From Anaerolineales bacterium (GTDB taxonomy: Bacteria > Chloroflexota > Anaerolineae > Anaerolineales > DRMV01), in NCBI GenBank assembly GCA_027023425.1, contig JALVVL010000017.1, positions 12,942 to 76,941 of the forward strand: DNA of 64,000 nucleotides, in the 5' to 3' direction. The notes under the pieces were generated by a model. That model saw only the letters and a program-made list of their open reading frames with translations, did no database searches and was not told where the DNA came from. Below, one piece after another: positions 1-64,000 of the stretch. Each line of letters starts with the position of its first letter. Position 1 is the first letter of the stretch. The translations under genes and the position numbers were made by a program.

Positions 1-51
1 CTTTACCATCCGTAAATAGCCTTTCCCGAACTGGTACTACGGGGTGGCCCT

Positions 52-72
52 GGGGCGGGAGAACCCCGCCCC
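52..72 (+). terminator. GC-rich hairpin, possible terminator of an off-window upstream gene
   Basis: Stem-loop ggggcggg / agaac / cccgcccc followed by aagtttgtt. It lies about 95 nt upstream of the malic-enzyme start. Confidence 0.35.
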
Positions 73-168
73 AAGTTTGTTGGAAGAGCAACTTATCCCT
101 TGGCAAGGGGTTTTCGCTTCAGGACGGGGTTCCCTGTCAAACCGTGCAGTTTCAACAGGAGGTAAACC

Positions 169-1524
169 ATGCCTTGGCAAAACAAAATCATGCGCACGGT
201 GCGCGTGCGCAATGAACTTGTTCCCGGCACATTGGCGCGTTTGCTGATGGCGGTTGCTGAGAGGAACGGAAGCATCGGCGAAATCCGCCTCATTCGTGAA
301 GGTACAAAAGCCATTGTGCGCGATATCACCATTTACACCGACACGGTTGAGCAGATGGAAGACATAATTGCCGCGATGCGCGCCAACCCCGGCTCGCAAG
401 TGTTGGAGGTGCGCGATGAAGTACTTGAAGTGCATCGCGGCGGCAAAATTGCTATCCGTAGCCGCTACAAACTTGATTCGCTGGCAACCTTACGCCGCGT
501 TTACACCCCGGGTGTAGCCCAAGTTTGCCTGAAAATTGCCGAAGACCCCAAACTTGCATGGCAGTTTACATCAATCAGCCACATGGTCGCCGTGGTTACT
601 GATGGCACTGCTATCCTCGGCTTGGGCGACATTGGCCCAGTAGCCGGTATGCCCGTAATGGAAGGCAAAGCAATGTTGATGGAAAGCCTTGTTGGGCTTT
701 CGGGCGTGCCCATTTTGCTCAACACGAAGGATGTGGATGAAATTGTGCAAGCAGTGGCGGCGATTGCGCCGACGTTTTCGGCAATCCAATTGGAGGACAT
801 TTCGGCGCCGCGCTGTTTTGAAATTGAAGAGCGCCTGCAAGAAATGCTTGACATACCGGTCATGCACGACGACCAGCACGGAACGGCAGTTGTGGTAACC
901 GCGGCGCTCAAAAATGCTTGCCGTTACGCCGGCGTTGACCTTAGCAAGGCTACTATTGGGCAAATTGGGCTTGGAGCGGCGGGAATGGCTATTAGCCGAA
1001 TGTTGATGCATGTCAGCGGTCACCCAGTGCTCGGCGCAGATTTGAGCGAAGATGCCCTAAAGCGCCTTGAATCTTACGGCGGTGTTCGGAGTACTTTGGA
1101 AGAAATCATGGCGAAGGCCGACATTGTGATCGCTACAACTGGTGTACAAGGGCTTATCAAGCCTGAAATGGTGCGCCCCGGGCAGATCATTTTTGCTCTT
1201 TCCAACCCTAACCCCGAAATTGAACCTGACGCGGCTTTGGCAGCGGGCGCGGCGTTTGCCGCTGATGGCAAGTCGGTGAACAATGTGTTGGGCTTCCCCG
1301 GCATTTTCCGCGGAGCAGTGGACACGCACGCCACGGAGATTACGCCCGCGATGTACCTCGCCGCGGTGGATGCGATTGTCTCGCAGACCCCCGAGGGTGA
1401 ATTGTTGCCCAGCCCGCTGACGCGCGAGGTACATCAGGCCGTGGCGCGCGCTGTCGCCGAGCAGGCGTTACGCGATGGCGTTGCTCGTACTGATTATGTT
1501 CCTTACATTTCTGACGAAAAGTAG
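169..1524 (+). CDS. NAD(P)-dependent malic enzyme with N-terminal ACT-like regulatory segment
   Basis: 451-aa ORF with an aggagg RBS upstream of ATG 169. Core motifs are VVTDGTAILGLGDIG, MEGKA and HDDQHGTA, with dinucleotide-binding GLGAAG. The first ~80 aa precede the catalytic core. Confidence 0.85.
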   Translation: MPWQNKIMRTVRVRNELVPGTLARLLMAVAERNGSIGEIRLIREGTKAIVRDITIYTDTVEQMEDIIAAMRANPGSQVLEVRDEVLEVHRGGKIAIRSRYKLDSLATLRRVYTPGVAQVCLKIAEDPKLAWQFTSISHMVAVVTDGTAILGLGDIGPVAGMPVMEGKAMLMESLVGLSGVPILLNTKDVDEIVQAVAAIAPTFSAIQLEDISAPRCFEIEERLQEMLDIPVMHDDQHGTAVVVTAALKNACRYAGVDLSKATIGQIGLGAAGMAISRMLMHVSGHPVLGADLSEDALKRLESYGGVRSTLEEIMAKADIVIATTGVQGLIKPEMVRPGQIIFALSNPNPEIEPDAALAAGAAFAADGKSVNNVLGFPGIFRGAVDTHATEITPAMYLAAVDAIVSQTPEGELLPSPLTREVHQAVARAVAEQALRDGVARTDYVPYISDEK

Positions 1525-1536
1525 AAAGGCGTTGCG

Positions 1537-2598
1537 ATGAAACCTTCTTCGCCAATTCCGGTAGCCGTTTTGGGTGCAACCGGCACAGTAGGCCAACGCT
1601 TTATTGCTCTTTTAGATAAACATCCGTGGTTCAAAGTGGTGGCTTTGGTTAGTTCTGAGAAAAATGCGGGCAAGCGTTATGCTGAGGCCGTCCATTGGCT
1701 TTTGCCTTCTTCAATCCCGGACTGGGCAAAAGGAATGGTGCTCAAATCGGCAACTCCCGAAGCCGTCGGCGAGGCCGTAATTGCATTTTCGGCGCTGCCA
1801 AGCGATGTGGCGCGGGAATTAGAGCCGAAACTCGCCGAGCGCGGAATCTGGGTTTGCTCAAACGCCTCGGCTTTCAGGCGTGAGCCGGATGTTCCCATTC
1901 TTTTGCCAGAAGTCAATGCTGAGCATATTTCCGTGCTTGAGCATCAAAGGCGTAAGCGCGGCTGGAAAGGTGGAATTGTTACCAATTCAAATTGCACAAG
2001 TGCGGGCTTGACGGTGGCGCTCAAGGCCTTGGATAAAGCATTTGGCCTGCGAAAAGTTTTTGTGGTTTCCATGCAGGCTGTTTCGGGGGCTGGTTATCCC
2101 GGCGTGGCTTCGTTGGATATTTTGGGAAACGTTATCCCCTACATCAACGGCGAGGAGGCCAAAGTTGAGTGGGAGCCGCGCAAAATGTTGGGCAGTGTTG
2201 AGGATGGGGTGATTCGTCTGGCGGATTTTGTCGTTTCGGCGCATGCTAATCGTGTTCCTGTTGTGGATGGTCATTTGGTGATTATATCAATGGCTATGCG
2301 AAATCCGCCCAAAAATGCAGAGGAAGCCATCGCCGCAATGGAAAAATATGCACCGCCAGAAATCGCACGTGGGCTTCCTTCAACCCCCACGCCGGTCATA
2401 CTTGTGCGCCGCGAAGCAGACCGCCCCCAACCTCGCTTAGACGCCGCTACGGGGGGCGGCATGACCACCGTGGTTGGCCGGGTGCGGCCAGACCCAATTT
2501 GGGACTTGAAATTTGTGGTTGTCTCCCACAATACAATCCGCGGAGCGGCGGGCGGCGCGATTTACAACGCAGAACTCCTGGTCAGTCAAGTGCTATAA
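1537..2598 (+). CDS. asd: aspartate-semialdehyde dehydrogenase
   Basis: 353 aa. Rossmann motif VAVLGATGTVGQ, active-site Cys motif SNCTS, and SGAGYPG. The start is 13 nt after the malic-enzyme stop. Confidence 0.9.
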   Translation: MKPSSPIPVAVLGATGTVGQRFIALLDKHPWFKVVALVSSEKNAGKRYAEAVHWLLPSSIPDWAKGMVLKSATPEAVGEAVIAFSALPSDVARELEPKLAERGIWVCSNASAFRREPDVPILLPEVNAEHISVLEHQRRKRGWKGGIVTNSNCTSAGLTVALKALDKAFGLRKVFVVSMQAVSGAGYPGVASLDILGNVIPYINGEEAKVEWEPRKMLGSVEDGVIRLADFVVSAHANRVPVVDGHLVIISMAMRNPPKNAEEAIAAMEKYAPPEIARGLPSTPTPVILVRREADRPQPRLDAATGGGMTTVVGRVRPDPIWDLKFVVVSHNTIRGAAGGAIYNAELLVSQVL

Positions 2599-2670
2599 CC
2601 CCCAACGTCTATCTCCTCACACAGGGAACACGGCAGACACGGAGAGAACCTCTGTGTTCCCCGTGTGAAA

Positions 2671-2705
2671 AAGTAGAGGCGAAGTATGCTTCGCCTCTAC
2701 TTTTT
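2671..2705. terminator. bidirectional rho-independent terminator between convergent asd and loader genes
   Basis: Perfect 13-bp stem agtagaggcgaag / tatg / cttcgcctctact, flanked by aaaa upstream and tttttt downstream. It overlaps the last codons of the minus-strand ORF. Confidence 0.6.
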
Positions 2706-4034
2706 TCGTCTCCTTTTAGAGCGTTTCGCGCGAGGCGATTCGTAATAAGGCGGTGCGGTGATCAAAAATATGCGCGAAATGCGAGTATCCAGCATCCGCG
2801 ACCTAAGCCTCGGGTCCATCTCCTCCAACGGCACAGCCGTGGTTATCACGGTTGGCAATTCGGCGTTGTAACGGTAATTGAAAAGTTGATAAAGTTTCTC
2901 GCGCGCCCACGCCGTAGTCGCCTGAGTGCCCAAATCGTCCAACACCAATAGCGGCGCGGTGCGGATTTCCTCAAAACGGCGGTCGTAAGTAACGGTGCTG
3001 TTGGGACTGAAAGTGGCGCGCAAGTGGTCAAGCAAATCGGGAACGGAGACAAAAAGCGGCGGCTCGCCCATGCCAGCGCGGTAATTGGCGATGGCGGCGG
3101 CGAGGTGCGTTTTCCCGTTCCCGTAAGGGCCGGAAAACACTAACCAGCCACGAGGGTCGTTGGCAAACTCGCGGGCGGCGTTGTAAGCCTTGCGAAGGCT
3201 CTCAACGTCCCGCGGGTCAAGTCCCTCCTCCTCGCGCAGGCTAAAATTGCCAAAAGTGTACTTGCCCATCAGGTCTAATGCCGAAAGTTCAGAATGTCCA
3301 ACCTCATCTACCGCGCGGCGGTAATCGGGAGCGTCTATTTTGATCTTCGCAACCACGTCGGGGTCTTGCAGGCGAGATCGCAGGCGCGGCTCAATTTCTT
3401 CCAAAGTGAGGTTGGTGGTTATCACCGTAGGCAAGCGGTTGATGTAACGGAAATTCAAAATCTGGAAAAGTTTTTCTTGTGCCCACGGGGTAGCGTTTTG
3501 AGTGCCGAAATCATCCAAAATCAGCAACGGCACAGAACGAATTTGCTCAAAACGCTTTTCAAATCCCCCCTCGGGGGAATCATAAGCAAAGCGCAGGTTA
3601 TCCAACAAGTCAGGCACGGTGAGGAAGAGCGTAGAAATGCCCTTTTCAACGCAATAATTTGCAATGGCGGCGGCAAGGTGCGTTTTCCCGCATCCGTAGC
3701 CTCCCATTAGCAAAAGCCACCCACTTGGGTTTTCGGCGAATTGGCGGGCAAAATTGTAGGCTGATTCTATGGAACGGGCTTGGCGGGGACCGGTGCCCAT
3801 GCGACCGTGTGGCTTAAAAGTTTCAAAAGTCAAATGCCCCAATTTATCAAGGTGGCTCATAGCAAAAAGACGGCGACGGCGCGCCTCCTCTATTGCTGAG
3901 GTGCGGCAAACGCAAGGCACCAGTTTGCCAAATTGTGGATGGCCGGGGGGGACATCAAGGCGTACATAGCCTACCCCGTGGCATATCGGGCAATTTGGGT
4001 CGCCGGGAAGGCTGGATTTGTTCTGCTCACTCAT
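2697..4034 (-). CDS. helicase-loader-like protein with N-terminal zinc ribbon and two tandem DnaC/DnaI-type AAA+ modules
   Basis: Two Walker A motifs: GGYGCGKTHLAAAIANY (GCGKT codons 3681-3695) and GPYGNGKTHLAAAIANY (GNGKT codons 3108-3122). Two Walker B motifs: LLILDDFG and LLVLDDLG. N-terminal CPICHG..17 aa..CVC (3906-3992). Start chosen at ATG 4034, which overlaps the upstream stop by 8 nt; the ORF track extends to 4145. Confidence 0.8.
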   Translation of the reverse strand: MSEQNKSSLPGDPNCPICHGVGYVRLDVPPGHPQFGKLVPCVCRTSAIEEARRRRLFAMSHLDKLGHLTFETFKPHGRMGTGPRQARSIESAYNFARQFAENPSGWLLLMGGYGCGKTHLAAAIANYCVEKGISTLFLTVPDLLDNLRFAYDSPEGGFEKRFEQIRSVPLLILDDFGTQNATPWAQEKLFQILNFRYINRLPTVITTNLTLEEIEPRLRSRLQDPDVVAKIKIDAPDYRRAVDEVGHSELSALDLMGKYTFGNFSLREEEGLDPRDVESLRKAYNAAREFANDPRGWLVFSGPYGNGKTHLAAAIANYRAGMGEPPLFVSVPDLLDHLRATFSPNSTVTYDRRFEEIRTAPLLVLDDLGTQATTAWAREKLYQLFNYRYNAELPTVITTAVPLEEMDPRLRSRMLDTRISRIFLITAPPYYESPRAKRSKRRRKK

Positions 4035-4731
4035 AGTAGTCTGAGAACTTGTCGGTGAGATACCGTTCACGGTCTTTCGCAGGATCTCCGCTAAAGGCTT
4101 TGCCATCGCGTCCCTCATCTCTCCAGTGTTGCAAAATTGCTTCAATGTAACGCCAGCGGCGGACGTTGTTCGCTATGGCTATGCGAAACGCCTCTTCAAT
4201 CCACTCTGCCGGGTATTCCGCTGCGGCTTCCTCCAATTGCTCAGCAATCAAAGGCGTCAAAGGCCCGATATTTTCCTCATAAAGCCGAAAGATGTTGGGG
4301 CGGTCAAGGTAAACCCGAGGTGGCTCGGCATCGCCATCGGGACGCCAACGACCCGCGCGTATGGCCTCAACCGCCGTTCTGCCTTTAGGGGTGTTCAAAA
4401 AGTAAAGGTCTTCGCCATCGGGAAGGGATACCTTCAACAAAGTACCCCTTTCCACAGCACGGCGCAATGAATCCTCAAGCACACTCACGGCTTCCTCAGG
4501 GTTGTCCGCCAAGCCAGAAACAAAGCCTTCATCCGCTAAAATAGCCTCTCGGGTAAAGTAGCGAAAATTCCCTTCCACCTGACTCAAATACCAAAAAGCG
4601 TACAGCGTGACCTTCAATTCGCCCAAATGGTCAATCTCGGGCACAAGTTGGGTAAAAAACTGCACCGGCAACGAAATAAGGCGCACTTTACCAGTCGGGA
4701 AACCCTGAAACGCCATCAGAACCCCTTGCAT
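4027..4731 (-). CDS. DnaD-domain replication protein (DnaD/DnaB_2-like)
   Basis: The C-terminal segment ...IANNVRRWRYIEAILQHWRDEG... matches the DnaD C-terminal domain pattern. It sits between dnaB and the loader gene. The start is uncertain (ATG 4731, 4716 or 4743). The track start at 4800 lies inside a repeat element. Confidence 0.65.
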   Translation of the reverse strand: MQGVLMAFQGFPTGKVRLISLPVQFFTQLVPEIDHLGELKVTLYAFWYLSQVEGNFRYFTREAILADEGFVSGLADNPEEAVSVLEDSLRRAVERGTLLKVSLPDGEDLYFLNTPKGRTAVEAIRAGRWRPDGDAEPPRVYLDRPNIFRLYEENIGPLTPLIAEQLEEAAAEYPAEWIEEAFRIAIANNVRRWRYIEAILQHWRDEGRDGKAFSGDPAKDRERYLTDKFSDYYE

Positions 4732-4740
4732 TTTAGATGT

Positions 4741-4830
4741 CATTGCGAGCCGCGAAACGGCGAAGCAATCCCCCCTTCGGGTGGCAAGGGACTGCTTCAC
4801 TGCCTCAATGGTTACGCCGCCTCGCAGGGA
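4741..4830. repeat. family-A imperfect palindromic intergenic repeat (cattgcgagcc...gcgaagcaatcccc...gactgcttc...ccgcctcgcag)
   Basis: Shares the cattgcgag, ggcgaagcaatccccc, gactgcttc and ccgcctcgcag blocks, in the same order, with the copy at 7012-7095. Confidence 0.7.
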
Positions 4831-4848
4831 CCCGTCTCTTGCTTGACA

Positions 4849-6294
4849 CTAAGGGTAACCGGGAGAGGACGGCGGGTCAATAAACTGAGCGTATTCTTTT
4901 TTGAATACCAACTCTATCGTGCCCGTAGGGCCATTACGATGCTTTTCTACAATGATTTGGGCAAGGCCGGGGTTCTCCACAACCTCATCTTCCTTTGCGT
5001 AAACCTCAGGACGGTATATGAACATCACCACATCGGCATCCTGTTCCAGCGAGCCCGATTCGCGCAAATCCGAAAGCATGGGACGCCTATCGCCGCGGTG
5101 CTCCACGGCGCGCGAAAGTTGCGCCGCCGCCACCACAGGCACGTTCAACTCCCGCGCCAACACCTTCAGTTCGCGGGAAATTTGCGAAACTTCCTGCACG
5201 CGGTTTTCAACCCGCTTGCCAAGCGTCATCAACTGCAAATAGTCCACCATTATCAAATCCAAGCCGTATTCCAAATGCAAGCGCCGGGCTTTAGTCCGCA
5301 ATTGCAAAGGGGTGATAGCAGGCGTATCATCCAAAAAAATCGGCGCCTGATGAAGGTGGTCAACGGCGGCGGTCACCTTACGCCATTCTTCGTCGTTCAG
5401 CCTGCCGGTGCGCAATTTTTGCGAACTCACTTCAGTTTCCTGCGCTATCAAACGTTGCACCATTTGCTCATTGGACATTTCCAAGGAAAAAAGGGCAACC
5501 CGTTTGCGGTATTTTTGAGCGGCGGTGCGGGCAATGCTCAACAAAAAGCCGGTTTTGCCCATTCCCGGGCGGCCAGCAATTATGATAAAGTCCGAAGGCT
5601 GAAATCCATGCAAAAGGGCGTCAAGGTCTCTAAAGCCAGTAGGGACACCGAGGGCTTCATCTTGATGAGAGCGGAGATGATCAAGGTAGTTGTAGTACGA
5701 CTGCAACACCTCACTCAGGAGTTTGACCCCGCGCACCATGCGCCGCTCACTGACACTGAAGACAACCTTTTCTGCTTCGTCCAGAAGCGCATCAACATGA
5801 AGGTGGCGGGCATGGGCTAAGCGAGCGATCCGCTCAGCCGCCTCAAGCAAACGGCGGCGGACGGCCGCTTCCTCCACCAACTCGGCATAATGCGAAGCGT
5901 GAAGCGATGAGGGGACAGCCGCGGTGAGCCGCGCCAGATAAGCCTCGCCGCCAACCTCCTCAAGCCTCCCACGGCGCTTGAGTTCTTCGGCAATCGTCAA
6001 AGGGTCAACAGGCCGATGGCTCTCACTAAGGCTGACTATAGCCTCCCAAATCCAACGGTGGCGGGTTATGAAGAAATCCTCGGCCTTGATGATGGTGGCA
6101 ACTTCGGCGTACGTTTCGGGGTTGATGATAACCGCGCCCAGCACCGCCTCCTCTGCCTTGGTGTCGTGAAGAGGCGTAGCGGGCTCAGGAGCAGGCTCCG
6201 GCTGTGGCAAATCCTCAGCATAGCCCAAATCCACCGGCGGAGGGGCATCGGGCATATCGGGAGGCGGCGGGGGCGGAAGCATTTCGTCGCTCAT
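4849..6294 (-). CDS. dnaB: replicative DNA helicase DnaB
   Basis: 481 aa. N-terminal domain AEEAVLGAVIINPE, Walker A GRPGMGKT, plus SLEMS and DYLQLM. Its ATG overlaps the upstream stop as ATGA (6291-6294). Confidence 0.95.
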   Translation of the reverse strand: MSDEMLPPPPPPDMPDAPPPVDLGYAEDLPQPEPAPEPATPLHDTKAEEAVLGAVIINPETYAEVATIIKAEDFFITRHRWIWEAIVSLSESHRPVDPLTIAEELKRRGRLEEVGGEAYLARLTAAVPSSLHASHYAELVEEAAVRRRLLEAAERIARLAHARHLHVDALLDEAEKVVFSVSERRMVRGVKLLSEVLQSYYNYLDHLRSHQDEALGVPTGFRDLDALLHGFQPSDFIIIAGRPGMGKTGFLLSIARTAAQKYRKRVALFSLEMSNEQMVQRLIAQETEVSSQKLRTGRLNDEEWRKVTAAVDHLHQAPIFLDDTPAITPLQLRTKARRLHLEYGLDLIMVDYLQLMTLGKRVENRVQEVSQISRELKVLARELNVPVVAAAQLSRAVEHRGDRRPMLSDLRESGSLEQDADVVMFIYRPEVYAKEDEVVENPGLAQIIVEKHRNGPTGTIELVFKKEYAQFIDPPSSPGYP

Positions 6295-6932
6295 TGCTCA
6301 GACTCACCATCGTCATCAGGCGATTCATCCTCAGCATCGCCCAAATCCAATTTGTCAAGGAATTCGGCAAAGACAGAAAGGCTGTCCTCATTCTCGGTCA
6401 CAGGCTCGGTGGCTTCGGGGGAAGTCTCGCCACTCACCGCCGAGACACCGCCGGAAGAAGAGGCTAAATGCTCCTCAGGCTGAGGAGGCTGAGCGGCGGC
6501 TTCTTCCGATTGACCTAAATCTTCATCGGGGGTAATACCGGCTTCGTCCAAAACCTCGCGCGCCACAAAAATAGGCGCGTGCATCCGCACGGCAACGGCA
6601 ATGGCATCGGAAGGGCGCGAATCAATGTTGTAGATTCGTCCCTGATGGCTCAAGACAATGTTGCCGTAAAAAGTGCCTTCCCGCAAGGCGGTAACCTCCA
6701 CCCTATCAACGCGCGCCCCCAACGCCAAGAGGATGTTTTTGAGCAAATCATGCGTCATCGGGCGCGAAAGTTCAACCTCGTGCAAGGCCAGTTGGATGGC
6801 GTTTGCCTCGTATGCTCCAATCCAAATCGGCAAATAGCGCTTGCCGTTGCGCTCGCGCAGCAACAAAACCTGTTGCTGAGAGACAAGGCTCACGCGTATG
6901 CTGTCAATTTCCATTTCCACAAGGTCTGCCAT
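6291..6932 (-). CDS. bifunctional nuclease (BFN/DUF151) family protein with acidic C-terminal tail
   Basis: Motifs LPIWIGAYEANAI, RPMTHDL and RPSDAIAVAVR. aaggagg RBS. The C-terminal ~70 aa are rich in E, D and S. Confidence 0.8.
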   Translation of the reverse strand: MADLVEMEIDSIRVSLVSQQQVLLLRERNGKRYLPIWIGAYEANAIQLALHEVELSRPMTHDLLKNILLALGARVDRVEVTALREGTFYGNIVLSHQGRIYNIDSRPSDAIAVAVRMHAPIFVAREVLDEAGITPDEDLGQSEEAAAQPPQPEEHLASSSGGVSAVSGETSPEATEPVTENEDSLSVFAEFLDKLDLGDAEDESPDDDGESEQ

Positions 6933-6980
6933 TTCTTCCTCCTTGACGACGGCGCATAGCGTCGCACAACCTCACCTTCA

Positions 6981-7123
6981 GAATCTATCCGAAAAATTAT
7001 CGTGGCGGTGCCATTGCGAGCCCTGTAGGGGCGAAGCAATCCCCCTTTTGCTGGTCAGGAGACTGCTTCGGCGGCTCCGCCGCCTCGCAGTGACACACCT
7101 ACAAAGAATTTTCGGATAGGCTC
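6981..7123. repeat. family-A palindromic repeat nested in a longer inverted repeat
   Basis: The core at 7012-7095 matches 4741-4830. The outer arms atctatccgaaaaatt (6983-6998) and aattttcggatag (7107-7119) are reverse complements. Confidence 0.7.
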
Positions 7124-7222
7124 TCAGCCATACTGCCTGCGGCAAAGGACGATTGCAAAAAACCAGCATTTCCGCCGAATTGGTGTCAATTCCGCGGATA
7201 TTGTACCCCAAAAGTGCAAATG

Positions 7223-7942
7223 TTACGCCTGCTCCACCTCAATTTCAGAGGAAGCCTCAAAGGCGTTACGAATGCGTTTCAACTGCTCCGCCGTCAACTT
7301 GCGGCTTTTCAAAAACGGCTTGAGAAACTTTTTCAGGTTCTCAATTTTCAAAGTGGGCACGGGAGCGTTTTCAGCATCCACCTCGGCCTGCGGGTTGGTA
7401 AACACCAATACTGGCGTTATGGGAGGGAGTTCATCGGCATCGTCAAAAATGGCTTTTAGCGCCTTTCGGACGGCTTCAGTCTCGGCTTCAATTTCTAAAT
7501 CGGGGCGGCCAATACCCTCCTGAGCAAACAAACGCAAGTACCACAAAAAAGGGCCGCCATGTTGACGCCATTTGCCTTTGCTGTAAGTGATTTTGCCGCG
7601 CTGGTAGCGGGGGATAAAGACGAAAATCCCAGCCGGGCCAACCAAAAGATGAGAAGCCGGGGTGCTGTAGTGGTAAAGGGTGTATTCGCGGCTCAAGCCT
7701 TTGAGCGCTTTAGTGATTTGTTGATCTATCCGCGGCGGCTTTGCCCATCGGCTACTGAAATAAATTCCAACCTGAGAGAGCAAAAAGCCCACAATGAGGG
7801 CCACAAAAGTCCAAACCACCAATTCGGGGTGAGCAAAGGTGAGGTAAACGCCCGCGCCGAGGATGATGAGCGCGGCCATGCTTGCCCAACGCCCTATGCG
7901 GGCATTGCGAGCGATGAACTTTTCGTTTGTAACAACGCGCAT
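7223..7942 (-). CDS. membrane-anchored NERD (nuclease-related) domain protein
   Basis: 239 aa with two N-terminal TM helices. These are followed by ...EYTLYHYSTPASHLLVGPAGIFVFIPRY..., which resembles the NERD core. ggagga RBS. Confidence 0.55.
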   Translation of the reverse strand: MRVVTNEKFIARNARIGRWASMAALIILGAGVYLTFAHPELVVWTFVALIVGFLLSQVGIYFSSRWAKPPRIDQQITKALKGLSREYTLYHYSTPASHLLVGPAGIFVFIPRYQRGKITYSKGKWRQHGGPFLWYLRLFAQEGIGRPDLEIEAETEAVRKALKAIFDDADELPPITPVLVFTNPQAEVDAENAPVPTLKIENLKKFLKPFLKSRKLTAEQLKRIRNAFEASSEIEVEQA

Positions 7943-7988
7943 AACTCCTCCAAGTAACCTTGATTTGTGAACTCAAAAGCGCCAACCG

Positions 7989-8981
7989 CTACAGGCGTTC
8001 TTCTATCGCCGACCTGAGTTTATCTAAAAGCCCTTGCTCCGCTGCTTCGTGGGCGGCGCGCAAGGCGCTGACCATTGTGGCTGCATCAGAGCGGCCATGC
8101 CCCACAAGCACCAAGCCGTCTATACCCAAAAGCGGCACAGCGCCTATGCGGGAGGGGTCTAACACCTCTTTCACGCGCGCAAACGCCGGTTTAGCGAGCA
8201 ACGCCCCAATTTTGGTGACCGGCGAAGAGAGCAATCCTTCCCTGAGCAAATCTATCAGCAATTTGGTAACTGCCTCGGAGGACTTGAGCAACACATTACC
8301 CGTAAAGCCATCCGTAACCACAACATCGGCCTCGCCGCCAAAAAGTTCCTTGCCTTCCACATTGCCGATAAAGTTCAAGCCGCTTTTTTCCAGCAGCGGG
8401 TAGGTGGCCTTGACCAAATCGTTGCCCTTGCCGGGCTCCTCGCCGTTAGAAAGGAGGCCGACGCGCGGCTCTTTCACCCCCAAAAGATGCTCGGCGTAAA
8501 CCGATCCCAAAACCGCAAACTGCACAAGAAACTCGGGGCGGCATTCGGCATTTGCGCCCACATCCACCACCACGCACATACCCTTGCGAGTAGGAAAAGG
8601 AGCGGCAAGAGCAGGCCTTTTCACGCCTCTGATGCGCCCCAGCCGGAACAAGGCCGTAGCCATAGCCCCGCCCGTGTTACCGGCGGTGACAAACGCATCT
8701 CCTTCACCCGCCTTTAGCAAATCCATCCCAACCGCCATAGAATTTTGGGCTTTGCGGCGTGCGGCGGTGGCAGGTTTGTCGGTCATTTCCAGCACTTCGG
8801 GGGCATGCACTATCCGCACGGAAGCGCCGGAAGTGTCCAAGGCATCCAGTTTGGAGCGCAAAAGTGGCTCCTGCCCAACCAAGATTATTTCATCCCCAAG
8901 GAGGCGCGAAGCCTCAACCGCCGCCTGCACTTCCGGATCGGGATGGTTGTCGCTGCCCATTGCATCTAAAATTATCCGCAT
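7989..8981 (-). CDS. plsX: phosphate acyltransferase PlsX
   Basis: N-terminus MRIILDAMGSDNHP, plus motifs FVTAGNTGG and GHGRS. ATG 8981 is preceded by ggagg. The track start at 9005 is an upstream alternative. Confidence 0.9.
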   Translation of the reverse strand: MRIILDAMGSDNHPDPEVQAAVEASRLLGDEIILVGQEPLLRSKLDALDTSGASVRIVHAPEVLEMTDKPATAARRKAQNSMAVGMDLLKAGEGDAFVTAGNTGGAMATALFRLGRIRGVKRPALAAPFPTRKGMCVVVDVGANAECRPEFLVQFAVLGSVYAEHLLGVKEPRVGLLSNGEEPGKGNDLVKATYPLLEKSGLNFIGNVEGKELFGGEADVVVTDGFTGNVLLKSSEAVTKLLIDLLREGLLSSPVTKIGALLAKPAFARVKEVLDPSRIGAVPLLGIDGLVLVGHGRSDAATMVSALRAAHEAAEQGLLDKLRSAIEERL

Positions 8982-9090
8982 TTTGCTTCCTCCAAAAATT
9001 CGCAACTACCTACCCTGCGCCGAAAACGAAGTTAACAAGAGCAGGATTTCAGTAAGGCTGCCATGCCATGAAGCAACATTACGCCTCTCT

Positions 9091-9194
9091 CGCCCTCACC
9101 ACTCCCCCAGAGCCTTGCTTCGCGGCGGCTCAGCCCCCTCTCCTCTCCCACTGGGAGAGGAGAGGGGGCGCGCAGCGGGGGTAAGGTGAGGGCG
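9091..9194. repeat. family-D 104-bp palindromic repeat (cgccctcacc...ccccctctcctctccca.tgggagaggagaggggg...ggtgagggcg)
   Basis: Near-identical to 42522-42625 in the same orientation. Both the outer and inner arms are self-complementary. Confidence 0.8.
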
Positions 9195-9387
9195 AAAAGC
9201 CACTGCCGCGCTTGTGGGTGGGTAATTACAAAAATTCTGCATTGTTTTGGCAGTATTTCAGAACGCGAAAGCAACAATCCACAGCCGATGCTGGGTTAAG
9301 TGTAACATATCGCGGTAGAATGTAAGCCAAGTCTTGCCGAAGAGCACAGCCATCTCAAAGCAACTTTTTCACCAGGAACGGGTTTTA

Positions 9388-9993
9388 ATGGACAGCACCG
9401 ACTTGGAGCAACTGACCGACAGCCAAATAGTTGAACTGGCGCGCAACGGCAACAAAGAAGCCTTCGGAGTGCTCTATCAGCGTTACGTCCAACGGATTTA
9501 CAGTTATGTTTACTACCGCGTGGGCAACGCACAAGAGGCGGAAGACCTCACTGGCAGGGTCTTCCTAAAAGCATGGCAACACATTGAACGGTATGAAGAG
9601 CGCGGGCTTCCTTTCACGGCCTACCTTTACCGCATTGCGCACAACTTGGTGGCAAACTGGCACCGCGACCAAAGCCGCCGCAAGGAAATCCCCATTGATG
9701 ACACCGCGTGGCAACTGCGCTCTTCGGCAGAGCAACATCCAGAGCATCAACTGCTTGAGCAAGAACGCCACGAACAACTACTCGCCGTAATCCGCAAATT
9801 GCCGCCGGAGCGGCAGGAACTGCTGATTCTGAAATTTGTGGAGCGGCTTTCAAATGCCGAAATAGGGCAAATCATGGGGCGCACCGAGGGAGCGATAAAG
9901 AGCCTTTACCACCGCACCTTGATTGCCTTGAGGGCTGAACTGGCAAAGTTAGAGGAAAAAGAACAGCAGCCCAAGCAAGAACATCGGAGATAA
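9388..9993 (+). CDS. ECF-type RNA polymerase sigma factor (sigma-70 family)
   Basis: Region 2 (FGVLYQRY...YVYYRVGN..AEDLT..VF) and region 4 (LPPERQELLILKFVERLSNAEIGQIMGRTEGAIKSLYHR). ATG 9388 is preferred over the TTG at 9334. Confidence 0.85.
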   Translation: MDSTDLEQLTDSQIVELARNGNKEAFGVLYQRYVQRIYSYVYYRVGNAQEAEDLTGRVFLKAWQHIERYEERGLPFTAYLYRIAHNLVANWHRDQSRRKEIPIDDTAWQLRSSAEQHPEHQLLEQERHEQLLAVIRKLPPERQELLILKFVERLSNAEIGQIMGRTEGAIKSLYHRTLIALRAELAKLEEKEQQPKQEHRR

Positions 9994-9995
9994 AA

Positions 9996-10271
9996 ATGCC
10001 CCGCCTTTGGCGCAACAACCGCGAGCCTAAAGAAGAAGAACTACGCTCTTTGGAAGAGGAACTACGCGCGGCTTTGCGGCCTGTGCAAGCCGATGAAGAA
10101 TTTATACAGCGCTTTGAAGAGCACTTGTTGACGCCGCGCACGCTGGGGGTCTATCAAGCGCGCTCATGGGAGCAAAGTTGGGTTTTGCTCGGCTCAATCA
10201 CCGGCACATTGCTTGGGCTGGCGGTGTTGGGCATCTGGGTGTGGTGGAGAAAAAAGGCAAGGGAAGATTAA
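9996..10271 (+). CDS. putative anti-sigma factor, small single-pass membrane protein
   Basis: Starts 2 nt after the sigma stop. It has a charged N-terminal half and one C-terminal TM (WVLLGSITGTLLGLAVLGIWVWW). There is no zinc anti-sigma motif, so the call rests on position only. Confidence 0.4.
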   Translation: MPRLWRNNREPKEEELRSLEEELRAALRPVQADEEFIQRFEEHLLTPRTLGVYQARSWEQSWVLLGSITGTLLGLAVLGIWVWWRKKARED

Positions 10272-11065
10272 TCCCCCACATGACGCATCAAAGCACGGGC
10301 AACCGTAACAGCATAAACCTCCCGAGCGCCGGCAACGACCAAAGCCGACGCGGCGGCATCCAAGGTAGCGCCGGTAGTCATCACATCATCTACCAAAAGC
10401 AAAGTCCTACCTTCTACCAAATGCGAATGGGGGGCTAAAAAAGCGCCAGCCACGTTTTGCCGACGCTCGGCCGCGCTCAACCCAACCTGCGAGCGGGTTT
10501 CGCGCACGCGAACCAAAGCCTTCCCCAAATACGGCTTGCCAAGACCCAAAGCCAGCGGAAAAGCCAGCGGAAAAGCCAGCAAAGCGGCTTGGTTGTAGCC
10601 GCGCTGTTTTCGCCTCTGCTTGCCGAGTGGAACCGGCAGAACGCCGTCCAAACCCCATCCCGCATCCAGCACCAAAGTAAGCAGTTGAGCGGCAAGCACA
10701 TCGGCAAGCGCCAAATCGCGGCGGTATTTGAGGTGATGCACGGCCTTACGAACACTGCCAGTCATAACCGCCCACGAGCGCGCCGCCCTGAAAGCGGGTG
10801 GGTGCTCTGCGCAAGAGCGGCACACTCTGCGCCCATCAGGCCACAGCACAGGAGAGCCGCCAAGGGGGCCTCCGCAAACCTCACACAGCGGCGGCGGAGG
10901 CTTAGGAGCAGCGGCAAGACAGGCATCGCAAAAACGGGCGCCGACGCGCCCGCAGCCAACGCACTTAGGCGGGAAAAGCCAATCAAGTGCGCTCCAAGGC
11001 AGACGATAAAGCAGGTAAAACAAACGATTTTTGTGTTCGGTTACCCCATTTTCAATTTTCGCCAA
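10268..11065 (-). CDS. comF: ComF family protein (ComFC-like phosphoribosyltransferase)
   Basis: N-terminal Cys clusters CVGCG..CDAC and CEVCG..CRSC. C-terminal PRTase motif LLLVDDVMTTGATL. Apparent TTG start. Confidence 0.8.
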   Translation of the reverse strand: MAKIENGVTEHKNRLFYLLYRLPWSALDWLFPPKCVGCGRVGARFCDACLAAAPKPPPPLCEVCGGPLGGSPVLWPDGRRVCRSCAEHPPAFRAARSWAVMTGSVRKAVHHLKYRRDLALADVLAAQLLTLVLDAGWGLDGVLPVPLGKQRRKQRGYNQAALLAFPLAFPLALGLGKPYLGKALVRVRETRSQVGLSAAERRQNVAGAFLAPHSHLVEGRTLLLVDDVMTTGATLDAAASALVVAGAREVYAVTVARALMRHVGD

Positions 11066-11077
11066 AGTGATGCAGGT

Positions 11078-12028
11078 TTAGAAACCGTTGCCGCCCACAA
11101 ACATTTGAATCACGATCATAACAGCAGGGCCGAGCAACACGATAAAAAGCGCTGGCATAACCAAAAACACCAACGGGAAAAGCATTTTCACCGGTGCCTG
11201 ATGCGCCTTTTCTTCGGCTCGCTGGCGGCGCTTAGTGCGCATGTTTTCCGCCTGAATGAGCAAAACTTTGCCCAAACTCACCCCCAATTGCTCACTTTGG
11301 ATAATCGCGGCCACAAAACTGCTCATTTCGGGCAGGCCAACACGGTCTGCCATATCGCGCAGCGCTTCGCGGCGACTCTTACCGAGTTGAATTTCTCGCA
11401 AAACCCGCCCAAACTCAAAAGCAAGTTCGTTATCCCACTTCTCCACCACCTTGCTCATTGCGCCGTCAAAACCCAAACCAGCGCCCACACAAATGGTGAG
11501 CAGATCCAAGGCGTCGGGCAAAGCCCGCAGGATGTTTTCTTGGCGCCGGCGTATTTTGCTTTTGAGCCAAAGGTCGGGCAAATAGTAACCCAAAACGGCA
11601 AAAATTATGCCAAACAGTAGGGCTTTTGAATGAAAACTCTTGTTGTGTGAGATTCTGAGCAATAAAAACGTTCCCCCGCCAAATACAATCAGCGAGACAA
11701 AGCGCAAGGCAATAAAGGTGCTTGCTTCAAGACCATTGGGACGACCAGCGAGTTCAAGATTGCGCTGGGCGGTTTCTATAGCATTCTGAGGGGTGAATTT
11801 CAGCGCCAACTCCCCGAGCCAACGGCCCAGAGGTTTGAGAACGCGCTCCGAGAAGGGTTGCTCAAGTTCTATTTCTTCCAAGGAATGAATTTCGCGCCCC
11901 GAATCAACGTATTCTGCCAAGCGCGCCTGCAGCGGGTCTTCTTCGGTTTCCCGCTCCTTCAACCCCATTATCGCCAGCAAAATAGCGCCTATAACCAAAA
12001 ACCCTAAAATCAACCAAACAACAAGCAT
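11078..12028 (-). CDS. tadC: Tad pilus inner-membrane platform protein TadC (T2SS-F family)
   Basis: 316 aa with an N-terminal TM, a T2SSF-type helical domain and C-terminal TMs. It is adjacent to tadB and tadA. Confidence 0.8.
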   Translation of the reverse strand: MLVVWLILGFLVIGAILLAIMGLKERETEEDPLQARLAEYVDSGREIHSLEEIELEQPFSERVLKPLGRWLGELALKFTPQNAIETAQRNLELAGRPNGLEASTFIALRFVSLIVFGGGTFLLLRISHNKSFHSKALLFGIIFAVLGYYLPDLWLKSKIRRRQENILRALPDALDLLTICVGAGLGFDGAMSKVVEKWDNELAFEFGRVLREIQLGKSRREALRDMADRVGLPEMSSFVAAIIQSEQLGVSLGKVLLIQAENMRTKRRQRAEEKAHQAPVKMLFPLVFLVMPALFIVLLGPAVMIVIQMFVGGNGF

Positions 12029-12038
12029 TGGCTATACC

Positions 12039-13022
12039 TCAAATGTCAATATCCGCGACTTTCTGCATAGCAATGTAACCAGCGATAATCATCAACAAAC
12101 CCGTTCCAAGAATGCAATAACCAACCGGCTTAAGGGCCGGGTTATCAGGGTGCAACATTTGCCCCATGTAGGAAGGGTTGATGCGGTAAATGATGAAAAA
12201 GAGCAAAATGGGCATAATCGCCAACGCCGTCCCCGAAAAGCGCACCTGCGAAGTAAGCACCCTTATTTCGCCCTTGAGTTTTACCCGCTCGCGGATGGTA
12301 TCGGAAATTGATTCAAGCACATCGGCAAGGTTGCCGCCCACTTCGCGCTGGATGTTGATGGCCGTAATCACAAGGTCAAGGTCGTCGCTGGGGATGCGAC
12401 GAAGCAAATTGTCAAGCGCCACTTCCAGCGGGATGCCGATTTGCACCTCCTGCACCACACGGCGAAACTCGGTGGAAACGGGATACGGCATTTCGCGGCT
12501 CACTGCCTCAAGCGCCTGTAAGGTGGAATAACCGGCCCGCAAGCCATTTACCATCAAGTTCAACAAATCGGGAAGTTGATCGTTGAACATGCGCACACGA
12601 CGCTTCTGACGCCATTTCAAGAAAAAGCCGAGCGAATAGTAGCCCAAGACGAGTCCGGTGACCGTAAAGAGAATACTGCCGCCGCCAATTGCATAGCCGA
12701 GGAGAAGACCGAGCGCAGTTAGCCCTATGCGGACAAACACATATTCCAACGGTTTCAAGCGGACATCGGCACGGGCAAGATCCCGCGAGATTTTCTCCCA
12801 CCAACTGGTCTGCTCCAAGCGGCGGTCTAAGTGCGCCTGCACACCGCTTTCTTCGGCTCTGGTGGCGTCTTGGGCAAATTCATCGTCCTCAAAATAGCCT
12901 TCTAAGCGCTGGTCAACCAATGAGCGATTGGCGCGCATGGTCAAAACAGCGCCTATTATCAACAGCAAAAACGCCAAGCCGCCTCCGGCGATCAAAATGA
13001 GCATAGGATTCAAACCAGCCAT
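12039..13022 (-). CDS. tadB: Tad pilus inner-membrane platform protein TadB (T2SS-F family)
   Basis: 327 aa with the same architecture as TadC. It follows the CpaF ATPase gene. Confidence 0.8.
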   Translation of the reverse strand: MAGLNPMLILIAGGGLAFLLLIIGAVLTMRANRSLVDQRLEGYFEDDEFAQDATRAEESGVQAHLDRRLEQTSWWEKISRDLARADVRLKPLEYVFVRIGLTALGLLLGYAIGGGSILFTVTGLVLGYYSLGFFLKWRQKRRVRMFNDQLPDLLNLMVNGLRAGYSTLQALEAVSREMPYPVSTEFRRVVQEVQIGIPLEVALDNLLRRIPSDDLDLVITAINIQREVGGNLADVLESISDTIRERVKLKGEIRVLTSQVRFSGTALAIMPILLFFIIYRINPSYMGQMLHPDNPALKPVGYCILGTGLLMIIAGYIAMQKVADIDI

Positions 13023-13040
13023 AAACGCACCTCTTGACTA

Positions 13041-14423
13041 TTACTTTCGCCGCGGTGAGCCTATGCCGAACACAGAAGCGGGCAGATGAATGCCGGCAGC
13101 CTCTATTTTATCCATGAATTTAGGCCGCAAGCCGGTGGGGGTTAGACGACCGTAGACTTTGCCGTCTCGGAAACCGCCGTGCTGAAAGACGAACAAATCG
13201 GTCATGGTGATAACGTCGCCTTCCATGCCGGTAACCTCGGTGATAGCAACCACCTTACGGGAGCCATCGCGCATTCTGGATTGATGCACCACCAAATCAA
13301 TAGCCGAAGCAATTTGTTCGCGGATGGCGCGCACGGGCAGTTCCATGCCGGCCATCAAGGTCATCGTTTCCACACGCGAGAGGGTATCGCGCGGGCTGTT
13401 TGAGTGGACAGTGGTCATTGAACCTTCGTGACCGGTGTTCATAGCCTGAAGCATATCCAAAGCCTCAGCGCCGCGCACCTCGCCCACGATAATGCGGTCG
13501 GGGCGCATACGCAAGGCGTTAATCACCAATTGACGAATGGTCACCTCGCCGCGCCCCTCAATGTTCGGCGGGCGAGATTCCAAAGTCACCACATGCTCCT
13601 GCCGCAATTGAAGTTCGGCCGCGTTTTCAATGGTGATAATACGCTCATCCGCGGGGATAAAACTGGAAAGGATGTTCAGAAGGGTGGTTTTACCGGAGCC
13701 AGTACCGCCCGAAATAACGATGTTCAAGCGGGCTTTTACACAAGCCTCAAGGAACTGAACTGCCTCGGGGGTGATAGAGCCGAATCTTATCAAATCATCA
13801 ACCGTAAGCGGCGTTTTGAAGAACTTACGGATGGTGACAACCGGCCCCACAAGCGAAATTGGGGGAATTACGATGTTGACGCGCGAGCCATCGGGCAAAC
13901 GAGCGTCAACGTAAGGGCTGGATTCGTCAACACGACGGCCTAAAGGGGCAACTATGCGCTCAATTATGCGCATCACGTGGTCATCATCCTCAAAAGCAAC
14001 CGGCACCCGCTGAAGTTTGCCCTTGCGCTCCACATAGATGTTCTTAGGCCCATTCACCATAATTTCGGTGATGCTATCGTCATCCAGCAAAGGTTGCAAT
14101 GGACCCAAGCCCAAAATTTCGGCCGCGATGGCCTCAAAAAGGCGCTGGCGCTCAGAGCGAGCAAGTACTATGCTCTCTTCCGCAAGGATCTGCTCAAAAA
14201 GTTCGCGAATAGTGCGCCGCACTTCCTCGGTTTTGCTGATGTCCATAGCAGGGTCAAGTTCGGCAAGCAACCGCTGCTGAACGCGAGTTTTCAAATCAGC
14301 AAAGCCGGACTGCGCGGTTTGCGGAGCGGGTTGGCGGCGCGCATGTAGCCTCCCCCGCTGAAGTGAGGGACGCTGCGAAGCGGCACTTTCAGAACCGCGG
14401 TCAATCTTTTTCAACAAAGACAC
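13041..14423 (-). CDS. tadA: Tad pilus secretion ATPase CpaF/TadA
   Basis: Walker A GGTGSGKTT, Asp box, VGEVRG, and His box TGHEGSMTTVHSN. GTG start with a gggagg RBS. Confidence 0.9.
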   Translation of the reverse strand: MSLLKKIDRGSESAASQRPSLQRGRLHARRQPAPQTAQSGFADLKTRVQQRLLAELDPAMDISKTEEVRRTIRELFEQILAEESIVLARSERQRLFEAIAAEILGLGPLQPLLDDDSITEIMVNGPKNIYVERKGKLQRVPVAFEDDDHVMRIIERIVAPLGRRVDESSPYVDARLPDGSRVNIVIPPISLVGPVVTIRKFFKTPLTVDDLIRFGSITPEAVQFLEACVKARLNIVISGGTGSGKTTLLNILSSFIPADERIITIENAAELQLRQEHVVTLESRPPNIEGRGEVTIRQLVINALRMRPDRIIVGEVRGAEALDMLQAMNTGHEGSMTTVHSNSPRDTLSRVETMTLMAGMELPVRAIREQIASAIDLVVHQSRMRDGSRKVVAITEVTGMEGDVITMTDLFVFQHGGFRDGKVYGRLTPTGLRPKFMDKIEAAGIHLPASVFGIGSPRRK

Positions 14424-14435
14424 CTTTCACCTCCC

Positions 14436-15650
14436 TCACATAGCGGCCACAGATTCCAATTCGGTCAAACGGCGGCGAACCACCTCGGCCATCTTCAGGA
14501 TGGCCCGCGAAACCTGCGCCCCGCGACTCGCCTTGAGCACAGGAACGCCTTTGTTGATGGCAGGCAACACCGCCCGCACATCGCTGGGAATCACGATTTC
14601 CACCGGATGGTGATAAGTATCGCCGACGCGTTGAGGGGTAATGCCAATTCGTTTGTCAAATTTATTCATGGCGATCAAAATTCGCTCAAAGGGAGCGTCG
14701 GCGCGCCGCATCCAATCCAAAAACAGGCGGCCATCCTTAATTGAAGGGATTTCCTGCGAAATCACAAGCACCACCAAATCGCTGGCGTCAAGCGCCGCGA
14801 CTGCAACATCGTTCAAGGAAGAAGGAGTATCCACCACCACATATTCATACATGCCCCGCAAAAAGCGCAAAATCTGCCCAAATTGCTCGCCGTTTACCTT
14901 AGAAGCGTCATCAGGGCGAGTGGGGGCGGCCAAAATGCTAACTCCCGTGCCTTCATGTTGCACCATCACGCTGCTAACTACTTCAGGCTCAAGTTCAGCA
15001 GCGCGCGGAGCAAGGTCAACAATGGTATGACGGCCATGCTCATTCATCACAATAGCCACATCACCAAATTCCATATCACCATCTACAATTGCCGCCGGGG
15101 TATCAGGAGTATGAAGGGCGACAGCAAGGTTTACAGCCAAAGTTGTAGTACCAAGGCCCCCTTTGGGCGAAAAAAGAGTTATCACTTTGCCGGTAGCCGC
15201 TGTTGCCGAGGCCCCGCCATGAGATGCAGATGCGGACGGAACTTGCGAGGCCAATTTCGCCCGCTCCTCGTGTGCAAGAGCACCAGCGCGTCGCACCGCC
15301 CTCACAAGTTCATCAATGTTGGGCGGTTTGGTGAGAAAATCGCGCGCCCCAGCCAGCATAGCGCGGCGCATATACTCAACCTCGCCTTGAACCGACAAAA
15401 TCACAATCTGAGCGTAAGGCAAACGCTCGCGGATTTTCTCGGTCGCCGTGATCCCGTCCATATCGGGCATATTAATGTCCATGACCACGACGTCCGGCTT
15501 CAATCGTTCTGCGAGCGAAATGGCCTCCTTGCCATTTCCGGCAACCCCAACCACCTCAACTGAGGGCTCAAACTGCAAAAGTTTGCGCACGTTCTCACGG
15601 GTTTCAGGTATATCGTCCACAATGAGAACAGAAATTCGTTCCTCAGGCAT
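14436..15650 (-). CDS. response-regulator receiver fused to CpaE/TadZ-type ParA/MinD ATPase
   Basis: REC motifs VLIVDD and VVVMDINMPDMDG (acceptor Asp). Then a MinD-like domain with the deviant P-loop FSPKGGLGTTT. ATG 15650; a GTG at 15659 is the alternative. Confidence 0.8.
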   Translation of the reverse strand: MPEERISVLIVDDIPETRENVRKLLQFEPSVEVVGVAGNGKEAISLAERLKPDVVVMDINMPDMDGITATEKIRERLPYAQIVILSVQGEVEYMRRAMLAGARDFLTKPPNIDELVRAVRRAGALAHEERAKLASQVPSASASHGGASATAATGKVITLFSPKGGLGTTTLAVNLAVALHTPDTPAAIVDGDMEFGDVAIVMNEHGRHTIVDLAPRAAELEPEVVSSVMVQHEGTGVSILAAPTRPDDASKVNGEQFGQILRFLRGMYEYVVVDTPSSLNDVAVAALDASDLVVLVISQEIPSIKDGRLFLDWMRRADAPFERILIAMNKFDKRIGITPQRVGDTYHHPVEIVIPSDVRAVLPAINKGVPVLKASRGAQVSRAILKMAEVVRRRLTELESVAAM

Positions 15651-15692
15651 ACTCCTCACCTCGTTCCAGCGCCTTACAGCAGAAATAAATCA

Positions 15693-16838
15693 TCAACGCT
15701 CTTGGGGCGCCTGTGCCGCTTCGGGCGATTTTTGCGACTGTGGCATCTTGCCAACCGCCGGCTCAAGGTCATAAGGCAAGCGCGCCGGTTGTACAACACC
15801 ATATTTGCCCATGATGTACGAGAGCGTAACCGCATCGGTTGAAATTTGAGCATTGTCATCGGCCGCGCGGAGTGCCAATGTGAGTGACACATGGCGGTCA
15901 AGCAAGTACTTCAGCGTCACCGCATCTTGCGGAGAAACGATCAAGGTAACGATGTCAGGCTTATTGCTCACCTGCATCTCCTCGGTGTTTTCCTCTTCCA
16001 CCTGGCCACGCGCCTGCGGAGGAGGTGTAGGGCGCGGCTTCGCTCCGGGCTTGCCGCCGTTGGGTGCCTCTTCTTCTTGCTTTTTCTTCTGCCCAAGCGG
16101 GAATTCACCCACATAAAGCACTGCCGCGTTGGGAATTATCATCTGAGTAACCAAACGCGGGCGCTGGGGCTCAGAAGGAATCAAGTAAAAAGGCACACCC
16201 AATTTCTCATCCTCGGTACCATGGCCAAGATACACGTCGCTGGCCTCAATTCCGGCCGTTAGTGTTTGACCCTTTTCAGAAGTTTGCGGCGGGTAAACCA
16301 CCCCCACCTTGTCGGGCAAAACGCTTTGAAAGTCGGGGTCAACATCCACAAAGGGGAAAGAAGCGATAATAGCCACATGGTCGCCCGGGCGGACAGCGTA
16401 AGCCACGCCGCTAAGCCGATCCATCGGGATAGAAATAGCCACCGAGCCCGGGGCAATCTGCAAAGCGGCCAATGAACCTTCGGAACTAACCGAAAGTTTT
16501 TCCGCCACATCTGCTTTGGTTAGGAACATGCCTTGCGGCAAATCCCGGACGGCGCGCTTGCCTATCACCTGCTTAGGGTTGGTGACTTGCGAAGCGATCA
16601 CCTTGTCCGCAGGCAACTCCACCTCGGTAAGCATATTTTCGGTGATCTTGGTGCCGCGCTTGATGGGCTGAGCCGCAACCACGACTTTCACCGTTTGAAC
16701 TTGCTGAGCCGCCTTCCCACCACCAGAAGCGCCGGCGTTCGGCTTAGGAGCGGCGTTGCGCTTCATCCAAAACACAAGCGCAAGGACAGCAAATAGCAAA
16801 ATCAGAGCCAGCAAAATCAAAACCCGACCTATTTTCAT
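15693..16838 (-). CDS. cpaB: Flp pilus assembly protein CpaB/RcpC-like
   Basis: N-terminal TM followed by a SAF-like segment (VVVAAQPIKRGTKITENML). First gene of the tad block. aggagg RBS. Contains a low-complexity K/E/P-rich insertion. Confidence 0.7.
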   Translation of the reverse strand: MKIGRVLILLALILLFAVLALVFWMKRNAAPKPNAGASGGGKAAQQVQTVKVVVAAQPIKRGTKITENMLTEVELPADKVIASQVTNPKQVIGKRAVRDLPQGMFLTKADVAEKLSVSSEGSLAALQIAPGSVAISIPMDRLSGVAYAVRPGDHVAIIASFPFVDVDPDFQSVLPDKVGVVYPPQTSEKGQTLTAGIEASDVYLGHGTEDEKLGVPFYLIPSEPQRPRLVTQMIIPNAAVLYVGEFPLGQKKKQEEEAPNGGKPGAKPRPTPPPQARGQVEEENTEEMQVSNKPDIVTLIVSPQDAVTLKYLLDRHVSLTLALRAADDNAQISTDAVTLSYIMGKYGVVQPARLPYDLEPAVGKMPQSQKSPEAAQAPQER

Positions 16839-16988
16839 TTCAACCTCCTACAAGAAAGCCTTCTGCAGACTTTGCTAAAATATACCACACGATGCAGACA
16901 TCTAACATCTACAAAACATTACATTTTTTACTCCCATTTACTCTCCCAATTAGTGTACCATCTAAATTCCCAAATCCCCAACGAAATT

Positions 16989-17801
16989 TTATGTCCCCGG
17001 CACCCACTGAATGCTCGCCAAATGGAAATGGAGCGCAACTGCATAAACTGCAACGGTATACACGACCAAAACAGCAACAAACGCAAAATCGCGGGCATGA
17101 ATTCTCATTTGGCGGTAGTAAGTGCGATGTTTCAGCGCTCCGAAGGCTTTGGCCTCCATTGCAAGCGCGGTGCGCTCAGATTTGCGAATTGCGGAAGCCA
17201 GCAAGGGGATAGCGTAACGCCGCACCTTCGCAAACACCCCGCGCAAGCCACCTTCTCCTCCAACGCCGCGCACTTGATGAGCCATGCGAATAAGCGCCAA
17301 CTCGCGACGCATCAGCGGTAAAAACCTATACGAAATCAAAATCCCATACCCAAAGCGATAGGGCACCTTTAGATTTTGCACCAAACTCAGAGCAAAATCC
17401 GTGGGGTCGGTGGTGGCAATAAAAACCAACGAAACGGCCACAAATACGGCAACCCTAAGCCCAAGACCTAAGCCAGCCATCAATCCTTCGCGGCTGAGGG
17501 TCCAAATTCCCCAATGCCAAATTATATGCGGATTGGAATAACGGCTCAGGTCGGCAAACAAGGCGTTGAAAGCGGCTATCGGCAGCGGCAAAACGGCAAT
17601 CGGCACGCTCCAACGGAGCATCTGCTTGAAAGGAATTTGCCCAAAAAGCCACGCCGTCAGCCAAAGGGCAAGTAGCAACATGCCGGGGATGAAGGGGGCA
17701 AAAGCCGTAGTGGCAGCGGCGGCCACTACGGCAAGCCCCAAAAGTTTCATCGCCGGATTCAGGCTGTGCAATGCAGAAGGGCGGTGAATGTAGGTGAACA
17801 T
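16989..17801 (-). CDS. energy-coupling-factor transporter transmembrane subunit (EcfT/CbiQ family)
   Basis: 270-aa polytopic protein with N-terminal HSLNPAMKLL and the C-terminal ERTALAMEAKAFG signature. No ecfA genes are adjacent. Confidence 0.75.
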   Translation of the reverse strand: MFTYIHRPSALHSLNPAMKLLGLAVVAAAATTAFAPFIPGMLLLALWLTAWLFGQIPFKQMLRWSVPIAVLPLPIAAFNALFADLSRYSNPHIIWHWGIWTLSREGLMAGLGLGLRVAVFVAVSLVFIATTDPTDFALSLVQNLKVPYRFGYGILISYRFLPLMRRELALIRMAHQVRGVGGEGGLRGVFAKVRRYAIPLLASAIRKSERTALAMEAKAFGALKHRTYYRQMRIHARDFAFVAVLVVYTVAVYAVALHFHLASIQWVPGT

Positions 17802-17822
17802 CGGAAAGCGTCGCTAAAACCC

Positions 17823-20800
17823 TCAACGGCCAAGCACAGTAAAAGCCGCGCCATCGGTGTTGCCGCGCACATCGGGGAAAAACGAATCCCACACCACAGC
17901 AGGGCGCGCCTTGAAAGTGCCCGGCGTGGCGGCGCGAGCGTAGTAAACCACCGTGTAAGTACCAGCGGGTAAGTGCATGGCATGAAATAGCACGTGGTCG
18001 TAGTAAACCTCGCGGTGCCCAAAGAACCAACCACCCCACCCGCAGCAACGGAATTTATCAAGCGAGTAATCTTCCTCATCAGGCAAGTACTCGGGGCGTT
18101 TCCCTGAAAGGGGCTCCAAACCAGCGGGCAGGTAATCCGTCAGCACCACGTTGTCCTCGGAATGAGGCACAACTACCGTGAGCCGAACTTGAACCAAATC
18201 ACCAACCTTGGCGGAAGTGACCGGATTATCAAGATCTGAGACAAGGTAATACGCCCTATCTACGCTGAAACCGGCGTAATGCGCCCTGGCTTCATCTGCC
18301 GGAAGGGTGAGTTCCAAATAAGCGGTGTAATAAAGCACCCCATCTCCCTTGCCGCGCTGAATGTCCAGGGTGGTCAACTTGCCCGCGGGCACACGCTTCT
18401 CATCCCAAGTGAGCACTTTGGGGGTCAAAAGGTCAGCCTGCGCCATGTGACCGCTCGTTGCCGGCTTGCCGCCAAGGAAAACGGCATAATCGTAGTTAGC
18501 CACCCCTTCGTGCGAAAAAGCCGCCCAATCGCTCAAGGTGCGCAAAATCGTTGAATCGCTCAAATCCGAGAGCCTCGGCGAGGAATTGTAGCGCCCGGCC
18601 AGCCACCGCACGGCATTCTGGAGGAACGGAGCGCGCGGGTCGGCCTTCAGCAAAGCATCCACCGCAAGCGCAGTGGCAGTAAGCGGTGAACTCCATCGCG
18701 ACCACCACGCGGCCTCGCCCTTATCCCAGTGAGCGGCAGAGGCGGAAACCGTAACGCTGTTCTCAAGCCGAGCGACTATTGGTTTGGTGAAGTCGGCGCC
18801 CATTTTGGCATTTTCGGCAGCGCGCAAAAGCATAGCCCAATCAGCCGTGTTTACCCTATCCGGCGGGGAATTCTTCATCTTCTTAGCAAGTTCGTAAACG
18901 AACGCCGAAACCGGCCTGCCGGAGCGCGCTAACACGTCTACAATGTAAACCTGGTCATCAAGGCTCAGGTACTTCCTTTGTTGAGGACGCACCAAAACCC
19001 TGCTCAGGTATTCGGCGGGTTGGGTAATTTGCGCCGAATCTACCGGAAAGCCAGCCGCTCGGGCTGCCTGAAGCGCATCAAGCGCATAGGCCGTCGGCAT
19101 AACCTCCGACTGGTCATCATCTACGCACCAACCCCAAGTCCCATCCGAGCGGCGGTAGTTCAGCAACGCCTGAAGGCGCTTCAGAGCATCGTCCTTCACC
19201 GGATCGTTTTTGGCGGCCTGCAAATTCAAAGAGGAACGCATCCGCAGAATAGCGACGTCTTTCAACAAGGCAAAAGCATTATAGGGAATGCACTCGGTTG
19301 GCTCTTCCGGCTTGACGCTAAGTTTGGAAGCCACGCTCGCTATCAACGACGCGGCCAAATTTACCCGCAAAGTGTAATGCTCGCCAGTGGGCGGTTGGAC
19401 GTACTCGCGCGCCGCCCCAACTTTTGGCAAAACTCCCGCAAGCCCGACCGTCTCCACAGTCTTGTAGGCAAAAACAGGTATTCCGCCATCGGGCAAAAGC
19501 GTGAGAACCGGTCGCGAAGCGTCGCGATAGCCATTAGCAACCGCTTGCACCTCCAAGTCCACGCGACGCGACGCAAGCGGCACTTCCACCTGCCAAGAAA
19601 CAACGGCTTGGCCTTTCGGCGGGACTTCCACTTTTTGCGAAAGCGGACTTTTCACCGACAAGCCCTTGGCCTTGCTTAGCGTCACCTCGGCGTTGAGCGG
19701 TTTGTCGGTGGAATTGTGCAACACAGCGCTCAAAGTAGCCTCATCGCCTGCAGTGAAAAACGCCGGGGTATGCAAGCGCACAAAGAACGGAAGCGCAACC
19801 TTCAACTCGGAAATCGCCGAGCCCACGCGGCTATCGGCGGTTATGGCGCGAGCGTGCATTACCCAAGTGGTCATGTTGTCGGGCAAAGTAATGCTAACCT
19901 CGGCCTCGCCTTGCTCATTGGTGCGGAGGTCGGCTTTCCAATAGGCCGTGTCGCGGAAAAGTTCACGCACTGTGATCACGCCGCCTTGGTCGGCGCCTTT
20001 GCCGCCGCCCCCCATACCCGACCCAGTGGGCAAAATGCGCATCGCCTTTAGGTTGTAACTCAGTTCATCTTGAGAAAGCGAAACGGTTGTAACCACCCGC
20101 AAAGCCCGCTCGGAGTACATTTTCTCCAACAAATTGTAGTTGTCGGGTGCAAGGGCGAGCAAGGCTTTATCAACCAATGCAAGCGAAACCTCGGCCGAAA
20201 CCGGCTTACCGGCATAGTCGGTAGTGCGCACTTTGAACTTGACCGTTTCACCCGGGGCGGCTTTCGGCTTTTCGGGCGTCACGGTCACATTCAAACGCTG
20301 GGCTTCCAGAGCAACCGGCAAGCGCAAAACGCCAAGGCGGTAATCGGGCGGCCTCTTGGCATCCCCACCGCTCACCTCAACCACCGAAACATAGGCAACC
20401 GGCGCCATCCACGGCTTTACTGGGAGGTCTACCGTGGTGCTCGGCGAATCAATTTTCAGCAAGCGGTAGGAGTAAATTTTGCCCCGCTCTTCCGTCATCA
20501 AAGCGTAAACGGGCGCGGAGAAGGGGCGCGTGACGACAATATGCGCCACGTCGCCGGGGCGGTAAGAGGCGCGGTCGGGAATCAGTGGCAAAGTTTTGGC
20601 TTCACTCTCACCCCACATCAGTGCCTCGTCGGCGCTCAACACCCAAACGCGCATAACGGCTTTGCGCTCGCGGCCGCTGTCATCGGCGGCGGTGGCAACA
20701 ATGCGGTATGTGCCCGCGTGGTCCGGGGTAAAACTTGCCTCGCCGCGGCCATCGGCGTTTGTGGTGAAATCGCCGAGGTCGGCAACCGGCACAACTTCCA

Positions 20801-23800
20801 GCGAATTTTCCCAGCGCAAAACACCAGAAGCATCCAGCCGCTGGACGCTGTGCCATTTTTCTTCAAACACGTCAAGATGCAGGGCGTGGTCGGCGAGCGG
20901 CTCTCCTTGCGGATTGAGCAACACAAAATCTATCCCAAGAGGTTGGTTGACAATACCAAGCCATGAATTGAGTTTCAGGCCGGGGTAAACATTGCTCACG
21001 CGAGAGACTAAAACCGTGTGTCCGTCAGCAGAGTTGCCGCCGCGGTCGGTAACGGTCGCCCAAACCGAAATCTGCTCGTCGCCGTTCTTGAGTTCCTGTG
21101 GGGCGCTCACCGAAAAGGTGAATTTGCCTTGCGCGTCCGTCTTGCCGGTGCCGTTTTGCGATGGGGCGCTGGCGGTGTGTCGCTCGGGCTCCCAATACCA
21201 CAGCCACGGCACGTCCGGCTCGGCGGAGAAAGTGTAGGCGCGGTAGGCGCGCGGCGGCGAGAAATAGAACGGCAGCGTAATCGCTTTCCACGACACATCG
21301 GCATCGGCAACGGCATCTCCGGCGTAGTAGGAAGCCTGCAACGAAACCTCACTTTTCTGTCCCGGCGCCACATCAGCCGGGTTGGGCATCAGCCTAACTT
21401 CAAAAACCGGCTTGTGGTAATTTGCAACGCGGATGAAGCGCGAGCCAAGCCTGGGCACATATTCGCTTTTGGCAGATTTTTGCTCAGGCAACACGTTCAG
21501 GTAATAACCACCCACCGGCGCAGAATCGGAAAGCAAAAAACTGCCATGAAATGTGCCGAGAGACGAAACGGAAACCGTCTGACGGTCTACAACCTTGCCC
21601 GCGTGGCTGAGCGAAACCACCACACGGGTATCGTGTGGAATGGTGTAGTGCAAATCGGCATCTTGACGCAAAATGCCCTTGAAGAAAATTTGCTGGCCCG
21701 GGCGGTACAGGGGGCGGTCGGTGTAGATGAAAGCCACTTTGGAGGAAGGGTTGGCGCCGCGAACATCCCAAAAAGAAATGCTACCGGGCGCTTGGTTGCG
21801 TGTCCAAGCGGCGCTGGCAATGGCAAAATGCTTCGCATCATGCACGAGAGCAAACAAAGGAGCGGACTCCAAGCCGTCAACCAAGGCCACGCCATCACCG
21901 TTGGTAACGGCTGAGCCACTCAACACCACCACCCTGCCTTCATCTTCGGTATCTTTGAGGGTATAAAAATTGACCTTCAGCCCCCCGACCGGCGCGCCAT
22001 CGCTCAGTCCCGTAGCCCAAGCGAGGGCGTTGGCCGGCGAAGCCTTGAAAGTCAAACTTTCGGTGGAAACGGCAATCTGGTAGTAATCAGTAGGCGAGGA
22101 ATACGCTCGCGCTGGCGACTGGGTTACTCCTAAGCAATAAGCCCCCGGCGCCAGCGAGTGACCAACCACTTTCGCAAGGTCAACCGTGAGGTAATGGAAG
22201 CGGCTATCCTTCTTGTCACTTAGGTCAACCCGCATTGAACCAAGCAATTTGGCATTAGGGTTATATTCAGGGTGGCAGACCTCCCAGTCCGCCAAATTGC
22301 TGAGCAAAGCCTGATCATCAAGCGAATACAGAGTGAAGGTGACAGAATCCAAGTTCGCATACCGCAAGTAGAAAATTTGCGGCTGGTCGGCGTGGAAAAT
22401 GCTCAACTGCCCAAGCAACAACGCATCGGCGCTCGGCTCAAGCGGGGCAGTCCTGAAAGTGAAGGTGATCGGAGCATCGGTTTGGTTTCCGTAAACATCG
22501 GCAATGCCGGGCGCAAAGGTCACGGTGTACTCAGTTGCGGGGTCAAAAATTCCTAAATGAACTTCGCGGCCATAAACCTCGTAAGAAATGCCATGCGTAG
22601 GCTCTGGCTGAACGGTTATGTGACCTTCAAGGCTCTTTTCGTCAATGAAAGTGTTAAATTCCACAAAAACCCAGGGCGAATAAACGTCCGAGGCGGTACT
22701 CGGCGTATCTTCAATCCACGGCTTGCCCACAGTGCGGAATTTGCCGTGCACCGGTTTTAGCAGGGCGCTGCCATCAGCCGCGCGGGCATCGGCGTTGACG
22801 CTGACCGTGTAGGTAGTAGCAAGGTCATAAAATTCGTCGGGCTTCAGAGTAAGAATGCTGTGGCTTGAATCCCATTCAGGCGTAAAGTGGGGCACATTTC
22901 CCCCATTAGGGGCCGTCACAACCACCGCCTTGTAGGCATCAGGATTCATTGGAGCGGAGAAGTAAATTTTTATCGGGGCTTTCAACGGGACATAGCGCGC
23001 CAAACCTCTGAGAATATCATCTCCCGAAACGTCAATTATGTTTACCACAACGCTTTCTGTATGAAAGCGCCAAGAAAAACCTTTAGGGAGCACATCCCCT
23101 TCAACCGTGCGCACCCCAGCAGGCAGGGAAACGAGGTAATCCGAGTTGCTCTTGAGGTGATGAGAAGGATGAAAGACGTAAACCGCGCTGCTAACCCAGC
23201 GGCCGCTTCCTTCAACGCTCGGAGTAATGCGAAGGGGCAACGGCGCCGTCGCCTTGTTCTGGGTCAAAGGCACCACCGGCTTGTTGAATACAATTGTGAT
23301 GTCGGCATTCACCGGCACGTTATCGCTGCCGTCAAGCGGGTAAGCCGCATTGACAGCAAAAGCCCGCGCGGTGACGTAGGTGAGGCTAAGGGGAGAAGCC
23401 AGCGAACCACCGTTTTTTGAACGCAAAGCGGTGGTAAATTCCGCGCGGTACTTAGCGCCATTTGGCTTTAGAGGCGTAGCAGGGGTAAAAACAAAAGTCA
23501 AATCATCGCGCCAACTCACCTTGCCCGGCACCGCTTGCCCTTTGGAATCGACAAAACGCCAAGCGGACTGCAGGCTTGCCCTGTCCAACGGCTGGTTGAA
23601 GGTGAAAGCAAGGGTTGGGCGGATGGGCAGAGCCGCAGCAGGCGCGGGTTCCGCGCGCACCAGCGCGAGCCCGCCTGCTTGGGGGGCAATTCGCGTGAAT
23701 GCAGGCATAGCAGTCGCTGTGGCGTGGGCTGCTGTCGGAGAAAGCACGCCGTTAACCGTTTTCCCCAACGATAGAGCGCAAGCAGTTAACGCAAGAGCAA

Positions 23801-23837
23801 AGAAAAAAATGAACAACCCTAAAAAAGACTTTCTCAT
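17823..23837 (-). CDS. alpha-2-macroglobulin family lipoprotein (thioester-less)
   Basis: Signal peptide with lipobox LALTAC, starting from ATG 23837 (gggagg RBS). N-terminal Ig-like modules and long MG-domain-like repeats. A TED-like region follows (LLNYRRSDGTWGWC, alpha/alpha-toroid type). The thioester position reads CIPY (19281-19292) rather than CxEQ. Confidence 0.85.
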   Translation of the reverse strand: MRKSFLGLFIFFFALALTACALSLGKTVNGVLSPTAAHATATAMPAFTRIAPQAGGLALVRAEPAPAAALPIRPTLAFTFNQPLDRASLQSAWRFVDSKGQAVPGKVSWRDDLTFVFTPATPLKPNGAKYRAEFTTALRSKNGGSLASPLSLTYVTARAFAVNAAYPLDGSDNVPVNADITIVFNKPVVPLTQNKATAPLPLRITPSVEGSGRWVSSAVYVFHPSHHLKSNSDYLVSLPAGVRTVEGDVLPKGFSWRFHTESVVVNIIDVSGDDILRGLARYVPLKAPIKIYFSAPMNPDAYKAVVVTAPNGGNVPHFTPEWDSSHSILTLKPDEFYDLATTYTVSVNADARAADGSALLKPVHGKFRTVGKPWIEDTPSTASDVYSPWVFVEFNTFIDEKSLEGHITVQPEPTHGISYEVYGREVHLGIFDPATEYTVTFAPGIADVYGNQTDAPITFTFRTAPLEPSADALLLGQLSIFHADQPQIFYLRYANLDSVTFTLYSLDDQALLSNLADWEVCHPEYNPNAKLLGSMRVDLSDKKDSRFHYLTVDLAKVVGHSLAPGAYCLGVTQSPARAYSSPTDYYQIAVSTESLTFKASPANALAWATGLSDGAPVGGLKVNFYTLKDTEDEGRVVVLSGSAVTNGDGVALVDGLESAPLFALVHDAKHFAIASAAWTRNQAPGSISFWDVRGANPSSKVAFIYTDRPLYRPGQQIFFKGILRQDADLHYTIPHDTRVVVSLSHAGKVVDRQTVSVSSLGTFHGSFLLSDSAPVGGYYLNVLPEQKSAKSEYVPRLGSRFIRVANYHKPVFEVRLMPNPADVAPGQKSEVSLQASYYAGDAVADADVSWKAITLPFYFSPPRAYRAYTFSAEPDVPWLWYWEPERHTASAPSQNGTGKTDAQGKFTFSVSAPQELKNGDEQISVWATVTDRGGNSADGHTVLVSRVSNVYPGLKLNSWLGIVNQPLGIDFVLLNPQGEPLADHALHLDVFEEKWHSVQRLDASGVLRWENSLEVVPVADLGDFTTNADGRGEASFTPDHAGTYRIVATAADDSGRERKAVMRVWVLSADEALMWGESEAKTLPLIPDRASYRPGDVAHIVVTRPFSAPVYALMTEERGKIYSYRLLKIDSPSTTVDLPVKPWMAPVAYVSVVEVSGGDAKRPPDYRLGVLRLPVALEAQRLNVTVTPEKPKAAPGETVKFKVRTTDYAGKPVSAEVSLALVDKALLALAPDNYNLLEKMYSERALRVVTTVSLSQDELSYNLKAMRILPTGSGMGGGGKGADQGGVITVRELFRDTAYWKADLRTNEQGEAEVSITLPDNMTTWVMHARAITADSRVGSAISELKVALPFFVRLHTPAFFTAGDEATLSAVLHNSTDKPLNAEVTLSKAKGLSVKSPLSQKVEVPPKGQAVVSWQVEVPLASRRVDLEVQAVANGYRDASRPVLTLLPDGGIPVFAYKTVETVGLAGVLPKVGAAREYVQPPTGEHYTLRVNLAASLIASVASKLSVKPEEPTECIPYNAFALLKDVAILRMRSSLNLQAAKNDPVKDDALKRLQALLNYRRSDGTWGWCVDDDQSEVMPTAYALDALQAARAAGFPVDSAQITQPAEYLSRVLVRPQQRKYLSLDDQVYIVDVLARSGRPVSAFVYELAKKMKNSPPDRVNTADWAMLLRAAENAKMGADFTKPIVARLENSVTVSASAAHWDKGEAAWWSRWSSPLTATALAVDALLKADPRAPFLQNAVRWLAGRYNSSPRLSDLSDSTILRTLSDWAAFSHEGVANYDYAVFLGGKPATSGHMAQADLLTPKVLTWDEKRVPAGKLTTLDIQRGKGDGVLYYTAYLELTLPADEARAHYAGFSVDRAYYLVSDLDNPVTSAKVGDLVQVRLTVVVPHSEDNVVLTDYLPAGLEPLSGKRPEYLPDEEDYSLDKFRCCGWGGWFFGHREVYYDHVLFHAMHLPAGTYTVVYYARAATPGTFKARPAVVWDSFFPDVRGNTDGAAFTVLGR

Positions 23838-23946
23838 CTTGGCCTCCCAGAGACATTGCAAAGTGAACAAACGTCACTTTGCCACAAAGCGTAAATAAAC
23901 ACAAAGATATCGCTAACGATATTGTACTCCAAATTCCAACCTGCAG

Positions 23947-23952
23947 TATAAT
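23947..23952 (+). promoter_or_regulatory. TATAAT box 6 nt upstream of the kinase ATG (possible leaderless transcript)
   Basis: Sequence gcagTATAATcaacccATG. There is no SD sequence and only a weak -35 (ttgtac, 19-nt spacer). Confidence 0.3.
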
Positions 23953-23958
23953 CAACCC

Positions 23959-25329
23959 ATGTTAAAGCAGCTAACCACCCTGTTTGCTCATACACCTCCC
24001 TTTGCAGTGCTGTTGATAGGAATAGCGATAGGTATTTTTGCGTCCATCCCCGTTGGCATTGGAATACACAAGTATTCTTGCGAGAAAATTATATCCGAAC
24101 TCAAACAGCGGCTTCACAAAAGAATAAGCGCCCGAGTAAAAAAGCGGATTGATGCCCTATACGAACTCACTTACGAACTCGCCACGACGCTGAATTACCG
24201 CCGCGTGCTGGATATGATTCTGGACGTAGCCCTCCAAACATTAGAAGAGGGGGGTGAGAAGATCGTGGGGGCTGTACTCTTATTTGACGAAAACGATTCG
24301 CTTGGAATAGCCACGTCGCGACACCTTCCCCCCTCAGACAAGAAAAAACGATTTGAAGGCAAAAAAGGCGCACTCTCAATAGCCATCACAACCCAAGAAG
24401 CAGTCAGTCTCTTCAACCCATCTCAAGATCCTGAGTTAAAAACCCTAATCGCACTTCAAGAAGCCCAATCTGCTTACCTCCTTCCGTTGGTAGTGGGGTT
24501 AGAAATTTATGGCGTCGTGATATTCGCCGCAAAGGCGCCGGACTTCTTCACCGACGAAAGAGTGGAAATGCTTGGGGTGCTGAGCAAGCAAGCGGCGATA
24601 GCACTACAAAACGCGCGGTTATACGAAACCCTGCAGCGCGAAAAACAACGCCTTGCCGAGAGCGAAGCAGAAGCACGCAAAAAACTTGCTCGCGACCTCC
24701 ACGACGGGCCAACTCAGACCATCGCCGCCATTGCCATGCGCGCGAGTTATGTTTTGCGCTTGATAGACAAAGACCCACAAACGGCCAAAGAAGAAATTGC
24801 CCAAATTGAGCAACTCGCCCGCCAAACCGCAAAAGAAATTCGCCACTTGCTGTTTACATTGAGGCCGCTAATTTTAGAAACCCAAGGCCTACCAGCCGCC
24901 TTGCAAACAATGGCGGCAAAGATGAAAGAGGTCTATGGGCAAAACGTGCTTGTTGAAGTAGACCCAAGAGCAATTGAGTTGATGGACCTCAATCGGCAAA
25001 CCATCGCCTTCTACGTGGCAGAGGAAGCCGTGAACAACGCCCGTAAACACGCCAAAGCCTCACACATCTGGGTGCGGATGCGGCTTGTGCGAGAGGATAT
25101 AGCGCTGTTAGAAGTTCAAGACGATGGCAAAGGGTTTGACGTAAGTGAGGTAGGCTCAAATTACGAACAACGCGGCAGTTTTGGCATGGTGAACATGCGC
25201 GAGCGGGCGGCAATGGTAAGCGGGCACTTAGAAATTCATTCCGAACCTGAAAACGGCACTATCATTCGGCTGTGGATTCCGCTAACCGAGGACGCGGCTC
25301 AGCGCCTCCAAGCAGGAAAGTTGGGGTGA
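23959..25329 (+). CDS. sensor histidine kinase (TM + GAF + HisKA_3 + HATPase_c)
   Basis: N-terminal TM and a GAF-like region. H-box DLHDGPTQ (NarL-type HisKA_3). N box EEAVNNARKHA and G boxes DDGKGF and GSFGMVNMRERA. Confidence 0.85.
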   Translation: MLKQLTTLFAHTPPFAVLLIGIAIGIFASIPVGIGIHKYSCEKIISELKQRLHKRISARVKKRIDALYELTYELATTLNYRRVLDMILDVALQTLEEGGEKIVGAVLLFDENDSLGIATSRHLPPSDKKKRFEGKKGALSIAITTQEAVSLFNPSQDPELKTLIALQEAQSAYLLPLVVGLEIYGVVIFAAKAPDFFTDERVEMLGVLSKQAAIALQNARLYETLQREKQRLAESEAEARKKLARDLHDGPTQTIAAIAMRASYVLRLIDKDPQTAKEEIAQIEQLARQTAKEIRHLLFTLRPLILETQGLPAALQTMAAKMKEVYGQNVLVEVDPRAIELMDLNRQTIAFYVAEEAVNNARKHAKASHIWVRMRLVREDIALLEVQDDGKGFDVSEVGSNYEQRGSFGMVNMRERAAMVSGHLEIHSEPENGTIIRLWIPLTEDAAQRLQAGKLG

Positions 25330-25331
25330 AA

Positions 25332-26114
25332 ATGCCCACTGCCGACGGAATTTACTACTTCGTTTCGGATTTGCGCCAAACGCCGCAAAGCGCGCCCATT
25401 CCCATGGTGTTGGTGCATGGAGCGGGCGGCAACCACCTCTACTGGCCCGCGCACGTCCGCCGCTTGCCCGATTTGCGCGTGCTGGCGGTAGATTTGCCCG
25501 CGCACGGCCAATCCTCAGGCATTGCCGAGCAGGAAATTTCGGCTTACGCCCGCCACTTGGCAGAATGGGCAAAATCAATCGGCATTGAGCGCGCAATTTG
25601 GGTTGGGCACAGCATGGGCGGGGCAATTGCACTCACGTTGGCGTTGGAATATCCAAAAATGACGGCGGCGCTCGGCTTGGTGGCAACGGCGGCGCGCCTG
25701 CCGGTTTCCCCTTATTTGCTGGATGCCACCGCGCACGAGGCTACCATGCCCAGCGCAGCGGAAACGATTATGAAATGGGCTTTCAGCCCGCAAACCCCCG
25801 AAAATTTGCGCACCCAAGCCGCCAAGCGCATGTCCGAAGTGCGCTACTCGGTGCTACACAACGACTTTGTAGCGTGCAATTTGTTTGATGTGAGCGACAG
25901 GCTGGGGGAGATTGAAGCGCCCGCGCTGGTGCTCCACGGAAGCGCCGACAAAATGGTGCCGCTTCGCGAAGGCGAATTTTTGGCAAACAACATCCCCAAC
26001 GCGGAACTGCGCGTTTTCCCCAATGCAGGGCATATGCTAATGCTGGAAAAGCCGCGCGAGGTGAGCGAGGTCTTGCGTGAATTTGGGGTGAGGGTGCAAA
26101 GGGAAAGTTGTTAG
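25332..26114 (+). CDS. alpha/beta-fold hydrolase
   Basis: Oxyanion VLVHGAGG, nucleophile elbow GHSMGG, and C-terminal His in NAGHMLMLE. ATG 25332 is 2 nt after the kinase stop. Confidence 0.75.
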   Translation: MPTADGIYYFVSDLRQTPQSAPIPMVLVHGAGGNHLYWPAHVRRLPDLRVLAVDLPAHGQSSGIAEQEISAYARHLAEWAKSIGIERAIWVGHSMGGAIALTLALEYPKMTAALGLVATAARLPVSPYLLDATAHEATMPSAAETIMKWAFSPQTPENLRTQAAKRMSEVRYSVLHNDFVACNLFDVSDRLGEIEAPALVLHGSADKMVPLREGEFLANNIPNAELRVFPNAGHMLMLEKPREVSEVLREFGVRVQRESC

Positions 26115-26308
26115 GTGGTTGGGTCGTTAGGTCGTTAGGTCGTTAGGGCGTATCTGCGGTTGCAGTGCCGATCTGCGGAATCTGTGGCTTTTATCTCCCA
26201 ATTTGTACCGATCAACCGGCTCACCCGACACCGAAGCACTTGACACTGGAGCACCTGCCACTGGAACACTTGACACCGGAGCACCTGACACTTGGGCACT
26301 TGACACCC
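26113..26308. repeat. composite short-period repeats: (gtcgttagg)x3, (atctgYgg)x3, (cacYtgacac-like ~15-nt units)x5
   Basis: Fills the whole gap between two convergent stop codons. The same motif classes recur at 43573-43642, 47205-47245 and 53662-53715. Confidence 0.7.
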
Positions 26309-26310
26309 AA

Positions 26311-26919
26311 TCACTCTCCCACTTCCCACACAACCGCATTCCTCGGCAGGCGCGGCGGCGGCACTGGGCTTTCGGCAGGATAGCCGATGAAAAGCATCCC
26401 CTGAGGCTCCCACGAAGCGGGCAAAGCAAGGGCGGCGCGCGTTTCGGCTTGCGCGTACAACGGCCAGCACACCCACACACTGCCCAAGCCCTCGGCATGG
26501 GCGGCAAGCATCAACTGCAATGCGAAGGCGGCGACTGACTGAACGGCCATCGTATGCTCAGGCGGAGCGTCGCGGCGTACAACATCCACATCGCGGTTTA
26601 GCAAAAGCGCCACCGGGGCTTCGTCCATGCGGCGGATTGAGCGGGCGACGCGCGCCTCAATCGCCTCCTTGTCCGCTCCCTCAGCCGCCATATCGCGGCG
26701 CATCCGCTCCGTGAGGGCAAAGGCAAGTTTGCGCTTGACCTCGGGCTTGCGCAGGAGCACAATCCGCCACGGCTGGAGGTTGTGCGCCGACGGAGCGTAA
26801 ATGCCGGTATCCAAAATCCGCTCCAGCACCTCATCGGGCACAGGCCGCGGCTGAAACTCGCGCACACTACGCCGCGAGCGCAAAAATTCGTGAAGAGCCT
26901 GCGAGGGTAATTTCGTCAT
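26311..26919 (-). CDS. nitroreductase-family FMN protein (FbiB C-terminal-domain-like)
   Basis: 202 aa with N-terminal RRSVREF and APSAHNLQPW motifs. gggagg RBS. It lies in a cluster with cofE and an F420-dependent reductase. Confidence 0.7.
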   Translation of the reverse strand: MTKLPSQALHEFLRSRRSVREFQPRPVPDEVLERILDTGIYAPSAHNLQPWRIVLLRKPEVKRKLAFALTERMRRDMAAEGADKEAIEARVARSIRRMDEAPVALLLNRDVDVVRRDAPPEHTMAVQSVAAFALQLMLAAHAEGLGSVWVCWPLYAQAETRAALALPASWEPQGMLFIGYPAESPVPPPRLPRNAVVWEVGE

Positions 26920-26934
26920 TCGGCAATCCTCCCG

Positions 26935-27654
26935 CTAAGCCTCAGCATCCGGCGGGTAAACCTCAAAGAGCAAAGATTCATCTTTCGGCCCGCGGTAAAC
27001 GCAAAGCCCAACGCGGGGAGAGTTGACAAACGGCAAAAAGGCGTTGGGCTTTTCCCAAGCCGGATGTTGGCGGGCATGTTCATCGCAATACGCCTCTTGA
27101 GGCCATGCGTCGGTGTAGAGCCATTCCGCAGGTTTGCCGCAGACGCGACAAGGCTTGAAAGGCTTGTAATTGCGCGCCAACAGCCTCACCCCGCCAGCCG
27201 GCACATCCCCCGAATATGCCGCAAGCGGCGTGACGCGCAAGACACTCGGCCAAACCTCATCGTAGGAATATTGCACCGTTTCGCCAACCGTGAGCACATC
27301 CTCAAGCGGCACATCCATCGGTTGGACATGGGCGTATTCGTCCAACACCAATTCCACGGGGGAAGGGTTGGGACGGCGGCCGTAAACCGCTTCGCCTATC
27401 GTGAACTGGCTATAATGCCCACAGCAGTCCACCCAAATGTGGCGGAGGTACTCGTCCAAATCTGCCAAGGTCGCCGAGCGGGGAATTTCCAGCGCCAGCC
27501 AGTAGATTTCGGGGAAGTAGTCGTCCTCAACGAAGATTAGAAACAGCGGCTCATCGCCCTGCTCACGCCCGCGACAGCCGAGCAGATGGGCTTTCATTTC
27601 ATCTTTGGAGAGGGAAGCGCCGCAAACGAAGCATTTGCCCGTTGTTGCTTGCAT
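26935..27654 (-). CDS. hypothetical protein, pRiA4b ORF-3-like fold with terminal Cys/His clusters
   Basis: The pattern LFLIFVEDDYFPEIYWLALEIPRSATLADLDEYLRHIW...GH.SQF...YG ... VQYSYDEVW resembles the PF07929-type family (from memory). It also carries CFVCG...C and CRVCG...CDEH. Confidence 0.4.
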   Translation of the reverse strand: MQATTGKCFVCGASLSKDEMKAHLLGCRGREQGDEPLFLIFVEDDYFPEIYWLALEIPRSATLADLDEYLRHIWVDCCGHYSQFTIGEAVYGRRPNPSPVELVLDEYAHVQPMDVPLEDVLTVGETVQYSYDEVWPSVLRVTPLAAYSGDVPAGGVRLLARNYKPFKPCRVCGKPAEWLYTDAWPQEAYCDEHARQHPAWEKPNAFLPFVNSPRVGLCVYRGPKDESLLFEVYPPDAEA

Positions 27655-27675
27655 AGTTCACCTCAGAGAGCGCGT

Positions 27676-28449
27676 TCAGCGGAAAAGGTCTTTTTCCCGC
27701 GGGCGGATGAGTTCGCGGAACGACGATTCACGAAGCGGATAAGGAAAACCGCGCACATGCACTGCGGGAATCGCTTCATCCGCCTGCCCCATCACCAGCG
27801 AAGCGGCGGCGGCGAGTTCGTCTGCCGCGCCAATTTGGGTGATGCGGAGTTCACGCCCGAGCAAGTCATACCTGCCGCGCAGGTCAACCAGCGCAGGCAC
27901 GCCGCTGACGCCAATGGCAACGCCCATTGTGCCCAAGCGCCAAGCCCGACCATGCGAATCATTGATTATCACACCAAGCCGCCTACCAGTGGCGGCTTCT
28001 AACCGAGAACGCAGGCGCGCCGCCGATTCATCGGGGTTTTCGGGCAAAAGGAGCACGCAGTCCTCGCTGCCGCAGGCGTTGGAATGATCAATACCCGCGT
28101 TGGCGCAGACAAAGCCGCGCTTGTGCTCCACAATCAACACGCCGGGCACGGCGCGGAGCACCTCTGCACTTTCGCGCAAAATCAATTCCACCAAGCGCGG
28201 GTCTTTTTGGGTAAGCGCCGCCAACTCCCGCGCTTTGGGTGAAGGGGAGACGGCGTTCAAATCCACCATGCGGCCTTCGGCGCGCGAGACAATTTTCTGC
28301 GCCACCACGACCACATCGCCGTCGCGCCACAAAACGCCGGAGCGCTCCGCGGCTCCCAAAATCAGCGCCGCGAGGTCATCTCCCCTTTCCACCAAGGGAA
28401 TGCCAAGGAGCGGCGTGAGCACAAGCGGTTGGGGATGCCGCGCCGTCAC
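27676..28449 (-). CDS. cofE: coenzyme F420-0:L-glutamate ligase CofE
   Basis: Motifs GIPLVERGDDLAALI, VVVAQKIVSRAEGR and FVCANAGIDHSN. Its GTG start overlaps the upstream stop (GTGA). Confidence 0.85.
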   Translation of the reverse strand: MTARHPQPLVLTPLLGIPLVERGDDLAALILGAAERSGVLWRDGDVVVVAQKIVSRAEGRMVDLNAVSPSPKARELAALTQKDPRLVELILRESAEVLRAVPGVLIVEHKRGFVCANAGIDHSNACGSEDCVLLLPENPDESAARLRSRLEAATGRRLGVIINDSHGRAWRLGTMGVAIGVSGVPALVDLRGRYDLLGRELRITQIGAADELAAAASLVMGQADEAIPAVHVRGFPYPLRESSFRELIRPREKDLFR

Positions 28450-29114
28450 GATTGCCCCAATCCGACTATACGAACCCCCGCGGATTTTGCGCCGTAGGCT
28501 TTGTTGATGTAAATCAAGAGGCTGGTCAAGCCCTCCACAACGGGGGTATTTTCAATTGGGCCGGCGTCAATTGGGCGAAATCCTGCGGCTTCAACCAATT
28601 CCATCACGCGGCGGCGGTTTGCCTTGCCCCTGCCCGCCACCAAAACATCGTGGTCGGAAGGTTCGCCTTCCCAAAGCACGCCGTGGGCGATGTTTTGGAA
28701 CGCGTCCACCACCGCTACATCGTCGCCGAGGATTTGCTGTGCTTCAAGGGCGGCGCTTCCGGCTTCAGGCAGCCAAACTTTGGTAACTTTGGGGGGCTTT
28801 AGCGGCACGGTAACGTCCACCAAAATTTTGCCGTGGAGGGCATCGCGGACGGCTTCCAGCGTGGTGCGATGGGCGGCGTAAGGCACGGTGAGGATTACGA
28901 TTTCGCCGCGGAGCGCGGCTTCGTAGTTTTCAGCGCCGAAAACGGGGGCGTCGGGGTTGCCCAAGCGGGTGCGGATGGCATCCGCAGCGGAGCGAGCGCG
29001 TTCAAGGCTCCGAGAGCCGATGTAAATTGTGTAGCCCGCCTTTGCCCAACGGTAAGCCAGCCCGCCACCCTCGCGCCCAGTCCCCCCGAGGATTGCCAAA
29101 ACCGGTTTGGTCAT
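28446..29114 (-). CDS. npdG: NADPH-dependent F420 reductase (NpdG/Fno family)
   Basis: Rossmann motif LAILGGTGREGGGLA, a 222-aa size typical of the family, and a ggagg RBS. Confidence 0.8.
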   Translation of the reverse strand: MTKPVLAILGGTGREGGGLAYRWAKAGYTIYIGSRSLERARSAADAIRTRLGNPDAPVFGAENYEAALRGEIVILTVPYAAHRTTLEAVRDALHGKILVDVTVPLKPPKVTKVWLPEAGSAALEAQQILGDDVAVVDAFQNIAHGVLWEGEPSDHDVLVAGRGKANRRRVMELVEAAGFRPIDAGPIENTPVVEGLTSLLIYINKAYGAKSAGVRIVGLGQS

Positions 29115-29130
29115 GTTGCCTCCACGAGAT

Positions 29131-29296
29131 CAAATTAAAACATAGAAGACACAGAAAATTACAGAGAACACAGAATTTTTCTTTGCGCCTCTGGGCGAGG
29201 CAATGCCTCGCCCCTACTCTGCGCCTCTGCGTTAATCTTGGCGCCCTTTGTGCCCTTGGCGTTAATCTCCGTATCTTCTGTGCAATCTGCGGCTTC
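29131..29296. repeat. family-C modular repeat, inverted orientation relative to 51775-52250
   Basis: The reverse complement contains aacgcagaggcgcagagtaggggcgaggcattgcctcgcccagaggcgcaaaga...ctgtgttctctgtaattttctgtgtc. This matches modules of the 51.8-kb array. Confidence 0.7.
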
Positions 29297-29336
29297 AACG
29301 CCCGCCATTTTACCACTCCGTGCTATACTTTTGCAC

Positions 29337-30284
29337 ATGGATTACTACCTAAGCGCAGACATAGGCGGCACACAGTTGCGCGCGGCCTCCTTTGCGGCAG
29401 AAGGGGCGAAGCCGCTGCGCCGCGCCGCTCTGCCCACCAGCGGCGACGAGCCGGTGCTGGAGCGGCTCAAACGGCTGTTGCACTCTGTCCAGCCCAATGG
29501 CGGTACTTTGCTCGGCATCGGGGTCGCTTCACCGGGCCCGCTGGATCCGGTACGCGGGGTGGTGCTGGAAGCGCCCAACATTCCCGGCTGGCGCAACTTG
29601 CCGCTGAAAGCCCTGCTTGAAGACGAATTCGGCGCGCCGGTGGTTGTGGATAACGACGCCAACTTGGCCGCCTTGGGCGAATGGCGCTACGGTGCGGGCC
29701 GAGGTCATCACCACCTGCTCTACCTCACCATCAGCACGGGCATCGGCGCGGGGGTGATTGTAGGCGACCGCCTGATGCACGGCACGCGCGGCTTGGCCGC
29801 GGAACTTGGGCATGTGACTGTGGTGCCGAATGGCCCCTTATGCGGCTGCGGCAAGCGCGGGCATCTGGAAGCCGTGGCCTCGGGCACGGCCATCGCCCGC
29901 ATGGCAGCGGAAGCACTGGCGGCAGGGGAAAATTCCTCGCTGGCGGAACTGCCGCACCCTCCCACCGCCGCGGATGTGGCCGCGGCTGCACAGGCCGGCG
30001 ACCCGCTGGCGCGGCGCATCTTCGCCGAAGCCGGAACCCACCTCGGGCGGGCTTTGGCCGGCTTCCTGCACATTTTCAACCCCAGCGTGGTCATCCTTGG
30101 CGGCGGGGTGGTGCAGGCCGGCGACGTGCTGCTACGCCCGCTGGAAGAGACGATGCGCGCCGAGGTGATGTCGCCCGCTTACCTTGAAGGGCTAAAAATC
30201 ACAACAGCGGAATTGGGCGATAATGCCGGATTATTGGGGGCATTGACGGCAATTCGCGAAGCAACGTATGAGGCGCATTCATAG
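29337..30284 (+). CDS. ROK family sugar kinase (glucokinase-like)
   Basis: Starts MDYYLSADIGGTQLR (ATPase phosphate-1 motif). ROK zinc motif CGCGKRGHLE, plus GGGV. The track start at 29238 lies in repeat DNA. Confidence 0.8.
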   Translation: MDYYLSADIGGTQLRAASFAAEGAKPLRRAALPTSGDEPVLERLKRLLHSVQPNGGTLLGIGVASPGPLDPVRGVVLEAPNIPGWRNLPLKALLEDEFGAPVVVDNDANLAALGEWRYGAGRGHHHLLYLTISTGIGAGVIVGDRLMHGTRGLAAELGHVTVVPNGPLCGCGKRGHLEAVASGTAIARMAAEALAAGENSSLAELPHPPTAADVAAAAQAGDPLARRIFAEAGTHLGRALAGFLHIFNPSVVILGGGVVQAGDVLLRPLEETMRAEVMSPAYLEGLKITTAELGDNAGLLGALTAIREATYEAHS

Positions 30285-30363
30285 CAAAGCGCCAACCAAA
30301 GCCCAAAGCGCACAATTTTACATCCCCCTAACCACGTCCTAACAACAAATTCTCACAATGTTA

Positions 30364-30510
30364 GGAGTTACGCAGTTCTCCCGCTTCATGTCACCGCGGG
30401 GCGGTCGTAGACCGCCGAAGCGGTCTACCCCACTGGGGGATGGCTTCGCCGCCTATAGCGGCTCGCCATGAGATGAAAACGAGCACTTCTATGGGCAACC
30501 GCATAACTCC
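30364..30510. repeat. family-B ~140-bp repeat with terminal inverted repeats (ggagttacgcag ... gcataactcc)
   Basis: Aligns along its length with 52750-52882. Shared blocks are gtcaccgc, gatggcttcgcc, gcggctcgccatga and gaaaacgagca. Confidence 0.75.
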
Positions 30511-30536
30511 TACATTTATGGCTTTTTCCTGTCAGA

Positions 30537-33464
30537 CTACCGCACCGCCACCAGCACCGCCCGCACCATCCGGCGGAAGGGATAGTCTCCCGTGGCCGGG
30601 TCGTAGCCCTCACAAGTCACTAAGGTCAGAACATCATACTTTTCATGCTTCAACAGCATGTGGTGCGCCGCCCAACTTCGCGCCGATAAGCGCTTGTTCT
30701 CCCGCACTTCGTACACATACACCCGACCCCAGGCGTGGATTTCAATCCGGTCGCCATAGCGCAGGTCTTTGAGGTGCAGGAACGGCCCCGGGGTATTGTC
30801 CGCGTTCCACACATGCGCCGTCAGCACCGTGTTCCCGGCCCAAGTGGGGAAGGCCGTACCTTCCAACCAGCCCACTGCATTACCCAACCACGACACATCC
30901 CAGCCATTTTCCGTCAGGGGCACGCCCACGATGGGCAGGCCAAGCCCCAAGGATGGAATCGTCAGCCGCATGTCCATCCCAGCATAGGCTTTAGTGGCCG
31001 GCTGCTGCGGCAAAGTCGTGACCACCCCGCGCGGGAAACCGGTTTTAGGCGGCGCGGGATGTTGCACCACAAAATCATAGATGCTGTCATGGCCGCCGTT
31101 GAGGTGGTTGCCTACAAGATCAGTGATGGACGTAGTGCCGCACACGAAGAGGCGATAGGTGCCGTCAGGCAGGGGCACACCGTTGTTGATATGCGCCGTG
31201 GCCGTGAAGGTGGCGCTGTCGTAGGTCACGCTGTTCACGGTGATTCGGGTATCGTCGGCCTGCACACCGCCTGCGCAGGAGACGGTATCAAAAGCATCGT
31301 TCTTCCCCCGTTCCACCAGCAGGTAGTTGGCCGGATTGGTCACATCGTTGGGGCCGGTGTTGCCCGGCGGGTCATTCACGGCCTCGCTGAAATGCACTTG
31401 GAACGAAGTGAAACCTTGGGTGTAAGCAGAAGTTACAGGGGGACTGACAACTGTGGGCCCAGCCGCATCGTAAGTAACCGTATTGTCGGTGCTGGTGCTG
31501 GCATTGTTGGGGTTGCCGTCCCAATCAGCCACGCGGTTGGCCGCAATGGAAGCCGTCACGGTGCCCGCACCGCTCATACCGCTGACGGCGATATCAAAAG
31601 TCGTATGGTCATAAGGGCTAATCTCGGTAACAGTCGCCGAAAGTGTACCCGAGACTGTACCGCCCAAAGTAACATCAGAGGCATCAAAGGTTGCCGGATC
31701 CACAAAGGGAGTAAATACCGCTGTGAAATGGATGGGGCCTACGTTGGTCGGGTCGGGTTGAGTGGCGGCCTGATTCACGGTCACAGTAAGGGGTGCACGA
31801 CGCACTTCATAAGCCCCAATGTCGCAATGGCTGCCCTGGGGGCGGGCCACGCCGCGCTGGTCGGTGGACGGGCATTCATTGTCCGCCCCGGCGTCTATGG
31901 CGGGAGAGCCAGATTTGAGCGGAAAGACTTGCCGTCCAGGGCCTCCAAAGTCGGTGAGCGCACCTAATTGAGGGTCTTTGCCAATGATGTTGCCGTTGAC
32001 ACCGTCAGTTAAGCCGCAAGCGTGGGCACTGTCCTCAATCAGATTATGGCTTGAAGTATCAGCAATAGCGCTATTAGGGCCGAAGTTGACACAATCTCCA
32101 CCAGAACCGCTGTTGGCGATAATAACATTGATGAGCACTGGCTTGCTTTGGCCGGAGTTGTACATCCCATCACCATCACCACCGTGGGCCGAATTGTTAG
32201 AGAAGGTGACGTTTGTCAATACAGGGCTGCTGTCAAAATTTTCGATACCCCCACCATAATCATAGGCTGAATTACCAAAAAACGTGACGTTCGTCAGTCT
32301 GGGGTTGCTCTTGTAGTTGGAGAGCCCGCCTCCGCTGCCGAATAGTAAGAAATCAGTAAAGAAGCCAACCGCCGCATTGTGCATGAAGGTTACGTTCGTT
32401 AAAACAGGGCTACCCTCAACGCTAAGCATCCCACCACCAAAAGCGGCAGAATTCCCGGAGAAGGTCACATCTGTCAGTGTAAGGCTGCCGCCGTAATTGG
32501 AAATCCCGCCCCCATCACCATCGCCATAAACCGAATTTCCGGAGAAAGTCACATTTTTTAGGGTAAGGTTACTGCCGCCACTGGCTATTCCGCCGCCGTC
32601 ATAGAGGGCGTCATTATTGGAAAAGATAACATTTGTCAATTGAGGGCTTCCCCCACCGATGATCATCCCGCCGCCCGCCTCCTCGGCCTCGTTGCGGGAA
32701 AAGGTAACTTCCGTCAAAATAGGACTGCCCTCCTCTTCATACATCCCGCCGCCATCAAGGTAGGCGTGGTTATCAGAGAAAGTCACATGCGTAAGTTTAT
32801 GGCTACTGTAAACGCTGAAGATTCCGGCGCCATCGTAGGCCAAATTGCCAGAGAAGGTGACGTTCCGCAGCGTAAGGCTGCTGTGCTCGCTGTGTAGCCC
32901 GCCGCCCTCGCGTTTGGGGGAATAAAAATCTTCATCATTAGCCTGTCCCGCGGTGATAGTGAAGCCGTCCAGCACGGCGCCGTTGTTCACATGGATAGCG
33001 GTAAGGACATGATAAGCGTTGTTCCCAGCGAGGTCCAGAATGCTGGTGACCACACCGTGGGCATCGGTGGTGTCATTTTGGTCAATGTCCCCGCTGAGGA
33101 CAGTGATGTTGTGCTCTGGGTCGCGCTGGTCGCGGGCGGTTTCCGTGCCCGCGAAGCCGCCGTAAAGCGCCACCCCGTTCTTGAGCCGGAAGGTGCTGTT
33201 GCGGTCATCATTCGTCTGCCCGGCGCCTTCGTCCGGGTAGTACACGCCGGCTGCCACCCAAATTTCGGTGCAGCCGGCGTCGGCCAGCGCGTCCTGCAAG
33301 GTGGTGTAGGCATCGGCCCAACTGGTACCGTTGTTGGCACCGGTAGCGTCGGCCTTCACATAACAAATCGGCCCGGCCGCGCGCACCGCCGGTGCGGGCA
33401 ACAGGGCCAAGATGACGCTCAACACGAGCGCCGCACGGATCAGGCGTTGGAAAAAGGTTTGCAT
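30537..33464 (-). CDS. secreted parallel-beta-helix (Pmp/PbH1-like) protein with Ig-like modules and a C-terminal sortase domain, paralogue 1
   Basis: Signal peptide from MQTFFQRLIRAALVLSVILALLPAPAVRAAG. About 10 units of the L(T/K)NVTFSGNSA..GGG type, then DQRGVARPQGSHCDIGAYE. C-terminal His (VLTAH), Cys (TLVTC, 30612-30614) and Arg (PFRRMV), with sortase-like spacing of 67 and 13 aa. PPKTGF lies at 31035-31052. Confidence 0.8.
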   Translation of the reverse strand: MQTFFQRLIRAALVLSVILALLPAPAVRAAGPICYVKADATGANNGTSWADAYTTLQDALADAGCTEIWVAAGVYYPDEGAGQTNDDRNSTFRLKNGVALYGGFAGTETARDQRDPEHNITVLSGDIDQNDTTDAHGVVTSILDLAGNNAYHVLTAIHVNNGAVLDGFTITAGQANDEDFYSPKREGGGLHSEHSSLTLRNVTFSGNLAYDGAGIFSVYSSHKLTHVTFSDNHAYLDGGGMYEEEGSPILTEVTFSRNEAEEAGGGMIIGGGSPQLTNVIFSNNDALYDGGGIASGGSNLTLKNVTFSGNSVYGDGDGGGISNYGGSLTLTDVTFSGNSAAFGGGMLSVEGSPVLTNVTFMHNAAVGFFTDFLLFGSGGGLSNYKSNPRLTNVTFFGNSAYDYGGGIENFDSSPVLTNVTFSNNSAHGGDGDGMYNSGQSKPVLINVIIANSGSGGDCVNFGPNSAIADTSSHNLIEDSAHACGLTDGVNGNIIGKDPQLGALTDFGGPGRQVFPLKSGSPAIDAGADNECPSTDQRGVARPQGSHCDIGAYEVRRAPLTVTVNQAATQPDPTNVGPIHFTAVFTPFVDPATFDASDVTLGGTVSGTLSATVTEISPYDHTTFDIAVSGMSGAGTVTASIAANRVADWDGNPNNASTSTDNTVTYDAAGPTVVSPPVTSAYTQGFTSFQVHFSEAVNDPPGNTGPNDVTNPANYLLVERGKNDAFDTVSCAGGVQADDTRITVNSVTYDSATFTATAHINNGVPLPDGTYRLFVCGTTSITDLVGNHLNGGHDSIYDFVVQHPAPPKTGFPRGVVTTLPQQPATKAYAGMDMRLTIPSLGLGLPIVGVPLTENGWDVSWLGNAVGWLEGTAFPTWAGNTVLTAHVWNADNTPGPFLHLKDLRYGDRIEIHAWGRVYVYEVRENKRLSARSWAAHHMLLKHEKYDVLTLVTCEGYDPATGDYPFRRMVRAVLVAVR

Positions 33465-33524
33465 AGCAGCCCCCGATAAGGCATCCTGCTTCCCCCGCGG
33501 GTGCTTCGGCAAAGCCTCAGCACC

Positions 33525-33561
33525 GCGCCCCGCTCTCTCCCCTTGGGAGAGAGCGGGGCGC
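33525..33561. repeat. perfect GC-rich hairpin related to the family-D core
   Basis: gcgccccgctctctcccc / ttgg / gagagagcggggcgc. It lies between the two paralogues, 120 nt downstream of paralogue 2, in the 5' region of paralogue 1. No U-tract follows it. Confidence 0.6.
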
Positions 33562-33683
33562 AGCCGCCGAGCATGAGCGATGCGGCGGGGGATAAGTAAA
33601 GGTGTTCAGACATAACAGCGCTACTTTCATCGTCAACCGATTTTTTCTTCTTCAAACAGTGTTCTCAACGGCGGGCCAAGGGA

Positions 33684-36587
33684 CTACCGCACCGCCACCA
33701 GCACCGCCCGCACCATCCGGCGGAAGGGGTAGTCTCCCGTGGCCGGGTCGTAGCCCTCGCAGGTCACTAAGGTCAGAACATCATACTTTTCATGCTTCAA
33801 CAGCATGTGGTGCGCCGCCCAACTTCGTGCCGGTAAGCGCTTGTTCTCCCGCACTTCGTACACATACACCCGGCCCCAGGCGTGGATTTCAATCCGGTCG
33901 CCATAGTGCAGGTCTTTGAGGTGCAGGAACGGCCCCGGGGTATTGTCCGCGTTCCACACATGCGCCGTCAGCACCGTGTTCCCGGCCCAAGTGGGGAAGG
34001 CCGTACCTTCCAACCAGCCCACTGCATTACCCAACCACGACACATCCCAGCCATTTTCCGTCAGGGGCACGCCCACGATGGGCAGGCCAAGCCCCAAGGA
34101 TGGAATCGTCAGCCGCATGTCCATCCCAGCATAGGCTTTAGTGGCCGGCTGCTGCGGCAAAGTCGTGACCACCCCGCGCGGGAAACCGGTTTTAGGCGGC
34201 GCGGGATGTTGCACCACAAAGTCATAGATGCTGTCATGGCCGCCGTTGAGGTGGTTGCCCACAAGATCAGTGATGGACGTAGTGCCGCACACGAAGAGGC
34301 GATAGGTGCCGTCAGGCAGGGGCACACCGTTGTTGATGTGCACCGTGGCCGTGAAAGTGGCGCTGTCGTAGGTCACGCTGTTCACGGGGATTCGGGTGTC
34401 GTCGGCCTGCACACCGCCTGCGCAGGAGACGGTATCAAAAGCATCGTTCTTCCCCCGTTCCACCAGCAGGTAGTTGGCCGGGTTGGTCACATCGTTGGGA
34501 TCGGTGTTACCGGGCGGGTCATTCACGGCCTCGCTGAAATGCACTTGGAACGAAGTGAAACCTTGGGTGTAAGCAGAAGTTACAGGGGGACTGACAACTG
34601 TAGGCCCAGCAGCATCGTAAGTAACCGTATTGTCGGTGCTGGTGCTGGCATTGTTGGGGTTGCCGTCCCAATCAGCCACGCGGTTGGCCGCAATGGAAGC
34701 CGTCACGGTGCCCGCACCGCTCATACCGCTGATGGCGATATCAAAAGTCGTATGGTCATAAGGGCTAATCTCGGTAACAGTCGCCGAAAGTGTACCCGAG
34801 ACTGTACCGCCCAAAGTAACATCAGAGGCTTCAAAGGTTGCCGGATCCACAAAGGGGGTAAATACCGCTGTGAAATGGATGGGGCCTACGTTGGTCGGGT
34901 CGGGTTGAGTGGCGGCCTGATTCACGGTCACAGTAAGGGGTGCACGACGCACTTCATAAGCCCCAATGTCGCAATGGCTGCCCTGGGGGCGGGCCACGCC
35001 GCGCTGGTCGGTGGACGGGCATTCATTGTCCGCCCCGGCGTCTATGGCGGGAGAGCCAGATTTGAGGGGAAAGACTTGCCGTCCAGGGCCTCCAAAGTCG
35101 GTGAGCGCACCTAATTGAGGGTCTTTGCCAATGATGTTGCCGTTGACACCGTCAGTCAGACCGCAGGCATGGGCACTGTCTTCAATCAAGTTGTGGCCTG
35201 AATTCGTGGAGATCGTGGCATTAGAGTCATTGGCGCAATCCCCGCCGGAAGGACTGTTCGCGATGATAACGTTGGTCAGTACGGGAGTGCTGTTGCCCCC
35301 ATTGAAGATCCCACCGCCGTTATTAGCTGAATTATCAGAGAATGTCACGTTAGTTAATACAGGACTGCTGTCGTAATTACCACTATAGGTGTAGAATCCA
35401 CCGCCATTACCATACGCCGAATTGCCAGAAAAGGTGACGTTCTTCAATATAGGACTTCTGTGATAACTATAGTTGTAAATTCCTCCTCCATCTTCGTAAA
35501 GAGCCGAATTGTCAGAAAAAGTGACATTTATGAGAAATAGCCCGCCATCATTGTTAAACAAGCCACCACCCCCATAATACGCCGAGTTATTCGTGAAAAT
35601 AACCTCCCTCAATGTGGGGTTACCCCAAAAGTTGTACATCCCCCCGCCATCAGTGATCTCAGCCGAATTGCCGGAGAAAGAAACGCCTATCAGTATAGGA
35701 TTGCCAGAGTCATTATACATCCCACCCCCTTCATAAGCCAAATTATCTGAGAAGGTCACATTCGTCAGCTTAAGACTACTTTCAATACTATACACCCCAC
35801 CACCAGCGCCGTTATGAGCAGAGTTGCTCCCAAAAGTAACGTCTACCAGCGTAGGATTACCACCCCAAATGTACATTCCCCCACCGCTGCGGTTAGCTGA
35901 ATTATTAGAGAAAGTAATGTGTGTTAACGTGGGAGTGCCATTATTATTGTATATCCCACCCCCATCATAAGCCAAGTTGCCGGCAAAGGTAACATCCCGC
36001 AGTGTAGGGTCGCTGCGATTGTTGTACATCCCGCCACCCACGCTATTGGGATAATTTCCATTGGCCTGTCCGGCGGTAATAATGACACCGTCTAGGATAG
36101 TGCCGCTGTATGCCCCGCTGCCGGTGACCACATGGTAAGCGTTACCCCCACTGATGTTGTTGGTGTCAACGACCACACCGTGGGCATCGGTGGTGTCATT
36201 TTGGTCAATGTCCCCGCTGAGGACGGTGATGTTGTGCTCTGGGTCGCGCTGGTCGCGGGCGGTTTCCGTGCCCGCAAAGCCACCGTAAAGTGCCACGCCG
36301 TTCTTGAGCCGGAAGGTGCTGTTGCGGTCGTCGTTCGTCTGCCCTGCGCCTTCATCCGGGTAGTACACGCCGGCTGCCACCCAGATTTCGGTGCAGCCGG
36401 CGTCGGCCAGTGCGTCCTGCAAGGTGGTGTAGGCGTCGGCCCAACTGGTGCCGTTGTTGGCACCGGTAGCGTCGACCTTCACGTAACAAATTGGCCCGGC
36501 CGCGCGCGCCGCGGGCGCGGGCAACAGGGCTAAGATGACGCTCAACACGAGCGCCGCACGGATCAGGCGTTGGAAGAAAGTGTTCAT
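33684..36587 (-). CDS. secreted parallel-beta-helix protein with C-terminal sortase domain, paralogue 2
   Basis: Same architecture as 30537-33464, starting at MNTFFQRLIRAALVL (ATG 36587). The last ~495 aa differ from paralogue 1 at only 7 positions. PPKTGF lies at 34182-34199 and the TLVTC Cys codon at 33759-33761. Confidence 0.8.
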   Translation of the reverse strand: MNTFFQRLIRAALVLSVILALLPAPAARAAGPICYVKVDATGANNGTSWADAYTTLQDALADAGCTEIWVAAGVYYPDEGAGQTNDDRNSTFRLKNGVALYGGFAGTETARDQRDPEHNITVLSGDIDQNDTTDAHGVVVDTNNISGGNAYHVVTGSGAYSGTILDGVIITAGQANGNYPNSVGGGMYNNRSDPTLRDVTFAGNLAYDGGGIYNNNGTPTLTHITFSNNSANRSGGGMYIWGGNPTLVDVTFGSNSAHNGAGGGVYSIESSLKLTNVTFSDNLAYEGGGMYNDSGNPILIGVSFSGNSAEITDGGGMYNFWGNPTLREVIFTNNSAYYGGGGLFNNDGGLFLINVTFSDNSALYEDGGGIYNYSYHRSPILKNVTFSGNSAYGNGGGFYTYSGNYDSSPVLTNVTFSDNSANNGGGIFNGGNSTPVLTNVIIANSPSGGDCANDSNATISTNSGHNLIEDSAHACGLTDGVNGNIIGKDPQLGALTDFGGPGRQVFPLKSGSPAIDAGADNECPSTDQRGVARPQGSHCDIGAYEVRRAPLTVTVNQAATQPDPTNVGPIHFTAVFTPFVDPATFEASDVTLGGTVSGTLSATVTEISPYDHTTFDIAISGMSGAGTVTASIAANRVADWDGNPNNASTSTDNTVTYDAAGPTVVSPPVTSAYTQGFTSFQVHFSEAVNDPPGNTDPNDVTNPANYLLVERGKNDAFDTVSCAGGVQADDTRIPVNSVTYDSATFTATVHINNGVPLPDGTYRLFVCGTTSITDLVGNHLNGGHDSIYDFVVQHPAPPKTGFPRGVVTTLPQQPATKAYAGMDMRLTIPSLGLGLPIVGVPLTENGWDVSWLGNAVGWLEGTAFPTWAGNTVLTAHVWNADNTPGPFLHLKDLHYGDRIEIHAWGRVYVYEVRENKRLPARSWAAHHMLLKHEKYDVLTLVTCEGYDPATGDYPFRRMVRAVLVAVR

Positions 36588-36681
36588 GGCTGCCCCCAGC
36601 GGAATCCTCCGAAAGTGTTCTTTGAGACGGGCTATGTAAAAATTATACCGCAAAAACGGCGCCCCATTGCGACTTTCAGAA

Positions 36682-36690
36682 TGTTATAAT
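36682..36690 (+). promoter_or_regulatory. extended -10 promoter element (TGtTATAAT) upstream of the methylase gene
   Basis: tgttataat lies 33 nt upstream of ATG 36723. A second TATAAT on the opposite strand (36642-36647) faces paralogue 2. Confidence 0.4.
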
Positions 36691-36722
36691 CATGCTATCT
36701 CACCTCACAAAAGGCGGTTTTC

Positions 36723-37649
36723 ATGCCCCAGAGTGCGCCTCCCTCTAAAGAACCATTGGCTCCATACCTTCCTGCCATCACCCAGAGGGTATTCTCACCC
36801 GTGTCACCGCCGTTGAAGTGGGCTGGGGGGAAAGCGGCTTTGCTCCCGCAAATGCGAAAGCACTTTCCCGAAGTTTTTGGGCGTTACCATGAGCCGTTTC
36901 TTGGAGGCGGGGCAGTATTTTTTTATTTATCCCCGCAACGCGGCGCTAAGGCTTTTCTCTCTGACCTCAACGAAGAACTCATCAATTTTTACCTTGTGCT
37001 TCGTGAGCAGGTGGATGATTTACTCAAGGAAGTGCGGGCATTGCACGAAACTTACCTCCGGCTTGGCGAAACAGAACGCGAGAAATTGTATTATGAATGG
37101 CGCAACGCCGACCGCACTCCGGAATTCAAAAAATGGTCTCCCTTGCGGCGGGCAGTTAGGTTTTATTTCCTCAACAAAACCGCCTTCAACGGTCTTTATC
37201 GTATCAACCGACAAGGCTTGTTCAATGTACCGTGGGGTGGATACAAACGCCCCGCGCTTTACCGCCCACAATTGTTGCGCGATGCCGCGGCTGTTTTGCG
37301 AAAGTTTGCCGTTTTTCTAAAAGCCACATCGTTTGAAATTGTGTTGGACAACGCCCAAAGCGGCGATTTTGTCTATTTTGACCCTCCCTATGCGCCTGTA
37401 TCAGCGACGGCATCCTTCACCACCTACACTTCAGGCGGTTTTGGAGAGGCAGAACAACGGCATCTGGCGAGCGTATGCCACGAGTTAGACCGCCGCGGCG
37501 TCATGTTTTTGCTTTCCAACAGCGATTTGCCGTGGGTGCGAGCGCTCTACACGGGCTTTGCTGTATTCACCGTGCAGGCTCGCCGCAATATCAACAGCAA
37601 AGGCGACAAACGGGGCCCGGTCAATGAAATTCTCGTGCGCAATTACTGA
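36723..37649 (+). CDS. Dam-family (alpha-class, D12) N6-adenine DNA methyltransferase
   Basis: N-terminal LKWAGGKAALLPQM, motif I EPFLGGGAVFF, and catalytic DPPY (37380-37391). Confidence 0.85.
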   Translation: MPQSAPPSKEPLAPYLPAITQRVFSPVSPPLKWAGGKAALLPQMRKHFPEVFGRYHEPFLGGGAVFFYLSPQRGAKAFLSDLNEELINFYLVLREQVDDLLKEVRALHETYLRLGETEREKLYYEWRNADRTPEFKKWSPLRRAVRFYFLNKTAFNGLYRINRQGLFNVPWGGYKRPALYRPQLLRDAAAVLRKFAVFLKATSFEIVLDNAQSGDFVYFDPPYAPVSATASFTTYTSGGFGEAEQRHLASVCHELDRRGVMFLLSNSDLPWVRALYTGFAVFTVQARRNINSKGDKRGPVNEILVRNY

Positions 37650-37664
37650 AACAGGAGCATCGCA

Positions 37665-38996
37665 ATGACCCAACGCGACAAAGCATGGGAAGCCATTTTT
37701 GAGGGGGAGCACATTCCACAAACGCTGGAGAAGCAAGGCTGGGCAACGATCACGACAGAGGTCATCCGCAAAAAGTATCACAAAGAACCACGGCTTTTAG
37801 CAAAAACCGATGCCTATGAGGCGCTTCCCGAAGTGTTCCGCAAAAACGACGCGGCGCTGCTTTCGCTGACTAATGAAGAGTATGCCATCCTCCGCTTAGG
37901 GAACAAAGGCAAACCTCTTTTTCCGAAACTGCCGCCTGTGATTGGCAGGCCGACGCATATACTCATTGAAGATTGCGCTCGGCGTATCGTGACCCTGCCG
38001 TGGGAGGAACATTTCACCAGCGAGTCTCAAGCCATTGATGCCGCACTGGCGGCACACATTTTACAGAATTTTGTGGGCGACGAAAGACTTGTGCTCACTA
38101 TACGGGGGCGAAGGTGGTTTCAGAAATCCTTGCCTCTGCGTTTCTCACTCAAAGGCAGGGTGACCGAGTTTCCTTTGAAAGCGCGCGGTTTCCAAATAGA
38201 GGTGGACGGGGGCTATGAGTCTCCCCGCCATGTGTACCTTCTGGAAGCCAAAAACAAAGCCCACAAAACTTTCAACTTGCGACAGGTAATGTTTCCCTAC
38301 CTATTTTGGAAAGATTATCTACGCGGGCGAAATACCACTAAAACCGTCCGTCCCATTTACATGGTTTACACCGCGCACAATTATTTCCTCTACGAATTCA
38401 CCGTAGAAAAAGAAGATGTGCTCAACTCGCTTCATGTTGTGCGCGCAGGATGGTATGTGCTTGGTGCACCGCCGCTAACCTTAGCCTACATTAGAGAAAT
38501 AGTGCAAACTCACACACCGGCAGATGTTCGGAATGTTCCGTTTCCTCAGGCCGACTCGTTCCTGCGGCTGTATGATATTTTGGAGGAAGTCAAACGCAAA
38601 GGTGCGCTCACTGCAAACGAGATTGCCGAACACCAAGAGTTTACCCTGCGTCAGGGCAACTATTATGCCTCGGCAGCGCGATGGCTTGGCTGGCTGGGAA
38701 AACGGGGAAACGCTTTCGTAATCAGCAAGGATGGCAAGAGGCTTTTGGCCTCTGCCCTCAACGAAAGGCCAAGGCTGATTTTGCAACGGCTGGCACAGCG
38801 CCCGGTTTTCCACGAGGCGCTGCAGTGGTGGGCAACCACTGCCAAATTGCCCACAAAGGGGCAAATTGAACAATGGATTGTTCAAGCCATTGAGAGCAAA
38901 CAGATCAAAGCGCTATCCCAAAGCACCATTCCGCGTCGGGCGAGCACCGTCGCCGGATGGCTCCAAATCCTTGCCGCATGGGTGCGAACACCATGA
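37665..38996 (+). CDS. putative restriction endonuclease (PD-(D/E)xK core) with C-terminal helix-rich, wHTH-like region
   Basis: Motif FQIEVD(181)GGY...12 aa...LLE(194)AK(196) at 38205-38252. It starts 16 nt after the methylase stop with an acaggagc RBS. I recognise no family, so the call rests on the motif plus its position next to the methylase. Confidence 0.5.
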   Translation: MTQRDKAWEAIFEGEHIPQTLEKQGWATITTEVIRKKYHKEPRLLAKTDAYEALPEVFRKNDAALLSLTNEEYAILRLGNKGKPLFPKLPPVIGRPTHILIEDCARRIVTLPWEEHFTSESQAIDAALAAHILQNFVGDERLVLTIRGRRWFQKSLPLRFSLKGRVTEFPLKARGFQIEVDGGYESPRHVYLLEAKNKAHKTFNLRQVMFPYLFWKDYLRGRNTTKTVRPIYMVYTAHNYFLYEFTVEKEDVLNSLHVVRAGWYVLGAPPLTLAYIREIVQTHTPADVRNVPFPQADSFLRLYDILEEVKRKGALTANEIAEHQEFTLRQGNYYASAARWLGWLGKRGNAFVISKDGKRLLASALNERPRLILQRLAQRPVFHEALQWWATTAKLPTKGQIEQWIVQAIESKQIKALSQSTIPRRASTVAGWLQILAAWVRTP

Positions 38997-40684
38997 AAAC
39001 CCACTGGCACATCGCCCCTCCGCCCCCGCCGGAGGCCGAAGAAGCCCTGCGCCGCTTTCCGCCCATTTTGCGGCAGGTGCTCTATCAGCGCGGCTTCCGC
39101 ACTTACGACGACGCGCGCGCTTTCCTGGAAGCCCGCCCTCCCGAAGGCACGCAAGACCCCTTCACCATCCGCGACATGGACGCCACCGTAGACCGCCTCG
39201 CGGCCGCGGTGCAGCGCGGCGAGCCCATCGCGGTTTACGGCGACTACGACGTGGATGGCGTCACCGCCACTGCCCTGCTCACCCAGGCCCTGCGCCGCCT
39301 GGGCGCAACCGTCCGCCCCTACATCCCCAACCGCTTTGATGAAGGCTATGGGCTGAACTTCGGGGCATTGGACACCCTGCACGCGGAGGGCGTGCAGGTG
39401 GTGGTCACGGTAGATTGCGGCATCCGCTCGGTGGCCGAAGCCGAACACGCCCGCGACCTTGGCCTTGACCTCATCGTCAGCGACCACCACATCCCCGGCG
39501 AGGAACTGCCGCCCGCCCTCGCGGTGGTCAACCCCAAACGCAGCGACGACACCTACCCCGAAAAATATCTCGCGGGCGTGGGGCTGGCCTACAAAATCGC
39601 GCAGGCCCTCTACCTGCGCCTGCGCCCGCAAGAAGCCGAGACCGTGCGCGACGCGCTGGATTTGGTCGCCTTGGGCAGCGTGGCCGACCTCGCGCCCCTG
39701 CAAGGCGAAAATCGCACCCTCGTGCGCGAAGGCCTGCACCGGCTGCGCAGCCCCCGCCGTCAGGGGCTGTTTTCCCTCATTCAGGTTTCGGGGCTGAAGC
39801 CCGAGCGCCTCACCGCCACCCACATCGGCTTCATGCTCGGGCCGCGCCTCAACGCCGCCGGACGCCTTGAATCGGCCCTCGCCGCGCTGGAACTGCTGCT
39901 CACCGACGATTACATGGAAGCCGGACGCCTCGCCATGCAACTGGATGCCCAAAACCGCGAACGCCAGCGCCAGACCCGCGAAGTGCAGGAAAAGGCCGAG
40001 GAACTCGCCATCCGTGACGGCGAGGTGCCCCTGCTGCTCTTTGCCGCGCACCCCGACTTCAACCCGGGCGTGGTCGGGCTGGCGGCTTCCCGCCTGGTGG
40101 AACGCTACTACCGCCCGGCCATGGTGGGGCAGCGCGGCGAAGAATTTACCCGCGCCTCGTGCCGCAGCATCCCCGAATTCCACATCACCCGCGCCTTGGA
40201 AGCCTGCGGCCACCTGCTGGAGCACTATGGCGGCCACGCGGCCGCGGCGGGCTTCACCGTGCGCAACGACCACCTGCCCGCGCTGCTGGAATGCCTGCAC
40301 GCGCAGGCCGAAGCCGCGCTCGGCGGGCTGGATTTGCGCCCCACCCTGCGCGCCGACGCGGAAGTGCGCCTGCGCGACCTGAACGCGCAGGTGCTCGCCG
40401 ATTTCCGCTGGCTGGAACCCACGGGCTACGGCAACCCGCGGCCGCGCTTCGTGGCGCGCGGGGTGAAAGTGCTCAGCAGCCGCACCGTGGGCAGAGAAGG
40501 CCAGCACCTCAAACTGATTCTGGAAGACGGCGGCACCCGCCACGAGGCCATCGCCTTCCGGCAGGGCGAGTGGGCGGAAAAGATGCCGCCCGCGGTGGAT
40601 ATTTTGTTCACCTACGAGTGGAACGAATACAACGGCCAGCGCCGCCCCCAGTTGAACATCAAAGATCTGCGCCCGAGCGAGTGA
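38993..40684 (+). CDS. recJ: single-stranded-DNA-specific exonuclease RecJ
   Basis: DHH motifs VYGDYDVDGVTA, VVTVDCG and IVSDHH. DHHA1 motif GGHAAAAGF. ATG 38993 overlaps the preceding stop as ATGA. Confidence 0.9.
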   Translation: MKTHWHIAPPPPPEAEEALRRFPPILRQVLYQRGFRTYDDARAFLEARPPEGTQDPFTIRDMDATVDRLAAAVQRGEPIAVYGDYDVDGVTATALLTQALRRLGATVRPYIPNRFDEGYGLNFGALDTLHAEGVQVVVTVDCGIRSVAEAEHARDLGLDLIVSDHHIPGEELPPALAVVNPKRSDDTYPEKYLAGVGLAYKIAQALYLRLRPQEAETVRDALDLVALGSVADLAPLQGENRTLVREGLHRLRSPRRQGLFSLIQVSGLKPERLTATHIGFMLGPRLNAAGRLESALAALELLLTDDYMEAGRLAMQLDAQNRERQRQTREVQEKAEELAIRDGEVPLLLFAAHPDFNPGVVGLAASRLVERYYRPAMVGQRGEEFTRASCRSIPEFHITRALEACGHLLEHYGGHAAAAGFTVRNDHLPALLECLHAQAEAALGGLDLRPTLRADAEVRLRDLNAQVLADFRWLEPTGYGNPRPRFVARGVKVLSSRTVGREGQHLKLILEDGGTRHEAIAFRQGEWAEKMPPAVDILFTYEWNEYNGQRRPQLNIKDLRPSE

Positions 40685-40705
40685 CGCAAAAGCATACGAA
40701 GGCAC

Positions 40706-41410
40706 TCAGTCCACAAACCGATACTTCAGCAACGTCCAAAGCGCAATCAGGCCATCTTTGGCCTTGATTTTTTTGCCTTCGCTGTAATCGCGAGGGTTGA
40801 ATGCAATGGGGACTTCAAAAATGCGGTAATGCCGTTTGAGCACCTTGGCGGTAAACTCCGGCTCAAAATCAAACCCGCGGGCGCGCAAAGGCATGTTTTC
40901 TACCACTTCGCGCTTGAAAACTTTGTAGCCCGTTTCCATATCGGAAAGGATGGTGTTGTAGAGCAGGTTGGTGATGAAAGTGAGGATTTTATTCGCCACC
41001 ATGTTCCAGAAAAGGATTGGGCGGCGCGGCGCACCGAGGAAGCGCGAGCCGTAAACCACATCTGCCATTCCCTCATAAATCGGTTGCAACAAAGTGGGGT
41101 AATGGCGCGGGTCGTATTCAAGGTCGGCGTCTTGGATGATGATGATGTCGCCGGTTGCGTGCTGAAACGCCGTCCGCAAGGCCGCGCCTTTCCCCATATT
41201 TTTCTCGTGGAAAAAGACCTTCACCTGAGGATAACGGCGCTGTAGATCCTCCAAAATAGCGCGCGTGCCATCCTGCGAGCCATCATCAACCACAATAACC
41301 TCAGACGGAATGCCCGTTGCCAGCACGCGGTTCACCGTTTCGGCAACGGTTTTTTCTTCGTTGTACACGGGTATCACAACGCTGATGCTGTAGTCGGGTT
41401 TGGCTTCCAT
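40706..41410 (-). CDS. family-2 glycosyltransferase (polyprenol-phosphate sugar synthase-like)
   Basis: Motifs SVVIPVYNEE, VDDGSQDGT and QDADLEYDP. ATG 41410 has an aaggtgga RBS. The track start is 41467. Confidence 0.8.
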   Translation of the reverse strand: MEAKPDYSISVVIPVYNEEKTVAETVNRVLATGIPSEVIVVDDGSQDGTRAILEDLQRRYPQVKVFFHEKNMGKGAALRTAFQHATGDIIIIQDADLEYDPRHYPTLLQPIYEGMADVVYGSRFLGAPRRPILFWNMVANKILTFITNLLYNTILSDMETGYKVFKREVVENMPLRARGFDFEPEFTAKVLKRHYRIFEVPIAFNPRDYSEGKKIKAKDGLIALWTLLKYRFVD

Positions 41411-41530
41411 GCTCCACCTTGTAGAATGGAATGCCGCAACTATAACGGCAAGCAAGGATGGCGTCAAGGCAATTTGCGAGCAAATCCAGGGAAAGGCCGA
41501 CTATCCGCCCAAGAGCGGTAAAATAGAGGC

Positions 41531-42451
41531 ATGGACGAGATACGAGTTGTTTTCATGGGTTCACCCGAATTTGCCGTGCCCGTGCTGCGGGCGCTGGCGA
41601 AGGAATACAATGTGGTGGGCGTGGTTACGCAGCCCGACAAGGCCGCGGGGCGCGGCCGCAACTTGAAAGCGCCGCCGGTCAAACAAGCGGCGTTGGAACT
41701 TGGCTTGCCGGTTATGCAACCGCGCCGCCTCCGCAAGCCCGAAGCGTTTGCCCAACTCGCTGAGTGGAAACCCGATCTAATCGTGGTCACCGCTTATGGG
41801 CAAATTCTCCGCCCGAATGTGCTGGAACTGCCGCATTACGGCTGCGTGAACGTGCACGCGTCGTTGTTGCCGCGCTGGCGCGGCGCATCCCCAATCCAGC
41901 ACGCTATCCTCAACGGCGACTCCGAAACCGGCATCACCATCATGCTCATGGATGAAGGGATGGACACCGGGCCAATCCTCAGCCAGCGCGCCATCCCCAT
42001 CCTGCCGGATGAAACCGCGGGCGAACTGAGCAAGCGCCTTTCCGAACTCGGCGCGCAACTGCTGCTGGAGACTTTGCCCAAGTACCTCAGCGGCGAAATC
42101 ACACCCCAACCGCAGGACGATTCGCAAGCCACCTACGCGCCGCTGCTCAAGAAAGAGGATGGACGGCTTGATTTCACCCGTCCAGCGGAGGAATTGGCGC
42201 GGCAAGTGCGCGCCTTCAACCCTTGGCCTGCAGCGTTCACCGAATGGCGAGGACAGCCGTTCAAGATTTTGCGCGCCCACGCCGCCGACGGCGAAGCGCC
42301 CGCCGGCAAGCGCCTTGTTCACGAAAAGAAGCCTGCCTTCGGCACGGCTTCGGGCATCCTTGTGTTGGACGAGGTACAGCCAGCGGGCAAAAAGCCAATG
42401 GCAGGCGAGGTGTTTTTGCGAGGCGCGCGCGGCTGGGCTGAGGCTGAATAA
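41531..42451 (+). CDS. fmt: methionyl-tRNA formyltransferase
   Basis: N-terminus RVVFMGSPEFAVP, motif NVHASLLPRWRGASPIQ, and a C-terminal OB-like domain. Confidence 0.92.
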   Translation: MDEIRVVFMGSPEFAVPVLRALAKEYNVVGVVTQPDKAAGRGRNLKAPPVKQAALELGLPVMQPRRLRKPEAFAQLAEWKPDLIVVTAYGQILRPNVLELPHYGCVNVHASLLPRWRGASPIQHAILNGDSETGITIMLMDEGMDTGPILSQRAIPILPDETAGELSKRLSELGAQLLLETLPKYLSGEITPQPQDDSQATYAPLLKKEDGRLDFTRPAEELARQVRAFNPWPAAFTEWRGQPFKILRAHAADGEAPAGKRLVHEKKPAFGTASGILVLDEVQPAGKKPMAGEVFLRGARGWAEAE

Positions 42452-42521
42452 CTCACGTTACGCAGCGGTGATTGACAGGTAACAATTTCACCCTATGAAA
42501 CCGTTGAACTTCCGGCTTTTT

Positions 42522-42625
42522 CGCCCTCACCACTCCCCCAAAGCCTTGCTTCGCGGCGGCTCAGCCCCCTCTCCTCTCCCAGTGGGAGAGGAGAGGGGGC
42601 GCGCAGCGGGGGCAAGGTGAGGGCG
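42522..42625. repeat. family-D 104-bp palindromic repeat, second copy
   Basis: Differs from 9091-9194 at only a few positions. Confidence 0.8.
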
Positions 42626-42686
42626 CTTAGATATTTAGATATGTGGATGCTCAATTGCGTAACATGAGTAAATAAGGCAGGCACAC

Positions 42687-43580
42687 ATGCGCATTTTGGT
42701 AATCGGGCGCGGGTTTGTGGCGCAGTCGGTCATCCGTCATTTGACGGAAGCAGGGCACGCGGTGCGGGTGCTTGTGCCCGCTGGTGAAGCGGCGGGCATA
42801 ATCCCCACAGGCGTAAGCGTGGATGCGGTAGTTGCTTCGGCGCACGACGTGCGCGGCATCCGCGCTGCGCTGGTGGGCATAGACGCGGCGATCTTCATCC
42901 CCGGCCCTGTCGTGCCGCCCGCCGATGCCGACCTGCTCAAGCCAATCCAAGCCGCCCGCGCGCTGGCTGAAGCCGCGGCGGATGCCGAACTGCCCCACAT
43001 TTTGCACCTCAGCACGCTCGGCGCAGAGCCCGGTTCGGCTTACCCATTTGCCAAAACCGCCGGTGTTGCCGAGGTAACCCTGAAGCGTAGCGGTGTGCCG
43101 CTCACCATCCTCCGCACGGGCATACCATTCGGCAAAAATGACAATTTCACCACCGCCATCGCCCGCTTGCTATCGGCAACGCCGATTTTGCCGCTTCCCA
43201 AGGGCGGCGCTACCACCCTGCACCCCATTTGGGTAGAAGACCTCGCCGCGGCAATGGCGCTCAGCGTTGAAACTCCGCCTCTCACAGGGCAAAAAACGCT
43301 GGAAATCGGCGGAGCGGAGCACCTCACGCTCCGCGAAATTGTGGAAACGGTAGCTGCCGCGGCCGGTAAGAAACGCCCAATCCTGAATGTGTCGTTTGTG
43401 ACGGCGCGCAGGCTTACCAACGCGGCGCTTCGCTTTCGCCCCGACTTGCCGCTTTCGCCCCATTGGCTTGATTACCTCGCCGCCGACCGCACCGCGCCGG
43501 TGGATACTTTGCCGCGCGAGTTTGGGTTGCTCCCCGAGCGGTTGGGCGGTAAGGTAAAAGCGTGGATAACAAGGTCGTAG
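42687..43580 (+). CDS. NAD(P)H-binding atypical SDR (NmrA/NDUFA9-like)
   Basis: N-terminal Rossmann motif MRILVIGRGFVAQ. The 297-aa size and C-terminal part resemble complex-I NDUFA9-like proteins. Confidence 0.6.
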   Translation: MRILVIGRGFVAQSVIRHLTEAGHAVRVLVPAGEAAGIIPTGVSVDAVVASAHDVRGIRAALVGIDAAIFIPGPVVPPADADLLKPIQAARALAEAAADAELPHILHLSTLGAEPGSAYPFAKTAGVAEVTLKRSGVPLTILRTGIPFGKNDNFTTAIARLLSATPILPLPKGGATTLHPIWVEDLAAAMALSVETPPLTGQKTLEIGGAEHLTLREIVETVAAAAGKKRPILNVSFVTARRLTNAALRFRPDLPLSPHWLDYLAADRTAPVDTLPREFGLLPERLGGKVKAWITRS

Positions 43581-43642
43581 GGGCGTGAGGCCGTTGGGTC
43601 GTAGGGGCGTGAGGTCGTTGAGTCGTTGAGTCGTTGGGTCGT
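43573..43642. repeat. short-period tandem repeat (ggtcgtaggggcgtgaggYcgtt x2, then gagtcgtt units)
   Basis: The TAG stop of the preceding gene lies inside the first unit. It is related to 26113-26150. Confidence 0.65.
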
Positions 43643-43659
43643 ATTTACGGGATACAAAA

Positions 43660-44562
43660 ATGCGCAAAATAACACTCCACGGCACCACTTTTGAGATCCG
43701 CTTCATAGACACCCCGCAGGAAATGCGGCTGGTGGAAGACTTGCAAGACGTGGTGTGGCCCGGCAGCGAGCGCGACATCGTGCCTGACCACATCCTCCTG
43801 CCAATCGCCCGCAGCGGCGGGGTTGTCCTCGGCGCTTTTCCGCTGGAGGAGCACCCCAAAGCCCCGCTCGCGGGGTTCGTGTACGGCTTCCCGTGCATGG
43901 AGCAAGAGGATGGAGAATGGCATTTCCAGCACTGCTCGCACCAAATGGGCGTGCATCCGGCGTATCGCGGCTTGGGGTTGAGTTACTGGCTAAAGCGCGC
44001 CCAGTGGCAATGGGTTCGGCATCAGGGGCTTGACCGGATCGTGTGGACTTACGACCCATTGCTCAGCCGCAATGCCCACCTCAACATCCGCAAACTCGGC
44101 GGGATCTGCCGCACTTATTACCGTGAATACTACGGCCCAATGCGGGATGGGCTAAACGCGGGTCTGCCCTCCGACCGATTTGTGCTGGAACTTTGGGTGA
44201 ACAGCAACCGCACGTTGAGCCGAATGCGCGATGAGCCGCCACAGGCGCTGGATTTGGCGCACTACATGAGCGCGGGCGCAATCATCCTAAACCCAAGCGG
44301 CTTGCGCGCCGATGGCGTGGTTGAGCCGCCTGCCACATGGCGCGAGCCAGAGGGCGACTTGGCGCTGGTGGAAATTCCGGTGGATTTTCTGGCGCTAAAA
44401 GCGGCGGACATGGAAACGGCGCGGCGCTGGCGTTTCCAAACGCGCGAAATTTTTGAAACGCTGTTCGCGCGCGGCTACATCGTCACCGATTTCGTGCATT
44501 TGCCCGGCAAGCACGGGCGCAGTTTCTACGTGCTTTCCCACGGGGAGGCAACCTTAGGATGA
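43660..44562 (+). CDS. GNAT-superfamily acyltransferase (COG3375-like)
   Basis: 300 aa. The segment HQMGVHPAYRGLGLSYWLKRAQWQW is consistent with the GNAT acyl-CoA-binding beta-alpha motif. Family assignment is from memory. Confidence 0.5.
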   Translation: MRKITLHGTTFEIRFIDTPQEMRLVEDLQDVVWPGSERDIVPDHILLPIARSGGVVLGAFPLEEHPKAPLAGFVYGFPCMEQEDGEWHFQHCSHQMGVHPAYRGLGLSYWLKRAQWQWVRHQGLDRIVWTYDPLLSRNAHLNIRKLGGICRTYYREYYGPMRDGLNAGLPSDRFVLELWVNSNRTLSRMRDEPPQALDLAHYMSAGAIILNPSGLRADGVVEPPATWREPEGDLALVEIPVDFLALKAADMETARRWRFQTREIFETLFARGYIVTDFVHLPGKHGRSFYVLSHGEATLG

Positions 44563-46079
44563 CGGCGCCGCGCAAACCGCGCTTCACCTCAAAAACTGCC
44601 AGCGCGCTGGTTTTGAGCCTGCTGCTGGTTCTGGGGCTGTATGCGAGGTGCTTCATGTGCTGGACAAGCCCTCTGCCATTTGGGGATGGAGGGCTGTTTT
44701 TCAAAATGATTGAAGCGCTAATCAGACACAAATTTGCCCTGCCGGCTTATGTGAACTACAACGGCGAGGCAATCCCGTTTGCCTACCCGCCTTTTGGAAT
44801 TTACGCGGCGGCATTTCTGCACGCTCTTTTTGGGGGAAGTATCCTCGGCGTAATGAAAATTGTGCCTGCTGTGGTCAGCACATTTTCAATTTTGCCGGTT
44901 TACGGCATCGGCAAAGAAACCTTAGGCGAAAAGGAAGCGCTTTTGGCAGCAACCTTTTTTGCTTTTTACACTCCCGGCTACAACTGGGTAGTCATGGGTG
45001 GCGGCGTCACCCGCGCTTGGGGCTACTTTTGGGCGCTGATGGCTTTGTTTGCCTATTTTCGCTACAGGAACACCCGCAGCAATCACTGGCTACTGGCAAC
45101 TGGTGCTTTTGCAGGCTTGACGGGGCTATCGCACCCCGGCACGGTTTTTTGGCTGGCTTTGATGCTGGGCACCATCATGCTGGCCGATGCCACATTTCCC
45201 TTCCGTAAACGCATTGTGGTTTTGCTGGAAACCGGGGCTGTTGGCCTCCTCACACTTTCACCGTGGGCAGTTACGATAATTTCACGAAAACAAATGCCAG
45301 CGCTGTTGAATGCGCTCCACACTGGGCATTCAAATTGGTATGCAGGGGCTGTTGTGCTTTTCCCGTGGGGGATAAAACTCATACTGACGCCTTGGGTTGA
45401 TAGTTGGAGCGGCGCTTTTTCTTTGGTGGGGCTTTGGAACGAGAAATATCCTCAGCGGTGGTGGCTTGCGGGGGCGCTTTTGTTTACCTTTGTGGCGGCG
45501 CCGAGGGCGGCTACGCGATTCGCCGCTGTGTGGATCGCTCTACTCGCGGCTATCGGCACAGAATTGGCCCTGCGCTCCATCAAAAGCAAAAAAGCCGCTT
45601 TTGGATTGATCGTCGTTGTCGGGCTTTATCTCTCCCTTAGCGCCAGTATAGCCACTTTGAACCTTGCCCGGCTTTCTGTTTTGCCCCAACAAGTGGCGGG
45701 AATGGACTGGGCAAATCAACACTTAAAGACCGGAGCAAGCATTCTGGTGCTCCCGCAACGGGAAGGTTGGGGGAACAATTACCTTGGTGAGTGGATGCCA
45801 GCATTGACCAATTTCCGTGTGGCTTGCTTGCCGCAAGGTACGGAATGGACAGGAGAGTTTGAAAAGCGGGTACAAGCCGCCAAAACATTGTGGCAGGCTT
45901 CACGCGGCGGGGCAAAAGGTTTGCGCACGTGGCTGGAGCGCGCACCCTGCAAGCCGCAATTCGTGTGGCTGGCCGATTTGCCCGAGCAAGCGCTTTTAGT
46001 AAACTCGCTTGCTGATGACGAGCACTTTCACCTGCTCTATGCAGACAAACACAATGCCTTTTTCGCAATAGTCCACTGA
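44559..46079 (+). CDS. polytopic membrane protein, GT-C (ArnT/PMT-like) glycosyltransferase candidate
   Basis: 506 aa with about 10 or more hydrophobic helices in the first 370 aa and a soluble C-terminal domain. ATGA overlap with the upstream GNAT gene. Confidence 0.45.
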   Translation: MTAPRKPRFTSKTASALVLSLLLVLGLYARCFMCWTSPLPFGDGGLFFKMIEALIRHKFALPAYVNYNGEAIPFAYPPFGIYAAAFLHALFGGSILGVMKIVPAVVSTFSILPVYGIGKETLGEKEALLAATFFAFYTPGYNWVVMGGGVTRAWGYFWALMALFAYFRYRNTRSNHWLLATGAFAGLTGLSHPGTVFWLALMLGTIMLADATFPFRKRIVVLLETGAVGLLTLSPWAVTIISRKQMPALLNALHTGHSNWYAGAVVLFPWGIKLILTPWVDSWSGAFSLVGLWNEKYPQRWWLAGALLFTFVAAPRAATRFAAVWIALLAAIGTELALRSIKSKKAAFGLIVVVGLYLSLSASIATLNLARLSVLPQQVAGMDWANQHLKTGASILVLPQREGWGNNYLGEWMPALTNFRVACLPQGTEWTGEFEKRVQAAKTLWQASRGGAKGLRTWLERAPCKPQFVWLADLPEQALLVNSLADDEHFHLLYADKHNAFFAIVH

Positions 46080-46093
46080 AACCGGAGATACTG

Positions 46094-47212
46094 ATGCAAA
46101 TCAAGAGAGCGAGCATTTACCACATCCGCATGCCCCTGCAGCACCCGTTTGAGACTTCATTCGGGCGGATAACGCATCGCGAGGCTATCATTGTTGAAGC
46201 CGAGGATGAGCACGGCACAATCGGCTGGGGAGAATGCCCTGCCGACCACGACCCGGGCTTTTCGTGCGAAACCGCCATCACGGCTTGGCACATTCTAAGC
46301 GACTTCCTCGTTCCCGCGGCTATGAAGTCGCCCTTAGAGGATGAAAACCCCGCCGTGGACTTCCAACGGCGCGTCGCCGCGGTGCGCGGCCATCAAATGG
46401 CTAAAGCCGGTCTGGAAATGGCGCTTTGGGATTTGCTGGGCAAGCGCACAGGCAGTTCACTCCAATCCATGCTCGGCGGCAAAGCGCAATCCGTGCCGGT
46501 TGGCGTTTCAATTGGCCTACAGGAAAACACTGATGCCCTCCTCAGGCGGGTTGAAAATTTCATCAAGCAGGGCTACCGCCGCATCAAACTCAAAATCAAG
46601 CCCGGCAACGACGTGCAACTCGTCGCCGCGGTGCGCCGCGCTTTCCCTGAAATCCCCTTGCAGGTTGACGCCAACAGCGCCTACACGCTTGAAACTGCCA
46701 ATGCGCTCAGGTCATTGGATGATTTCAACCTGCTTTTGATTGAACAGCCGCTCGCCGAGGATGATTTGTGGGACCATCACACCCTCCAAGCCCAACTCCG
46801 CACGCCGATTTGCCTTGATGAAAGCATCAAATCGCCGCGTCACGCCCGTCAGGCGTTGGAAATGGACGCAGCGCGCGTCATCAACATCAAACAAGCGCGC
46901 GTCGGCGGGCTGTTGAACGCCCTCGCCATCCACGACTTGTGCTATCATCAAAACATCCCCGTTTGGTGCGGCGGAATGCTGGAAACCGGCATTGGGCGCG
47001 CCGCCAACCTCGCGCTGGCTTCGCTCCCTAACTTCCGCCTGCCCGGCGACATTTCCGCGACCGACCGCTACTATGACCGCGACATCACCCGCGAGCGCTT
47101 TACCCTCAACCCCGACGGCACAATCACCGTGCCCACTGGTGCGGGATTGGGAGTAACGGTTGACCGCGCCGCCCTCGCGGCGTATACGCTCGCAGCGCGA
47201 ACCATTGCCTAA
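46094..47212 (+). CDS. enolase-superfamily o-succinylbenzoate synthase / N-acylamino-acid racemase family protein
   Basis: N-terminal capping-domain pattern (IYHIRMPLQHPFETSFG...GWGEC). Barrel motifs KLKI, QVDAN, IEQPL and LDES (metal ligands D/E/D). Confidence 0.8.
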   Translation: MQIKRASIYHIRMPLQHPFETSFGRITHREAIIVEAEDEHGTIGWGECPADHDPGFSCETAITAWHILSDFLVPAAMKSPLEDENPAVDFQRRVAAVRGHQMAKAGLEMALWDLLGKRTGSSLQSMLGGKAQSVPVGVSIGLQENTDALLRRVENFIKQGYRRIKLKIKPGNDVQLVAAVRRAFPEIPLQVDANSAYTLETANALRSLDDFNLLLIEQPLAEDDLWDHHTLQAQLRTPICLDESIKSPRHARQALEMDAARVINIKQARVGGLLNALAIHDLCYHQNIPVWCGGMLETGIGRAANLALASLPNFRLPGDISATDRYYDRDITRERFTLNPDGTITVPTGAGLGVTVDRAALAAYTLAARTIA

Positions 47213-47251
47213 TCTGCGCAATCTGCGGTTTAAATCCCTGCGGAGGGAAAA

Positions 47252-47893
47252 ATGCCCACAATTTACGACGTCTCGGTTCCAGTTCAGCCCGGCAAAACGC
47301 CGATTTGGCCCGGCGACCCCGCCTTCCGGATGGAACGCTTTTTGAAAATGGAAGACGGTGAGCCTGCCAACGTCACCAAGTTCTCAGGATGCGTCCACCT
47401 CGGCACGCACGTTGACGCGCCTTATCATTTCATCCCTGACGGGGCAACGGTGGAAAGCCTGCCATTGGATGCTTTGGTGGGGGAAGCCTACGTGCTGGAT
47501 TTCACCAATTTGACAGGGCACATAACCGCTGAGGCGCTGAAAGCCGCCAACATACCCGAAGGTGCGACCCGTCTGCTGTTCAAAACGCGCAATTCCCAAT
47601 GGTGGGTAAATGGAGATCCCGAATTTCACCGCGAGTTTACCGCCCTCACCGCCGACGGCGCGGAATACCTTGTCCGCCGCGGCATACGCCTTGTGGGCAA
47701 CGATTACCTTTCCATCGCGCCATACGACGACCCCGGCCCAACCCACCGCATTCTGCTGAAAGCAGGCGTGGTTGTGATTGAAACTTTAGACCTTTCGGCT
47801 GTGCCTGCGGGGCGTTACACCCTCTATTGCCTGCCGCTAAAACTCGTGGGGAGCGAGGGAGCGCCCGCGCGCACCATCCTCATTGCCGAATAG
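47252..47893 (+). CDS. cyclase-family amidohydrolase (kynurenine-formamidase-like)
   Basis: Metal motif HLGTHVDAPYHF, 213 aa, ggaggg RBS. Confidence 0.8.
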   Translation: MPTIYDVSVPVQPGKTPIWPGDPAFRMERFLKMEDGEPANVTKFSGCVHLGTHVDAPYHFIPDGATVESLPLDALVGEAYVLDFTNLTGHITAEALKAANIPEGATRLLFKTRNSQWWVNGDPEFHREFTALTADGAEYLVRRGIRLVGNDYLSIAPYDDPGPTHRILLKAGVVVIETLDLSAVPAGRYTLYCLPLKLVGSEGAPARTILIAE

Positions 47894-47903
47894 CGCCAAA
47901 CCG

Positions 47904-48746
47904 ATGCCCACCCTTTACCTCGTCGCCACGCCGATAGGCAATTTGGAAGACATCACCCTGCGCGCCTTGCGGATTTTGCGCGAAGTTCCCACCATCGCGG
48001 CAGAAGACACCCGCCGCACGCGCCAACTGCTTTCCCATTACGGCATTTCCAAGCATCTCATCAGTTACCACGAACACAACAAACGCCAACGCGAGGCGCT
48101 CTTGCTGGAAAAACTCGCCGAGGGCGATGTGGCGCTGGTTTCCGATGCTGGCACGCCGCTCATCAACGACCCGGGGGCAGAATTGGTGCGCGCCGCCCTC
48201 GCCGCGGGGCACCGCGTTGTGCCCATCCCCGGCGCGAGCGCGCCCATAGCGGCGCTGATTGCCTCTGGATTGCCCGCTGATGCTTTTCTTTACCTTGGAT
48301 ACCTGCCGCGCAAAAGCAAAGAGCGCCGCGCTGTGCTCCAATCCGTTGCCGAATTGCCCTACACGCTAATCTTTTTGGAAACACCGCACCGCCTTACCGC
48401 CGCCCTTGCCGACCTCGCCGCCGTGCTCGGCGCGGAGCGCCCAATTGCCGTTGCCCGCGAACTCACCAAACAGCACGAGGAAATCCTGCGCGGCACAATC
48501 GGCGAAATGGTCGCGCACTTTGCTGAAACTGAGCCGCGCGGCGAATTTACGCTTGTGGTCGGCGGCGCGCCGGCGGAAAGCAAAACTTGGAGCGCCGAGC
48601 AAGTGGAAACCGCGATTGCAGAAGGGCTAAAGGCAGGCGAAAGCCCATCCTCATTGGCGCGCCGCATCGCCGCTCAAAGTGGCTGGCGGCGCAATCGGGT
48701 GTATGAAAAAATTTTGCAAAGCCAATCTTCCAATTCAAAGCCTTGA
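47904..48746 (+). CDS. rsmI: 16S rRNA (cytidine1402-2'-O)-methyltransferase RsmI
   Basis: N-terminus TLYLVATPIGNLEDITLRALRIL, plus SDAGTPLINDPG. ATG 47904; the track start at 47883 is a TTG. Confidence 0.88.
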   Translation: MPTLYLVATPIGNLEDITLRALRILREVPTIAAEDTRRTRQLLSHYGISKHLISYHEHNKRQREALLLEKLAEGDVALVSDAGTPLINDPGAELVRAALAAGHRVVPIPGASAPIAALIASGLPADAFLYLGYLPRKSKERRAVLQSVAELPYTLIFLETPHRLTAALADLAAVLGAERPIAVARELTKQHEEILRGTIGEMVAHFAETEPRGEFTLVVGGAPAESKTWSAEQVETAIAEGLKAGESPSSLARRIAAQSGWRRNRVYEKILQSQSSNSKP

Positions 48747-48756
48747 GGAGAAAACC

Positions 48757-51159
48757 ATGTCCTTCATACACACCTTGCTTACCCCTCCCCTGAAGTTTGT
48801 CTTGAGGCGCTTGAGCAAAAAACGATTGCCACCGGCTGAAGGGGAATTTGTCTTTGACGGTTTGCACGGCAGGGTGGAAATCATCCGTGACCGGTGGGGC
48901 GTGCCGCACATTTACGCTGATAACGCCGCTGATGGATTTTTCGGTCAAGGTTTTATGCATGCCCGTGATCGCTTGTTTCAAATGGAAGTGGCGCGCAGGC
49001 TGGCAAAGGGCACTTTAAGCGAAATTTTTGGTGAAATGGCGCTGGAAACGGACAAAATGGTGCGTACCTTTGGCTTTTTACGCCTTGCTCGTGAGGATTT
49101 GGAGCACATAAGCGATGAATTGGCCGAGGTTGTGCAGGCTTATGCGGCCGGTGTAAACGCTTTTATCAACCGGATGAAGCCTTATTACGAAATCAGTTTT
49201 TCGCTTTTGCGGCTTGAGCCTGAAGAATGGAAGGCGGAGGATACGCTTGCCATCATGCGTTTGATGGTTTGGGAACTTTCGCATGGCTGGCAAGGCGAAT
49301 TAGTGCGGGCTGAACTGGCTGAGGCGGTTGGCGAAGAGCACGCTGCTGATTGGGAAATTCACTATCCAGAAAACAACCCTCTTACTTTGCCTGACGGCAT
49401 AGAGTTCAACAGGCTGGACCCTGATGGCAAACTGCATCGCGCCCGCGGCCCTTTCCTTGTACGCAATCAAGGGAGCAACACATGGGTAATTTCCGCTGAA
49501 CGCAGTGCCACCGGTGGCGTGGTGCTGGCAAACGATATGCACCTGAAAATAGGTCTCCCGGGGGTCTGGTATGAAAACCACTTGATTACCAGCACGATGA
49601 AGGTGACTGGGGTCAGCATCCCCGGTTTGCCAACTGTGCAAGTTGGGCACAATGAGCGCATTGCTTGGGGAATGACTTTGGCATATACCGACGCTGAAGA
49701 TTTGTTTGTGGAACGGTTTGATCCTAAAAATCCCACGCGCTATCTTTACAAAGGCGAATGGCGCGAGGCAACTGTAGTGGAAGAAAAGATACCGGTCAAG
49801 GGAAAGGCCGAGCCGGTCACCGAAACGGTGCTCATCACGCATCACGGCCCGGTAATTTCGCCTGTTCTGGATTACGGCCCCGAAATGCGAAAAACGGCAG
49901 AATTCGTGGAGCGGTTGGCCGTGCAATCTATGGCGCTTCGGCCAGCGGAAATAATTCGTGGTTGGTGGGCGCTCAACAAGGCCGCCAATTGGGATGATTT
50001 TGTGGAGGCAATGCGCTGGATTTCCGCACCGCAACTTTCAGTGAGTTACGCCGATGTGGACGGCAATATCGGTTATTGGATGAGCGGCGCAGTCCCCATC
50101 CGTGCCAAGGGCGATGGCAGAGTGCCTGTGCCGGGGTGGACGGGGGAATATGAATGGGTTGGCGAAGTGCCGTTTGAGGAAATGCCGCACGCGCTAAACC
50201 CCGAACGCGGTTACATCATCAACACTAACAATAAAGTGGTCGGGGATGACTATCCTTACTACCTTGGCAACATTTGGATGAACGGTTACCGTTCTCGGCG
50301 GTTGGAACAGTACATAAACGCCAAACAAAAATTGACCTTGGATGACCACGCTGCCATGCAAGTGGATGTCAGGTCGCTGCCGGGGGAAGAATTTGTGGAA
50401 GCCATTGCCGATTTCCAAAGCGACGACCCGGAGGTTGCCCTTGCCCTGCGTTTGCTCCGTGAATGGGATTTCAACCTCACCCCCGATTCTGTTGGCGGGG
50501 CAGTGTACGAAGTGGTGCGCTACACTTTGGTGCGCAATTTGCTCCTTCCGTCTGTGGATGAGGAATTGGCGTATCGGATTATGGGCAAAGGCTTTCACCC
50601 GCTTATGCTTTACACCTCGGAATTTTACGGGTATGACACGGTAAGCCTGTTGCGGTTTCTGCGCTCGCCCCAAAATTGGTGGGTGGAGCGCGCAGGTGGT
50701 TATCAGCAGTGGCTTGAAGAGAGTTTCAAAGAGGCTATAATTTGGCTATACGAAAACTATGGCGATAGACCCAATAAGTGGAAATGGGGCGACTTGCACA
50801 AACTCCCCCTTGTGCATTTGATAGGGGCTCAACCGCCGCTGAACAAAATTTTCAACCTGCCTCCGCTACGAATCGGCGGCGACCCAGACACCCCCTGCCA
50901 AACCGGCATTGTGCCCGATGCACCTTACGAGGCGACAAGTTTTGCTCCTTCGCACCGAAGCATTGTGGATTTGAAGGATTGGGACAACTCGCGATTGGTG
51001 ATTTTGGCCGGGCAATCAGGTAGGATTGCCAGCCCGCACTATGCGGATATGGTGCCTTTGTGGTACGGAAAACGCCATCATCCCATGCTTTGGTCGCGCG
51101 AGGCGGTTGAAGCGCACAGCGAGGGCAGAATCATTTTGAAGCCAAATCAGGAACCATAG
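48757..51159 (+). CDS. penicillin/AHL acylase family Ntn-hydrolase (peptidase S45)
   Basis: A pro-peptide junction is followed by GSNTWVISA, carrying the beta-subunit N-terminal Ser nucleophile. About 800 aa. gaggag RBS before ATG 48757. Confidence 0.85.
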   Translation: MSFIHTLLTPPLKFVLRRLSKKRLPPAEGEFVFDGLHGRVEIIRDRWGVPHIYADNAADGFFGQGFMHARDRLFQMEVARRLAKGTLSEIFGEMALETDKMVRTFGFLRLAREDLEHISDELAEVVQAYAAGVNAFINRMKPYYEISFSLLRLEPEEWKAEDTLAIMRLMVWELSHGWQGELVRAELAEAVGEEHAADWEIHYPENNPLTLPDGIEFNRLDPDGKLHRARGPFLVRNQGSNTWVISAERSATGGVVLANDMHLKIGLPGVWYENHLITSTMKVTGVSIPGLPTVQVGHNERIAWGMTLAYTDAEDLFVERFDPKNPTRYLYKGEWREATVVEEKIPVKGKAEPVTETVLITHHGPVISPVLDYGPEMRKTAEFVERLAVQSMALRPAEIIRGWWALNKAANWDDFVEAMRWISAPQLSVSYADVDGNIGYWMSGAVPIRAKGDGRVPVPGWTGEYEWVGEVPFEEMPHALNPERGYIINTNNKVVGDDYPYYLGNIWMNGYRSRRLEQYINAKQKLTLDDHAAMQVDVRSLPGEEFVEAIADFQSDDPEVALALRLLREWDFNLTPDSVGGAVYEVVRYTLVRNLLLPSVDEELAYRIMGKGFHPLMLYTSEFYGYDTVSLLRFLRSPQNWWVERAGGYQQWLEESFKEAIIWLYENYGDRPNKWKWGDLHKLPLVHLIGAQPPLNKIFNLPPLRIGGDPDTPCQTGIVPDAPYEATSFAPSHRSIVDLKDWDNSRLVILAGQSGRIASPHYADMVPLWYGKRHHPMLWSREAVEAHSEGRIILKPNQEP

Positions 51160-51171
51160 CAGGGACTTGTT

Positions 51172-51774
51172 ATGTCGCTCGTCAAAAAACTTTTCGCGAA
51201 AACGCCAATGGCGCGTTCAACGCGCGCTTACGAATTTGGTTTGGCGCGCCTGCCGCAACTTCCCACCGGTGGAGTATTGGAAATAGGCACAGGGCAGGGC
51301 TATGGCGCGGCGTTTTTGAGCCGCGCTTTCCCGGAACGGCAGGTTATCGCGATTGACATCACCTACGGATGCTTCAAGCCTGACCGGTTGGAATTTGGAG
51401 CGCACCGGCCTTGGTTTGTGCAAGCAAGCGCGCCTTACTTGCCCTTTGCGGATGGTGTGTTTGCCTTGGCAACGGCAATTATGACCTTTCACTGCTTGCC
51501 GGAGCCGCAACGGGTGTTTGGCGAAGTCTTCCGCGTGTTGAAAAAAGGCGGCGTGTTCTTGATGGCCGATGTGGATGGCAATCACCGCATCGCACCGTGG
51601 TTTGAGCGGGTGGAACACTGGGGCGGCATCAGCCCTATCACCCGCGCCTACCCACCTGCGGAAATTGAGAAACTGGGCGCAGAGGCAGGTTTCCCACCCC
51701 CGCGAACCTTTCGCCGCAAGCCGCGGGGCTTTATGATTTGGTATATTTTTCAAAAACAAAAAAGCCCTTTGTAG
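51172..51774 (+). CDS. class I SAM-dependent methyltransferase
   Basis: Motif I VLEIGTGQGYGA, and post-I and post-II acidic residues. Confidence 0.7.
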   Translation: MSLVKKLFAKTPMARSTRAYEFGLARLPQLPTGGVLEIGTGQGYGAAFLSRAFPERQVIAIDITYGCFKPDRLEFGAHRPWFVQASAPYLPFADGVFALATAIMTFHCLPEPQRVFGEVFRVLKKGGVFLMADVDGNHRIAPWFERVEHWGGISPITRAYPPAEIEKLGAEAGFPPPRTFRRKPRGFMIWYIFQKQKSPL

Positions 51775-52250
51775 GGTAACGCAGAGGCGCAGAGTAGGGG
51801 CGAGGCATCGCCTCGCCCAGAGGCGCAAAGAGAAAACCACAGATTACACAGATTAGCACAGATTTTTGCTGTGTTCTCTGCAAATTTCTGTGTCCTCTGT
51901 GGTTTCTCCTTCAATCGGTGTAAATCTGTGTCAATCGGTGGATGAGAACGCAAAGGACGCCAAGGGTAACGCAAAGACGCAGAGGAAACAAAGAGCACAA
52001 AGAGAAAACCGCAGATTACACAGATTAGCACAGATTTTTGCTGTGTTCTCTGCAAATTTCTGTGTCCTCTGTGGTTTCTCCTTCAATCGGTGAAAATCTG
52101 TGTCAATCTGTGGATAAGAAACCACAGATTACACAGATTAGCACAGATTTTTCTGTGTTCTCTGTAAATTTCTGTGTCCTCTGTGGTTTCTCCTTCAATC
52201 GGTGTAAATCTGTGTCAATCGGTGGATGGTGACGCTAAGGATGCCAAGGA
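51775..52250. repeat. family-C modular repeat array: three ~110-bp self-complementary units plus flanking acgcagagg / gccaagg modules
   Basis: Units lie at 51834-51943, 52006-52115 and 52119-52227. Each has the form aaaccRcagattacacagattagcacagattttt..ctgtgttctctg.aaatttctgtgtcctctgtggtttctccttcaatcggtg.aaatctgtgtcaatc.gtggat. Confidence 0.85.
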
Positions 52251-52258
52251 GCAAAAAC

Positions 52259-52747
52259 ATGGATGACTATCGCAAAATCCCCCTACGGGCAAATAAGCAT
52301 ATTGGCTTAGTGGCGCATGATGGCAGGAAGCGCGACCTGTTGGAATGGGTCATTTTCAACAAGGGCACGTTGAGCCAGCACCGTCTTTATGCTACGGGTA
52401 CAACCGGCGCGCTGATTCACCGCGAAACCGGTTTGGAAGTAACCCGCTTGCGTAGTGGCCCTTTTGGCGGCGATCAGCAAATGGGGGCGCTGATAGCAGA
52501 AGGTGAAATTGATATTTTGGTGTTCTTTTGGGACCCATTGGAGCCTCAGCCGCACGATCCGGATGTGAAAGCATTGTTGCGGATAGCAGTGCTGTACAAC
52601 ATCCCTACCGCTTCTAACCGCTCCACTGCGGATTTCTTGATTTCTTCGCCGCTTTTTTCAGAGCCGTATACGCGCTTGATCCCCAACTATGACGCGCGCA
52701 TTAAGCGGCCATCGTTTCTTGTTGGGTTGCTTGGGAATGATCATTGA
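52259..52747 (+). CDS. mgsA: methylglyoxal synthase
   Basis: Motifs [22 protein letters not shown] and [11 protein letters not shown] 52259; the track start at 52226 lies in repeat DNA. Confidence 0.88.
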
Positions 52748-52749
52748 CA

Positions 52750-52882
52750 GGAGTTACGCAGTTTGCCTGCTTTGTGTCACCGCTTCGGCGGTCTCCTCTA
52801 TTGTTTGGGAGATGGCTTCGCCACCTACGGCGGCTCGCCATGACGCGAAAACGAGCATTTCTACGAGCAACTGCGTAAGTTC
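52750..52882. repeat. family-B repeat, second copy
   Basis: ggagttacgcag...gtcaccgc...gatggcttcgcc...gcggctcgccatga...gaaaacgagca...ctgcgtaagttc. Same orientation as 30364-30510. Confidence 0.75.
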
Positions 52883-53154
52883 TAAGTGGCAGTGTAAGTT
52901 CTAAGTGGTAATTGATGTGAGGAGTTTGAGAGGATTTGCAGTAAAATGGCTATACGAAATGGCGCTGAGGAGCATGCCAGCATAGCCATCTAAAGCACTT
53001 CAACCATCTCCTTTTTCTATGAATCGCACCCAAATAATTACCACCAAAACACAAATTTTGCTCCACAATTCGCCCAAAGGGATACCCAAATCCGAAAAAC
53101 TGGATTACAATAAATTTGCTCATAAGCACTGATTCTCTAACATGGAGGTAAACC

Positions 53155-53571
53155 ATGGCATACGTAATCACTGCTCTCTGTCTGCGCGACGGCGCATGCA
53201 CCGAGGTCTGTCCGGTGGAAGCCATTGTCCCCGGTAAGCCGGTGGAAGAATGGCCTCTCTACTACATTGATCCCGACACCTGCATTGACTGCGGCGCGTG
53301 CGTGCCCGAATGCCCCTTGGAAGCGATCTTCCCCGAAGACGAAGTGCCTTCCGACTATGAAGCCAAAGGCGGCGAACGCCTCAACATGCCCAAGGGTACC
53401 GAAGGCTTTGATGAGGTTTACGACGGCACCGACCACAACGGCAACCCCGTACACCTTGAGGCCACCCGCACCCTTGAGGCCGGGGAAATCGTTGACCTCA
53501 CCCCCGCTATTGAATGGAACCGCGCATTCTTTGAAGAAGGGCCGGGCTACAGCGCCCTTGAAGAAGACTAA
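53155..53571 (+). CDS. ferredoxin (3Fe-4S + 4Fe-4S type) with C-terminal extension
   Basis: Cluster motifs CLRDGACTEVCP and CIDCGACVPECP. ggagg RBS. Confidence 0.85.
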   Translation: MAYVITALCLRDGACTEVCPVEAIVPGKPVEEWPLYYIDPDTCIDCGACVPECPLEAIFPEDEVPSDYEAKGGERLNMPKGTEGFDEVYDGTDHNGNPVHLEATRTLEAGEIVDLTPAIEWNRAFFEEGPGYSALEED

Positions 53572-53594
53572 GCACAACAACTGTGCTAAAATTT

Positions 53595-53619
53595 GGGCGG
53601 TCGCAAGGCCGCCCGTTTT
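53595..53619 (+). terminator. rho-independent terminator after ferredoxin gene
   Basis: gggcggtc / gcaa / ggccgccc (8-bp stem with one G-U pair and a GCAA loop), followed by gtttt. Confidence 0.55.
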
Positions 53620-53661
53620 GCTTTAAAGGGCGAATCGCGGTTTAGGAATTGCGGTTTACTA

Positions 53662-53715
53662 CACTGGAACACCTGACACCGGCACACCTGACACTGGAAC
53701 ACCCAACACCGGACA
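53662..53715. repeat. short-period repeat (cacctgacac / cactggaac units)
   Basis: Same motif class as 26224-26308. It ends 6 nt before the mutL ATG. Confidence 0.6.
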
Positions 53716-53721
53716 TCCCCC

Positions 53722-55515
53722 ATGCCCATCCATCCCCTCCCACCCGAACTGATTTCACAAATAGCCGCCGGCGAAGTGGTAGAACGCCCCGCCTCGGTGG
53801 TCAAAGAATTGCTGGAAAACAGCCTTGATGCCGAAGCAACCGCCATCACCATCACAGTGCGCGGCGCAGGCAAAACACTAATTGAAGTTGCCGACAACGG
53901 CTGTGGCATCCCCGCTGAGGAATTGCCGTTGGCAGTTGCGCGCCACGCCACCAGCAAACTTCAAACCGCCGAAGACCTGTTCCGCATCCGCACTTTGGGC
54001 TTTCGCGGTGAGGCATTGGCGTCAATTGCTTCCGTCTCCCGCTTCACAATTACGTCGTGTGCGCGCGGAGCAAGCATGGGGGCGCGGCTTCGCGTAGAAG
54101 GCGGCCGCATAATCGGCGGTGTTGAACCTGTGGGCGCTCCTACCGGCACAACAGTGCGCGTGGAAGACCTGTTCTACAACGTCCCAGCCCGCCGCAAATT
54201 CCTCAAATCCGACGCGACCGAAAAGCGCCGCATTGACGCGTTAGTGACACGCTACGCTCTCGCCTACCCCCATGTCCGCTTTAGGCTCACGCAAGACGGC
54301 AAACTCAGCCTGCAGACCGCAGGCAACGGTGAGCGCCGAGACGTGCTCGCCGCGCTTTACGGCGCGGAAATCGCCCGCCGCATGTTGCCAGTGGAAGACA
54401 GCGCCCCTGAAATCCAAATCAGCGGCTTCATCAGCCCGCCTGACATCACCCGCGGCCGCCGCAGCGAAATCATCTTTTTCGTCAACGGCCGCCCCGTGCA
54501 AGACTCCACCCTGAGCGCCGCTCTGCTCAGGGCGTACCACACCTTGCTCATGGTGGGGCGCTACCCAATTGCAGTGCTGTTCATCCAACTGCCGCCCGAA
54601 GATGTGGATGTGAACGTGCACCCAACCAAAGCGGAAGTGCGCTTCCGCAACCCCGACGCCGTATTTCGCGCCGTGCAACACGCCGCGCGGCGCGCTCTGC
54701 TCGCCTACACGCCCATTCCCGATTTGGAACTGCCCCCCGCCCCCAAAGCACCACGCCCCGAATGGCTCGGCGACGGTCAGCCCACCCAAACCCGTTGGGA
54801 AAGCCCGCCCTTCCCCCAAACCCAAGCGCCCAATGCAGGGGAAAGGGCTTCCGCCGCGCCGCAACCCCTTCCCCAAACCGAAGCGCCAAGCGAACAAAGC
54901 GCCGAGCGCCAGCCCATGCTTCCGGGGAGCAAAATCCCGCTCCTGCGCCCAATTGGGCAAATTGCGGCGACCTACATAGTTGCCGAGGGGCCGGATGGGC
55001 TTTATTTGATTGACCAGCACGCGGCGCATGAGCGCGTTTTGTTTGAAAAATTGATGGCGCAGCGGGAAAGCGGCGTTGCATCGCAAGCATTGCTTGAGCC
55101 GGTTACGGTTCACCTGCCGCCCCAACAGGCGCGCACGCTGGAAGAGCAATTGCCATATCTTGAACGCTGGGGCTTTGAGGTAGAGCCTTTCGGCCCGGGG
55201 ACTTTCCGCGTGCGCGCCATGCCCGCCATTCTCGCCAAATACAGCCCAAGCGAGGCGCTGCGCGCGCTGGTGGAGGATTTTGAGGAAGATGAAACGCCCC
55301 TGCAGGGGGAAATTGAGGCGCGGATTATCGCTCGCGTTTGCAAACGGCTGGCAGTCAAAGGCGGGCAAGTGCTTTCGCCGCAGGAACAGGAAGCCCTGAT
55401 TCGCGATTTAGAAGCCTGCCAAAACCCGCGCTCATGCCCACACGGGCGACCGACCATGATTCACATCAGCGTTGCCACGCTTGAAAAGCAGTTTGGAAGG
55501 CTGGGGGCAAAATAA
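53722..55515 (+). CDS. mutL: DNA mismatch repair protein MutL (endonuclease-type)
   Basis: GHKL ATPase motifs ELLENSLDA, DNGCGI and GFRGEAL. The C-terminal endonuclease motif DQHAAHERVLFE indicates a MutH-independent type. Confidence 0.92.
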   Translation: MPIHPLPPELISQIAAGEVVERPASVVKELLENSLDAEATAITITVRGAGKTLIEVADNGCGIPAEELPLAVARHATSKLQTAEDLFRIRTLGFRGEALASIASVSRFTITSCARGASMGARLRVEGGRIIGGVEPVGAPTGTTVRVEDLFYNVPARRKFLKSDATEKRRIDALVTRYALAYPHVRFRLTQDGKLSLQTAGNGERRDVLAALYGAEIARRMLPVEDSAPEIQISGFISPPDITRGRRSEIIFFVNGRPVQDSTLSAALLRAYHTLLMVGRYPIAVLFIQLPPEDVDVNVHPTKAEVRFRNPDAVFRAVQHAARRALLAYTPIPDLELPPAPKAPRPEWLGDGQPTQTRWESPPFPQTQAPNAGERASAAPQPLPQTEAPSEQSAERQPMLPGSKIPLLRPIGQIAATYIVAEGPDGLYLIDQHAAHERVLFEKLMAQRESGVASQALLEPVTVHLPPQQARTLEEQLPYLERWGFEVEPFGPGTFRVRAMPAILAKYSPSEALRALVEDFEEDETPLQGEIEARIIARVCKRLAVKGGQVLSPQEQEALIRDLEACQNPRSCPHGRPTMIHISVATLEKQFGRLGAK

Positions 55516-55570
55516 AAGCCAAAGCAGGCTATTTTTACAAATTTTTTACGGCTTGAGAACCCGCTCGTTA

Positions 55571-55598
55571 TTGACAAAAAGTGCTTAGTCCGGATAAT
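55571..55598 (+). promoter_or_regulatory. sigma-70-type promoter upstream of cstA
   Basis: TTGACA (55571-55576), a 16-nt spacer, then GATAAT (55593-55598). This would give a leader of about 220 nt. Confidence 0.45.
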
Positions 55599-55821
55599 GA
55601 AAGAAAAGCCCCGGCGCGCAACGCGCGCTGGGAGGTAGGGTTTTTAATTGCAAGATTCATCTTTTTATCCAAACCCAATACCAAAAGGAGGTGCACACCC
55701 CAAAACACAATTCTCAATTTTCCCCCTCGGCAAAGCCGCGAAAGCGGCATAGCCAAACACATACAGGTAGCATTGTTTCCGCACGATAGGTTCCCCCACA
55801 CAGAAAGGAGGAAGGACTCCA

Positions 55822-57594
55822 ATGGCCGCAATTGTACTTATCGTTGCAATAGCAATAGTTGTAATTGGCTACCAAGCATACGCCGCAAAGATGGACAAAG
55901 AGGTCATTCAGGCCAATCCCAAAAAGGCCACACCGGCTACACTTTACAACGACGGTGTGGACTTTATGCCTGCGAGCGGCAGCGTGCTGTTTGGGTATCA
56001 ATTCAAGTCCATCGCCGCCCTTGGCCCAATAGTCGGCCCGATAGTAGCCGTGCAGTGGGGCTGGCTGCCGACGTTCCTGTGGCTGATGTTGGGGGTGTTT
56101 TTCATTGGGTGGGTTCAGGACTACGCGTCGGCGATGATGGCTATGCGAAACGACGGCCTAACCATGGGCGGCCTCGCCTACAAATTCATTTCGCCACGCG
56201 CTCGCGGCATCCTGCTTGCATTCCTCTACTTCTACCTCTTGCTCATCATGGGCGCATTTGGCGCTGTGGTGGCCGGCCTGCTCGCTATTCCGGTTGTGCC
56301 CGTTGGCCTTTTCATCCTCACCCTCGCTGGCGTCTTAGCCGGGCAGATGACCTACCGCTGGAAAATGGACCTGGTGATGACCACAGTCATTACCGTGCTC
56401 ATCGCACTAATCGGCATCTGGCTCGGCACCATGCCTTGGGCGAAGAACTTAGTGAACAGCATCAACAGCCTTGCTGGCACCGGCCCCAAACACATCCTCT
56501 ACAACACCCCCTACGGGCCAATGACTTGGCCGCAATTCTTCTGGGGCATCGTGGCGTTGGCATTCTGCTACCTCGGCTCGGTGCTGGCAATTTGGCGCTT
56601 TGCCCAACCCGTGAACTATGTTTCGTTCTGGTTCGTGGCGCTGGGCTTGCTTGGCTCCATCCTCGGCGTTTTCGTCGCCGCCATTTTCAAAACCACAAAT
56701 GTAGCATTTCAAATTCCGGCCTACGTTACATGGAATCAGCCCAAGTTAGGCTGGTTATGGCCGATCTTGTTCGTGACAGTTTCATGCGGGGCAATTTCAG
56801 GCTGGCACTCACTGGTATCCACAGCGGGCACGGCGAGGCAGTTGGAAAAAGAAACCGACGCCCTGCCGGTTGGCGCTGGAGCAATGTTCACCGAGGCCAT
56901 CTTGGCAACAATGGCGCTCATCTTCGCCGCAACGGCGCTCACCAAAGGCAACACCGTGCTTTATGACGCCAATCATATGTACTTCCTCAAAGTGAAAGCA
57001 GGGGCGATCTGGGCCTATGGCATGTCCCGCTTCCTCTCGTGGATACCGGGGATCTCGCCCTCAATGGGTGCGGCAATCGGCGCCATCTTCCTCGCCGTGA
57101 TGGCGCTTACGGTTATGCAACTGGTGCTCCGCTTTATGCGCGTTGCCTCGGCCGAACTGGTCGGCGATAAAATCCCCGCCTTCAAGAACCCCCACGTCGG
57201 CACCATCGTCGCCATCCTGTTCACCTTCCTCATCCTGTGGACTGCATTCTGGCAAAGGATTTGGGTGCTGTTCGGCGGGGCTAACCAGTTATTCGCCGGG
57301 CTGGCGCTTTTGCTGATCACCATCTGGCTGGCAAACGAAGGCAAAAAGCATGGTTGGGTCTTCTGGCCGATGGTGTTTATGTATGTAACCACCGTGACGG
57401 CGCTGCTGGTGACAGCGTGGAAATCGTTCCGTCACATGATGACGGCCAACATCAGCGCCGCATTTGCGTTTGGAGATTTGGTAGCAGGCGTAATAGCGCT
57501 CTTCCTCGCCTTAGCGGCGGTCATACTGGCATATGACGGGTTCAAGTCGCTCGCCAAAGCACGAGCCAAAGCCGCATCCCACGCAGGAAACTAA
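55822..57594 (+). CDS. cstA: carbon starvation protein A (CstA family peptide/pyruvate transporter)
   Basis: 590-aa polytopic protein. N-terminal pattern ...GYQAYAAKMDKEV...ATPA...NDGVDFMP, plus FGYQFKSIAALGPIVGP. aaaggagg RBS. Confidence 0.88.
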   Translation: MAAIVLIVAIAIVVIGYQAYAAKMDKEVIQANPKKATPATLYNDGVDFMPASGSVLFGYQFKSIAALGPIVGPIVAVQWGWLPTFLWLMLGVFFIGWVQDYASAMMAMRNDGLTMGGLAYKFISPRARGILLAFLYFYLLLIMGAFGAVVAGLLAIPVVPVGLFILTLAGVLAGQMTYRWKMDLVMTTVITVLIALIGIWLGTMPWAKNLVNSINSLAGTGPKHILYNTPYGPMTWPQFFWGIVALAFCYLGSVLAIWRFAQPVNYVSFWFVALGLLGSILGVFVAAIFKTTNVAFQIPAYVTWNQPKLGWLWPILFVTVSCGAISGWHSLVSTAGTARQLEKETDALPVGAGAMFTEAILATMALIFAATALTKGNTVLYDANHMYFLKVKAGAIWAYGMSRFLSWIPGISPSMGAAIGAIFLAVMALTVMQLVLRFMRVASAELVGDKIPAFKNPHVGTIVAILFTFLILWTAFWQRIWVLFGGANQLFAGLALLLITIWLANEGKKHGWVFWPMVFMYVTTVTALLVTAWKSFRHMMTANISAAFAFGDLVAGVIALFLALAAVILAYDGFKSLAKARAKAASHAGN

Positions 57595-57606
57595 ACGACA
57601 ACATTT

Positions 57607-57629
57607 GGGGAGGGCGCAACGCCCTCCCC
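57607..57629 (+). terminator. GC hairpin after cstA (weak terminator candidate)
   Basis: ggggagggcg / caa / cgccctcccc. The T-run appears only 10 nt downstream. Confidence 0.35.
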
Positions 57630-57660
57630 AACCGAGTTTATTTTGCCGGAGGAAAGCAAA

Positions 57661-57939
57661 ATGACCGAAGAAGAAAAGCGCTCGTTCTTCTCTAAAATTG
57701 TGCGCAACCTGCAAGATGTGATCTACGGCATGGCCTCGCACGATATGGCAAGGCAGGCGCTGAAGACGCGCGGCAGTATGGAACACCTGTTCATCCTGAT
57801 CACAATGGGCGACCTGCTGGGCGTGCCCATTCTACCGCCGTATTACTCGCTGCGGCTGCTGCCCTATGTCGTGCCACAAATCAGCACTTGGAAGCGCCGC
57901 ATGTTGCGCGAGCGCGATCTCACCGACGCGTTAGCCTAA
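57661..57939 (+). CDS. small conserved-looking hypothetical protein (92 aa) preceding the ArsA-like pair
   Basis: ATG 57661 with a ggaggaaag RBS. It has an amphipathic N-terminus, a central hydrophobic Pro-rich segment (LFILITMGDLLGVPILPPYYSLRLLPYVV) and a basic tail. I recognise no family. Confidence 0.4.
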   Translation: MTEEEKRSFFSKIVRNLQDVIYGMASHDMARQALKTRGSMEHLFILITMGDLLGVPILPPYYSLRLLPYVVPQISTWKRRMLRERDLTDALA

Positions 57940-57956
57940 CCACAACGAGGTGTCGT

Positions 57957-58946
57957 ATGTCACTGGCAAAAGTTTTCCGCGAAAATCCCAACCGCCGCTA
58001 CATCATGTTTGGCGGCAAAGGCGGCTTAGGCAAAACCACCTTTTCGGCAGCCACCGGCTATTGGCTGGCCAAGCAAGGCAAAAAAGTGCTGGTGTTCTCG
58101 GTAGACCCGCAAGCCTCCCTTTCCGACATCTTCCAGCGCGACATTTACGGCAAAGGGGCAGTGGAAATAATGCCCAACCTGTACGCACAGGAAATTGACG
58201 CCGACCAACACATCCGCGAATACCAAGACGAAATCCGCCAAAAAATTCGCGATATGTACGGCTTTGAAAAAATACCGGATGAAATTGAGTCGTACATCCA
58301 AGCGGCATCGGCCGAGCCCGCAATGGAAGAATCGGCCATCTTTGACCAAGTGGTAGACATCGTGGTAGCGGGCGGATACGACTACTACATCTACGACTTA
58401 GTGCCTTTAGGCCACGCGCTCTACTACCTCAGCATGGCAAGCGTTTACGACCAATGGATAAGCAAAATCACCAAACTGAGGGAGGAAATGCGTGAATACG
58501 AACAAATGGCAGCGCGGGTGAGCCGCAAAAAAGAGACCCAAGAAGACCTGATTTTGAAAGAATTGCAAGACATCCGCTACCGCATTTCCACCTCATCAAG
58601 CATACTCACCGACCGCGAAAAAACGGCCTTTTTCTTCGTGCTCATACCCGAAGAAATGATTTTGATAGACACCCAAAAAGCCTCAAAACTGTTTGAGCGC
58701 TACCAAGTGCCGATAAGCGGCTACATAGTGAACCGCGTGATCCCCGAGCGAGTGGTCAAATCGGAACACGCACCAGCGTACCTAAAGAACCGCTACGAAA
58801 TGCAAAAGAAATACCTGAAGAAAATTCACGAAATGTTCGGCGACTCGGTGCTGGCCGAAATTGAGGAAATGGAGCGCGATATCACCGGCCTTGAAATGAT
58901 AGAGCGGATGGCCCACGCCATGTTCGGAGAGGAGACGCTGGAATGA
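57957..58946 (+). CDS. ArsA/Get3-family P-loop ATPase, subunit 1 (Cys-free, degenerate switch II)
   Basis: Deviant Walker A FGGKGGLGKTT, then VDPQASLSD, and switch-II position YDLVPLGH instead of DTAPTGH. There are no Cys residues. ATG 57957 follows gagg. Confidence 0.8.
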   Translation: MSLAKVFRENPNRRYIMFGGKGGLGKTTFSAATGYWLAKQGKKVLVFSVDPQASLSDIFQRDIYGKGAVEIMPNLYAQEIDADQHIREYQDEIRQKIRDMYGFEKIPDEIESYIQAASAEPAMEESAIFDQVVDIVVAGGYDYYIYDLVPLGHALYYLSMASVYDQWISKITKLREEMREYEQMAARVSRKKETQEDLILKELQDIRYRISTSSSILTDREKTAFFFVLIPEEMILIDTQKASKLFERYQVPISGYIVNRVIPERVVKSEHAPAYLKNRYEMQKKYLKKIHEMFGDSVLAEIEEMERDITGLEMIERMAHAMFGEETLE

Positions 58947-59932
58947 ACGCGCTACAACCCTCTATCACCATGAAACAATTCGTAGAAAGCAAGCCGGGGC
59001 TAAAGTATGTGTTCTTCGGCGGCAAAGGGGGCGTTGGCAAAACCGTGATGGCTGGCGCCGCCGCCGTGGCTTTAGCCCAGCAAGGGAAACGCGTCTTGTT
59101 GGCATCCACCAACCCAGTTCACAGCCTTTCGGGGATGCTCAACCAAGACGTGTTCGGCAAAGAAACGCCCGTGGAAGGAGTTCCCAACCTCTGGGCATAC
59201 GAAATTGACACCCGCGACACCATAGAACGCTCAAAACAAGAAATCAAAGAAAAAATTGAATGGTTCCTCAAATACGCCGAAATCAAAGGGCGCGCCGACG
59301 AATTCGTTGAATCGGCCACAATGAACCCGGCCTTTGAGGAATCGGCCATGTTTGAAAACATGATAGACCTGATGTTCGCGGACGAATACGAAGTGTATGT
59401 GTTTGACACCGCGCCAACCGCGAACGCCCGCCGCTTGCTCGGCATGTCCTCGGTGTACTCACTGTGGGTAAACAAAATGCTCCAAAGCCGCAAAGAAGCG
59501 CAGGAAATGAAACTGCGCCTTTCGTTTTCCAAAAAGAAAGAGGAAGAAGACCCACTGATGGACTACCTCCTCAAATTCCGCGACCGGATGGAGCGCGCCA
59601 AAGTGTTGCTCACCGACCCTGAAAAGACGGCCTTCTTCTTCGTCACCCTGCCAGAGGCGTTGCCGATAGCGGTAATCAAACGCTTCATCAACTGGTTCCA
59701 TGAGTTCGGCATACCGGTTGGCGGGGTGATAGTGAACATGCTGATAGACGCAAGTGAGGTGAGCGACCAAGCGGACGAATTCATCCTCAACCGCATCAAA
59801 ATGCAAGCAGAGTACATGAAGGAAATAGAAGAAGAATTTGGCGACATGGTCCGGGCGATAATACCGCTCTTTGAAACCGAAGTGCGCGGCATAGAAATGC
59901 TAAAACGCATGGCAGGACTGCTATTTGCGTGA
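58943..59932 (+). CDS. ArsA/Get3-family P-loop ATPase, subunit 2 (Cys-free)
   Basis: FGGKGGVGKTV, STNPVHSLSG and FDTAPTANARRLL. There are no Cys residues. ATGA overlap with subunit 1. Confidence 0.8.
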   Translation: MNALQPSITMKQFVESKPGLKYVFFGGKGGVGKTVMAGAAAVALAQQGKRVLLASTNPVHSLSGMLNQDVFGKETPVEGVPNLWAYEIDTRDTIERSKQEIKEKIEWFLKYAEIKGRADEFVESATMNPAFEESAMFENMIDLMFADEYEVYVFDTAPTANARRLLGMSSVYSLWVNKMLQSRKEAQEMKLRLSFSKKKEEEDPLMDYLLKFRDRMERAKVLLTDPEKTAFFFVTLPEALPIAVIKRFINWFHEFGIPVGGVIVNMLIDASEVSDQADEFILNRIKMQAEYMKEIEEEFGDMVRAIIPLFETEVRGIEMLKRMAGLLFA

Positions 59933-59935
59933 CCC

Positions 59936-59966
59936 AAAAGCCCCCTTCTTGGTGAAGGGGGCTTTT
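59936..59966. terminator. rho-independent terminator after the ArsA-like pair
   Basis: aaaagccccctt / cttggtg / aagggggctttt. The 12-bp stem includes A- and T-runs and could work in both directions. Confidence 0.6.
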
Positions 59967-60151
59967 GTAACGCACGAAACTATCACAAAAATATGATGTT
60001 TTCTCCCGTTTTTTACCGTTTTTTTACACCGAAGGCGCCAAGCAAGCCCTTGCGAAAAGCAAAATAGTACTAAAATGATAAAGGAGTATCGTGCTTGGGG
60101 CGGCAAGCCCCACAAACATCCATTCCAACACCTTACGAAGGAGGAGCGAAT

Positions 60152-61483
60152 ATGCGACGGAAACTTTACATCCTTATAGGCATCCTGTTGGTTGCCGGAA
60201 TGGTGCTGGCGGCATGCGGCAAGGCAACGCCGACCAGCGCTCCAGCACCCAAGGCGAGCGAATCTTCTCAAAACAACGCGCCCGCCAAGACCAGCGCCCC
60301 CAGCGCCAAGGAAATCACAGTCACTATCGGGTTTACCCAATCCAAGACGGGCAAATACAACGAAGAATCCACTCGCCAAAGCGATGGCTTAGACTTGTGG
60401 ATCAAGCAAATCAACGATCAGGGTGGCATTAAGTTGAGCGACGGCACGGTTGTGAAATTCAAAGCCGTGTCCTACGATGACGAAAGCAGCGGCGACAAAG
60501 TACAACAACTCTACACCCGCCTTATCACCAAAGACAAGGCCGACTTCCTCATCAGCCCTTACTCCAGTGGTTTGACCTCCTCGGCCGCGATCATCTCCGA
60601 GCAATACGGCAAGATCATGCTCGCGACCGGTGCGGCCTCCGACTCCATTTTCAAGAAGGGCTATGAGCGGGTCTATCAACTCTACACACCGGCCAGCCAC
60701 TACCTCACCGGTGCGGTTGACCTGCTGCAGAGCCTTGACCCCAATGTAAAGAAAGTGGCCTTCATTTACGAAAACAGCAAATTCTCCACCGCCGTGGTCA
60801 AAGCCGCAAAGGAATACGCCGAAAAGAAAGGCTACGACGTAGTGATGTTTGAAGGCTACGACAAAGGCACAACCGACTTCGGCTCCTTCATCAACAAGAT
60901 TCAAGATAGCGGCGCCGAGGCCGTGATGGGCGGCGGTCACTTCCAAGACGGCTCCACGCTGGCACGCCAAATCTACGAGAAGAAACTGCCCATCAAGTAC
61001 CTCGCTCTGCTGGTTGCCCCGCCTGACCCGAGTTTTGCCGATTTGGGCGACGCTGCTCTGGGCGTGGTTGGCCCCAGCCAATGGGAAGCCAGCGCGAATT
61101 ACTCACCTGAATCCGCCAAGGCCGCCGGCCTCACTTGGTTCGGCCCCACCAGCGCCGACTTCGTGAAAGCCTACAAAGCCGCCTACAACGAAGACCCCGA
61201 CTACCACTCCGCCGGTGGCTATGTGGCCGGTCTGGTGCTCCAAAAAGCCATCATGGACGCCGGTTCGGTTGACCCCGCCAAAGTCAAAGCCGCACTGGAC
61301 AAAATGGACATCCTGACCTTCTTCGGCCACATCAAGTTCAACACCACCGACGCTCACGGCCTGCAAATCGGCCACGAAATGATCTACATCCAGTGGCAGA
61401 AGAAAGACGGCAAACTGGTGAAAGAAGTTGTGTGGCCGAAAGAAGGTGCCACGGCCGCTCCGCTTTACCCCTTGAAACACTAA
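60152..61483 (+). CDS. ABC transporter substrate-binding lipoprotein (Leu/Ile/Val-binding, type I PBP family)
   Basis: Signal peptide with lipobox LAAC, starting from ATG 60152 (gaaggaggag RBS). An S/A/P-rich linker precedes a LivJ-like domain. liv permease genes lie downstream. Confidence 0.85.
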   Translation: MRRKLYILIGILLVAGMVLAACGKATPTSAPAPKASESSQNNAPAKTSAPSAKEITVTIGFTQSKTGKYNEESTRQSDGLDLWIKQINDQGGIKLSDGTVVKFKAVSYDDESSGDKVQQLYTRLITKDKADFLISPYSSGLTSSAAIISEQYGKIMLATGAASDSIFKKGYERVYQLYTPASHYLTGAVDLLQSLDPNVKKVAFIYENSKFSTAVVKAAKEYAEKKGYDVVMFEGYDKGTTDFGSFINKIQDSGAEAVMGGGHFQDGSTLARQIYEKKLPIKYLALLVAPPDPSFADLGDAALGVVGPSQWEASANYSPESAKAAGLTWFGPTSADFVKAYKAAYNEDPDYHSAGGYVAGLVLQKAIMDAGSVDPAKVKAALDKMDILTFFGHIKFNTTDAHGLQIGHEMIYIQWQKKDGKLVKEVVWPKEGATAAPLYPLKH

Positions 61484-61499
61484 AATCCCTGTAAGCCAA

Positions 61500-61537
61500 G
61501 CCTCCCCCAGAGGAAATTCCTCTGAGGGAGGCTTTTT
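61500..61537 (+). terminator. rho-independent terminator/attenuator after the binding-protein gene
   Basis: gcctcccccagagg / aaatt / cctctgagggaggc followed by ttttt. Confidence 0.6.
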
Positions 61538-61578
61538 ATTCCCCTTCACCTCCCCATCCTCACCATGGAGAGCGCACT

Positions 61579-62439
61579 ATGATGGATGCACTGATTCGTT
61601 CCCTAATTGACGGCTTGCTGTTGGGGTTTGTGTATGGCATTGCCGCCATGGGGCTAACGCTCATTTGGGGTGTAATGAACGTGATCAACCTTTCCCATGG
61701 CTCGCTAATAGCCTTGGGGATGTTCAGCGTGTACTACCTGTTTGTAGGATTAGGGATACACCCTTACATCGCCCTGGTGTTAACGGCTGTTTTAGGGCTA
61801 ATTTTCGGAGTTATCATCTATTTCATAGCCGTGCACCGCGTAATCAATGCTCCAGAATTATCTACCCTGCTGGCAACATACTCGGTAAACATGATGATAC
61901 TGGGTATAGGAACGGCGATCTTCACAACCACGCCGCGCAACATTCCGCTTGACTTGGGAAGCATCCAATTCGGCGAGACGGTTGTGACAATGACAAGGCT
62001 TATAGCGGCAGTAATTTCAGTCGGTGTAGCCGTAGGCTTATTTCTATTCCTCAAGTACACCCGTCCGGGGCGTTACATACGCGCCGTAACCGATAACCGC
62101 GACGCGGCTGAAATAGTGGGAGTTCCCTCGGCGCAGGTATTAGCCCTTACTTTTGGATTGGGTACATTGCTTGCCGCGGTTTCCGGTGGCCTAATTGCCA
62201 CCTTTTTCCCCTTCACCATCCTTTCCGGCGAAACATACGAACTCAAAAGTTTCGTGATCGGTGTGCTCGGCGGGCTTGGCAACCCTGTTGGCTCGTTGTT
62301 CGGCGGCCTGATTTTAGGCCTAATTGAAGGGTTGGTGCCAATGGCAATGCCCACCACATGGACACCCGTCCTTGAGTTTGTACTCTTTGTGCTCATCCTG
62401 CTCGTCGCACCCAACGGCCTATTTGGAGGGGAAGAATGA
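61579..62439 (+). CDS. livH: branched-chain amino acid ABC transporter permease (LivH family)
   Basis: 286-aa polytopic protein. N-terminus LIDGLLLGFVYGIAAMGLTLIWGV is typical of LivH. Confidence 0.85.
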   Translation: MMDALIRSLIDGLLLGFVYGIAAMGLTLIWGVMNVINLSHGSLIALGMFSVYYLFVGLGIHPYIALVLTAVLGLIFGVIIYFIAVHRVINAPELSTLLATYSVNMMILGIGTAIFTTTPRNIPLDLGSIQFGETVVTMTRLIAAVISVGVAVGLFLFLKYTRPGRYIRAVTDNRDAAEIVGVPSAQVLALTFGLGTLLAAVSGGLIATFFPFTILSGETYELKSFVIGVLGGLGNPVGSLFGGLILGLIEGLVPMAMPTTWTPVLEFVLFVLILLVAPNGLFGGEE

Positions 62440-63410
62440 GCAAAAAATTCTTCCAACACGCGAGCCTATGGCTAAGCCTCGGTACGGTGTTAGTGATAGG
62501 GCTATGGCCTATCGTAACCCATAACGCATTGAACCGAGAAACCGCCTTTACGGTGCTCAGCGCCGTGGCCTTGGCTTCAAGCCTCAACATACTGCTCGGC
62601 TACACAGGGTACGTAAGTTTCGGCCATGTGGTCTTCTTTGGATTTGGCGGATATGTAGGGTTCTACACGATCAACGTCTTGGGCTGGAACATCTGGATGG
62701 CCATGCTGGCGGGCGGCTTAGCGGCCGCGCTTTTGGCTTACCTGTTAGGCGTAGCCATCTTGCGGCTTAGAGGCGCTTATTTTGCCCTCGCCACCATCGG
62801 CATAAACGAAGCCGTGCGCGCCTTCATCAACAACTTTGCCCCCTTTGGCGGCCCCACAGGCATGACCTTGAATTTCAAAATCTACAAAGCCTATGGCGGC
62901 GCAATGCACGCCTTGCAACTGGTCTTCTACATCATGGTGGGGCTTACCATCATAGTGACCATCCTAAGTTACTGGGTTCGCACCTCCAAATTTGGCCTCG
63001 GGCTACTGGCAATTCGCGAAGATGAGGATGCCGCCGAAGTAATGGGCGTAATCACCCCAAGCGCAAAGAACTGGGCGTTTGTGCTCTCAGCCATTATTCC
63101 GGGGATGGTAGGAGCAATTTACTTTTTCAAAAACGGCACAATTGAACCCGGCCTTGCCTTCCCGCTGCGCACTTCAATTGAGATGATAGTGATGATAATG
63201 CTCGGTGGTCAAGGCACGGTGTTGGGGCCAATTTTGGGAGCGGCAGGCTACGAAACAATGCGCGACTACCTGCTCGTAAGCCCTCTCTTCAAAAATTTAC
63301 AACTGGCCATTTCCGGCGTCCTGTTGCTTCTCATCGTACTCTTCATCCCTCGCGGGCTGGTCGGCTGGCTGCGCCAGCGCTACCCTAAAGTGCGGAGGTG
63401 GTTGATATGA
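62436..63410 (+). CDS. livM: branched-chain amino acid ABC transporter permease (LivM family)
   Basis: Motifs LLGYTGYVSFGHVVFFGFGGY and LRLRGAYFALATIG. ATGA overlap with livH. Confidence 0.85.
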   Translation: MSKKFFQHASLWLSLGTVLVIGLWPIVTHNALNRETAFTVLSAVALASSLNILLGYTGYVSFGHVVFFGFGGYVGFYTINVLGWNIWMAMLAGGLAAALLAYLLGVAILRLRGAYFALATIGINEAVRAFINNFAPFGGPTGMTLNFKIYKAYGGAMHALQLVFYIMVGLTIIVTILSYWVRTSKFGLGLLAIREDEDAAEVMGVITPSAKNWAFVLSAIIPGMVGAIYFFKNGTIEPGLAFPLRTSIEMIVMIMLGGQGTVLGPILGAAGYETMRDYLLVSPLFKNLQLAISGVLLLLIVLFIPRGLVGWLRQRYPKVRRWLI

Positions 63411-64000
63411 TTCTCCAAGTTCAAGGAGTAACCAAGCGCTTCGGCGGCCTGCAGGCGCTAACCCAAGTGACTTTTGACCTGCCGGAAGGCCAAATCTTGG
63501 GTCTAATTGGCCCCAACGGCGCCGGCAAAACCACCCTTTTCAACGTAATTGACGGCGTTTACAAACCAGATGAAGGACGAGTAATCTTTTTAGGCGAAGA
63601 TGTAACAGGGAAAAAACCTTATTACCTCGCCAAAAAAGGCTTAGCGCGCACTCACCAGATTGTACGTCCCCTCAACGAACTCACCGTGCGGGAAAACGTA
63701 ATGGTAGGGGCATGTTTCGGGCACGCGAGCGCAAATTTGAGCACCGCGGCCAAAATAGCCGATGAAGTGCTTGACCTGCTTGGCCTCGCGCCAAAAGCGA
63801 ATGCACTGGCCGGAAGCCTCAACGTGGCTCAGAAAAAACGGTTAGAGATGGCGCGCGCCATCGCCTCACAGCCTAAACTGCTCCTCTTGGACGAGGTGCT
63901 GGCCGGCCTCAACCCTTCCGAAATCGCAAGCATGGTAAAAACCGTGCGCGCGGTCCGCGATCGCGGCATCACCATCATCATGATAGAACACGTTATGAGC
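63407..64000 (+). CDS. livG: ABC transporter ATP-binding protein (LivG-like), 3'-truncated by window end
   Basis: My own translation from ATG 63407: MILQVQGVTKRFGGLQAL..GLIGPNGAGKTT (Walker A)..LNVAQKKRLEMARA (signature-like)..LLLLDEVLAGL (Walker B). ATGA overlap with livM. The ORF is still open at 64000. Confidence 0.85.
   Translation, partial: MILQVQGVTKRFGGLQALTQVTFDLPEGQILGLIGPNGAGKTTLFNVIDGVYKPDEGRVIFLGEDVTGKKPYYLAKKGLARTHQIVRPLNELTVRENVMVGACFGHASANLSTAAKIADEVLDLLGLAPKANALAGSLNVAQKKRLEMARAIASQPKLLLLDEVLAGLNPSEIASMVKTVRAVRDRGITIIMIEHVMS

What the first reader, a model, noticed from the sequence alone, without database searches (positions are those of the whole stretch)
30537..36653. Mosaic identity between the tandem paralogues: homogenised ends, strongly diverged central beta-helix cassette
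The direct-repeat offset is 3147 nt in the 3' block, spanning about 30537-32000 versus 33684-35147. I count only 7 aa differences over the last ~495 aa there. The 5' block, about 33049-33464 versus 36172-36587, has an offset of 3123 nt. It shows only 3 aa differences in ~137 aa but visibly more synonymous changes. The ~1-kb centre holds the Pmp-like repeat units. It cannot be aligned residue by residue and differs in length by 24 nt. Homology stops at the stop codon and a few nt upstream of the ATG. This pattern fits recent gene conversion of the sortase/Ig end. It also fits diversification or cassette exchange of the exposed beta-helix, meaning adhesin specificity or antigenic variation.
Basis: seen in the sequence. 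Interest (0 to 1): 0.6.

Follow-up and report, generated by a model that had tools for sequence, protein, structure and literature searches.

The report
Tandem surface-protein genes with homogenised ends
Two neighbouring genes for large secreted beta-helix proteins in an uncultured Anaerolineae-type bacterium keep near-identical ends by copying sequence from each other while their middles stay very different, which is a well-known way for bacterial surface-protein families to evolve.

Summary
Gene A (30537-33464, minus strand) and gene B (33684-36587, minus strand) share two near-identical blocks. The 5' block is 94% identical, with dS 0.23. The 3' block is 98.3% identical, with dS about 0.05-0.075. 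Between them lies a centre that is about 62% identical, with dS saturated. The breakpoints are sharp, at about 33048 and 32010.

A syntenic tandem pair in a relative (L082, about 91% identical in flanking DNA) settles the mechanism. The centres pair by orthology: B-b' 95.5%, A-a' 73.7%, A-B about 62%. The end blocks pair by genome: paralogues 94-100%, orthologues 86-89%. This is concerted evolution by gene conversion after the species split. The centres are excluded because they share no exact run longer than 13 nt.

"Antigenic variation" is not supported. No silent cassettes occur in the window. The A centre is 99.5-99.9% identical across four assemblies.

Cassette exchange is possible. Centre GC3 is 51-58%, against 68-80% in the ends, and the two centres differ sixfold in orthologue dS.

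Differences between assemblies fall almost only on sites where the paralogues differ. Some of this looks like repeat collapse by the assembler.

The 3' block encodes an LPxTG-like motif fused to a sortase domain, which is the more unusual feature. Overall this is a new member of a known kind.

The parts
30537..33464 (-). Gene A, 975 aa. Order of parts: signal peptide, parallel beta-helix with PMP-type repeats, choice-of-anchor Q domain, two Ig-like domains, LPxTG-like motif, sortase domain.
   Evidence: ORF and translation. Pfam Sortase, Beta_helix and Chlam_PMP. NCBIfam choice_anch_Q scores 84 bits against a cutoff of 25. The AF2 model has mean pLDDT 79, with the beta-helix at residues 33-500 above 90.
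33684..36587 (-). Gene B, 967 aa, a tandem paralogue with the same architecture.
33048..33474 (-). 5' homogenised block of A. It covers 10 nt upstream of the ATG, the signal peptide, the N-terminal cap and the first rungs (aa 1-139).
   Evidence: 94.2% identical to B's block, dS 0.23, dN 0.013. It groups by genome against L082.
36171..36597 (-). 5' homogenised block of B, at an offset of +3123.
32010..33047 (-). Diverged centre cassette of A (aa 140-485; the aa/codon statistics were computed on aa 140-472). It holds about 13 beta-helix rungs of ~26 aa. GC3 is 57.8%.
   Evidence: About 62% nt and 49-53% aa identity to B, dS about 2, dN 0.35. The orthologue in L082 is only 73.7% identical. The longest exact run shared with B is 10 nt in register and 13 nt in any register.
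35157..36170 (-). Diverged centre cassette of B. GC3 is 51.2%.
   Evidence: 95.5% identical to the centre of L082 gene b' (P0003), dS 0.12.
30535..32009 (-). 3' homogenised block of A. It covers the last rungs, choice-of-anchor Q (31803-31976), two Ig-like domains, the PPKTGF motif (31035-31052) and the sortase domain (30540-30968).
   Evidence: 25 mismatches in 1475 nt against B, with identical runs up to 313 nt. It is 98% identical to B but only 87% identical to L082 b'.
33682..35156 (-). 3' homogenised block of B, at an offset of +3147. PPKTGF is at 34182-34199 and the sortase domain at 33687-34115.
33475..33681 (-). Spacer between the stop codon of B and the start of A. It is not repeated elsewhere in the locus.
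   Evidence: It has no similarity to the regions upstream of B or downstream of A. It is 88-89% conserved in L082, so the tandem order is ancestral.

Best explanation
A and B are an old tandem pair of genes for secreted, probably wall-attached, beta-helix surface proteins. Each gene has three parts:
- a generic 5' module (signal peptide and N-terminal cap);
- a centre of about 13 beta-helix rungs that is specific to each paralogue;
- a generic 3' module (choice-of-anchor Q domain, Ig-like stalk, LPxTG-like motif and sortase domain).

Homologous recombination between the direct repeats repeatedly copies the 5' and 3' modules from one gene to the other. This is non-reciprocal gene conversion, and it makes the ends evolve in concert within each genome.

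The centres have diverged so far (no exact match longer than 13 nt) that strand exchange cannot start or continue there. Conversion tracts therefore stop at the module borders, and the two centres persist as separate cassettes on one conserved scaffold.

Shown: the mosaic, its breakpoints, the synonymous-site contrast, and grouping of the ends by genome but of the centres by orthologue.

Inferred: RecA-type conversion as the process, exclusion of the centre through lack of homology (selection for two specificities may add to it), and a role in adhesion or ligand binding.

The same repeats probably also allow unequal crossing-over. Contigs from a 98.4% strain carry a single hybrid gene made of B's upstream region and its first ~75 nt joined to the rest of A. 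That structure needs read-level confirmation.
For: 1. Divergence by block. The 5' block has dS 0.23 and dN 0.013. The centre has dS about 2 and dN 0.35. The 3' block has dS 0.075, or about 0.03-0.07 past the boundary ramp. The maximum chi-square is 601 against a permuted maximum of 18.

2. L082 is a different study and is about 91% identical in the RecJ, DUF6996 and MTase flanks. It has the same order, MTase then b' then spacer then a'.
- Centres: B-b' 95.5%, A-a' 73.7%, and A-B and a'-b' 61-62%.
- 5' blocks: A-B 94.2% and a'-b' 97.8%, with 390 nt identical; all orthologue pairs are 86-89%.
- 3' blocks: A-B 97.7% over codons, but B-b' 87.7% and A-b' 86.8%.

3. The conversion boundary differs between lineages, at +417 in the window and +386 in L082. 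The events were therefore independent.

4. Exact runs reach 54 nt in the 5' block and 313 nt in the 3' block, but only 10-13 nt in the centre.

5. The tandem pair is present in three independent assemblies: the window, L001 and L082.

6. L083 carries at least three tandem family genes, with near-identical 332-nt spacers and 94-100% patches in different gene pairs.

7. In the centre, A-B identity sits on core rung positions. L, V, F, N, A and G are identical in 8-9 of 9 rungs, and turn positions in only 1-3 of 9.
Against: - No reads were available. The phase of the paralogue-specific sites across identical stretches of 209-313 nt in the window's 3' block cannot be verified.
- The 22 differences between the window and L001 all make L001's two copies identical in the interior of the block. 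Only sites within about 80 nt of unique sequence stay distinct there. That is what repeat collapse in a de Bruijn assembler produces, so it cannot be counted as observed conversion.
- The 100% identical 5' blocks in L082 could be inflated in the same way.
- The a' gene is cut by the contig end, so concerted evolution of the 3' block is shown for the window's lineage only.
- RecA dependence and the function of the proteins are inferred, not tested.
Confidence: 0.8

Rival explanations
1. There is no recombination. The ends are similar only because purifying selection on the secretion and anchoring modules is strong, while the centre is free to drift.
For: dN/dS in the ends is low, at 0.06-0.08. 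The ends encode conserved machinery.
Against: Selection on protein sequence does not hold synonymous sites. dS is 0.05-0.23 in the ends against about 2 in the centre. Orthologous ends are more diverged (dS 0.35-0.49) than paralogous ends in the same genome.
Confidence: 0.03
2. The pair or its mosaic is an assembly artefact: one gene duplicated, or two alleles or strains stitched in tandem.
For: These are metagenome assemblies. The fine-scale pattern of paralogue-specific sites differs between assemblies in a way typical of repeat collapse.
Against: The same B-spacer-A order occurs in the window, in L001 (a different assembly) and in L082 (a different study, about 91% identical), with an 88-89% conserved unique spacer. 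The centres differ at 38% of nt, and each has its own orthologue.
Confidence: 0.03
3. The duplication is recent, which is why the ends are similar. One copy's centre was then replaced by a foreign beta-helix cassette.
For: Centre GC3 is 51-58%, against 68-80% in the ends and 67-84% in housekeeping genes. Orthologue dS is unequal for the two centres.
Against: Both centre types and the spacer already exist in the same order in L082. The two-cassette state is therefore older than the species split, whereas the similarity of the ends is younger than it. Cassette replacement may still have occurred on top of conversion, notably for A-type centres.
Confidence: 0.08
4. The locus is a programmed antigenic- or phase-variation system, in which the expressed centre is swapped with silent cassettes.
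For: The layout of conserved arms around a variable centre resembles expression-site systems.
Against: tblastn finds only the two full genes in the 64 kb. The A centre is 99.5-100% identical in four assemblies, including a 98.4% strain. No recombinase is adjacent according to the gene lists. Centre dN/dS is below 0.3.
Confidence: 0.03

Closest known systems
Helicobacter pylori babA/babB/babC outer-membrane adhesin paralogues
   Same: [quoted passage not shown] Intragenomic gene conversion through the conserved ends produces chimeras (PMC4552749). The hybrid B/A gene in L080 and L081 would be the counterpart of a babB/A chimera.
   Different: The bab loci are dispersed, not tandem. Their products are outer-membrane beta-barrel proteins of a diderm pathogen, and expression is phase-variable through CT repeats. 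Here the genes are adjacent, the organism is an environmental Chloroflexota-type bacterium, the anchor is an LPxTG-like motif plus a sortase domain, and no phase-variation repeat was seen.
Chlamydia polymorphic membrane protein (Pmp) family
   Same: Both have GGA(I/L/V)/FxxN-type repeats that build a parallel beta-helix passenger (Pfam PF02415 and TIGR01376 hits). Both occur as clustered paralogues. The clustering of Pmp genes is from my own knowledge.
   Different: Pmps are type V autotransporters with a C-terminal beta-barrel. A and B have no such barrel and end in a sortase domain.
Choice-of-anchor Q domain proteins (NCBIfam NF041518)
   Same: Both genes hit the model at 83-84 bits against a cutoff of 25, at aa 497-554 and 489-546. 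Many homologues are so named by NCBI.
   Different: The family is defined by a 58-aa domain found with various C-terminal anchors. Here the anchor position is taken by an LPxTG-like motif followed by a whole sortase domain.
Concerted evolution of duplicated bacterial genes (tufA/tufB, rRNA operons)
   Same: Paralogues in one genome stay more alike than orthologues between species, through RecA-dependent conversion. This is from my own knowledge of the classic cases.
   Different: In those cases the whole gene is homogenised. Here only the ends are, and a recombination-proof centre is preserved.
Sortase-anchored LPXTG surface proteins of monoderm bacteria
   Same: Both have an N-terminal signal peptide, an extended passenger with an Ig-like stalk, and an (L/P)PxTG motif near the C-terminus.
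   Different: A canonical sorting signal continues with a hydrophobic helix and a charged tail, and the sortase is a separate membrane protein. Here no hydrophobic segment follows the motif, and the sortase domain is part of the same chain.

Membership tests
Concerted evolution by inter-paralogue gene conversion | In the converted segments, paralogues within a genome are more similar than orthologues between genomes | tested here: met
   5' block: 94.2% and 97.8% within genomes, against 86-89% between them. 3' block: 97.7% for A-B against 86.8-87.7% to L082 b'.
Concerted evolution by inter-paralogue gene conversion | The unconverted segment keeps orthologous relationships | tested here: met
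   Centres: B-b' 95.5%, A-a' 73.7%, all A-type against B-type pairs 61-63%.
Concerted evolution by inter-paralogue gene conversion | Abrupt shifts in synonymous divergence along the gene | tested here: met
   dS runs 0.23, about 2, then 0.075. Maximum chi-square 601 against a permuted maximum of 18.
Concerted evolution by inter-paralogue gene conversion | Conversion tracts seen segregating among strains | tested here: inconclusive
   All 22 differences between the window and L001 are at paralogue-specific sites and change to the paralogue's base. L080 and L081 are A/B mosaics in the 3' block. The pattern is equally what assembler repeat collapse gives.
Programmed antigenic variation with silent cassettes (pilE/pilS, vlsE type) | Promoterless donor cassettes for the variable segment | tested here: not met
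   tblastn of A against the window finds only A and B. The rest of the genome was not available.
Programmed antigenic variation with silent cassettes (pilE/pilS, vlsE type) | The variable segment differs between closely related strains or within a population | tested here: not met
   The A centre shows 0, 1 and 5 differences in 1038 nt in L001, L081 and L080. Meanwhile the 3' block shows 7-31 differences in 1473 nt.
Chlamydial Pmp autotransporters | PMP (GGAI/FxxN) repeats | tested here: met
   PF02415 at E 5e-9 and 1e-15. TIGR01376 at 42.5 bits against a cutoff of 15.
Chlamydial Pmp autotransporters | C-terminal autotransporter beta-barrel | tested here: not met
   The C-terminus is a sortase domain by Pfam, NCBIfam and Foldseek.
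Choice-of-anchor Q domain proteins (NF041518) | HMM score above the curated cutoff | tested here: met
   84.1 and 83.3 bits against a cutoff of 25.
Canonical LPXTG sortase substrates | LPXTG pentapeptide near the C-terminus | tested here: inconclusive
   A and B have PPKTG. Relatives have LPETG, LPKTG, LPATG or LPSTG. P, T, G and F are invariant in 20 of 20 aligned members. Cleavage was not tested.
Canonical LPXTG sortase substrates | The motif is followed by a hydrophobic helix and a positively charged tail | tested here: not met
   No 19-aa Kyte-Doolittle window above 1.6 occurs after residue 60; the maximum is 1.38. A sortase domain follows the motif instead.
Sortase classes A-F | Sortase fold with the catalytic His, Cys and Arg | tested here: met
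   PF04203 at 64-65 bits against a cutoff of 26.6. H884 is invariant and C951 and R964 are nearly so. Foldseek hits to SrtC, SrtA and SrtE have probability 1.0.
Sortase classes A-F | Score above a class-specific NCBIfam cutoff | tested here: not met
   The best is class F at 42 bits against a cutoff of 166. Classes C, D and E, and also the class GN model, are all far below their cutoffs.
Sortase classes A-F | Own N-terminal membrane anchor | tested here: not met
   The domain sits at the C-terminus of a 975-aa secreted protein. The only hydrophobic segment is the N-terminal signal peptide.

The most novel reading that the evidence does not exclude
The homogenised 3' block is a self-contained anchoring cartridge, an LPxTG-like motif fused in the same chain to its own sortase domain. 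Each passenger would carry a single-turnover transpeptidase that cleaves its own motif and couples the beta-helix to the envelope or to another protein. The conserved ends would also serve as homology arms through which beta-helix cassettes are exchanged within and between lineages. This would make the locus a modular 'plug-in' surface-protein system in Chloroflexota.
Probability: 0.25. Interest if true: 0.7.

Novelty: new member of a known kind. Interest (0 to 1): 0.4.

Why it matters
The locus gives a clean, quantified example of segmental concerted evolution in a poorly studied phylum. The generic secretion and anchoring modules are homogenised, while two binding cassettes are preserved side by side.

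It shows that the modular evolution known from pathogen adhesins such as the H. pylori Bab proteins also operates in environmental Anaerolineae-type bacteria.

It is also a practical warning. Repeats of this kind cause metagenome assemblers to collapse or mis-phase sequence, so strain differences at such loci should not be read as biology without the reads.

The fused LPxTG-sortase end is widespread in this family, and I found no description of it in the searchable literature. It is the part most worth an experiment.

Tried and rejected
- Exact look-ups of protein A by sequence found nothing. The cluster route did give the other assemblies.
- A protein search with the B centre alone returned only 36-57% relatives and not even B itself. 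It could not show whether the 98.4% strain has a B copy.
- The scan of GTDB species genomes gave a best hit of 59%. The scan of JGI metagenomes gave a best hit of 50%. Neither found a close relative, so no further complete orthologous pairs were obtained.
- P0105 looked like a possible A-type orthologue. It is a distant family member in an unrelated context.
- Rfam found nothing in the window.
- The promoter and terminator scan was at chance level.
- Literature searches for a fused LPXTG-sortase, or for sortases of Anaerolineae or Chloroflexi, found nothing relevant.
- I first read the 22 differences between the window and L001 as live conversion tracts. I rejected that reading as unsafe. In L001 the two copies are identical throughout the interior of the block and differ only within about 80 nt of unique sequence, which is the signature of repeat collapse.
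- I considered whether the low dS of the B centre proves recent inter-species transfer. At 0.12 it lies below, but close to, RecJ at 0.17, so on its own it does not.
Full report
**What is there**

On the minus strand lie two adjacent genes. Gene A runs from 30537 to 33464 and encodes 975 aa. Gene B runs from 33684 to 36587 and encodes 967 aa. A unique 207-nt spacer separates them.

Upstream of B, and divergent from it, is a D12-class adenine methyltransferase gene with a DUF6996/6997/7226 partner, followed by recJ. Downstream of A is a ROK-family gene and then F420-related genes.

Both proteins have the same plan:
- an N-terminal signal peptide, which is the only hydrophobic segment;
- a long parallel beta-helix built from ~26-aa PMP-type rungs (Pfam Chlam_PMP and Beta_helix, TIGR01376; AF2 pLDDT above 90 for residues ~33-500);
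- a choice-of-anchor Q domain (NF041518, 84 bits against a cutoff of 25);
- two Ig-like beta-sandwich domains;
- a PPKTGF motif;
- a C-terminal sortase domain with the catalytic His, Cys and Arg.

Homologues are overwhelmingly from Anaerolineae and Anaerolineales MAGs.

**Checking the observation**

- The 3' blocks (30535-32009 and 33682-35156, offset 3147) differ at 25 of 1475 nt. Seven of the last 503 aa differ.
- The 5' blocks (33048-33474 and 36171-36597, offset 3123) differ at 24 of 417 coding nt and 3 of 139 aa.
- The centres are 1038 and 1014 nt long.

Nei-Gojobori estimates:

| Segment | dS | dN |
|---|---|---|
| 5' block | 0.23 | 0.013 |
| Centre | about 2 | 0.35 |
| 3' block | 0.075 | 0.006 |

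A two-breakpoint maximum chi-square of 601 places the breaks at 33050 and 32042. The highest value from permutations was 18.

One correction is needed. The centre does align at protein level, at 49-53% identity with few gaps and the same series of rungs. Its identities sit on the core positions of each rung. L, V, F, N, A and G are identical in 8-9 of 9 rungs. The turn positions are identical in only 1-3 of 9.

**The decisive comparison**

Protein P0003 led to contig L082. It comes from a different study and is about 91% identical to the window across recJ, the DUF6996 gene and the methyltransferase gene. It has the same order: methyltransferase, b', spacer, a'. The a' gene is cut by the contig end. 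The spacer is 88-89% conserved, so the tandem arrangement predates the split of the two lineages.

Segment identities:

| Segment | Paralogues within a genome | Orthologues between genomes |
|---|---|---|
| Centre | A-B and a'-b' 61-62% | B-b' 95.5%, A-a' 73.7% |
| 5' block | A-B 94.2%, a'-b' 97.8% | all four cross-genome pairs 86-89% |
| 3' block | A-B 97.7% | B-b' 87.7%, A-b' 86.8% |

The centres group by orthology. The 5' and 3' blocks group by genome. In L082, 390 nt of the 5' block are identical between a' and b'.

The duplication and the A/B centre split are therefore older than the speciation. The similarity of the ends is younger than the speciation. That is concerted evolution by gene conversion.

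The inner boundary of the 5' block lies at +417 in the window and at +386 in L082. The conversions in the two lineages were therefore independent events.

A more distant relative, L083, has at least three tandem family genes. Their 332-nt spacers are nearly identical, and patches of 94-100% identity occur in different gene pairs. Patchwork homogenisation thus recurs in this family.

**Why the centre is spared**

Between A and B the longest exact run is 313 nt in the 3' block and 54 nt in the 5' block. In the centre it is only 10 nt in register, or 13 nt in any register.

From general knowledge, RecA-mediated exchange needs roughly 20-30 nt of identity. Conversion tracts should therefore end at the block borders. 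That step is an inference. Selection to keep two different binding surfaces may contribute as well.

**Is the centre a swapped or fast-evolving cassette?**

The evidence is mixed.

Against rapid switching:
- The A centre is 99.5-100% identical in four assemblies, including a strain that is 98.4% identical overall.
- Centre dN/dS is 0.13-0.29.
- The window holds no third copy.

For a history different from that of the ends:
- Centre GC3 is 57.8% in A and 51.2% in B. It is 80% in the 5' blocks, 68-69% in the 3' blocks and 67-84% in neighbouring housekeeping genes.
- Orthologue dS is 0.77 for the A-type centre but 0.12 for the B-type centre. Flanking genes give 0.17-0.44.

Adjacent segments inherited vertically should not differ sixfold in dS. 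At least one cassette, most likely the A-type, probably has a non-vertical or accelerated history. GC-biased conversion of the ends could also explain part of the GC3 contrast.

**Variation among assemblies, and a caution**

L001 comes from sample SAMN10217875. It matches the window over 15,946 nt with 22 mismatches. All 22 lie at paralogue-specific sites in the 3' block, and each changes to the other paralogue's base.

This looks like live conversion, but in L001 the two copies are identical throughout the interior of the block. They differ only at three sites within about 80 nt of unique sequence. A de Bruijn assembler that collapses a repeat produces exactly this, so I do not count it as evidence.

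For the same reason, the window's own phasing across identical stretches of 209-313 nt is unverified.

L080 and L081 come from samples SAMN10217876 and SAMN10217878 and are about 98.4% identical to the window. Each carries a single gene with these features:
- Its upstream 145 nt and about the first 75 coding nt are B-like.
- The rest of the 5' block, the centre and the downstream flank are A-like.
- Its 3' block is an A/B mosaic.

This is the product expected from unequal crossing-over in the 5' block, which would delete 3.1 kb. No B-type protein from those samples is in the 15-billion-protein collection, which fits that reading. A mis-join through a collapsed repeat cannot be excluded.

One 27-nt patch in L081 (31278-31304, nine changes) is identical to the L082 b' allele. 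This hints at short-tract exchange between lineages, or at retained polymorphism.

**Comparison with known systems**

The closest functional analogue is the H. pylori Bab family. Its members have near-identical N- and C-terminal regions and a divergent middle that carries specificity, and gene conversion through the ends generates chimeras (PMC4552749).

The repeats are of the chlamydial Pmp type, but the autotransporter barrel is absent. A and B are therefore not Pmp-family autotransporters.

They are choice-of-anchor Q proteins by the curated model.

They are not canonical LPXTG substrates, because no hydrophobic helix or charged tail follows the motif. Their sortase domain reaches no class-specific cutoff; the best score is 42 bits against 166.

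**The unusual by-product**

The motif (L/P)PxTGF lies immediately upstream of the sortase domain. It is invariant at P, T, G and F in 20 of 20 aligned family members. About a quarter of the top 120 homologues carry the same sortase tail behind various passenger domains. A substrate-like motif and its enzyme thus sit in one secreted chain, which suggests self-processing or self-anchoring. I found no description of this in the searchable literature. That absence is not proof of novelty.

**Verdict**

- Gene conversion of the ends is well supported.
- The centres are old, scaffold-conserving, paralogue-specific cassettes, with signs of a non-vertical history.
- Antigenic variation is not supported.
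- The phenomenon is a new member of a well-known kind. Interest is moderate, and is raised somewhat by the fused LPxTG-sortase module.

Noticed in passing
window 31035-31052 and 30540-30968 (A); 34182-34199 and 33687-34115 (B): An LPxTG-like motif lies directly upstream of a C-terminal sortase domain in the same secreted protein. A and B have PPKTGF, and relatives have LPETGF, LPKTGF or LPATGF. The catalytic His, Cys and Arg are intact, and no membrane helix follows the motif. The motif is invariant at P, T, G and F in 20 of 20 family members. The sortase domain falls below every class-specific NCBIfam cutoff. No paper describing this was found.
   Followed up: partly
L080 1-4121 and L081 1-3073 (equivalent to window 36732-36588 joined to 33474-30537): Contigs from a ~98.4% strain carry one hybrid gene: B's upstream region and about the first 75 nt joined to the rest of A. 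The switch lies around window 33390-33385. It is either a 3.1-kb deletion by unequal crossing-over or an assembler mis-join.
   Followed up: partly
window 31278-31304 (compared in L081 and L082): L081 carries a 27-nt patch with nine changes relative to both A and B. The patch is identical to the allele of the ~91% relative's gene b'. Eleven of L081's 15 private sites in the 3' block match that allele. This is either short-tract exchange between lineages or retained polymorphism.
   Followed up: partly
window 36723-38996; L080 62-1024: The neighbour upstream of the pair varies between strains. The window, L001 and L082 have a D12 adenine methyltransferase plus a DUF6996/6997/7226 protein, both with low GC3 (56%). 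L080 instead has a 320-aa protein with a weak NucS_C (PD-(D/E)XK nuclease-like) hit. Homology ends at 36732, at the methyltransferase start. It looks like a small variable restriction or defence islet.
   Followed up: partly
window 29176-29234 and 51777-51836: A ~60-nt intergenic element with a GC-rich hairpin (GGGCGAGGCA.TGCCTCGCCC) occurs twice in opposite orientation, at 96.7% identity. It is flanked by short 'cacaga'-type repeats. It has no Rfam match and resembles a REP or MITE element.
   Followed up: no
L082 about 6138-6449 (equivalent to window ~34596): The orthologue b' (P0003, 1067 aa) has an extra ~95-aa Ig-like domain (Pfam Big_12) inserted in the stalk relative to B. The number of stalk domains therefore also varies between lineages.
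   Followed up: no
L083 1-7363: A more distant relative has at least three tandem family genes with different numbers of beta-helix rungs (780 aa against 931 aa). Their 332-nt spacers are identical over the first 180 nt. Patches of 94-100% identity occur in different gene pairs.
   Followed up: partly
window 30735-31967 (+) and 33882-35114 (+): Two 410-aa antisense ORFs lie inside the 3' blocks of A and B. They are most likely by-products of the GC-rich coding strand, duplicated along with the block.
   Followed up: no

Follow-up and report, generated by a model that had tools for sequence, protein, structure and literature searches.

Sortase-mediated sorting, as it is generally described, needs two separate partners, an enzyme anchored in the membrane and substrates whose C-terminal helix and charged tail keep them there as well. 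Sortases that are offered no nucleophile hydrolyse their acyl-enzyme slowly, as established for SrtA, and engineered self-cleaving sortase fusion tags (SrtA-LPXTG-protein) serve for purification. The two proteins described here share with canonical sortase/LPXTG sorting (S. aureus SrtA, classes A-F; PF04203, MEROPS C60) the same fold, catalytic triad and TLxTC signature. They belong, however, to one large conserved family that fuses both sortase players into one chain, without either membrane anchor. No published description of this cassette was found in the literature, and the sources name the proteins only 'sortase'; their current annotation as 'sortase' or 'hypothetical' masks both passenger and cassette.

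The two genes lie in tandem on the minus strand of the window (the whole stretch analysed, 64,000 nucleotides). Gene 1 (30537..33464) codes for a secreted protein of 975 aa, counted from its likely start, the ATG at 33462-33464, in which a beta-helix is combined with an LPXTG-sortase cassette at the C-terminus; the ORF, 30537-33512(-), also offers an alternative TTG start at 33512, which gives a 991-aa frame. Gene 2 (33684..36587), a paralogue of the same architecture, codes for 967 aa from its likely start, the ATG at 36585-36587, within the ORF 33684-36653(-). The extents of both ORFs are as given in the preliminary description from the ORF translations, and the recorded gene calls P0153 (gene 1, 975 aa) and P0154 (gene 2) agree with the ATG starts. 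Each protein begins with a signal peptide, continues with Pmp-type beta-helix repeats and a choice-of-anchor Q domain, and has a full-length Pfam Sortase domain at its extreme C-terminal end.

The Sec signal peptide that had been reported for both ORFs can be read off either translation. In gene 1 it spans aa 17-45 of the 991-aa frame (33378..33464, minus strand) and probably ends at a signal-peptidase-I-type site between VRA and AG, without a lipobox. The parallel beta-helix of gene 1 (aa about 190-512; 31977..32945, minus strand) has only about 50% identity to that of gene 2. Chlam_PMP (PF02415) scores 35.9 and 56.3 bits in the two proteins (cut-off 20.6), POMP_repeat (TIGR01376, NCBIfam) 42 bits (cut-off 15) and Beta_helix (PF13229, Pfam), in gene 1 only, 52.5 bits (cut-off 25.9). 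The choice-of-anchor Q domain (NF041518, NCBIfam cut-off 25) comprises aa 513-570 of gene 1 (31803..31976, minus strand; E 5.9e-24, 84.1 bits) and aa 511-568 of gene 2 (34950..35123, minus strand; E 1.1e-23, 83.2 bits). Both the Pmp-type repeats and the choice-of-anchor module had thus been recognized correctly. The two Ig-like modules proposed to follow them are unconfirmed, as a Pfam search of aa about 571-815 gave no match, and aa 571-820 of gene 1 (31053..31802, minus strand) form a region without assigned family. Chlamydial Pmp proteins occur in an autotransporter context; no autotransporter family, with its C-terminal outer-membrane beta-barrel translocator, was found in these proteins with Pfam and NCBIfam, and their C-terminus is the sortase domain.

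The C-terminal 140 residues are a genuine sortase domain, as confirmed by HMM, fold and conservation. The catalytic domain comprises aa 850-988 of gene 1 (30549..30965, minus strand; PF04203, E 4.9e-18) and aa 848-986 of gene 2 (33696..34112, minus strand; E 1.5e-17). With 65.5 and 64 bits (cut-off 26.6), and with profile positions 1-125 of 125 aligned in both proteins, the match is full-length. The catalytic residues of gene 1 are His900 (30813-30815), Cys967 in TLVTC (30612-30614) and Arg980 (30573-30575), the His and Cys codons being those already located in the preliminary description; the equivalents in gene 2, likewise on the minus strand, are His898 (33960-33962), Cys965 (33759-33761) and Arg978 (33720-33722). 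Their arrangement, His-67-Cys-13-Arg, bears out the canonical spacing that had been claimed (64 and 13 residues in SrtA). An AF2 model of the module, built on 125 relatives, has a pLDDT of 94.5 and a pTM of 0.88. It shows the sortase fold, an eight-stranded beta-barrel: every match among those listed by Foldseek is a sortase, and the VIA comparison gives a Z-score of 17.9 to 3tbe_C (GBS SrtC1), with an rmsd of 2.9 over 144 aligned residues, and Z-scores of at least 8 for 137 of the compared chains. His, Cys and Arg are invariant in the 125 aligned modules, which are 42-76% identical to the query, and are also present in the stand-alone sortase of this genome; a TxxTC-type signature is found in 257 of 259 relatives. 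Between the two genes 26 synonymous and 11 non-synonymous differences are observed (510 codons). As judged from these sequences the enzyme is intact and under selection, and it is predicted to be active as a transpeptidase.

Among the sortase classes A-F and GN the module reaches no NCBIfam class cut-off. The best score is for class F (42 bits, cut-off 166), with 40.8 for class C (160), 30.6 for class E (160), 28.1 for SrtD (140), 27.7 for class D (165) and 19.5 for GN (158). The module profile A3 gives 160-300 bits with relatives and at most 122 bits with other sortases, and the module forms a clade of its own among sortases. In 152 family members, among them both ORFs, the C-terminal 170 aa were scanned for hydrophobic segments on the Kyte-Doolittle scale. 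The highest mean over 19 residues has a median of 1.0 and nowhere exceeds 1.8, in agreement with the reported absence of a transmembrane (TM) segment downstream of the signal peptide. The enzyme does occupy the place of a substrate's hydrophobic helix and basic tail, as had been noted, and the last sortase strand forms the C-terminus of both proteins.

About 25 residues upstream of the sortase domain both proteins carry the LPXTG variant PPKTG, followed by Phe, which had been overlooked. In gene 1 the motif lies at aa 821-825 (31038..31052, minus strand), with a predicted scissile bond Thr824-Gly825 and the invariant Phe826, and a linker of conserved length (aa 826-849; 30966..31037, minus strand) leads to sortase strand β1; in gene 2 the motif lies at aa 819-823 (34185..34199, minus strand). 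The preliminary description had seen neither a stand-alone sortase nor an LPXTG substrate in the window. This holds in that the stand-alone sortase and the LAKTG protein of this genome lie outside the window, but not for the two proteins themselves, which both carry PPKTG. Its idea of an enzyme in the place of a sorting signal is strengthened by the LPXTG-type motif and Phe that precede the enzyme.

A search of the 2.2-Mb genome, over every six-frame ORF of 90 aa or more, finds the pattern [LP]Px[TS]GF[AP] eight times, and seven of these occurrences are in the seven sortase-fusion proteins, 167-176 aa from the C-terminus. By this count the association of motif and sortase is not due to chance. 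The seven motifs are LPKTG (two), LPQTG (two), LPNSG (one) and PPKTG (two), and F[AP]P or FPR follows in all seven. Of 259 fetched relatives, 256 have xPx[TSA][GAS]F, and its distance to the C-terminus hardly varies, being 167-172 aa in most; of the 147 proteins among the best 150 that bear the motif, 145 have it 167-182 aa from the end. All 256 motifs have Gly, 251 have Thr and 225 have Leu, and Pro replaces Leu, as in both window proteins, in just three; the X position is unconstrained, a property of true sorting signals. Across the 125 aligned modules the Phe that follows the Gly is invariant, and the linker is conserved in length and in several residues, including a Gln and a Tyr found in at least 90% of relatives. 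The cassette has the appearance of a sorting signal in which the membrane part has been swapped for an enzyme.

Five other proteins of this genome terminate in the same cassette (LPXTG-F, linker of about 25 residues, sortase), with unrelated passengers. At a match threshold of E <= 1e-30 the family contains at least 1424 clusters at 50% identity, and the architecture is not confined to this gene pair. The module is at the extreme C-terminus in 148 of the 150 best representatives, which have lengths of 187-5482 aa. Besides beta-helix/Pmp proteins the passengers include SdrD_B, GEVED, SpaA and DUF11 domains in proteins of 3300-3500 aa, CARDB and LTD, and in relatives also cadherin, Big_5 and EEP nuclease domains; the cassette is thus a portable module. 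It is restricted, among the genomes sampled, to one Chloroflexota order, where 34 of 81 genomes carry 1-10 copies, often in tandem. By record titles the carriers are Anaerolineales/Anaerolineae, which are known as filamentous bacteria.

In the single-chain AF2 model, motif and linker (model residues 21-40) have pLDDT values of 94-96. In the VIA comparison the alignments of lidded class C sortases start at model residue 13-17 and thereby cover the motif segment, and those of classes A, E and F start only at residue 38-44. A split-chain prediction of the core against the 35-residue motif segment scored 0.86, compared with 0.04 for the best control, a pass that may reflect likeness to solved complexes because sortase-LPXTG peptide structures exist (e.g. 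7s51, 8t8g). The mark is reached by 58 of 80 solved complexes and 2 of 110 mismatched pairs, a benchmark that is rough here because the author's own alignment was used. The runs show at least 86% contact agreement and a partner pLDDT of at least 64; the lowest-error contacts include Cys166-Thr23/Gly24 and His99-Thr23/Gly24/Phe25 (model numbering), with Arg179 in the interface. The split-chain result supports binding of the motif, and the scissile Thr-Gly is predicted to rest against the catalytic Cys and His.

On balance we lean towards the interpretation that the last ~170 residues are a self-contained cassette of substrate and enzyme, which would cut its own LPXTG and move the passenger to an amine acceptor. 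After Sec export and removal of the signal peptide, the C-terminal module, emerging last, would fold and, according to the model, lay its own motif into the active-site groove, at the position where class C sortases hold their lid. Cys967 would then attack Thr824-Gly825, leaving the passenger thioester-linked to the sortase domain, and an amine nucleophile would resolve the thioester, so that the passenger becomes covalently attached and a ~19-kDa sortase fragment starting Gly-Phe is set free. The likeliest acceptor would be a precursor or cross-bridge of peptidoglycan, a polymer that the bacterium makes, as indicated by its four PBP transpeptidase genes. A lysine of another surface protein or matrix component would be an alternative. 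In favour of self-anchoring, the hydropathy scan shows nothing hydrophobic after the motif that could retain the protein.

A conserved Gly-Phe-Ala/Pro-Pro leaving side over the active site also fits a motif that is never cleaved, and a docked leaving group would favour re-ligation. LPXTG-F could accordingly be an auto-inhibitory pseudo-substrate, like the DP[WFY] lid of class C enzymes, in a sortase that is held on a long extracellular N-terminal stalk and acts in trans. The best structural and sequence matches are indeed class C or lidded sortases with alignments that reach over the motif segment, the post-Gly segment pairs in the HMM alignment with G-L-D-P-F of an Ebp class C sortase, and the invariant Phe, conserved linker and fixed spacing point to a structural role. 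Yet a lid needs neither an exact scissile Thr-Gly nor L-P-x-T-G with free X, and Gly and Thr are kept in 256 and 251 of 256 motifs. The passengers are very different, typical cargo and adhesin domains without a common stalk, and the seven enzymes would have almost no substrates but each other, the sole canonical candidate in the genome carrying LAKTG. We regard this explanation as unlikely. The same holds for processing by a stand-alone, membrane-anchored sortase, which would cleave LPXTG and anchor the passenger while the fused domain, standing in for the TM segment and charged tail, would only serve to present or retain the motif, or would do a second step. It has to be weighed because nearly every cassette-bearing genome has such an enzyme: of the 81 genomes of the order, 78 encode a conserved stand-alone sortase (about 300 aa, 105-125 bits), among them 33 of the 34 with the cassette. 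In the present genome, where it had been overlooked, it lies on contig C33, has an N-terminal TM segment and scores best as class E. However, it is also found in 45 sampled genomes without the cassette, and therefore has other work, and the one candidate substrate here has LAKTG with a TM segment and RRLRRTT tail, not LPXTG-F. Were the domain a mere handle, His, Cys and Arg would not have stayed invariant over 125 diverged sequences; the model seats the motif in the active site of the fused domain itself, and G037, a single genome that is 93% complete, has three cassettes and no detected stand-alone sortase. The sequence data set the cassette apart from the housekeeping sortase system.

A further reading retains the chemistry of self-cleavage and places the acceptor on another copy or another surface protein, at a lysine or at the N-terminus, so that the cassettes would weld passengers into fibres, a sheath or a biofilm matrix, like pilus sortases. 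The pilus-assembling class C sortases are the nearest relatives in sequence and fold, SpaA and SdrD_B, present in some passengers, are typical of pilins and fibrillar adhesins, and the copy number, the tandem arrangement and the filamentous habit of the carriers would suit such a role. No conserved lysine or pilin motif is evident in the 125-module alignment, however, and the passengers have no common acceptor domain, which makes this reading rather improbable. Most improbable is simple hydrolysis of Thr-Gly, by which the passenger would be shed free and soluble. The slow hydrolysis known from SrtA and the lack of any tether beyond the motif would permit it, but after signal-peptide removal the precursor has no anchor and release therefore needs no cleavage, and keeping a ~170-aa enzyme in more than 1400 clusters solely for self-removal offers no obvious benefit.

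If the cassette processes itself, it would give monoderm-type bacteria a new means of fixing surface proteins that are very large and diverse, account for envelope decoration in the abundant but poorly understood Anaerolineales, and provide a natural model of cis-substrate recognition by sortases, possibly of the origin of the class C lid. It would also be a compact module of ~170 aa for protein ligation and surface display without a separate enzyme. It could well be, although we hold this with slightly less than even confidence, that the family is a new sortase class, a single-turnover, substrate-fused 'auto-sortase'. As each secreted protein would bring its own pre-docked LPXTG and enzyme, its covalent self-ligation, be it to the wall, the sheath, neighbouring cells or foreign surfaces, would need neither a sortase bound to the membrane nor a precursor retained there. 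Such an auto-sortase would be a natural self-ligating protein tag, and may be an evolutionary relative of the class C lid, with a real substrate in the place of the pseudo-substrate.

Compared with canonical sorting, the pentapeptide consensus with its free X is the same. Enzyme and substrate are one polypeptide here, and the enzyme has no direct N-terminal membrane anchor. The motif lies 167-172 aa from the C-terminus, against about 35 aa in canonical substrates, where a hydrophobic helix and a basic tail take the position that the enzyme has here; of a Gram_pos_anchor-type signal only the pentapeptide is shared, the TM segment, the positive C-terminal tail and the position within about 50 aa of the end all being absent. 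The best matches are class C (pilus) sortases, e.g. GBS SrtC1 (3tbe), S. pneumoniae SrtC-1 (2w1j) and A. oris SrtC (2xwg), with Z 16-18 and E 4e-16, and the likeness extends to an N-terminal extension over the active site. Unlike these, the module scores far below the class C cut-off, has no TM anchor and an upstream passenger of up to 5000 aa, and shows LPXTG and then F-(A/P)-P in place of the DP[WFY] lid motif. With thioester-domain adhesins and alpha-2-macroglobulin-type proteins only the concept of a latent acyl donor for covalent attachment to a target amine is shared; the donor there is a preformed Cys-Gln thioester and here would be a sortase-activated peptide bond, and the folds are unrelated, without homology. 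The microbial GAIN domain (bioRxiv 10.64898/2026.05.12.724683) is similarly a self-processing domain on diverse surface adhesion domains, but has an unrelated fold and performs autoproteolysis with non-covalent association instead of transpeptidation. Engineered sortase fusion tags (PMC10334657) likewise combine sortase and LPXTG in one chain, with a reaction that is intramolecular or between copies. These are man-made and usually ordered enzyme-motif-cargo, whereas the cassette is natural and conserved, with the order cargo-motif-enzyme and a linker that is predicted to be docked.

Both tandem genes on the minus strand, gene 1 (ORF 30537-33512) and gene 2 (ORF 33684-36653), probably start at internal ATG codons (33462-33464 and 36585-36587, giving proteins of 975 and 967 aa, respectively), in agreement with the gene calls on record. 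In translation, each ATG leads into a typical signal peptide whose end, VRA or ARA, precedes AG. At their C-terminal ends both ORFs contain a complete sortase domain, as proposed in the preliminary description, which is matched by the full Pfam Sortase profile (1-125 of 125) with E-values of 4.9e-18 and 1.5e-17. The catalytic His and Cys codons had been assigned correctly (His900 and Cys967 in the 991-aa frame of gene 1, to which residue numbers refer), and Arg980 is located 13 residues past Cys967. The proposed beta-helix of Pmp type is recovered as Chlam_PMP repeats in both genes and a Beta_helix match in gene 1 (Pfam), together with POMP repeats (NCBIfam), and the presumed choice-of-anchor module corresponds to a choice-of-anchor Q domain (NCBIfam, E about 1e-23). 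The two Ig-like modules that had been placed between this domain and the sortase domain find no Pfam match in aa 571-822, even at permissive E-values. Overlooked in that description was a PPKTG sequence (minus strand, 31038-31052 in gene 1 and 34185-34199 in gene 2) with a Phe directly behind it (together aa 821-826 and 819-824, respectively), which precedes sortase strand β1 by ~25 residues in both proteins. Judged by its sequence, PPKTG is an LPXTG-type sorting motif, with a predicted scissile bond between Thr824 and Gly825. The original observation and its main interpretation, that an enzyme occupies the place of a sorting signal, are upheld, and gain strength from the conserved LPXTG-Phe motif ahead of the enzyme and from the large family described below. 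The motif with its Phe, the linker and the sortase domain are together referred to as the cassette, and the upstream part of the protein as the passenger.

The complete assembly (2.2 Mb in 45 contigs, 94% of the genome) encodes eight sortase domains, seven of which are located at the C-terminus of long secreted proteins. The open frames of these fusions span 648 to 3509 aa, one of them (700 aa) being interrupted by its contig end. The eighth is an ordinary enzyme of 297 aa with an N-terminal transmembrane segment, for which the best class model is that of class E, below cut-off. All seven fusion proteins carry a motif (LPKTG and LPQTG and PPKTG twice each, LPNSG once). After it come Phe-(Ala/Pro)-Pro or Phe-Pro-Arg, then a linker that differs little in length between them, and finally the sortase domain. 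Among all six-frame ORFs of the genome, the pattern [LP]Px[TS]GF[AP] occurs only eight times; seven of these matches are the fusion proteins, at 167-176 aa from the C-terminus. According to a domain search the passengers in this genome are unrelated, comprising the Pmp beta-helix with choice-of-anchor Q in the window pair, arrays of SdrD_B, GEVED, SpaA and DUF11 domains in a tandem pair of ~3300-3500 aa, DUF11 with CARDB, a lamin-tail domain, and a Pro/Thr-rich repeat protein. Since one cassette ends seven proteins with unrelated passengers, it behaves like a portable C-terminal sorting module. The sole canonical sorting signal found in the genome, LAKTG followed by a transmembrane segment and RRLRRTT, belongs to a protein of 236 aa that has an acidic N-terminus and contains an internal transmembrane segment (contig C38, 19883-20590, plus strand; minus strand of locus L023, 1384-2091), for which no Pfam family is found. 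By its sequence this protein fits a class-E-type (LAXTG) substrate of the class-E-like stand-alone sortase, which is encoded on contig C33.

A profile built from five cassettes was searched against 1.84 billion representative proteins, yielding 19905 matches at E ≤ 1e-3, of which 1424 pass E ≤ 1e-30. Of the 150 best matches, 148 have the module as their extreme C-terminus, in proteins ranging from 187 to 5482 aa, with the match beginning at or before the motif. The sequence xPx[TSA][GAS]F is present in 147 of these 150 proteins, at 167-182 aa from the C-terminus in 145 of the 147 (mode 169), and in 256 of the 259 relatives fetched overall. Among those 256, the Gly is kept in all, the Thr in 251 and the Leu in 225. 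Position X is free to vary (A, S, G, D, E, Q, K, N, R), just as it is in true sorting signals. Alignment of 125 cassettes that share 42-76% identity with the one in gene 1 shows the Phe after LPXTG and the three catalytic residues (His, Cys and Arg) to be among the invariant positions, and the motif Pro, Thr and Gly and a Gln and a Tyr of the linker are kept in at least 90%. Hydropathy analysis of family members, including both window ORFs, detects no segment after the motif that is hydrophobic enough for a membrane helix. Short members of 239-402 aa, considered as passenger-less forms, have no signal peptide and look like truncated gene calls. Sortases of ~260-290 aa in related genomes, considered as stand-alone versions of the module, are ordinary transmembrane-anchored enzymes of another type, one of which adjoins a canonical substrate with LPTTG and a transmembrane segment. 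This ~280-aa enzyme (signature TCWPY...HR; genome G011, contig C74, 7300-9100, locus L016) is encoded directly downstream of the protein ending in LPTTG, the transmembrane segment and a KR tail. Together the two genes make up a conventional enzyme-substrate pair, a kind absent from the window's genome.

The named relatives are Anaerolineales, Anaerolineae and Chloroflexota MAGs, and their records carry only the names 'sortase', 'LPXTG-site transpeptidase family protein' or hypothetical. A species-level genome collection contains at least 595 cassette stretches, including those of the cultured Ornatilinea apprima P3M-1 and of a Flexilinea MAG. Across 151 evenly sampled genomes of the phylum, strong matches are confined to the order of the window's organism. 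An even sample of that order has carriers in 34 of 81 genomes, 22 of 50 genera and 10 of 17 families, with 1-10 copies per carrier genome. The ESM Atlas returns only generic 'sortase domain' clusters, at 0.80-0.83, under the lead level of 0.9.

An AlphaFold2 model based on the 125-sequence alignment has a pLDDT of 94.5 and a pTM of 0.88, and replaces a model from a 5-sequence alignment (pLDDT 58.8, below 50 in the motif region). The motif and linker (model residues 21-40) have pLDDT values of 94-96, and are therefore predicted to be ordered against the sortase domain. In a Foldseek search against the PDB every match listed is a sortase, with class C on top, and VIA-align superimposes the model on GBS SrtC1 with a Z-score of 17.9 and an rmsd of 2.9 over 144 residues. 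For lidded sortases (class C and C. diphtheriae SrtA) and for B. anthracis SrtA the alignment starts at model residue 13-17 and includes the motif; for enzymes of classes A, E and F it starts only at model residue 38-44. A profile search of PDB sequences likewise gives class C as the best match (E 4.4e-16), pairing the stretch after the motif Gly with the G-L-D-P-F region of that enzyme. Going by these alignments, the LPXTG segment is predicted to lie at the site of the class C pseudo-substrate lid. When the sortase core and a 35-residue motif segment were predicted as two chains, a score of 0.86 was obtained, versus 0.04 for the best control; 58 of 80 solved complexes attain this mark, as do 2 of 110 mismatched pairs, a calibration that is rough here because an alignment of our own was used. 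The runs share at least 86% of contacts, with partner pLDDT values of at least 64. The contacts of lowest error (model numbering) connect Cys166 with Thr23 and Gly24, and His99 with Thr23, Gly24 and Phe25, with Arg179 at the interface, while the motif Pro contacts core residues 70 and 72, in a conserved W-D-x-x-W-L stretch of the alignment consensus. The prediction supports, without showing, binding of the motif segment to the sortase core; as sortase-peptide complexes have already been solved, it may partly reflect likeness to them.

The most economical reading is that the cassette is a sorting signal in which the enzyme itself stands in place of the part responsible for membrane retention. 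During export the module would leave the cell last and then fold; the folded module would bind its own LPXTG, the Cys would attack the Thr-Gly bond, and an amine would resolve the passenger-enzyme thioester. The presence of four PBP genes indicates that the organism makes peptidoglycan, which makes a wall precursor or cross-bridge the obvious candidate acceptor; a lysine of another protein may also serve. The invariant triad and the mostly synonymous divergence of the window pair (26 synonymous versus 11 non-synonymous codons of 510) are argued to favour an active enzyme rather than a handle. On balance, and with modest confidence, we consider it probable that the cassette processes itself and transfers the passenger.

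The predicted placement of the motif where class C sortases hold their pseudo-substrate would also suit an LPXTG-Phe segment that is a lid rather than a real substrate. However, the segment keeps the exact LPXTG consensus with a freely varying X and an invariant scissile Gly, and the genome is nearly devoid of other LPXTG substrates, the sole canonical signal being LAKTG, so that we regard a lid as unlikely. A real substrate may, on the other hand, be processed by the stand-alone housekeeping sortase, which is present in almost all carriers. Against this, the related genome G037 (93% complete) has three cassettes and no match to the stand-alone enzyme, although it is the sole exception. Because nearly every genome of the order has the stand-alone sortase, phylogenetic profiling cannot separate its action from the processing in cis that we favour.

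The window pair is a mosaic: in DNA, the first ~150 aa are about 90-95% identical and the last ~500 aa, from choice-of-anchor Q to the stop codon, 97.7%, whereas the beta-helix middles share ~50% protein identity and give no blastn match. A giant pair on contig C14 (12244-33054, loci L009 and L010) shows the same pattern more sharply, with the last 450 nt, encoding the sortase domain, 100% identical and ~65-70% identity beyond. This suggests that the module undergoes concerted evolution or gene conversion, or that neighbouring genes swap passenger segments. The organism recurs in hydrothermal-vent metagenomes from four studies. Public contigs from four studies cover both variable middles of the window pair, so both variable cassettes are real; 33744-34911 is mostly uncovered, presumably because the near-identical repeat was assigned to the first copy. 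Apparent variants in the C-terminal block, considered as population variation, are mostly differences between the paralogues.

Among the window neighbours nothing sorting-related and no conserved partner gene is found; they include an F420 gamma-glutamyl ligase, an F420-dependent oxidoreductase, a nitroreductase, a ROK kinase, a Dam-type methyltransferase and a DUF6996/6997/7226 protein. The minus-strand cluster at 26311-29114 (nitroreductase, an unassigned 239-aa ORF, F420-0:gamma-glutamyl ligase and F420-dependent NADP oxidoreductase) suggests that this Chloroflexota bacterium metabolises coenzyme F420. Just upstream of the paralogue pair, at 36723-38996 on the plus strand, a Dam-type N6-adenine DNA methyltransferase (PF02086) is directly followed by a 443-aa DUF6996/DUF6997/DUF7226 protein, which may together form a restriction-modification or defence pair. 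At 17823-23870 (minus strand) a 2015-aa bacterial alpha-2-macroglobulin-family protein is encoded, with A2M, bait-region, MG2, bMG6 and bMG10 domains and four Big_5 Ig-like domains at its N-terminus. The intergenic region downstream of gene 1 holds, at about 30362-30500, an interspersed repeat of ~135-140 bp with internal hairpins, of which a second copy probably lies near 33527. It has about 100 blastn matches across the 2.2-Mb genome (84-97% identical) and a contig depth of 360-1885, versus about 13-145 in neighbouring bins; Rfam and tRNA scans of 30150-30600 gave no match, and the repeat resembles elements of REP or MITE type.

The full-text literature searched, whose coverage stops short of subscription journals, yielded no account of a cassette in which LPXTG and sortase are naturally fused. 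A large survey of fibrillar adhesins sought sortase motifs only in the last 50 aa and would therefore miss these cassettes, and a survey of polymorphic toxins does not mention sortase. By HMM, fold and triad the cassette domain belongs to the sortase superfamily, but it reaches none of the NCBIfam sortase class models, the best being class F with 42 bits versus a cut-off of 166. The motif has the pentapeptide of a cell-wall sorting signal, but lacks the hydrophobic segment and the charged tail. The closest natural relatives of the cassette domain are the class C sortases with lids, and the closest known functional analogue of the cassette is a man-made one, the self-cleaving sortase-LPXTG purification tag.

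Follow-up and report, generated by a model that had tools for sequence, protein, structure and literature searches.

Sortases are generally understood as membrane-anchored enzymes working in trans, on substrates which are themselves held at the membrane by a sorting signal. In its classical form, this cell-wall sorting signal comprises an LPXTG pentapeptide, a hydrophobic helix and a positively charged tail. Choice-of-anchor domains are named for occurring with different C-terminal anchoring signals. Class C sortases, which assemble pili, are also membrane-anchored and are encoded beside pilin genes, and they present an N-terminal extension running into the active-site region. This extension bears no substrate but a DP[W/F/Y] lid (D58-P59-W60 in SrtC-1, 2W1J; residues 44-55 in GBS SrtC1, 3RBK) that fills the active-site groove (PMC3166054). 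Engineered self-cleaving sortase tags (e.g. BISOP, PMC2901362) build the enzyme and its LPXTG site into a single fusion that cuts itself; these are SrtA-based laboratory constructs with the motif C-terminal to the enzyme, designed for hydrolysis or release rather than for anchoring.

Here we analyze a locus from an uncultured hydrothermal-vent Anaerolineae bacterium, in which two secreted adhesin-like proteins are encoded on the minus strand of a 64,000-nucleotide stretch of DNA (the window) and carry a sorting-type motif and a sortase domain in the same chain. Full-text searches, covering few subscription journals, returned no description of substrate-sortase fusions or of Anaerolineae sortases; an earlier description is possible.

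Two tandem surface proteins

The two genes occupy minus-strand ORFs at 30537..33512 and 33684..36653, in the vicinity of genes for a ROK kinase and a Dam methylase. Their likely true starts are the ATG codons at 33464 and 36587, yielding products of 975 aa for gene 1 (30537..33464) and 967 aa for gene 2 (33684..36587), each followed by a TAG stop and corresponding to database proteins P0003 and P0004. Gene 2 is a tandem paralogue of gene 1: the 3' 1,450 nt are 95-100% identical, and the beta-helix part is 49-73% identical. An earlier note on this DNA, made from the letters alone, had described a shared architecture of signal peptide, PMP-type beta-helix, choice-of-anchor domain, two Ig-like modules and C-terminal sortase, devoid of transmembrane segments past the signal peptide. 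Profile searches and hydropathy bear this description out, and modeled folds do so for the Ig-like modules. The putative Sec signal peptide of gene 1 (33378..33464, residues 1-29) ends in VRA|A, an AxA-type cleavage site read from the sequence, and its predicted equivalent in gene 2 lies at 36501-36587. It constitutes the sole hydrophobic window above 1.6 on the Kyte-Doolittle scale, and there is no membrane segment after it, since the best 19-residue window beyond the first 40 residues reaches 1.38.

The parallel beta-helix that follows is built of PMP-type repeats (32139..32870, residues 199-442 in gene 1; 35277-36002 in gene 2). Chlam_PMP (PF02415; 36.1 and 56.7 bits) is matched in both ORFs and Beta_helix (PF13229; 52.6 bits) in ORF1 only, with the POMP repeat model (TIGR01376) scoring 42.5 bits. 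The repeat unit had been put at about 23 aa, a figure that has to be corrected to a period of 25-27 aa (up to 35); each protein contains 8-9 regex-matched units, and the eight of gene 1 are 25-35 aa apart with one double gap of 54. These repeats are shared with the chlamydial Pmp-type autotransporters (PF02415, TIGR01376), but no autotransporter beta-barrel domain was reported in the profile matches and the C-terminus is instead a sortase domain. The choice-of-anchor Q domain (31803..31976, residues 497-554 in gene 1; 34950-35123 in gene 2) is identified by NF041518 (choice_anch_Q), which scores 84.1 and 83.3 bits (cut-off 25) over profile positions 1-57 of 58. The Q domain is shared with the NCBIfam choice-of-anchor families, in which the anchor module is a short sorting peptide and not, as here, an enzyme-containing cassette. 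Next come the two Ig-like beta-sandwich modules (31053..31802, residues 555-667 and 668-804 in gene 1; 34200-34949 in gene 2), modeled by AF2 at a pLDDT of 94.8 and aligned by VIA-align at Z 8-9 to the S-layer protein SbsC, the adhesins FdeC and SiiE, and PcoC/CopC. According to a BLAST comparison of this region with the homologues, the second module sits ahead of the cassette in most of them.

The C-terminal sortase and the motif preceding it

By profile and by predicted fold, the C-terminal domain (30540..30965, residues 834-975 in gene 1; 33687..34112, residues 826-967 in gene 2) is a real sortase. The Pfam Sortase model (PF04203, peptidase family C60) is matched over its whole length (1-125 of 125) at 65.6 bits in gene 1 and 64.0 bits in gene 2, for a cut-off of 26.6. 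The catalytic triad consists of His884 (30813-30815), Cys951 (30612-30614) and Arg964 (30573-30575) in gene 1, and of His876 (33960-33962), Cys943 (33759-33761) and Arg956 (33720-33722) in gene 2; the residues of gene 1 are exactly where the earlier note had placed them, and the spacing is canonical (His-Cys 67, Cys-Arg 13). Among 242 homologues, His884 is conserved in 242/242, Cys951 in 241/241 and Arg964 in 99%, and the census carriers read keep His in 99/99, Cys in 144/144 and Arg in 144/144. The AF2 model of motif plus sortase (pLDDT 92.6, pTM 0.88) adopts the eight-stranded beta-barrel sortase fold and is matched to solved sortases by Foldseek with probability 1.0; the best VIA-align hit is 3tbe_C (Z 17.7, rmsd 2.5 Å, 141 residues aligned), with 135 chains at Z ≥8. 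The earlier note had made its assignment depend on a sortase HMM and structural match (here 64-66 bits and the Foldseek and Z values above) and on conservation of the triad in homologues, and the assignment stands on both counts.

The nearest solved structures, by fold as well as by profile, are lid-bearing class C sortases. The scores of 40.8 and 39.4 bits with the NCBIfam class C model (NF033745) nonetheless fall short of its threshold of 160, and the models for classes F (42 vs 166), E (30.6 vs 160), D (27.8 vs 165) and GN (19.5 vs 158) also remain below cut-off, with the class A model absent from the reported NCBIfam matches. Neither window gene provides a membrane anchor for the sortase, and 236 of the 242 homologues are without a hydrophobic window in their last 330 residues.

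Directly upstream of this domain, both proteins present the sorting-type motif PPKTGF (31035..31052, residues 805-810 in gene 1, with a predicted scissile bond at T808|G809; 34182..34199, residues 797-802 in gene 2), placed 24 residues ahead of the sortase domain and about 168 residues from the C-terminus. The earlier note had seen no LPXTG substrate in the window, and the motif was probably overlooked because both genes have Pro in place of Leu (PPKTG), a rare variant seen in 3/242 homologues. The consensus over the 242 homologues reads L (88%), P (99%), x (free), T (98%), G (100%) and F (100%), and hence contains the LPXTG pentapeptide of a classical cell-wall sorting signal; the census carriers retain P in 117/117, T in 126/126 and G in 123/123. 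The motif is followed by no hydrophobic helix or positively charged tail, but by a conserved 23-residue linker (30966..31034, residues 811-833 in gene 1; 34113-34181 in gene 2) and then the sortase domain. The proposal that the enzyme takes the place of the hydrophobic helix and basic tail of a substrate is thus strengthened and made more precise: because a conserved LPXTG-type motif lies directly upstream, the enzyme replaces only the helix and tail of the sorting signal, and not the motif. Motif and C-terminus are 167-172 residues apart in 219/241 homologues, and linker positions G813, T816, L818, Q821, P822 and Y827 are conserved at 88-98%. AF2 assigns a pLDDT of 85 to the block holding the motif and of 95 to the next block, and of 95 and 87 to the blocks covering the linker. 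As judged from alignment and model, the fixed spacing and the conserved, confidently modeled linker fit a defined intramolecular arrangement.

Structural alignments to lid-bearing class C sortases start at model residues 8-12 (e.g. at chain residue 54 of 2w1j_A and 44 of 3rbk_A), whereas those to class A and E enzymes start at residues 35-39. The motif region would therefore coincide with the start of the class C lid, in a placement taken from the first aligned residues only. The DP[W/F/Y] lid motif is absent, and the segment aligned with the lid start reads LPxTGF (PPKTGF in the window genes), at the end of a large passenger. GBS SrtC1 has been engineered to carry a sorting motif in its lid (3RBJ, KDPYS to IPNTG), where the inserted motif was disordered and not docked (PMC3166054); the family described here naturally has a motif in this place. 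The locus shares with S. aureus SrtA-type sorting the fold, the His-Cys-Arg triad, the Cys-Arg spacing of 13, the LPxTG consensus and the secreted adhesin-like passengers. Unlike in that system, substrate and enzyme form a single chain here; neither a helix nor a basic tail comes after the motif, the sortase lacks a membrane anchor, a constant ~24 residues separate motif and domain, and turnover is probably single.

A portable cassette and its hairpin-type parallels

Motif and sortase together make up a C-terminal cassette that is portable in the way of a sorting signal and spans the last ~171 residues of the protein, comprising the motif, the 23-residue linker and the membrane-free sortase domain. 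In the source genome it is found on seven unrelated passengers, which include beta-helix/choice-of-anchor Q proteins, SdrD_B/GEVED/SpaA/DUF11 giants, DUF11/CARDB and LTD. All fused sortase domains of this genome (7/7) have an [LP]Px[TS]GF hexapeptide 167-176 residues from the C-terminus, and only one further such hexapeptide occurs in the six-frame ORFs of ≥200 aa (out of 11,692 ORFs of ≥80 aa). The family amounts to at least 1,294 clusters at 50% identity and is almost restricted to the class Anaerolineae, with carriers in roughly one in five of the sampled genera of that class. Across 79 related loci we found no conserved partner or neighbor gene, just antisense shadow ORFs, and no conserved pilin genes beside the cassette genes. 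A stand-alone sortase, missing from the earlier reading of the window, lies elsewhere in the genome (C33); it is the sole TM-anchored enzyme of this kind there and is class E-like, at 103 bits and below cut-off. The sole classical substrate found in the genome carries LAKTG, not LPXTG, and no other LPXTG-bearing candidate substrates were found in it.

Relatives within the Anaerolineales contain a second fusion type, with the order passenger, LPxTG, TM helix, basic loop, TM helix, linker and sortase (L105, L106, L107, P0245-P0364). Two TM windows are present in 115/120 members of this hairpin family, and at least 91 have an LPxTG ≤25 residues before the first of them; judging by these features, a complete classical sorting signal is here joined to a conventional anchored sortase. 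Both fusion types occur in the Anaerolineales lineage and unite passenger, LPxTG and C-terminal sortase in one chain, but the hairpin type interposes two membrane helices, a basic cytoplasmic loop and a long variable linker between motif and enzyme. In a quick tree with long branches, the hairpin sortase domains fall outside the cassette clade. The hairpin fusions would hence be parallels of the cassette rather than its demonstrated ancestors.

Proposed self-sorting and competing explanations

A sorting motif directly followed by a complete, membrane-free sortase suggests that each protein is probably its own substrate, cut and covalently attached by the enzyme that it carries. We thus favor, as a moderately probable reading, a self-contained, single-use sorting cassette whose domain cleaves its own LPXT|G and hands the passenger over to an envelope amine. 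Following export and folding, the motif would occupy the substrate cleft of its own sortase, where class C sortases keep their lid, and Cys951, with His884 and Arg964, would attack the Thr808-Gly809 bond. The passenger would then be thioester-linked to the detached sortase domain, with Gly-Phe as the new N-terminus of the latter, and the acyl group would be transferred to an envelope amine, most likely that of a peptidoglycan stem peptide or of another wall or sheath polymer, setting free the spent ~167-residue enzyme. The enzyme would in this way stand in for the membrane helix and basic tail of the classical signal, with one largely single-use sortase per surface protein. Docking in cis, cleavage and the identity of the acceptor are the steps that we infer. 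Engineered tags lack the features that set the natural cassette apart, namely a motif N-terminal to the enzyme and a conserved, structured linker.

The residues on either side of the motif show their strongest covariation with the beta6/beta7 loop, in a weak mutual-information signal (~4 SD, Neff 164) that is confounded by relatedness, and this coupling would lend weak support to self-sorting. When the motif segment (model residues 1-37) was modeled in complex with the sortase core (38-185), three runs scored 0.73, 0.00 and 0.00, a spread that speaks neither for nor against binding. The disordered motif of the GBS SrtC1 lid mutant counts against self-docking. Counting also against self-sorting, an untethered secreted protein must reach its acceptor before diffusing off.

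The same acyl-enzyme might instead be resolved by a lysine or the N-terminus of another copy or surface protein, leading to covalent pilus- or sheath-like polymers and not to wall anchoring. The closest solved relatives, by profile and fold, are indeed pilus-assembly class C sortases, and the genome has among its passengers SpaA-type, SdrD_B and DUF11 modules, which are characteristic of pilins and adhesins. However, these passengers are very diverse and share no common recognizable pilin motif, no pilin-type gene cluster surrounds the genes and the class C score of 40.8 bits is far from the cut-off of 160, all of which makes polymer assembly unlikely. The alignment of the motif region with the start of the class C lid, which is not cleaved, lends itself to another interpretation, in which LPxTGF merely regulates the active site as an uncleaved pseudo-substrate and the passenger positions a sortase acting on other proteins. 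We regard this as improbable: class C lids read DP[WFY], whereas the segment seen here fits a true substrate consensus, with x free; the absence of other LPXTG candidate substrates in the genome would leave seven enzymes on seven unrelated passengers without targets; and the hairpin relatives join a complete sorting signal to the enzyme.

Hydrolysis by sortases is slow relative to aminolysis, and this argues against autoproteolytic release, whereby the protein would cut its own motif and water would resolve the intermediate, shedding into the medium or matrix a passenger whose C-terminal threonine is free. A whole transpeptidase domain also seems costly for a single cut, and the passengers are adhesin-like, surface-type modules. 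The missing membrane tether is in keeping with such release, as is the reported self-cleavage of engineered sortase-LPXTG fusions (PMC2901362), but on balance we deem it distinctly improbable. Least credible of all would be processing of the motif by the stand-alone membrane sortase, with the C-terminal domain serving another role, such as retention or folding. The genome does encode one such TM-anchored enzyme, yet this sortase is class E-like and has a single classical candidate substrate, which bears LAKTG, the triad of the fused domain is intact and invariant, and no membrane helix would keep the substrate at the membrane.

Returning to self-sorting, we put at about even the chances that the cassette represents a third type of sortase-dependent signal, in which the enzyme is itself part of the signal: a membrane-independent, essentially single-use "autosortase" with the LPXTG motif as its own active-site lid, through which any secreted passenger could bind itself covalently to the wall, the sheath or another protein, remote from the membrane, and which would have evolved in the Anaerolineae in parallel to the hairpin fusions. 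A large natural family combining motif and enzyme in a single secreted protein would follow another logic, in which each cargo comes with its own enzyme, the membrane step is dispensed with and attachment is possible far from the membrane. Such a family is relevant to the way in which filamentous Chloroflexota construct their poorly understood envelopes and sheaths, would account for many giant MAG proteins labeled only "sortase", and offers protein engineering a compact, naturally optimized ~170-residue self-ligating tag.

The window genes themselves carry, in addition to the PPKTG variant, a unique two-residue insertion in the beta6/beta7 loop, and this combination of sequence features could make their motif a poorer cleavage site than is usual in the family. 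Both unique beta-helix halves are present in Logan contigs of four vent metagenomes. Apparent variants in the shared part are mostly bases of the paralogue and were rejected as population data. In one run (X1), the shared 3' half has roughly double the depth of its flanks, a pattern compatible with two gene copies, although depth is not in itself a copy number.

Architecture and paralogy of the two window genes

Genes 1 (30537-33464) and 2 (33684-36587) lie in tandem on the minus strand, and their open reading frames and translations display one common architecture. Translation probably begins at ATG 33464 and ATG 36587, not at the starts assumed in the earlier note, and yields proteins of 975 and 967 residues that are identical to P0003 and P0004. 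In each protein, the sole hydrophobic segment is a Sec signal peptide. From there towards the C-terminus come a parallel beta-helix of 8-9 PMP-type repeats (PF02415, PF13229, TIGR01376), a choice-of-anchor Q domain (84 bits to NF041518, cut-off 25), two Ig-like beta-sandwiches (AF2 pLDDT 94.8; Z 8-9 to Ig modules of S-layer proteins and adhesins) and finally a Sortase domain that spans the whole PF04203 profile (positions 1-125 of 125; 65.6 and 64.0 bits versus 26.6). These matches confirm the original reading of both frames as secreted beta-helix proteins with a C-terminal sortase, and bear out its two Ig-like modules. The catalytic codons it named are exact and its repeat type stands, but the period is mostly 25-27 residues (maximum 35) instead of about 23. 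What it overlooked is a sorting motif, PPKTGF, located 24 residues N-terminal to the Pfam Sortase domain in the translations of both gene 1 (31035-31052, minus strand) and gene 2 (34182-34199, minus strand). The mature proteins have nine cysteines each, eight of them in four close pairs; in gene 1, the pairs 34/65, 458/483, 531/547 and 730/775 could be disulfides, and the sole unpaired cysteine is the catalytic one.

Identity between the two genes amounts to 87-94% over the 5' 450 nt and 95-100% over the 3' 1,450 nt, versus 49-73% in the beta-helix. The cassette, by which we denote the motif, a 23-residue linker and the membrane-free sortase domain, differs by five synonymous and two non-synonymous changes. 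This mosaic suggests a diversified binding region between homogenised ends, with gene conversion of the ends and diversification of the binding region as alternative origins. The PPKTG variant is rare (3 of 242 homologues, window genes included), and those three proteins are the only ones whose beta6/beta7 loop, which recognises the substrate in SrtA, is longer by two inserted residues. Variant and insertion are a single evolutionary event, which could represent either a matched change or lost cleavability.

Pairing of a sorting motif with its own sortase domain

The window genome (2.2 Mb, 45 contigs, 94% complete) encodes eight sortase domains. Seven form the C-terminal ends of large secreted proteins, and the eighth is a stand-alone enzyme that has a membrane helix at its N-terminus. 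Each of the seven fused proteins presents [LP]Px[TS]GF, in the form LPKTGF, LPQTGF, LPNSGF or PPKTGF, at a distance of 167-176 residues from the C-terminus. Only one further instance turned up in the six-frame ORFs, counted in those of 200 aa or longer from a set of 11,692 that reach 80 aa. Among 242 homologues gathered from two database searches, the motif columns are conserved as L (88%), P (99%), a free third position (A 40, S 13, D 10 and others), T (98%), G (100%) and F (100%). The catalytic triad singled out in the earlier note is likewise conserved: His884 and Cys951 (gene 1 numbering) in 100% and Arg964 in 99%. In 219 of 241 proteins the distance from motif to C-terminus is 167-172 residues, and the linker has conserved residues of its own (G813, T816, L818, Q821, P822 and Y827). 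Judged by its conservation pattern, the motif is the LPXTG sorting consensus, in which the third position is characteristically free, and motif and sortase domain occur in one-to-one pairs.

The sole stand-alone sortase of the genome (G000:C33:21918-22832) is best matched by class E, at 103 bits, below the cut-off of 160. The only classical candidate substrate found (G000:C38:19880-20590, minus strand) carries LAKTG together with a helix and a tail reading RRLRRTT, and hence the LPxTG motifs of this genome belong to the cassette proteins themselves. The N-terminus of this candidate resembles a signal anchor more than a cleaved signal peptide.

An AF2 model built from an alignment of 121 cassettes (pLDDT 92.6, pTM 0.88) has the sortase fold (Foldseek probability 1.0; VIA-align Z 17.7), in line with the original assignment. 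Confidence is 85 in the block containing the motif and 95 in the following linker block, and both are predicted to be ordered against the sortase domain. The top-ranked relatives by profile and by fold are class C pilus sortases, in which a lid fills the active-site groove (D58-P59-W60 in SrtC-1, residues 44-55 in GBS SrtC1; PMC3166054). Structural alignment to lid-bearing class C enzymes begins at model residues 8-12 (2w1j_A from chain residue 54, 3rbk_A from 44), and alignment to class A and E enzymes at residues 35-39. Judging from these alignment range ends, LPxTGF (model residues 15-20) would fall at the class C lid. A lid mutant has been engineered from KDPYS to IPNTG to mimic bound substrate (PMC3166054); the cassette family would have this arrangement naturally.

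Distribution of the cassette and a second type of fusion

The passengers, that is, everything N-terminal to the cassette, are unrelated to each other among the seven paralogues of the window genome. They comprise beta-helix plus choice-of-anchor Q, SdrD_B/GEVED/SpaA/DUF11 giants (open frames of 3,329 and 3,509 residues), DUF11/CARDB, a lamin-tail domain and PT repeats. The cassette follows the second Ig-like module in most homologues too, which gives that module a stalk-like position. No conserved neighbour gene was found across 79 loci (the window genes adjoin a ROK kinase, F420 genes and a Dam methylase), so the cassette is a self-contained module. When 1.84 billion representative proteins were searched exhaustively, the cassette was recovered in at least 1,294 clusters at E 1e-30 or better, and all of the 150 best matches place it at the extreme C-terminus of proteins 205 to 3,523 residues long. 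In a census of 36,145 genera at 80 bits or more, about 165 were carriers, about 159 of them in the class Anaerolineae (728 genera drawn), with strays in two other phyla at fewer than three genera each. All 22 same-family genomes sampled carry the cassette, usually in several copies. Named records are nearly all Anaerolineales, Anaerolineae or Chloroflexota MAGs, in which the proteins are called just 'sortase' or 'LPXTG-site transpeptidase family protein'. Near-identical DNA to 30537-33464 occurs in runs from four studies, with no RNA run among those listed; those labelled by organism are hydrothermal vent metagenomes, the likely habitat.

In a second architecture, found in two relatives of the same order, the passenger is followed by LPxTG and then by two membrane helices that enclose a short basic loop, and a long linker leads on to the sortase domain. 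Examples of this hairpin type are L106 (2709-9962, minus strand; 2,418 aa, IPVTGF), L105 (6751-13440, minus strand; 2,230 aa, IPNTG) and L107 (675-3761, plus strand; 1,029 aa, LPGTG). Two membrane windows occur within the last 330 residues of 115 of 120 L107 homologues, at least 91 of which have LPxTG, mostly LPGTG (59) or LPPTG (22), no more than 25 residues before the first. A family search extends this group to at least 220 proteins, in which LPGTG or LPPTG and passengers of DUF11 type prevail. Read from sequence, the hairpin topology is that of an entire classical sorting signal with a classical anchored sortase attached to its end, and the family shows that LPXTG substrates have repeatedly been fused to their sortases in this lineage. 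The cassette is the membrane-free version, lacking membrane windows in the last 330 residues of 236 of 242 members. In a quick tree, the cassette domains group together in a single clade on a long stem (SH-aLRT 90) and hairpin domains fall elsewhere, among stand-alone enzymes; the two types look like parallel inventions, not a proven series. At L105, a single 19-kb stretch of a related genome (G033:C134:9000-28500) contains eight sortase-domain genes: six membrane-anchored stand-alone sortases of 330-843 aa, of which the longest has an extended PT-rich linker; the hairpin fusion of 2,230 aa; and one additional match.

Proposed mechanism and other window features

We infer each catalytic step of the following mechanism. 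After export via Sec and folding, the motif would dock in cis in its own sortase domain, and Cys951 would attack the Thr808-Gly809 bond. The passenger would then be thioester-linked to a separated sortase fragment of about 167 residues starting with Gly-Phe, until an envelope amine, probably in peptidoglycan, resolves the intermediate. Rival outcomes are polymerisation of the passengers and their release by hydrolysis. Other rivals give the motif a different fate: LPxTGF may be a pseudo-substrate lid that is not cleaved, or it may be processed by the housekeeping sortase. The full-text literature searched yielded nothing on such substrate-sortase fusions. The nearest published cases are engineered self-cleaving sortase tags (PMC2901362) and the class C lid literature. 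Both the sortase family and its chemistry are known. What has no description in the literature searched is the arrangement as a membrane-free single chain in which the motif occupies the putative lid position.

Two 410-aa ORFs on the plus strand (30735-31967 and 33882-35114) lie antisense to the Ig-like modules and to the beginning of the cassette, one in each gene. Comparable ORFs occur at 31 of 79 related loci; these are probably not genes but shadow frames with few stop codons. At 36723-38996 (plus strand), adjoining gene 2, a Dam-type N6-adenine methyltransferase and, directly after it, a 443-aa protein that combines DUF6996, DUF6997 and DUF7226 may form a restriction or defence pair. The minus strand also encodes a 2,015-aa bacterial alpha-2-macroglobulin (17823-23870; A2M, bait region, MG2, bMG6, bMG10) with four N-terminal Big_5 Ig-like domains, and an F420-related run (26311-29114) of nitroreductase, an unassigned 239-aa ORF, F420-0:gamma-glutamyl ligase and F420-dependent NADP oxidoreductase.
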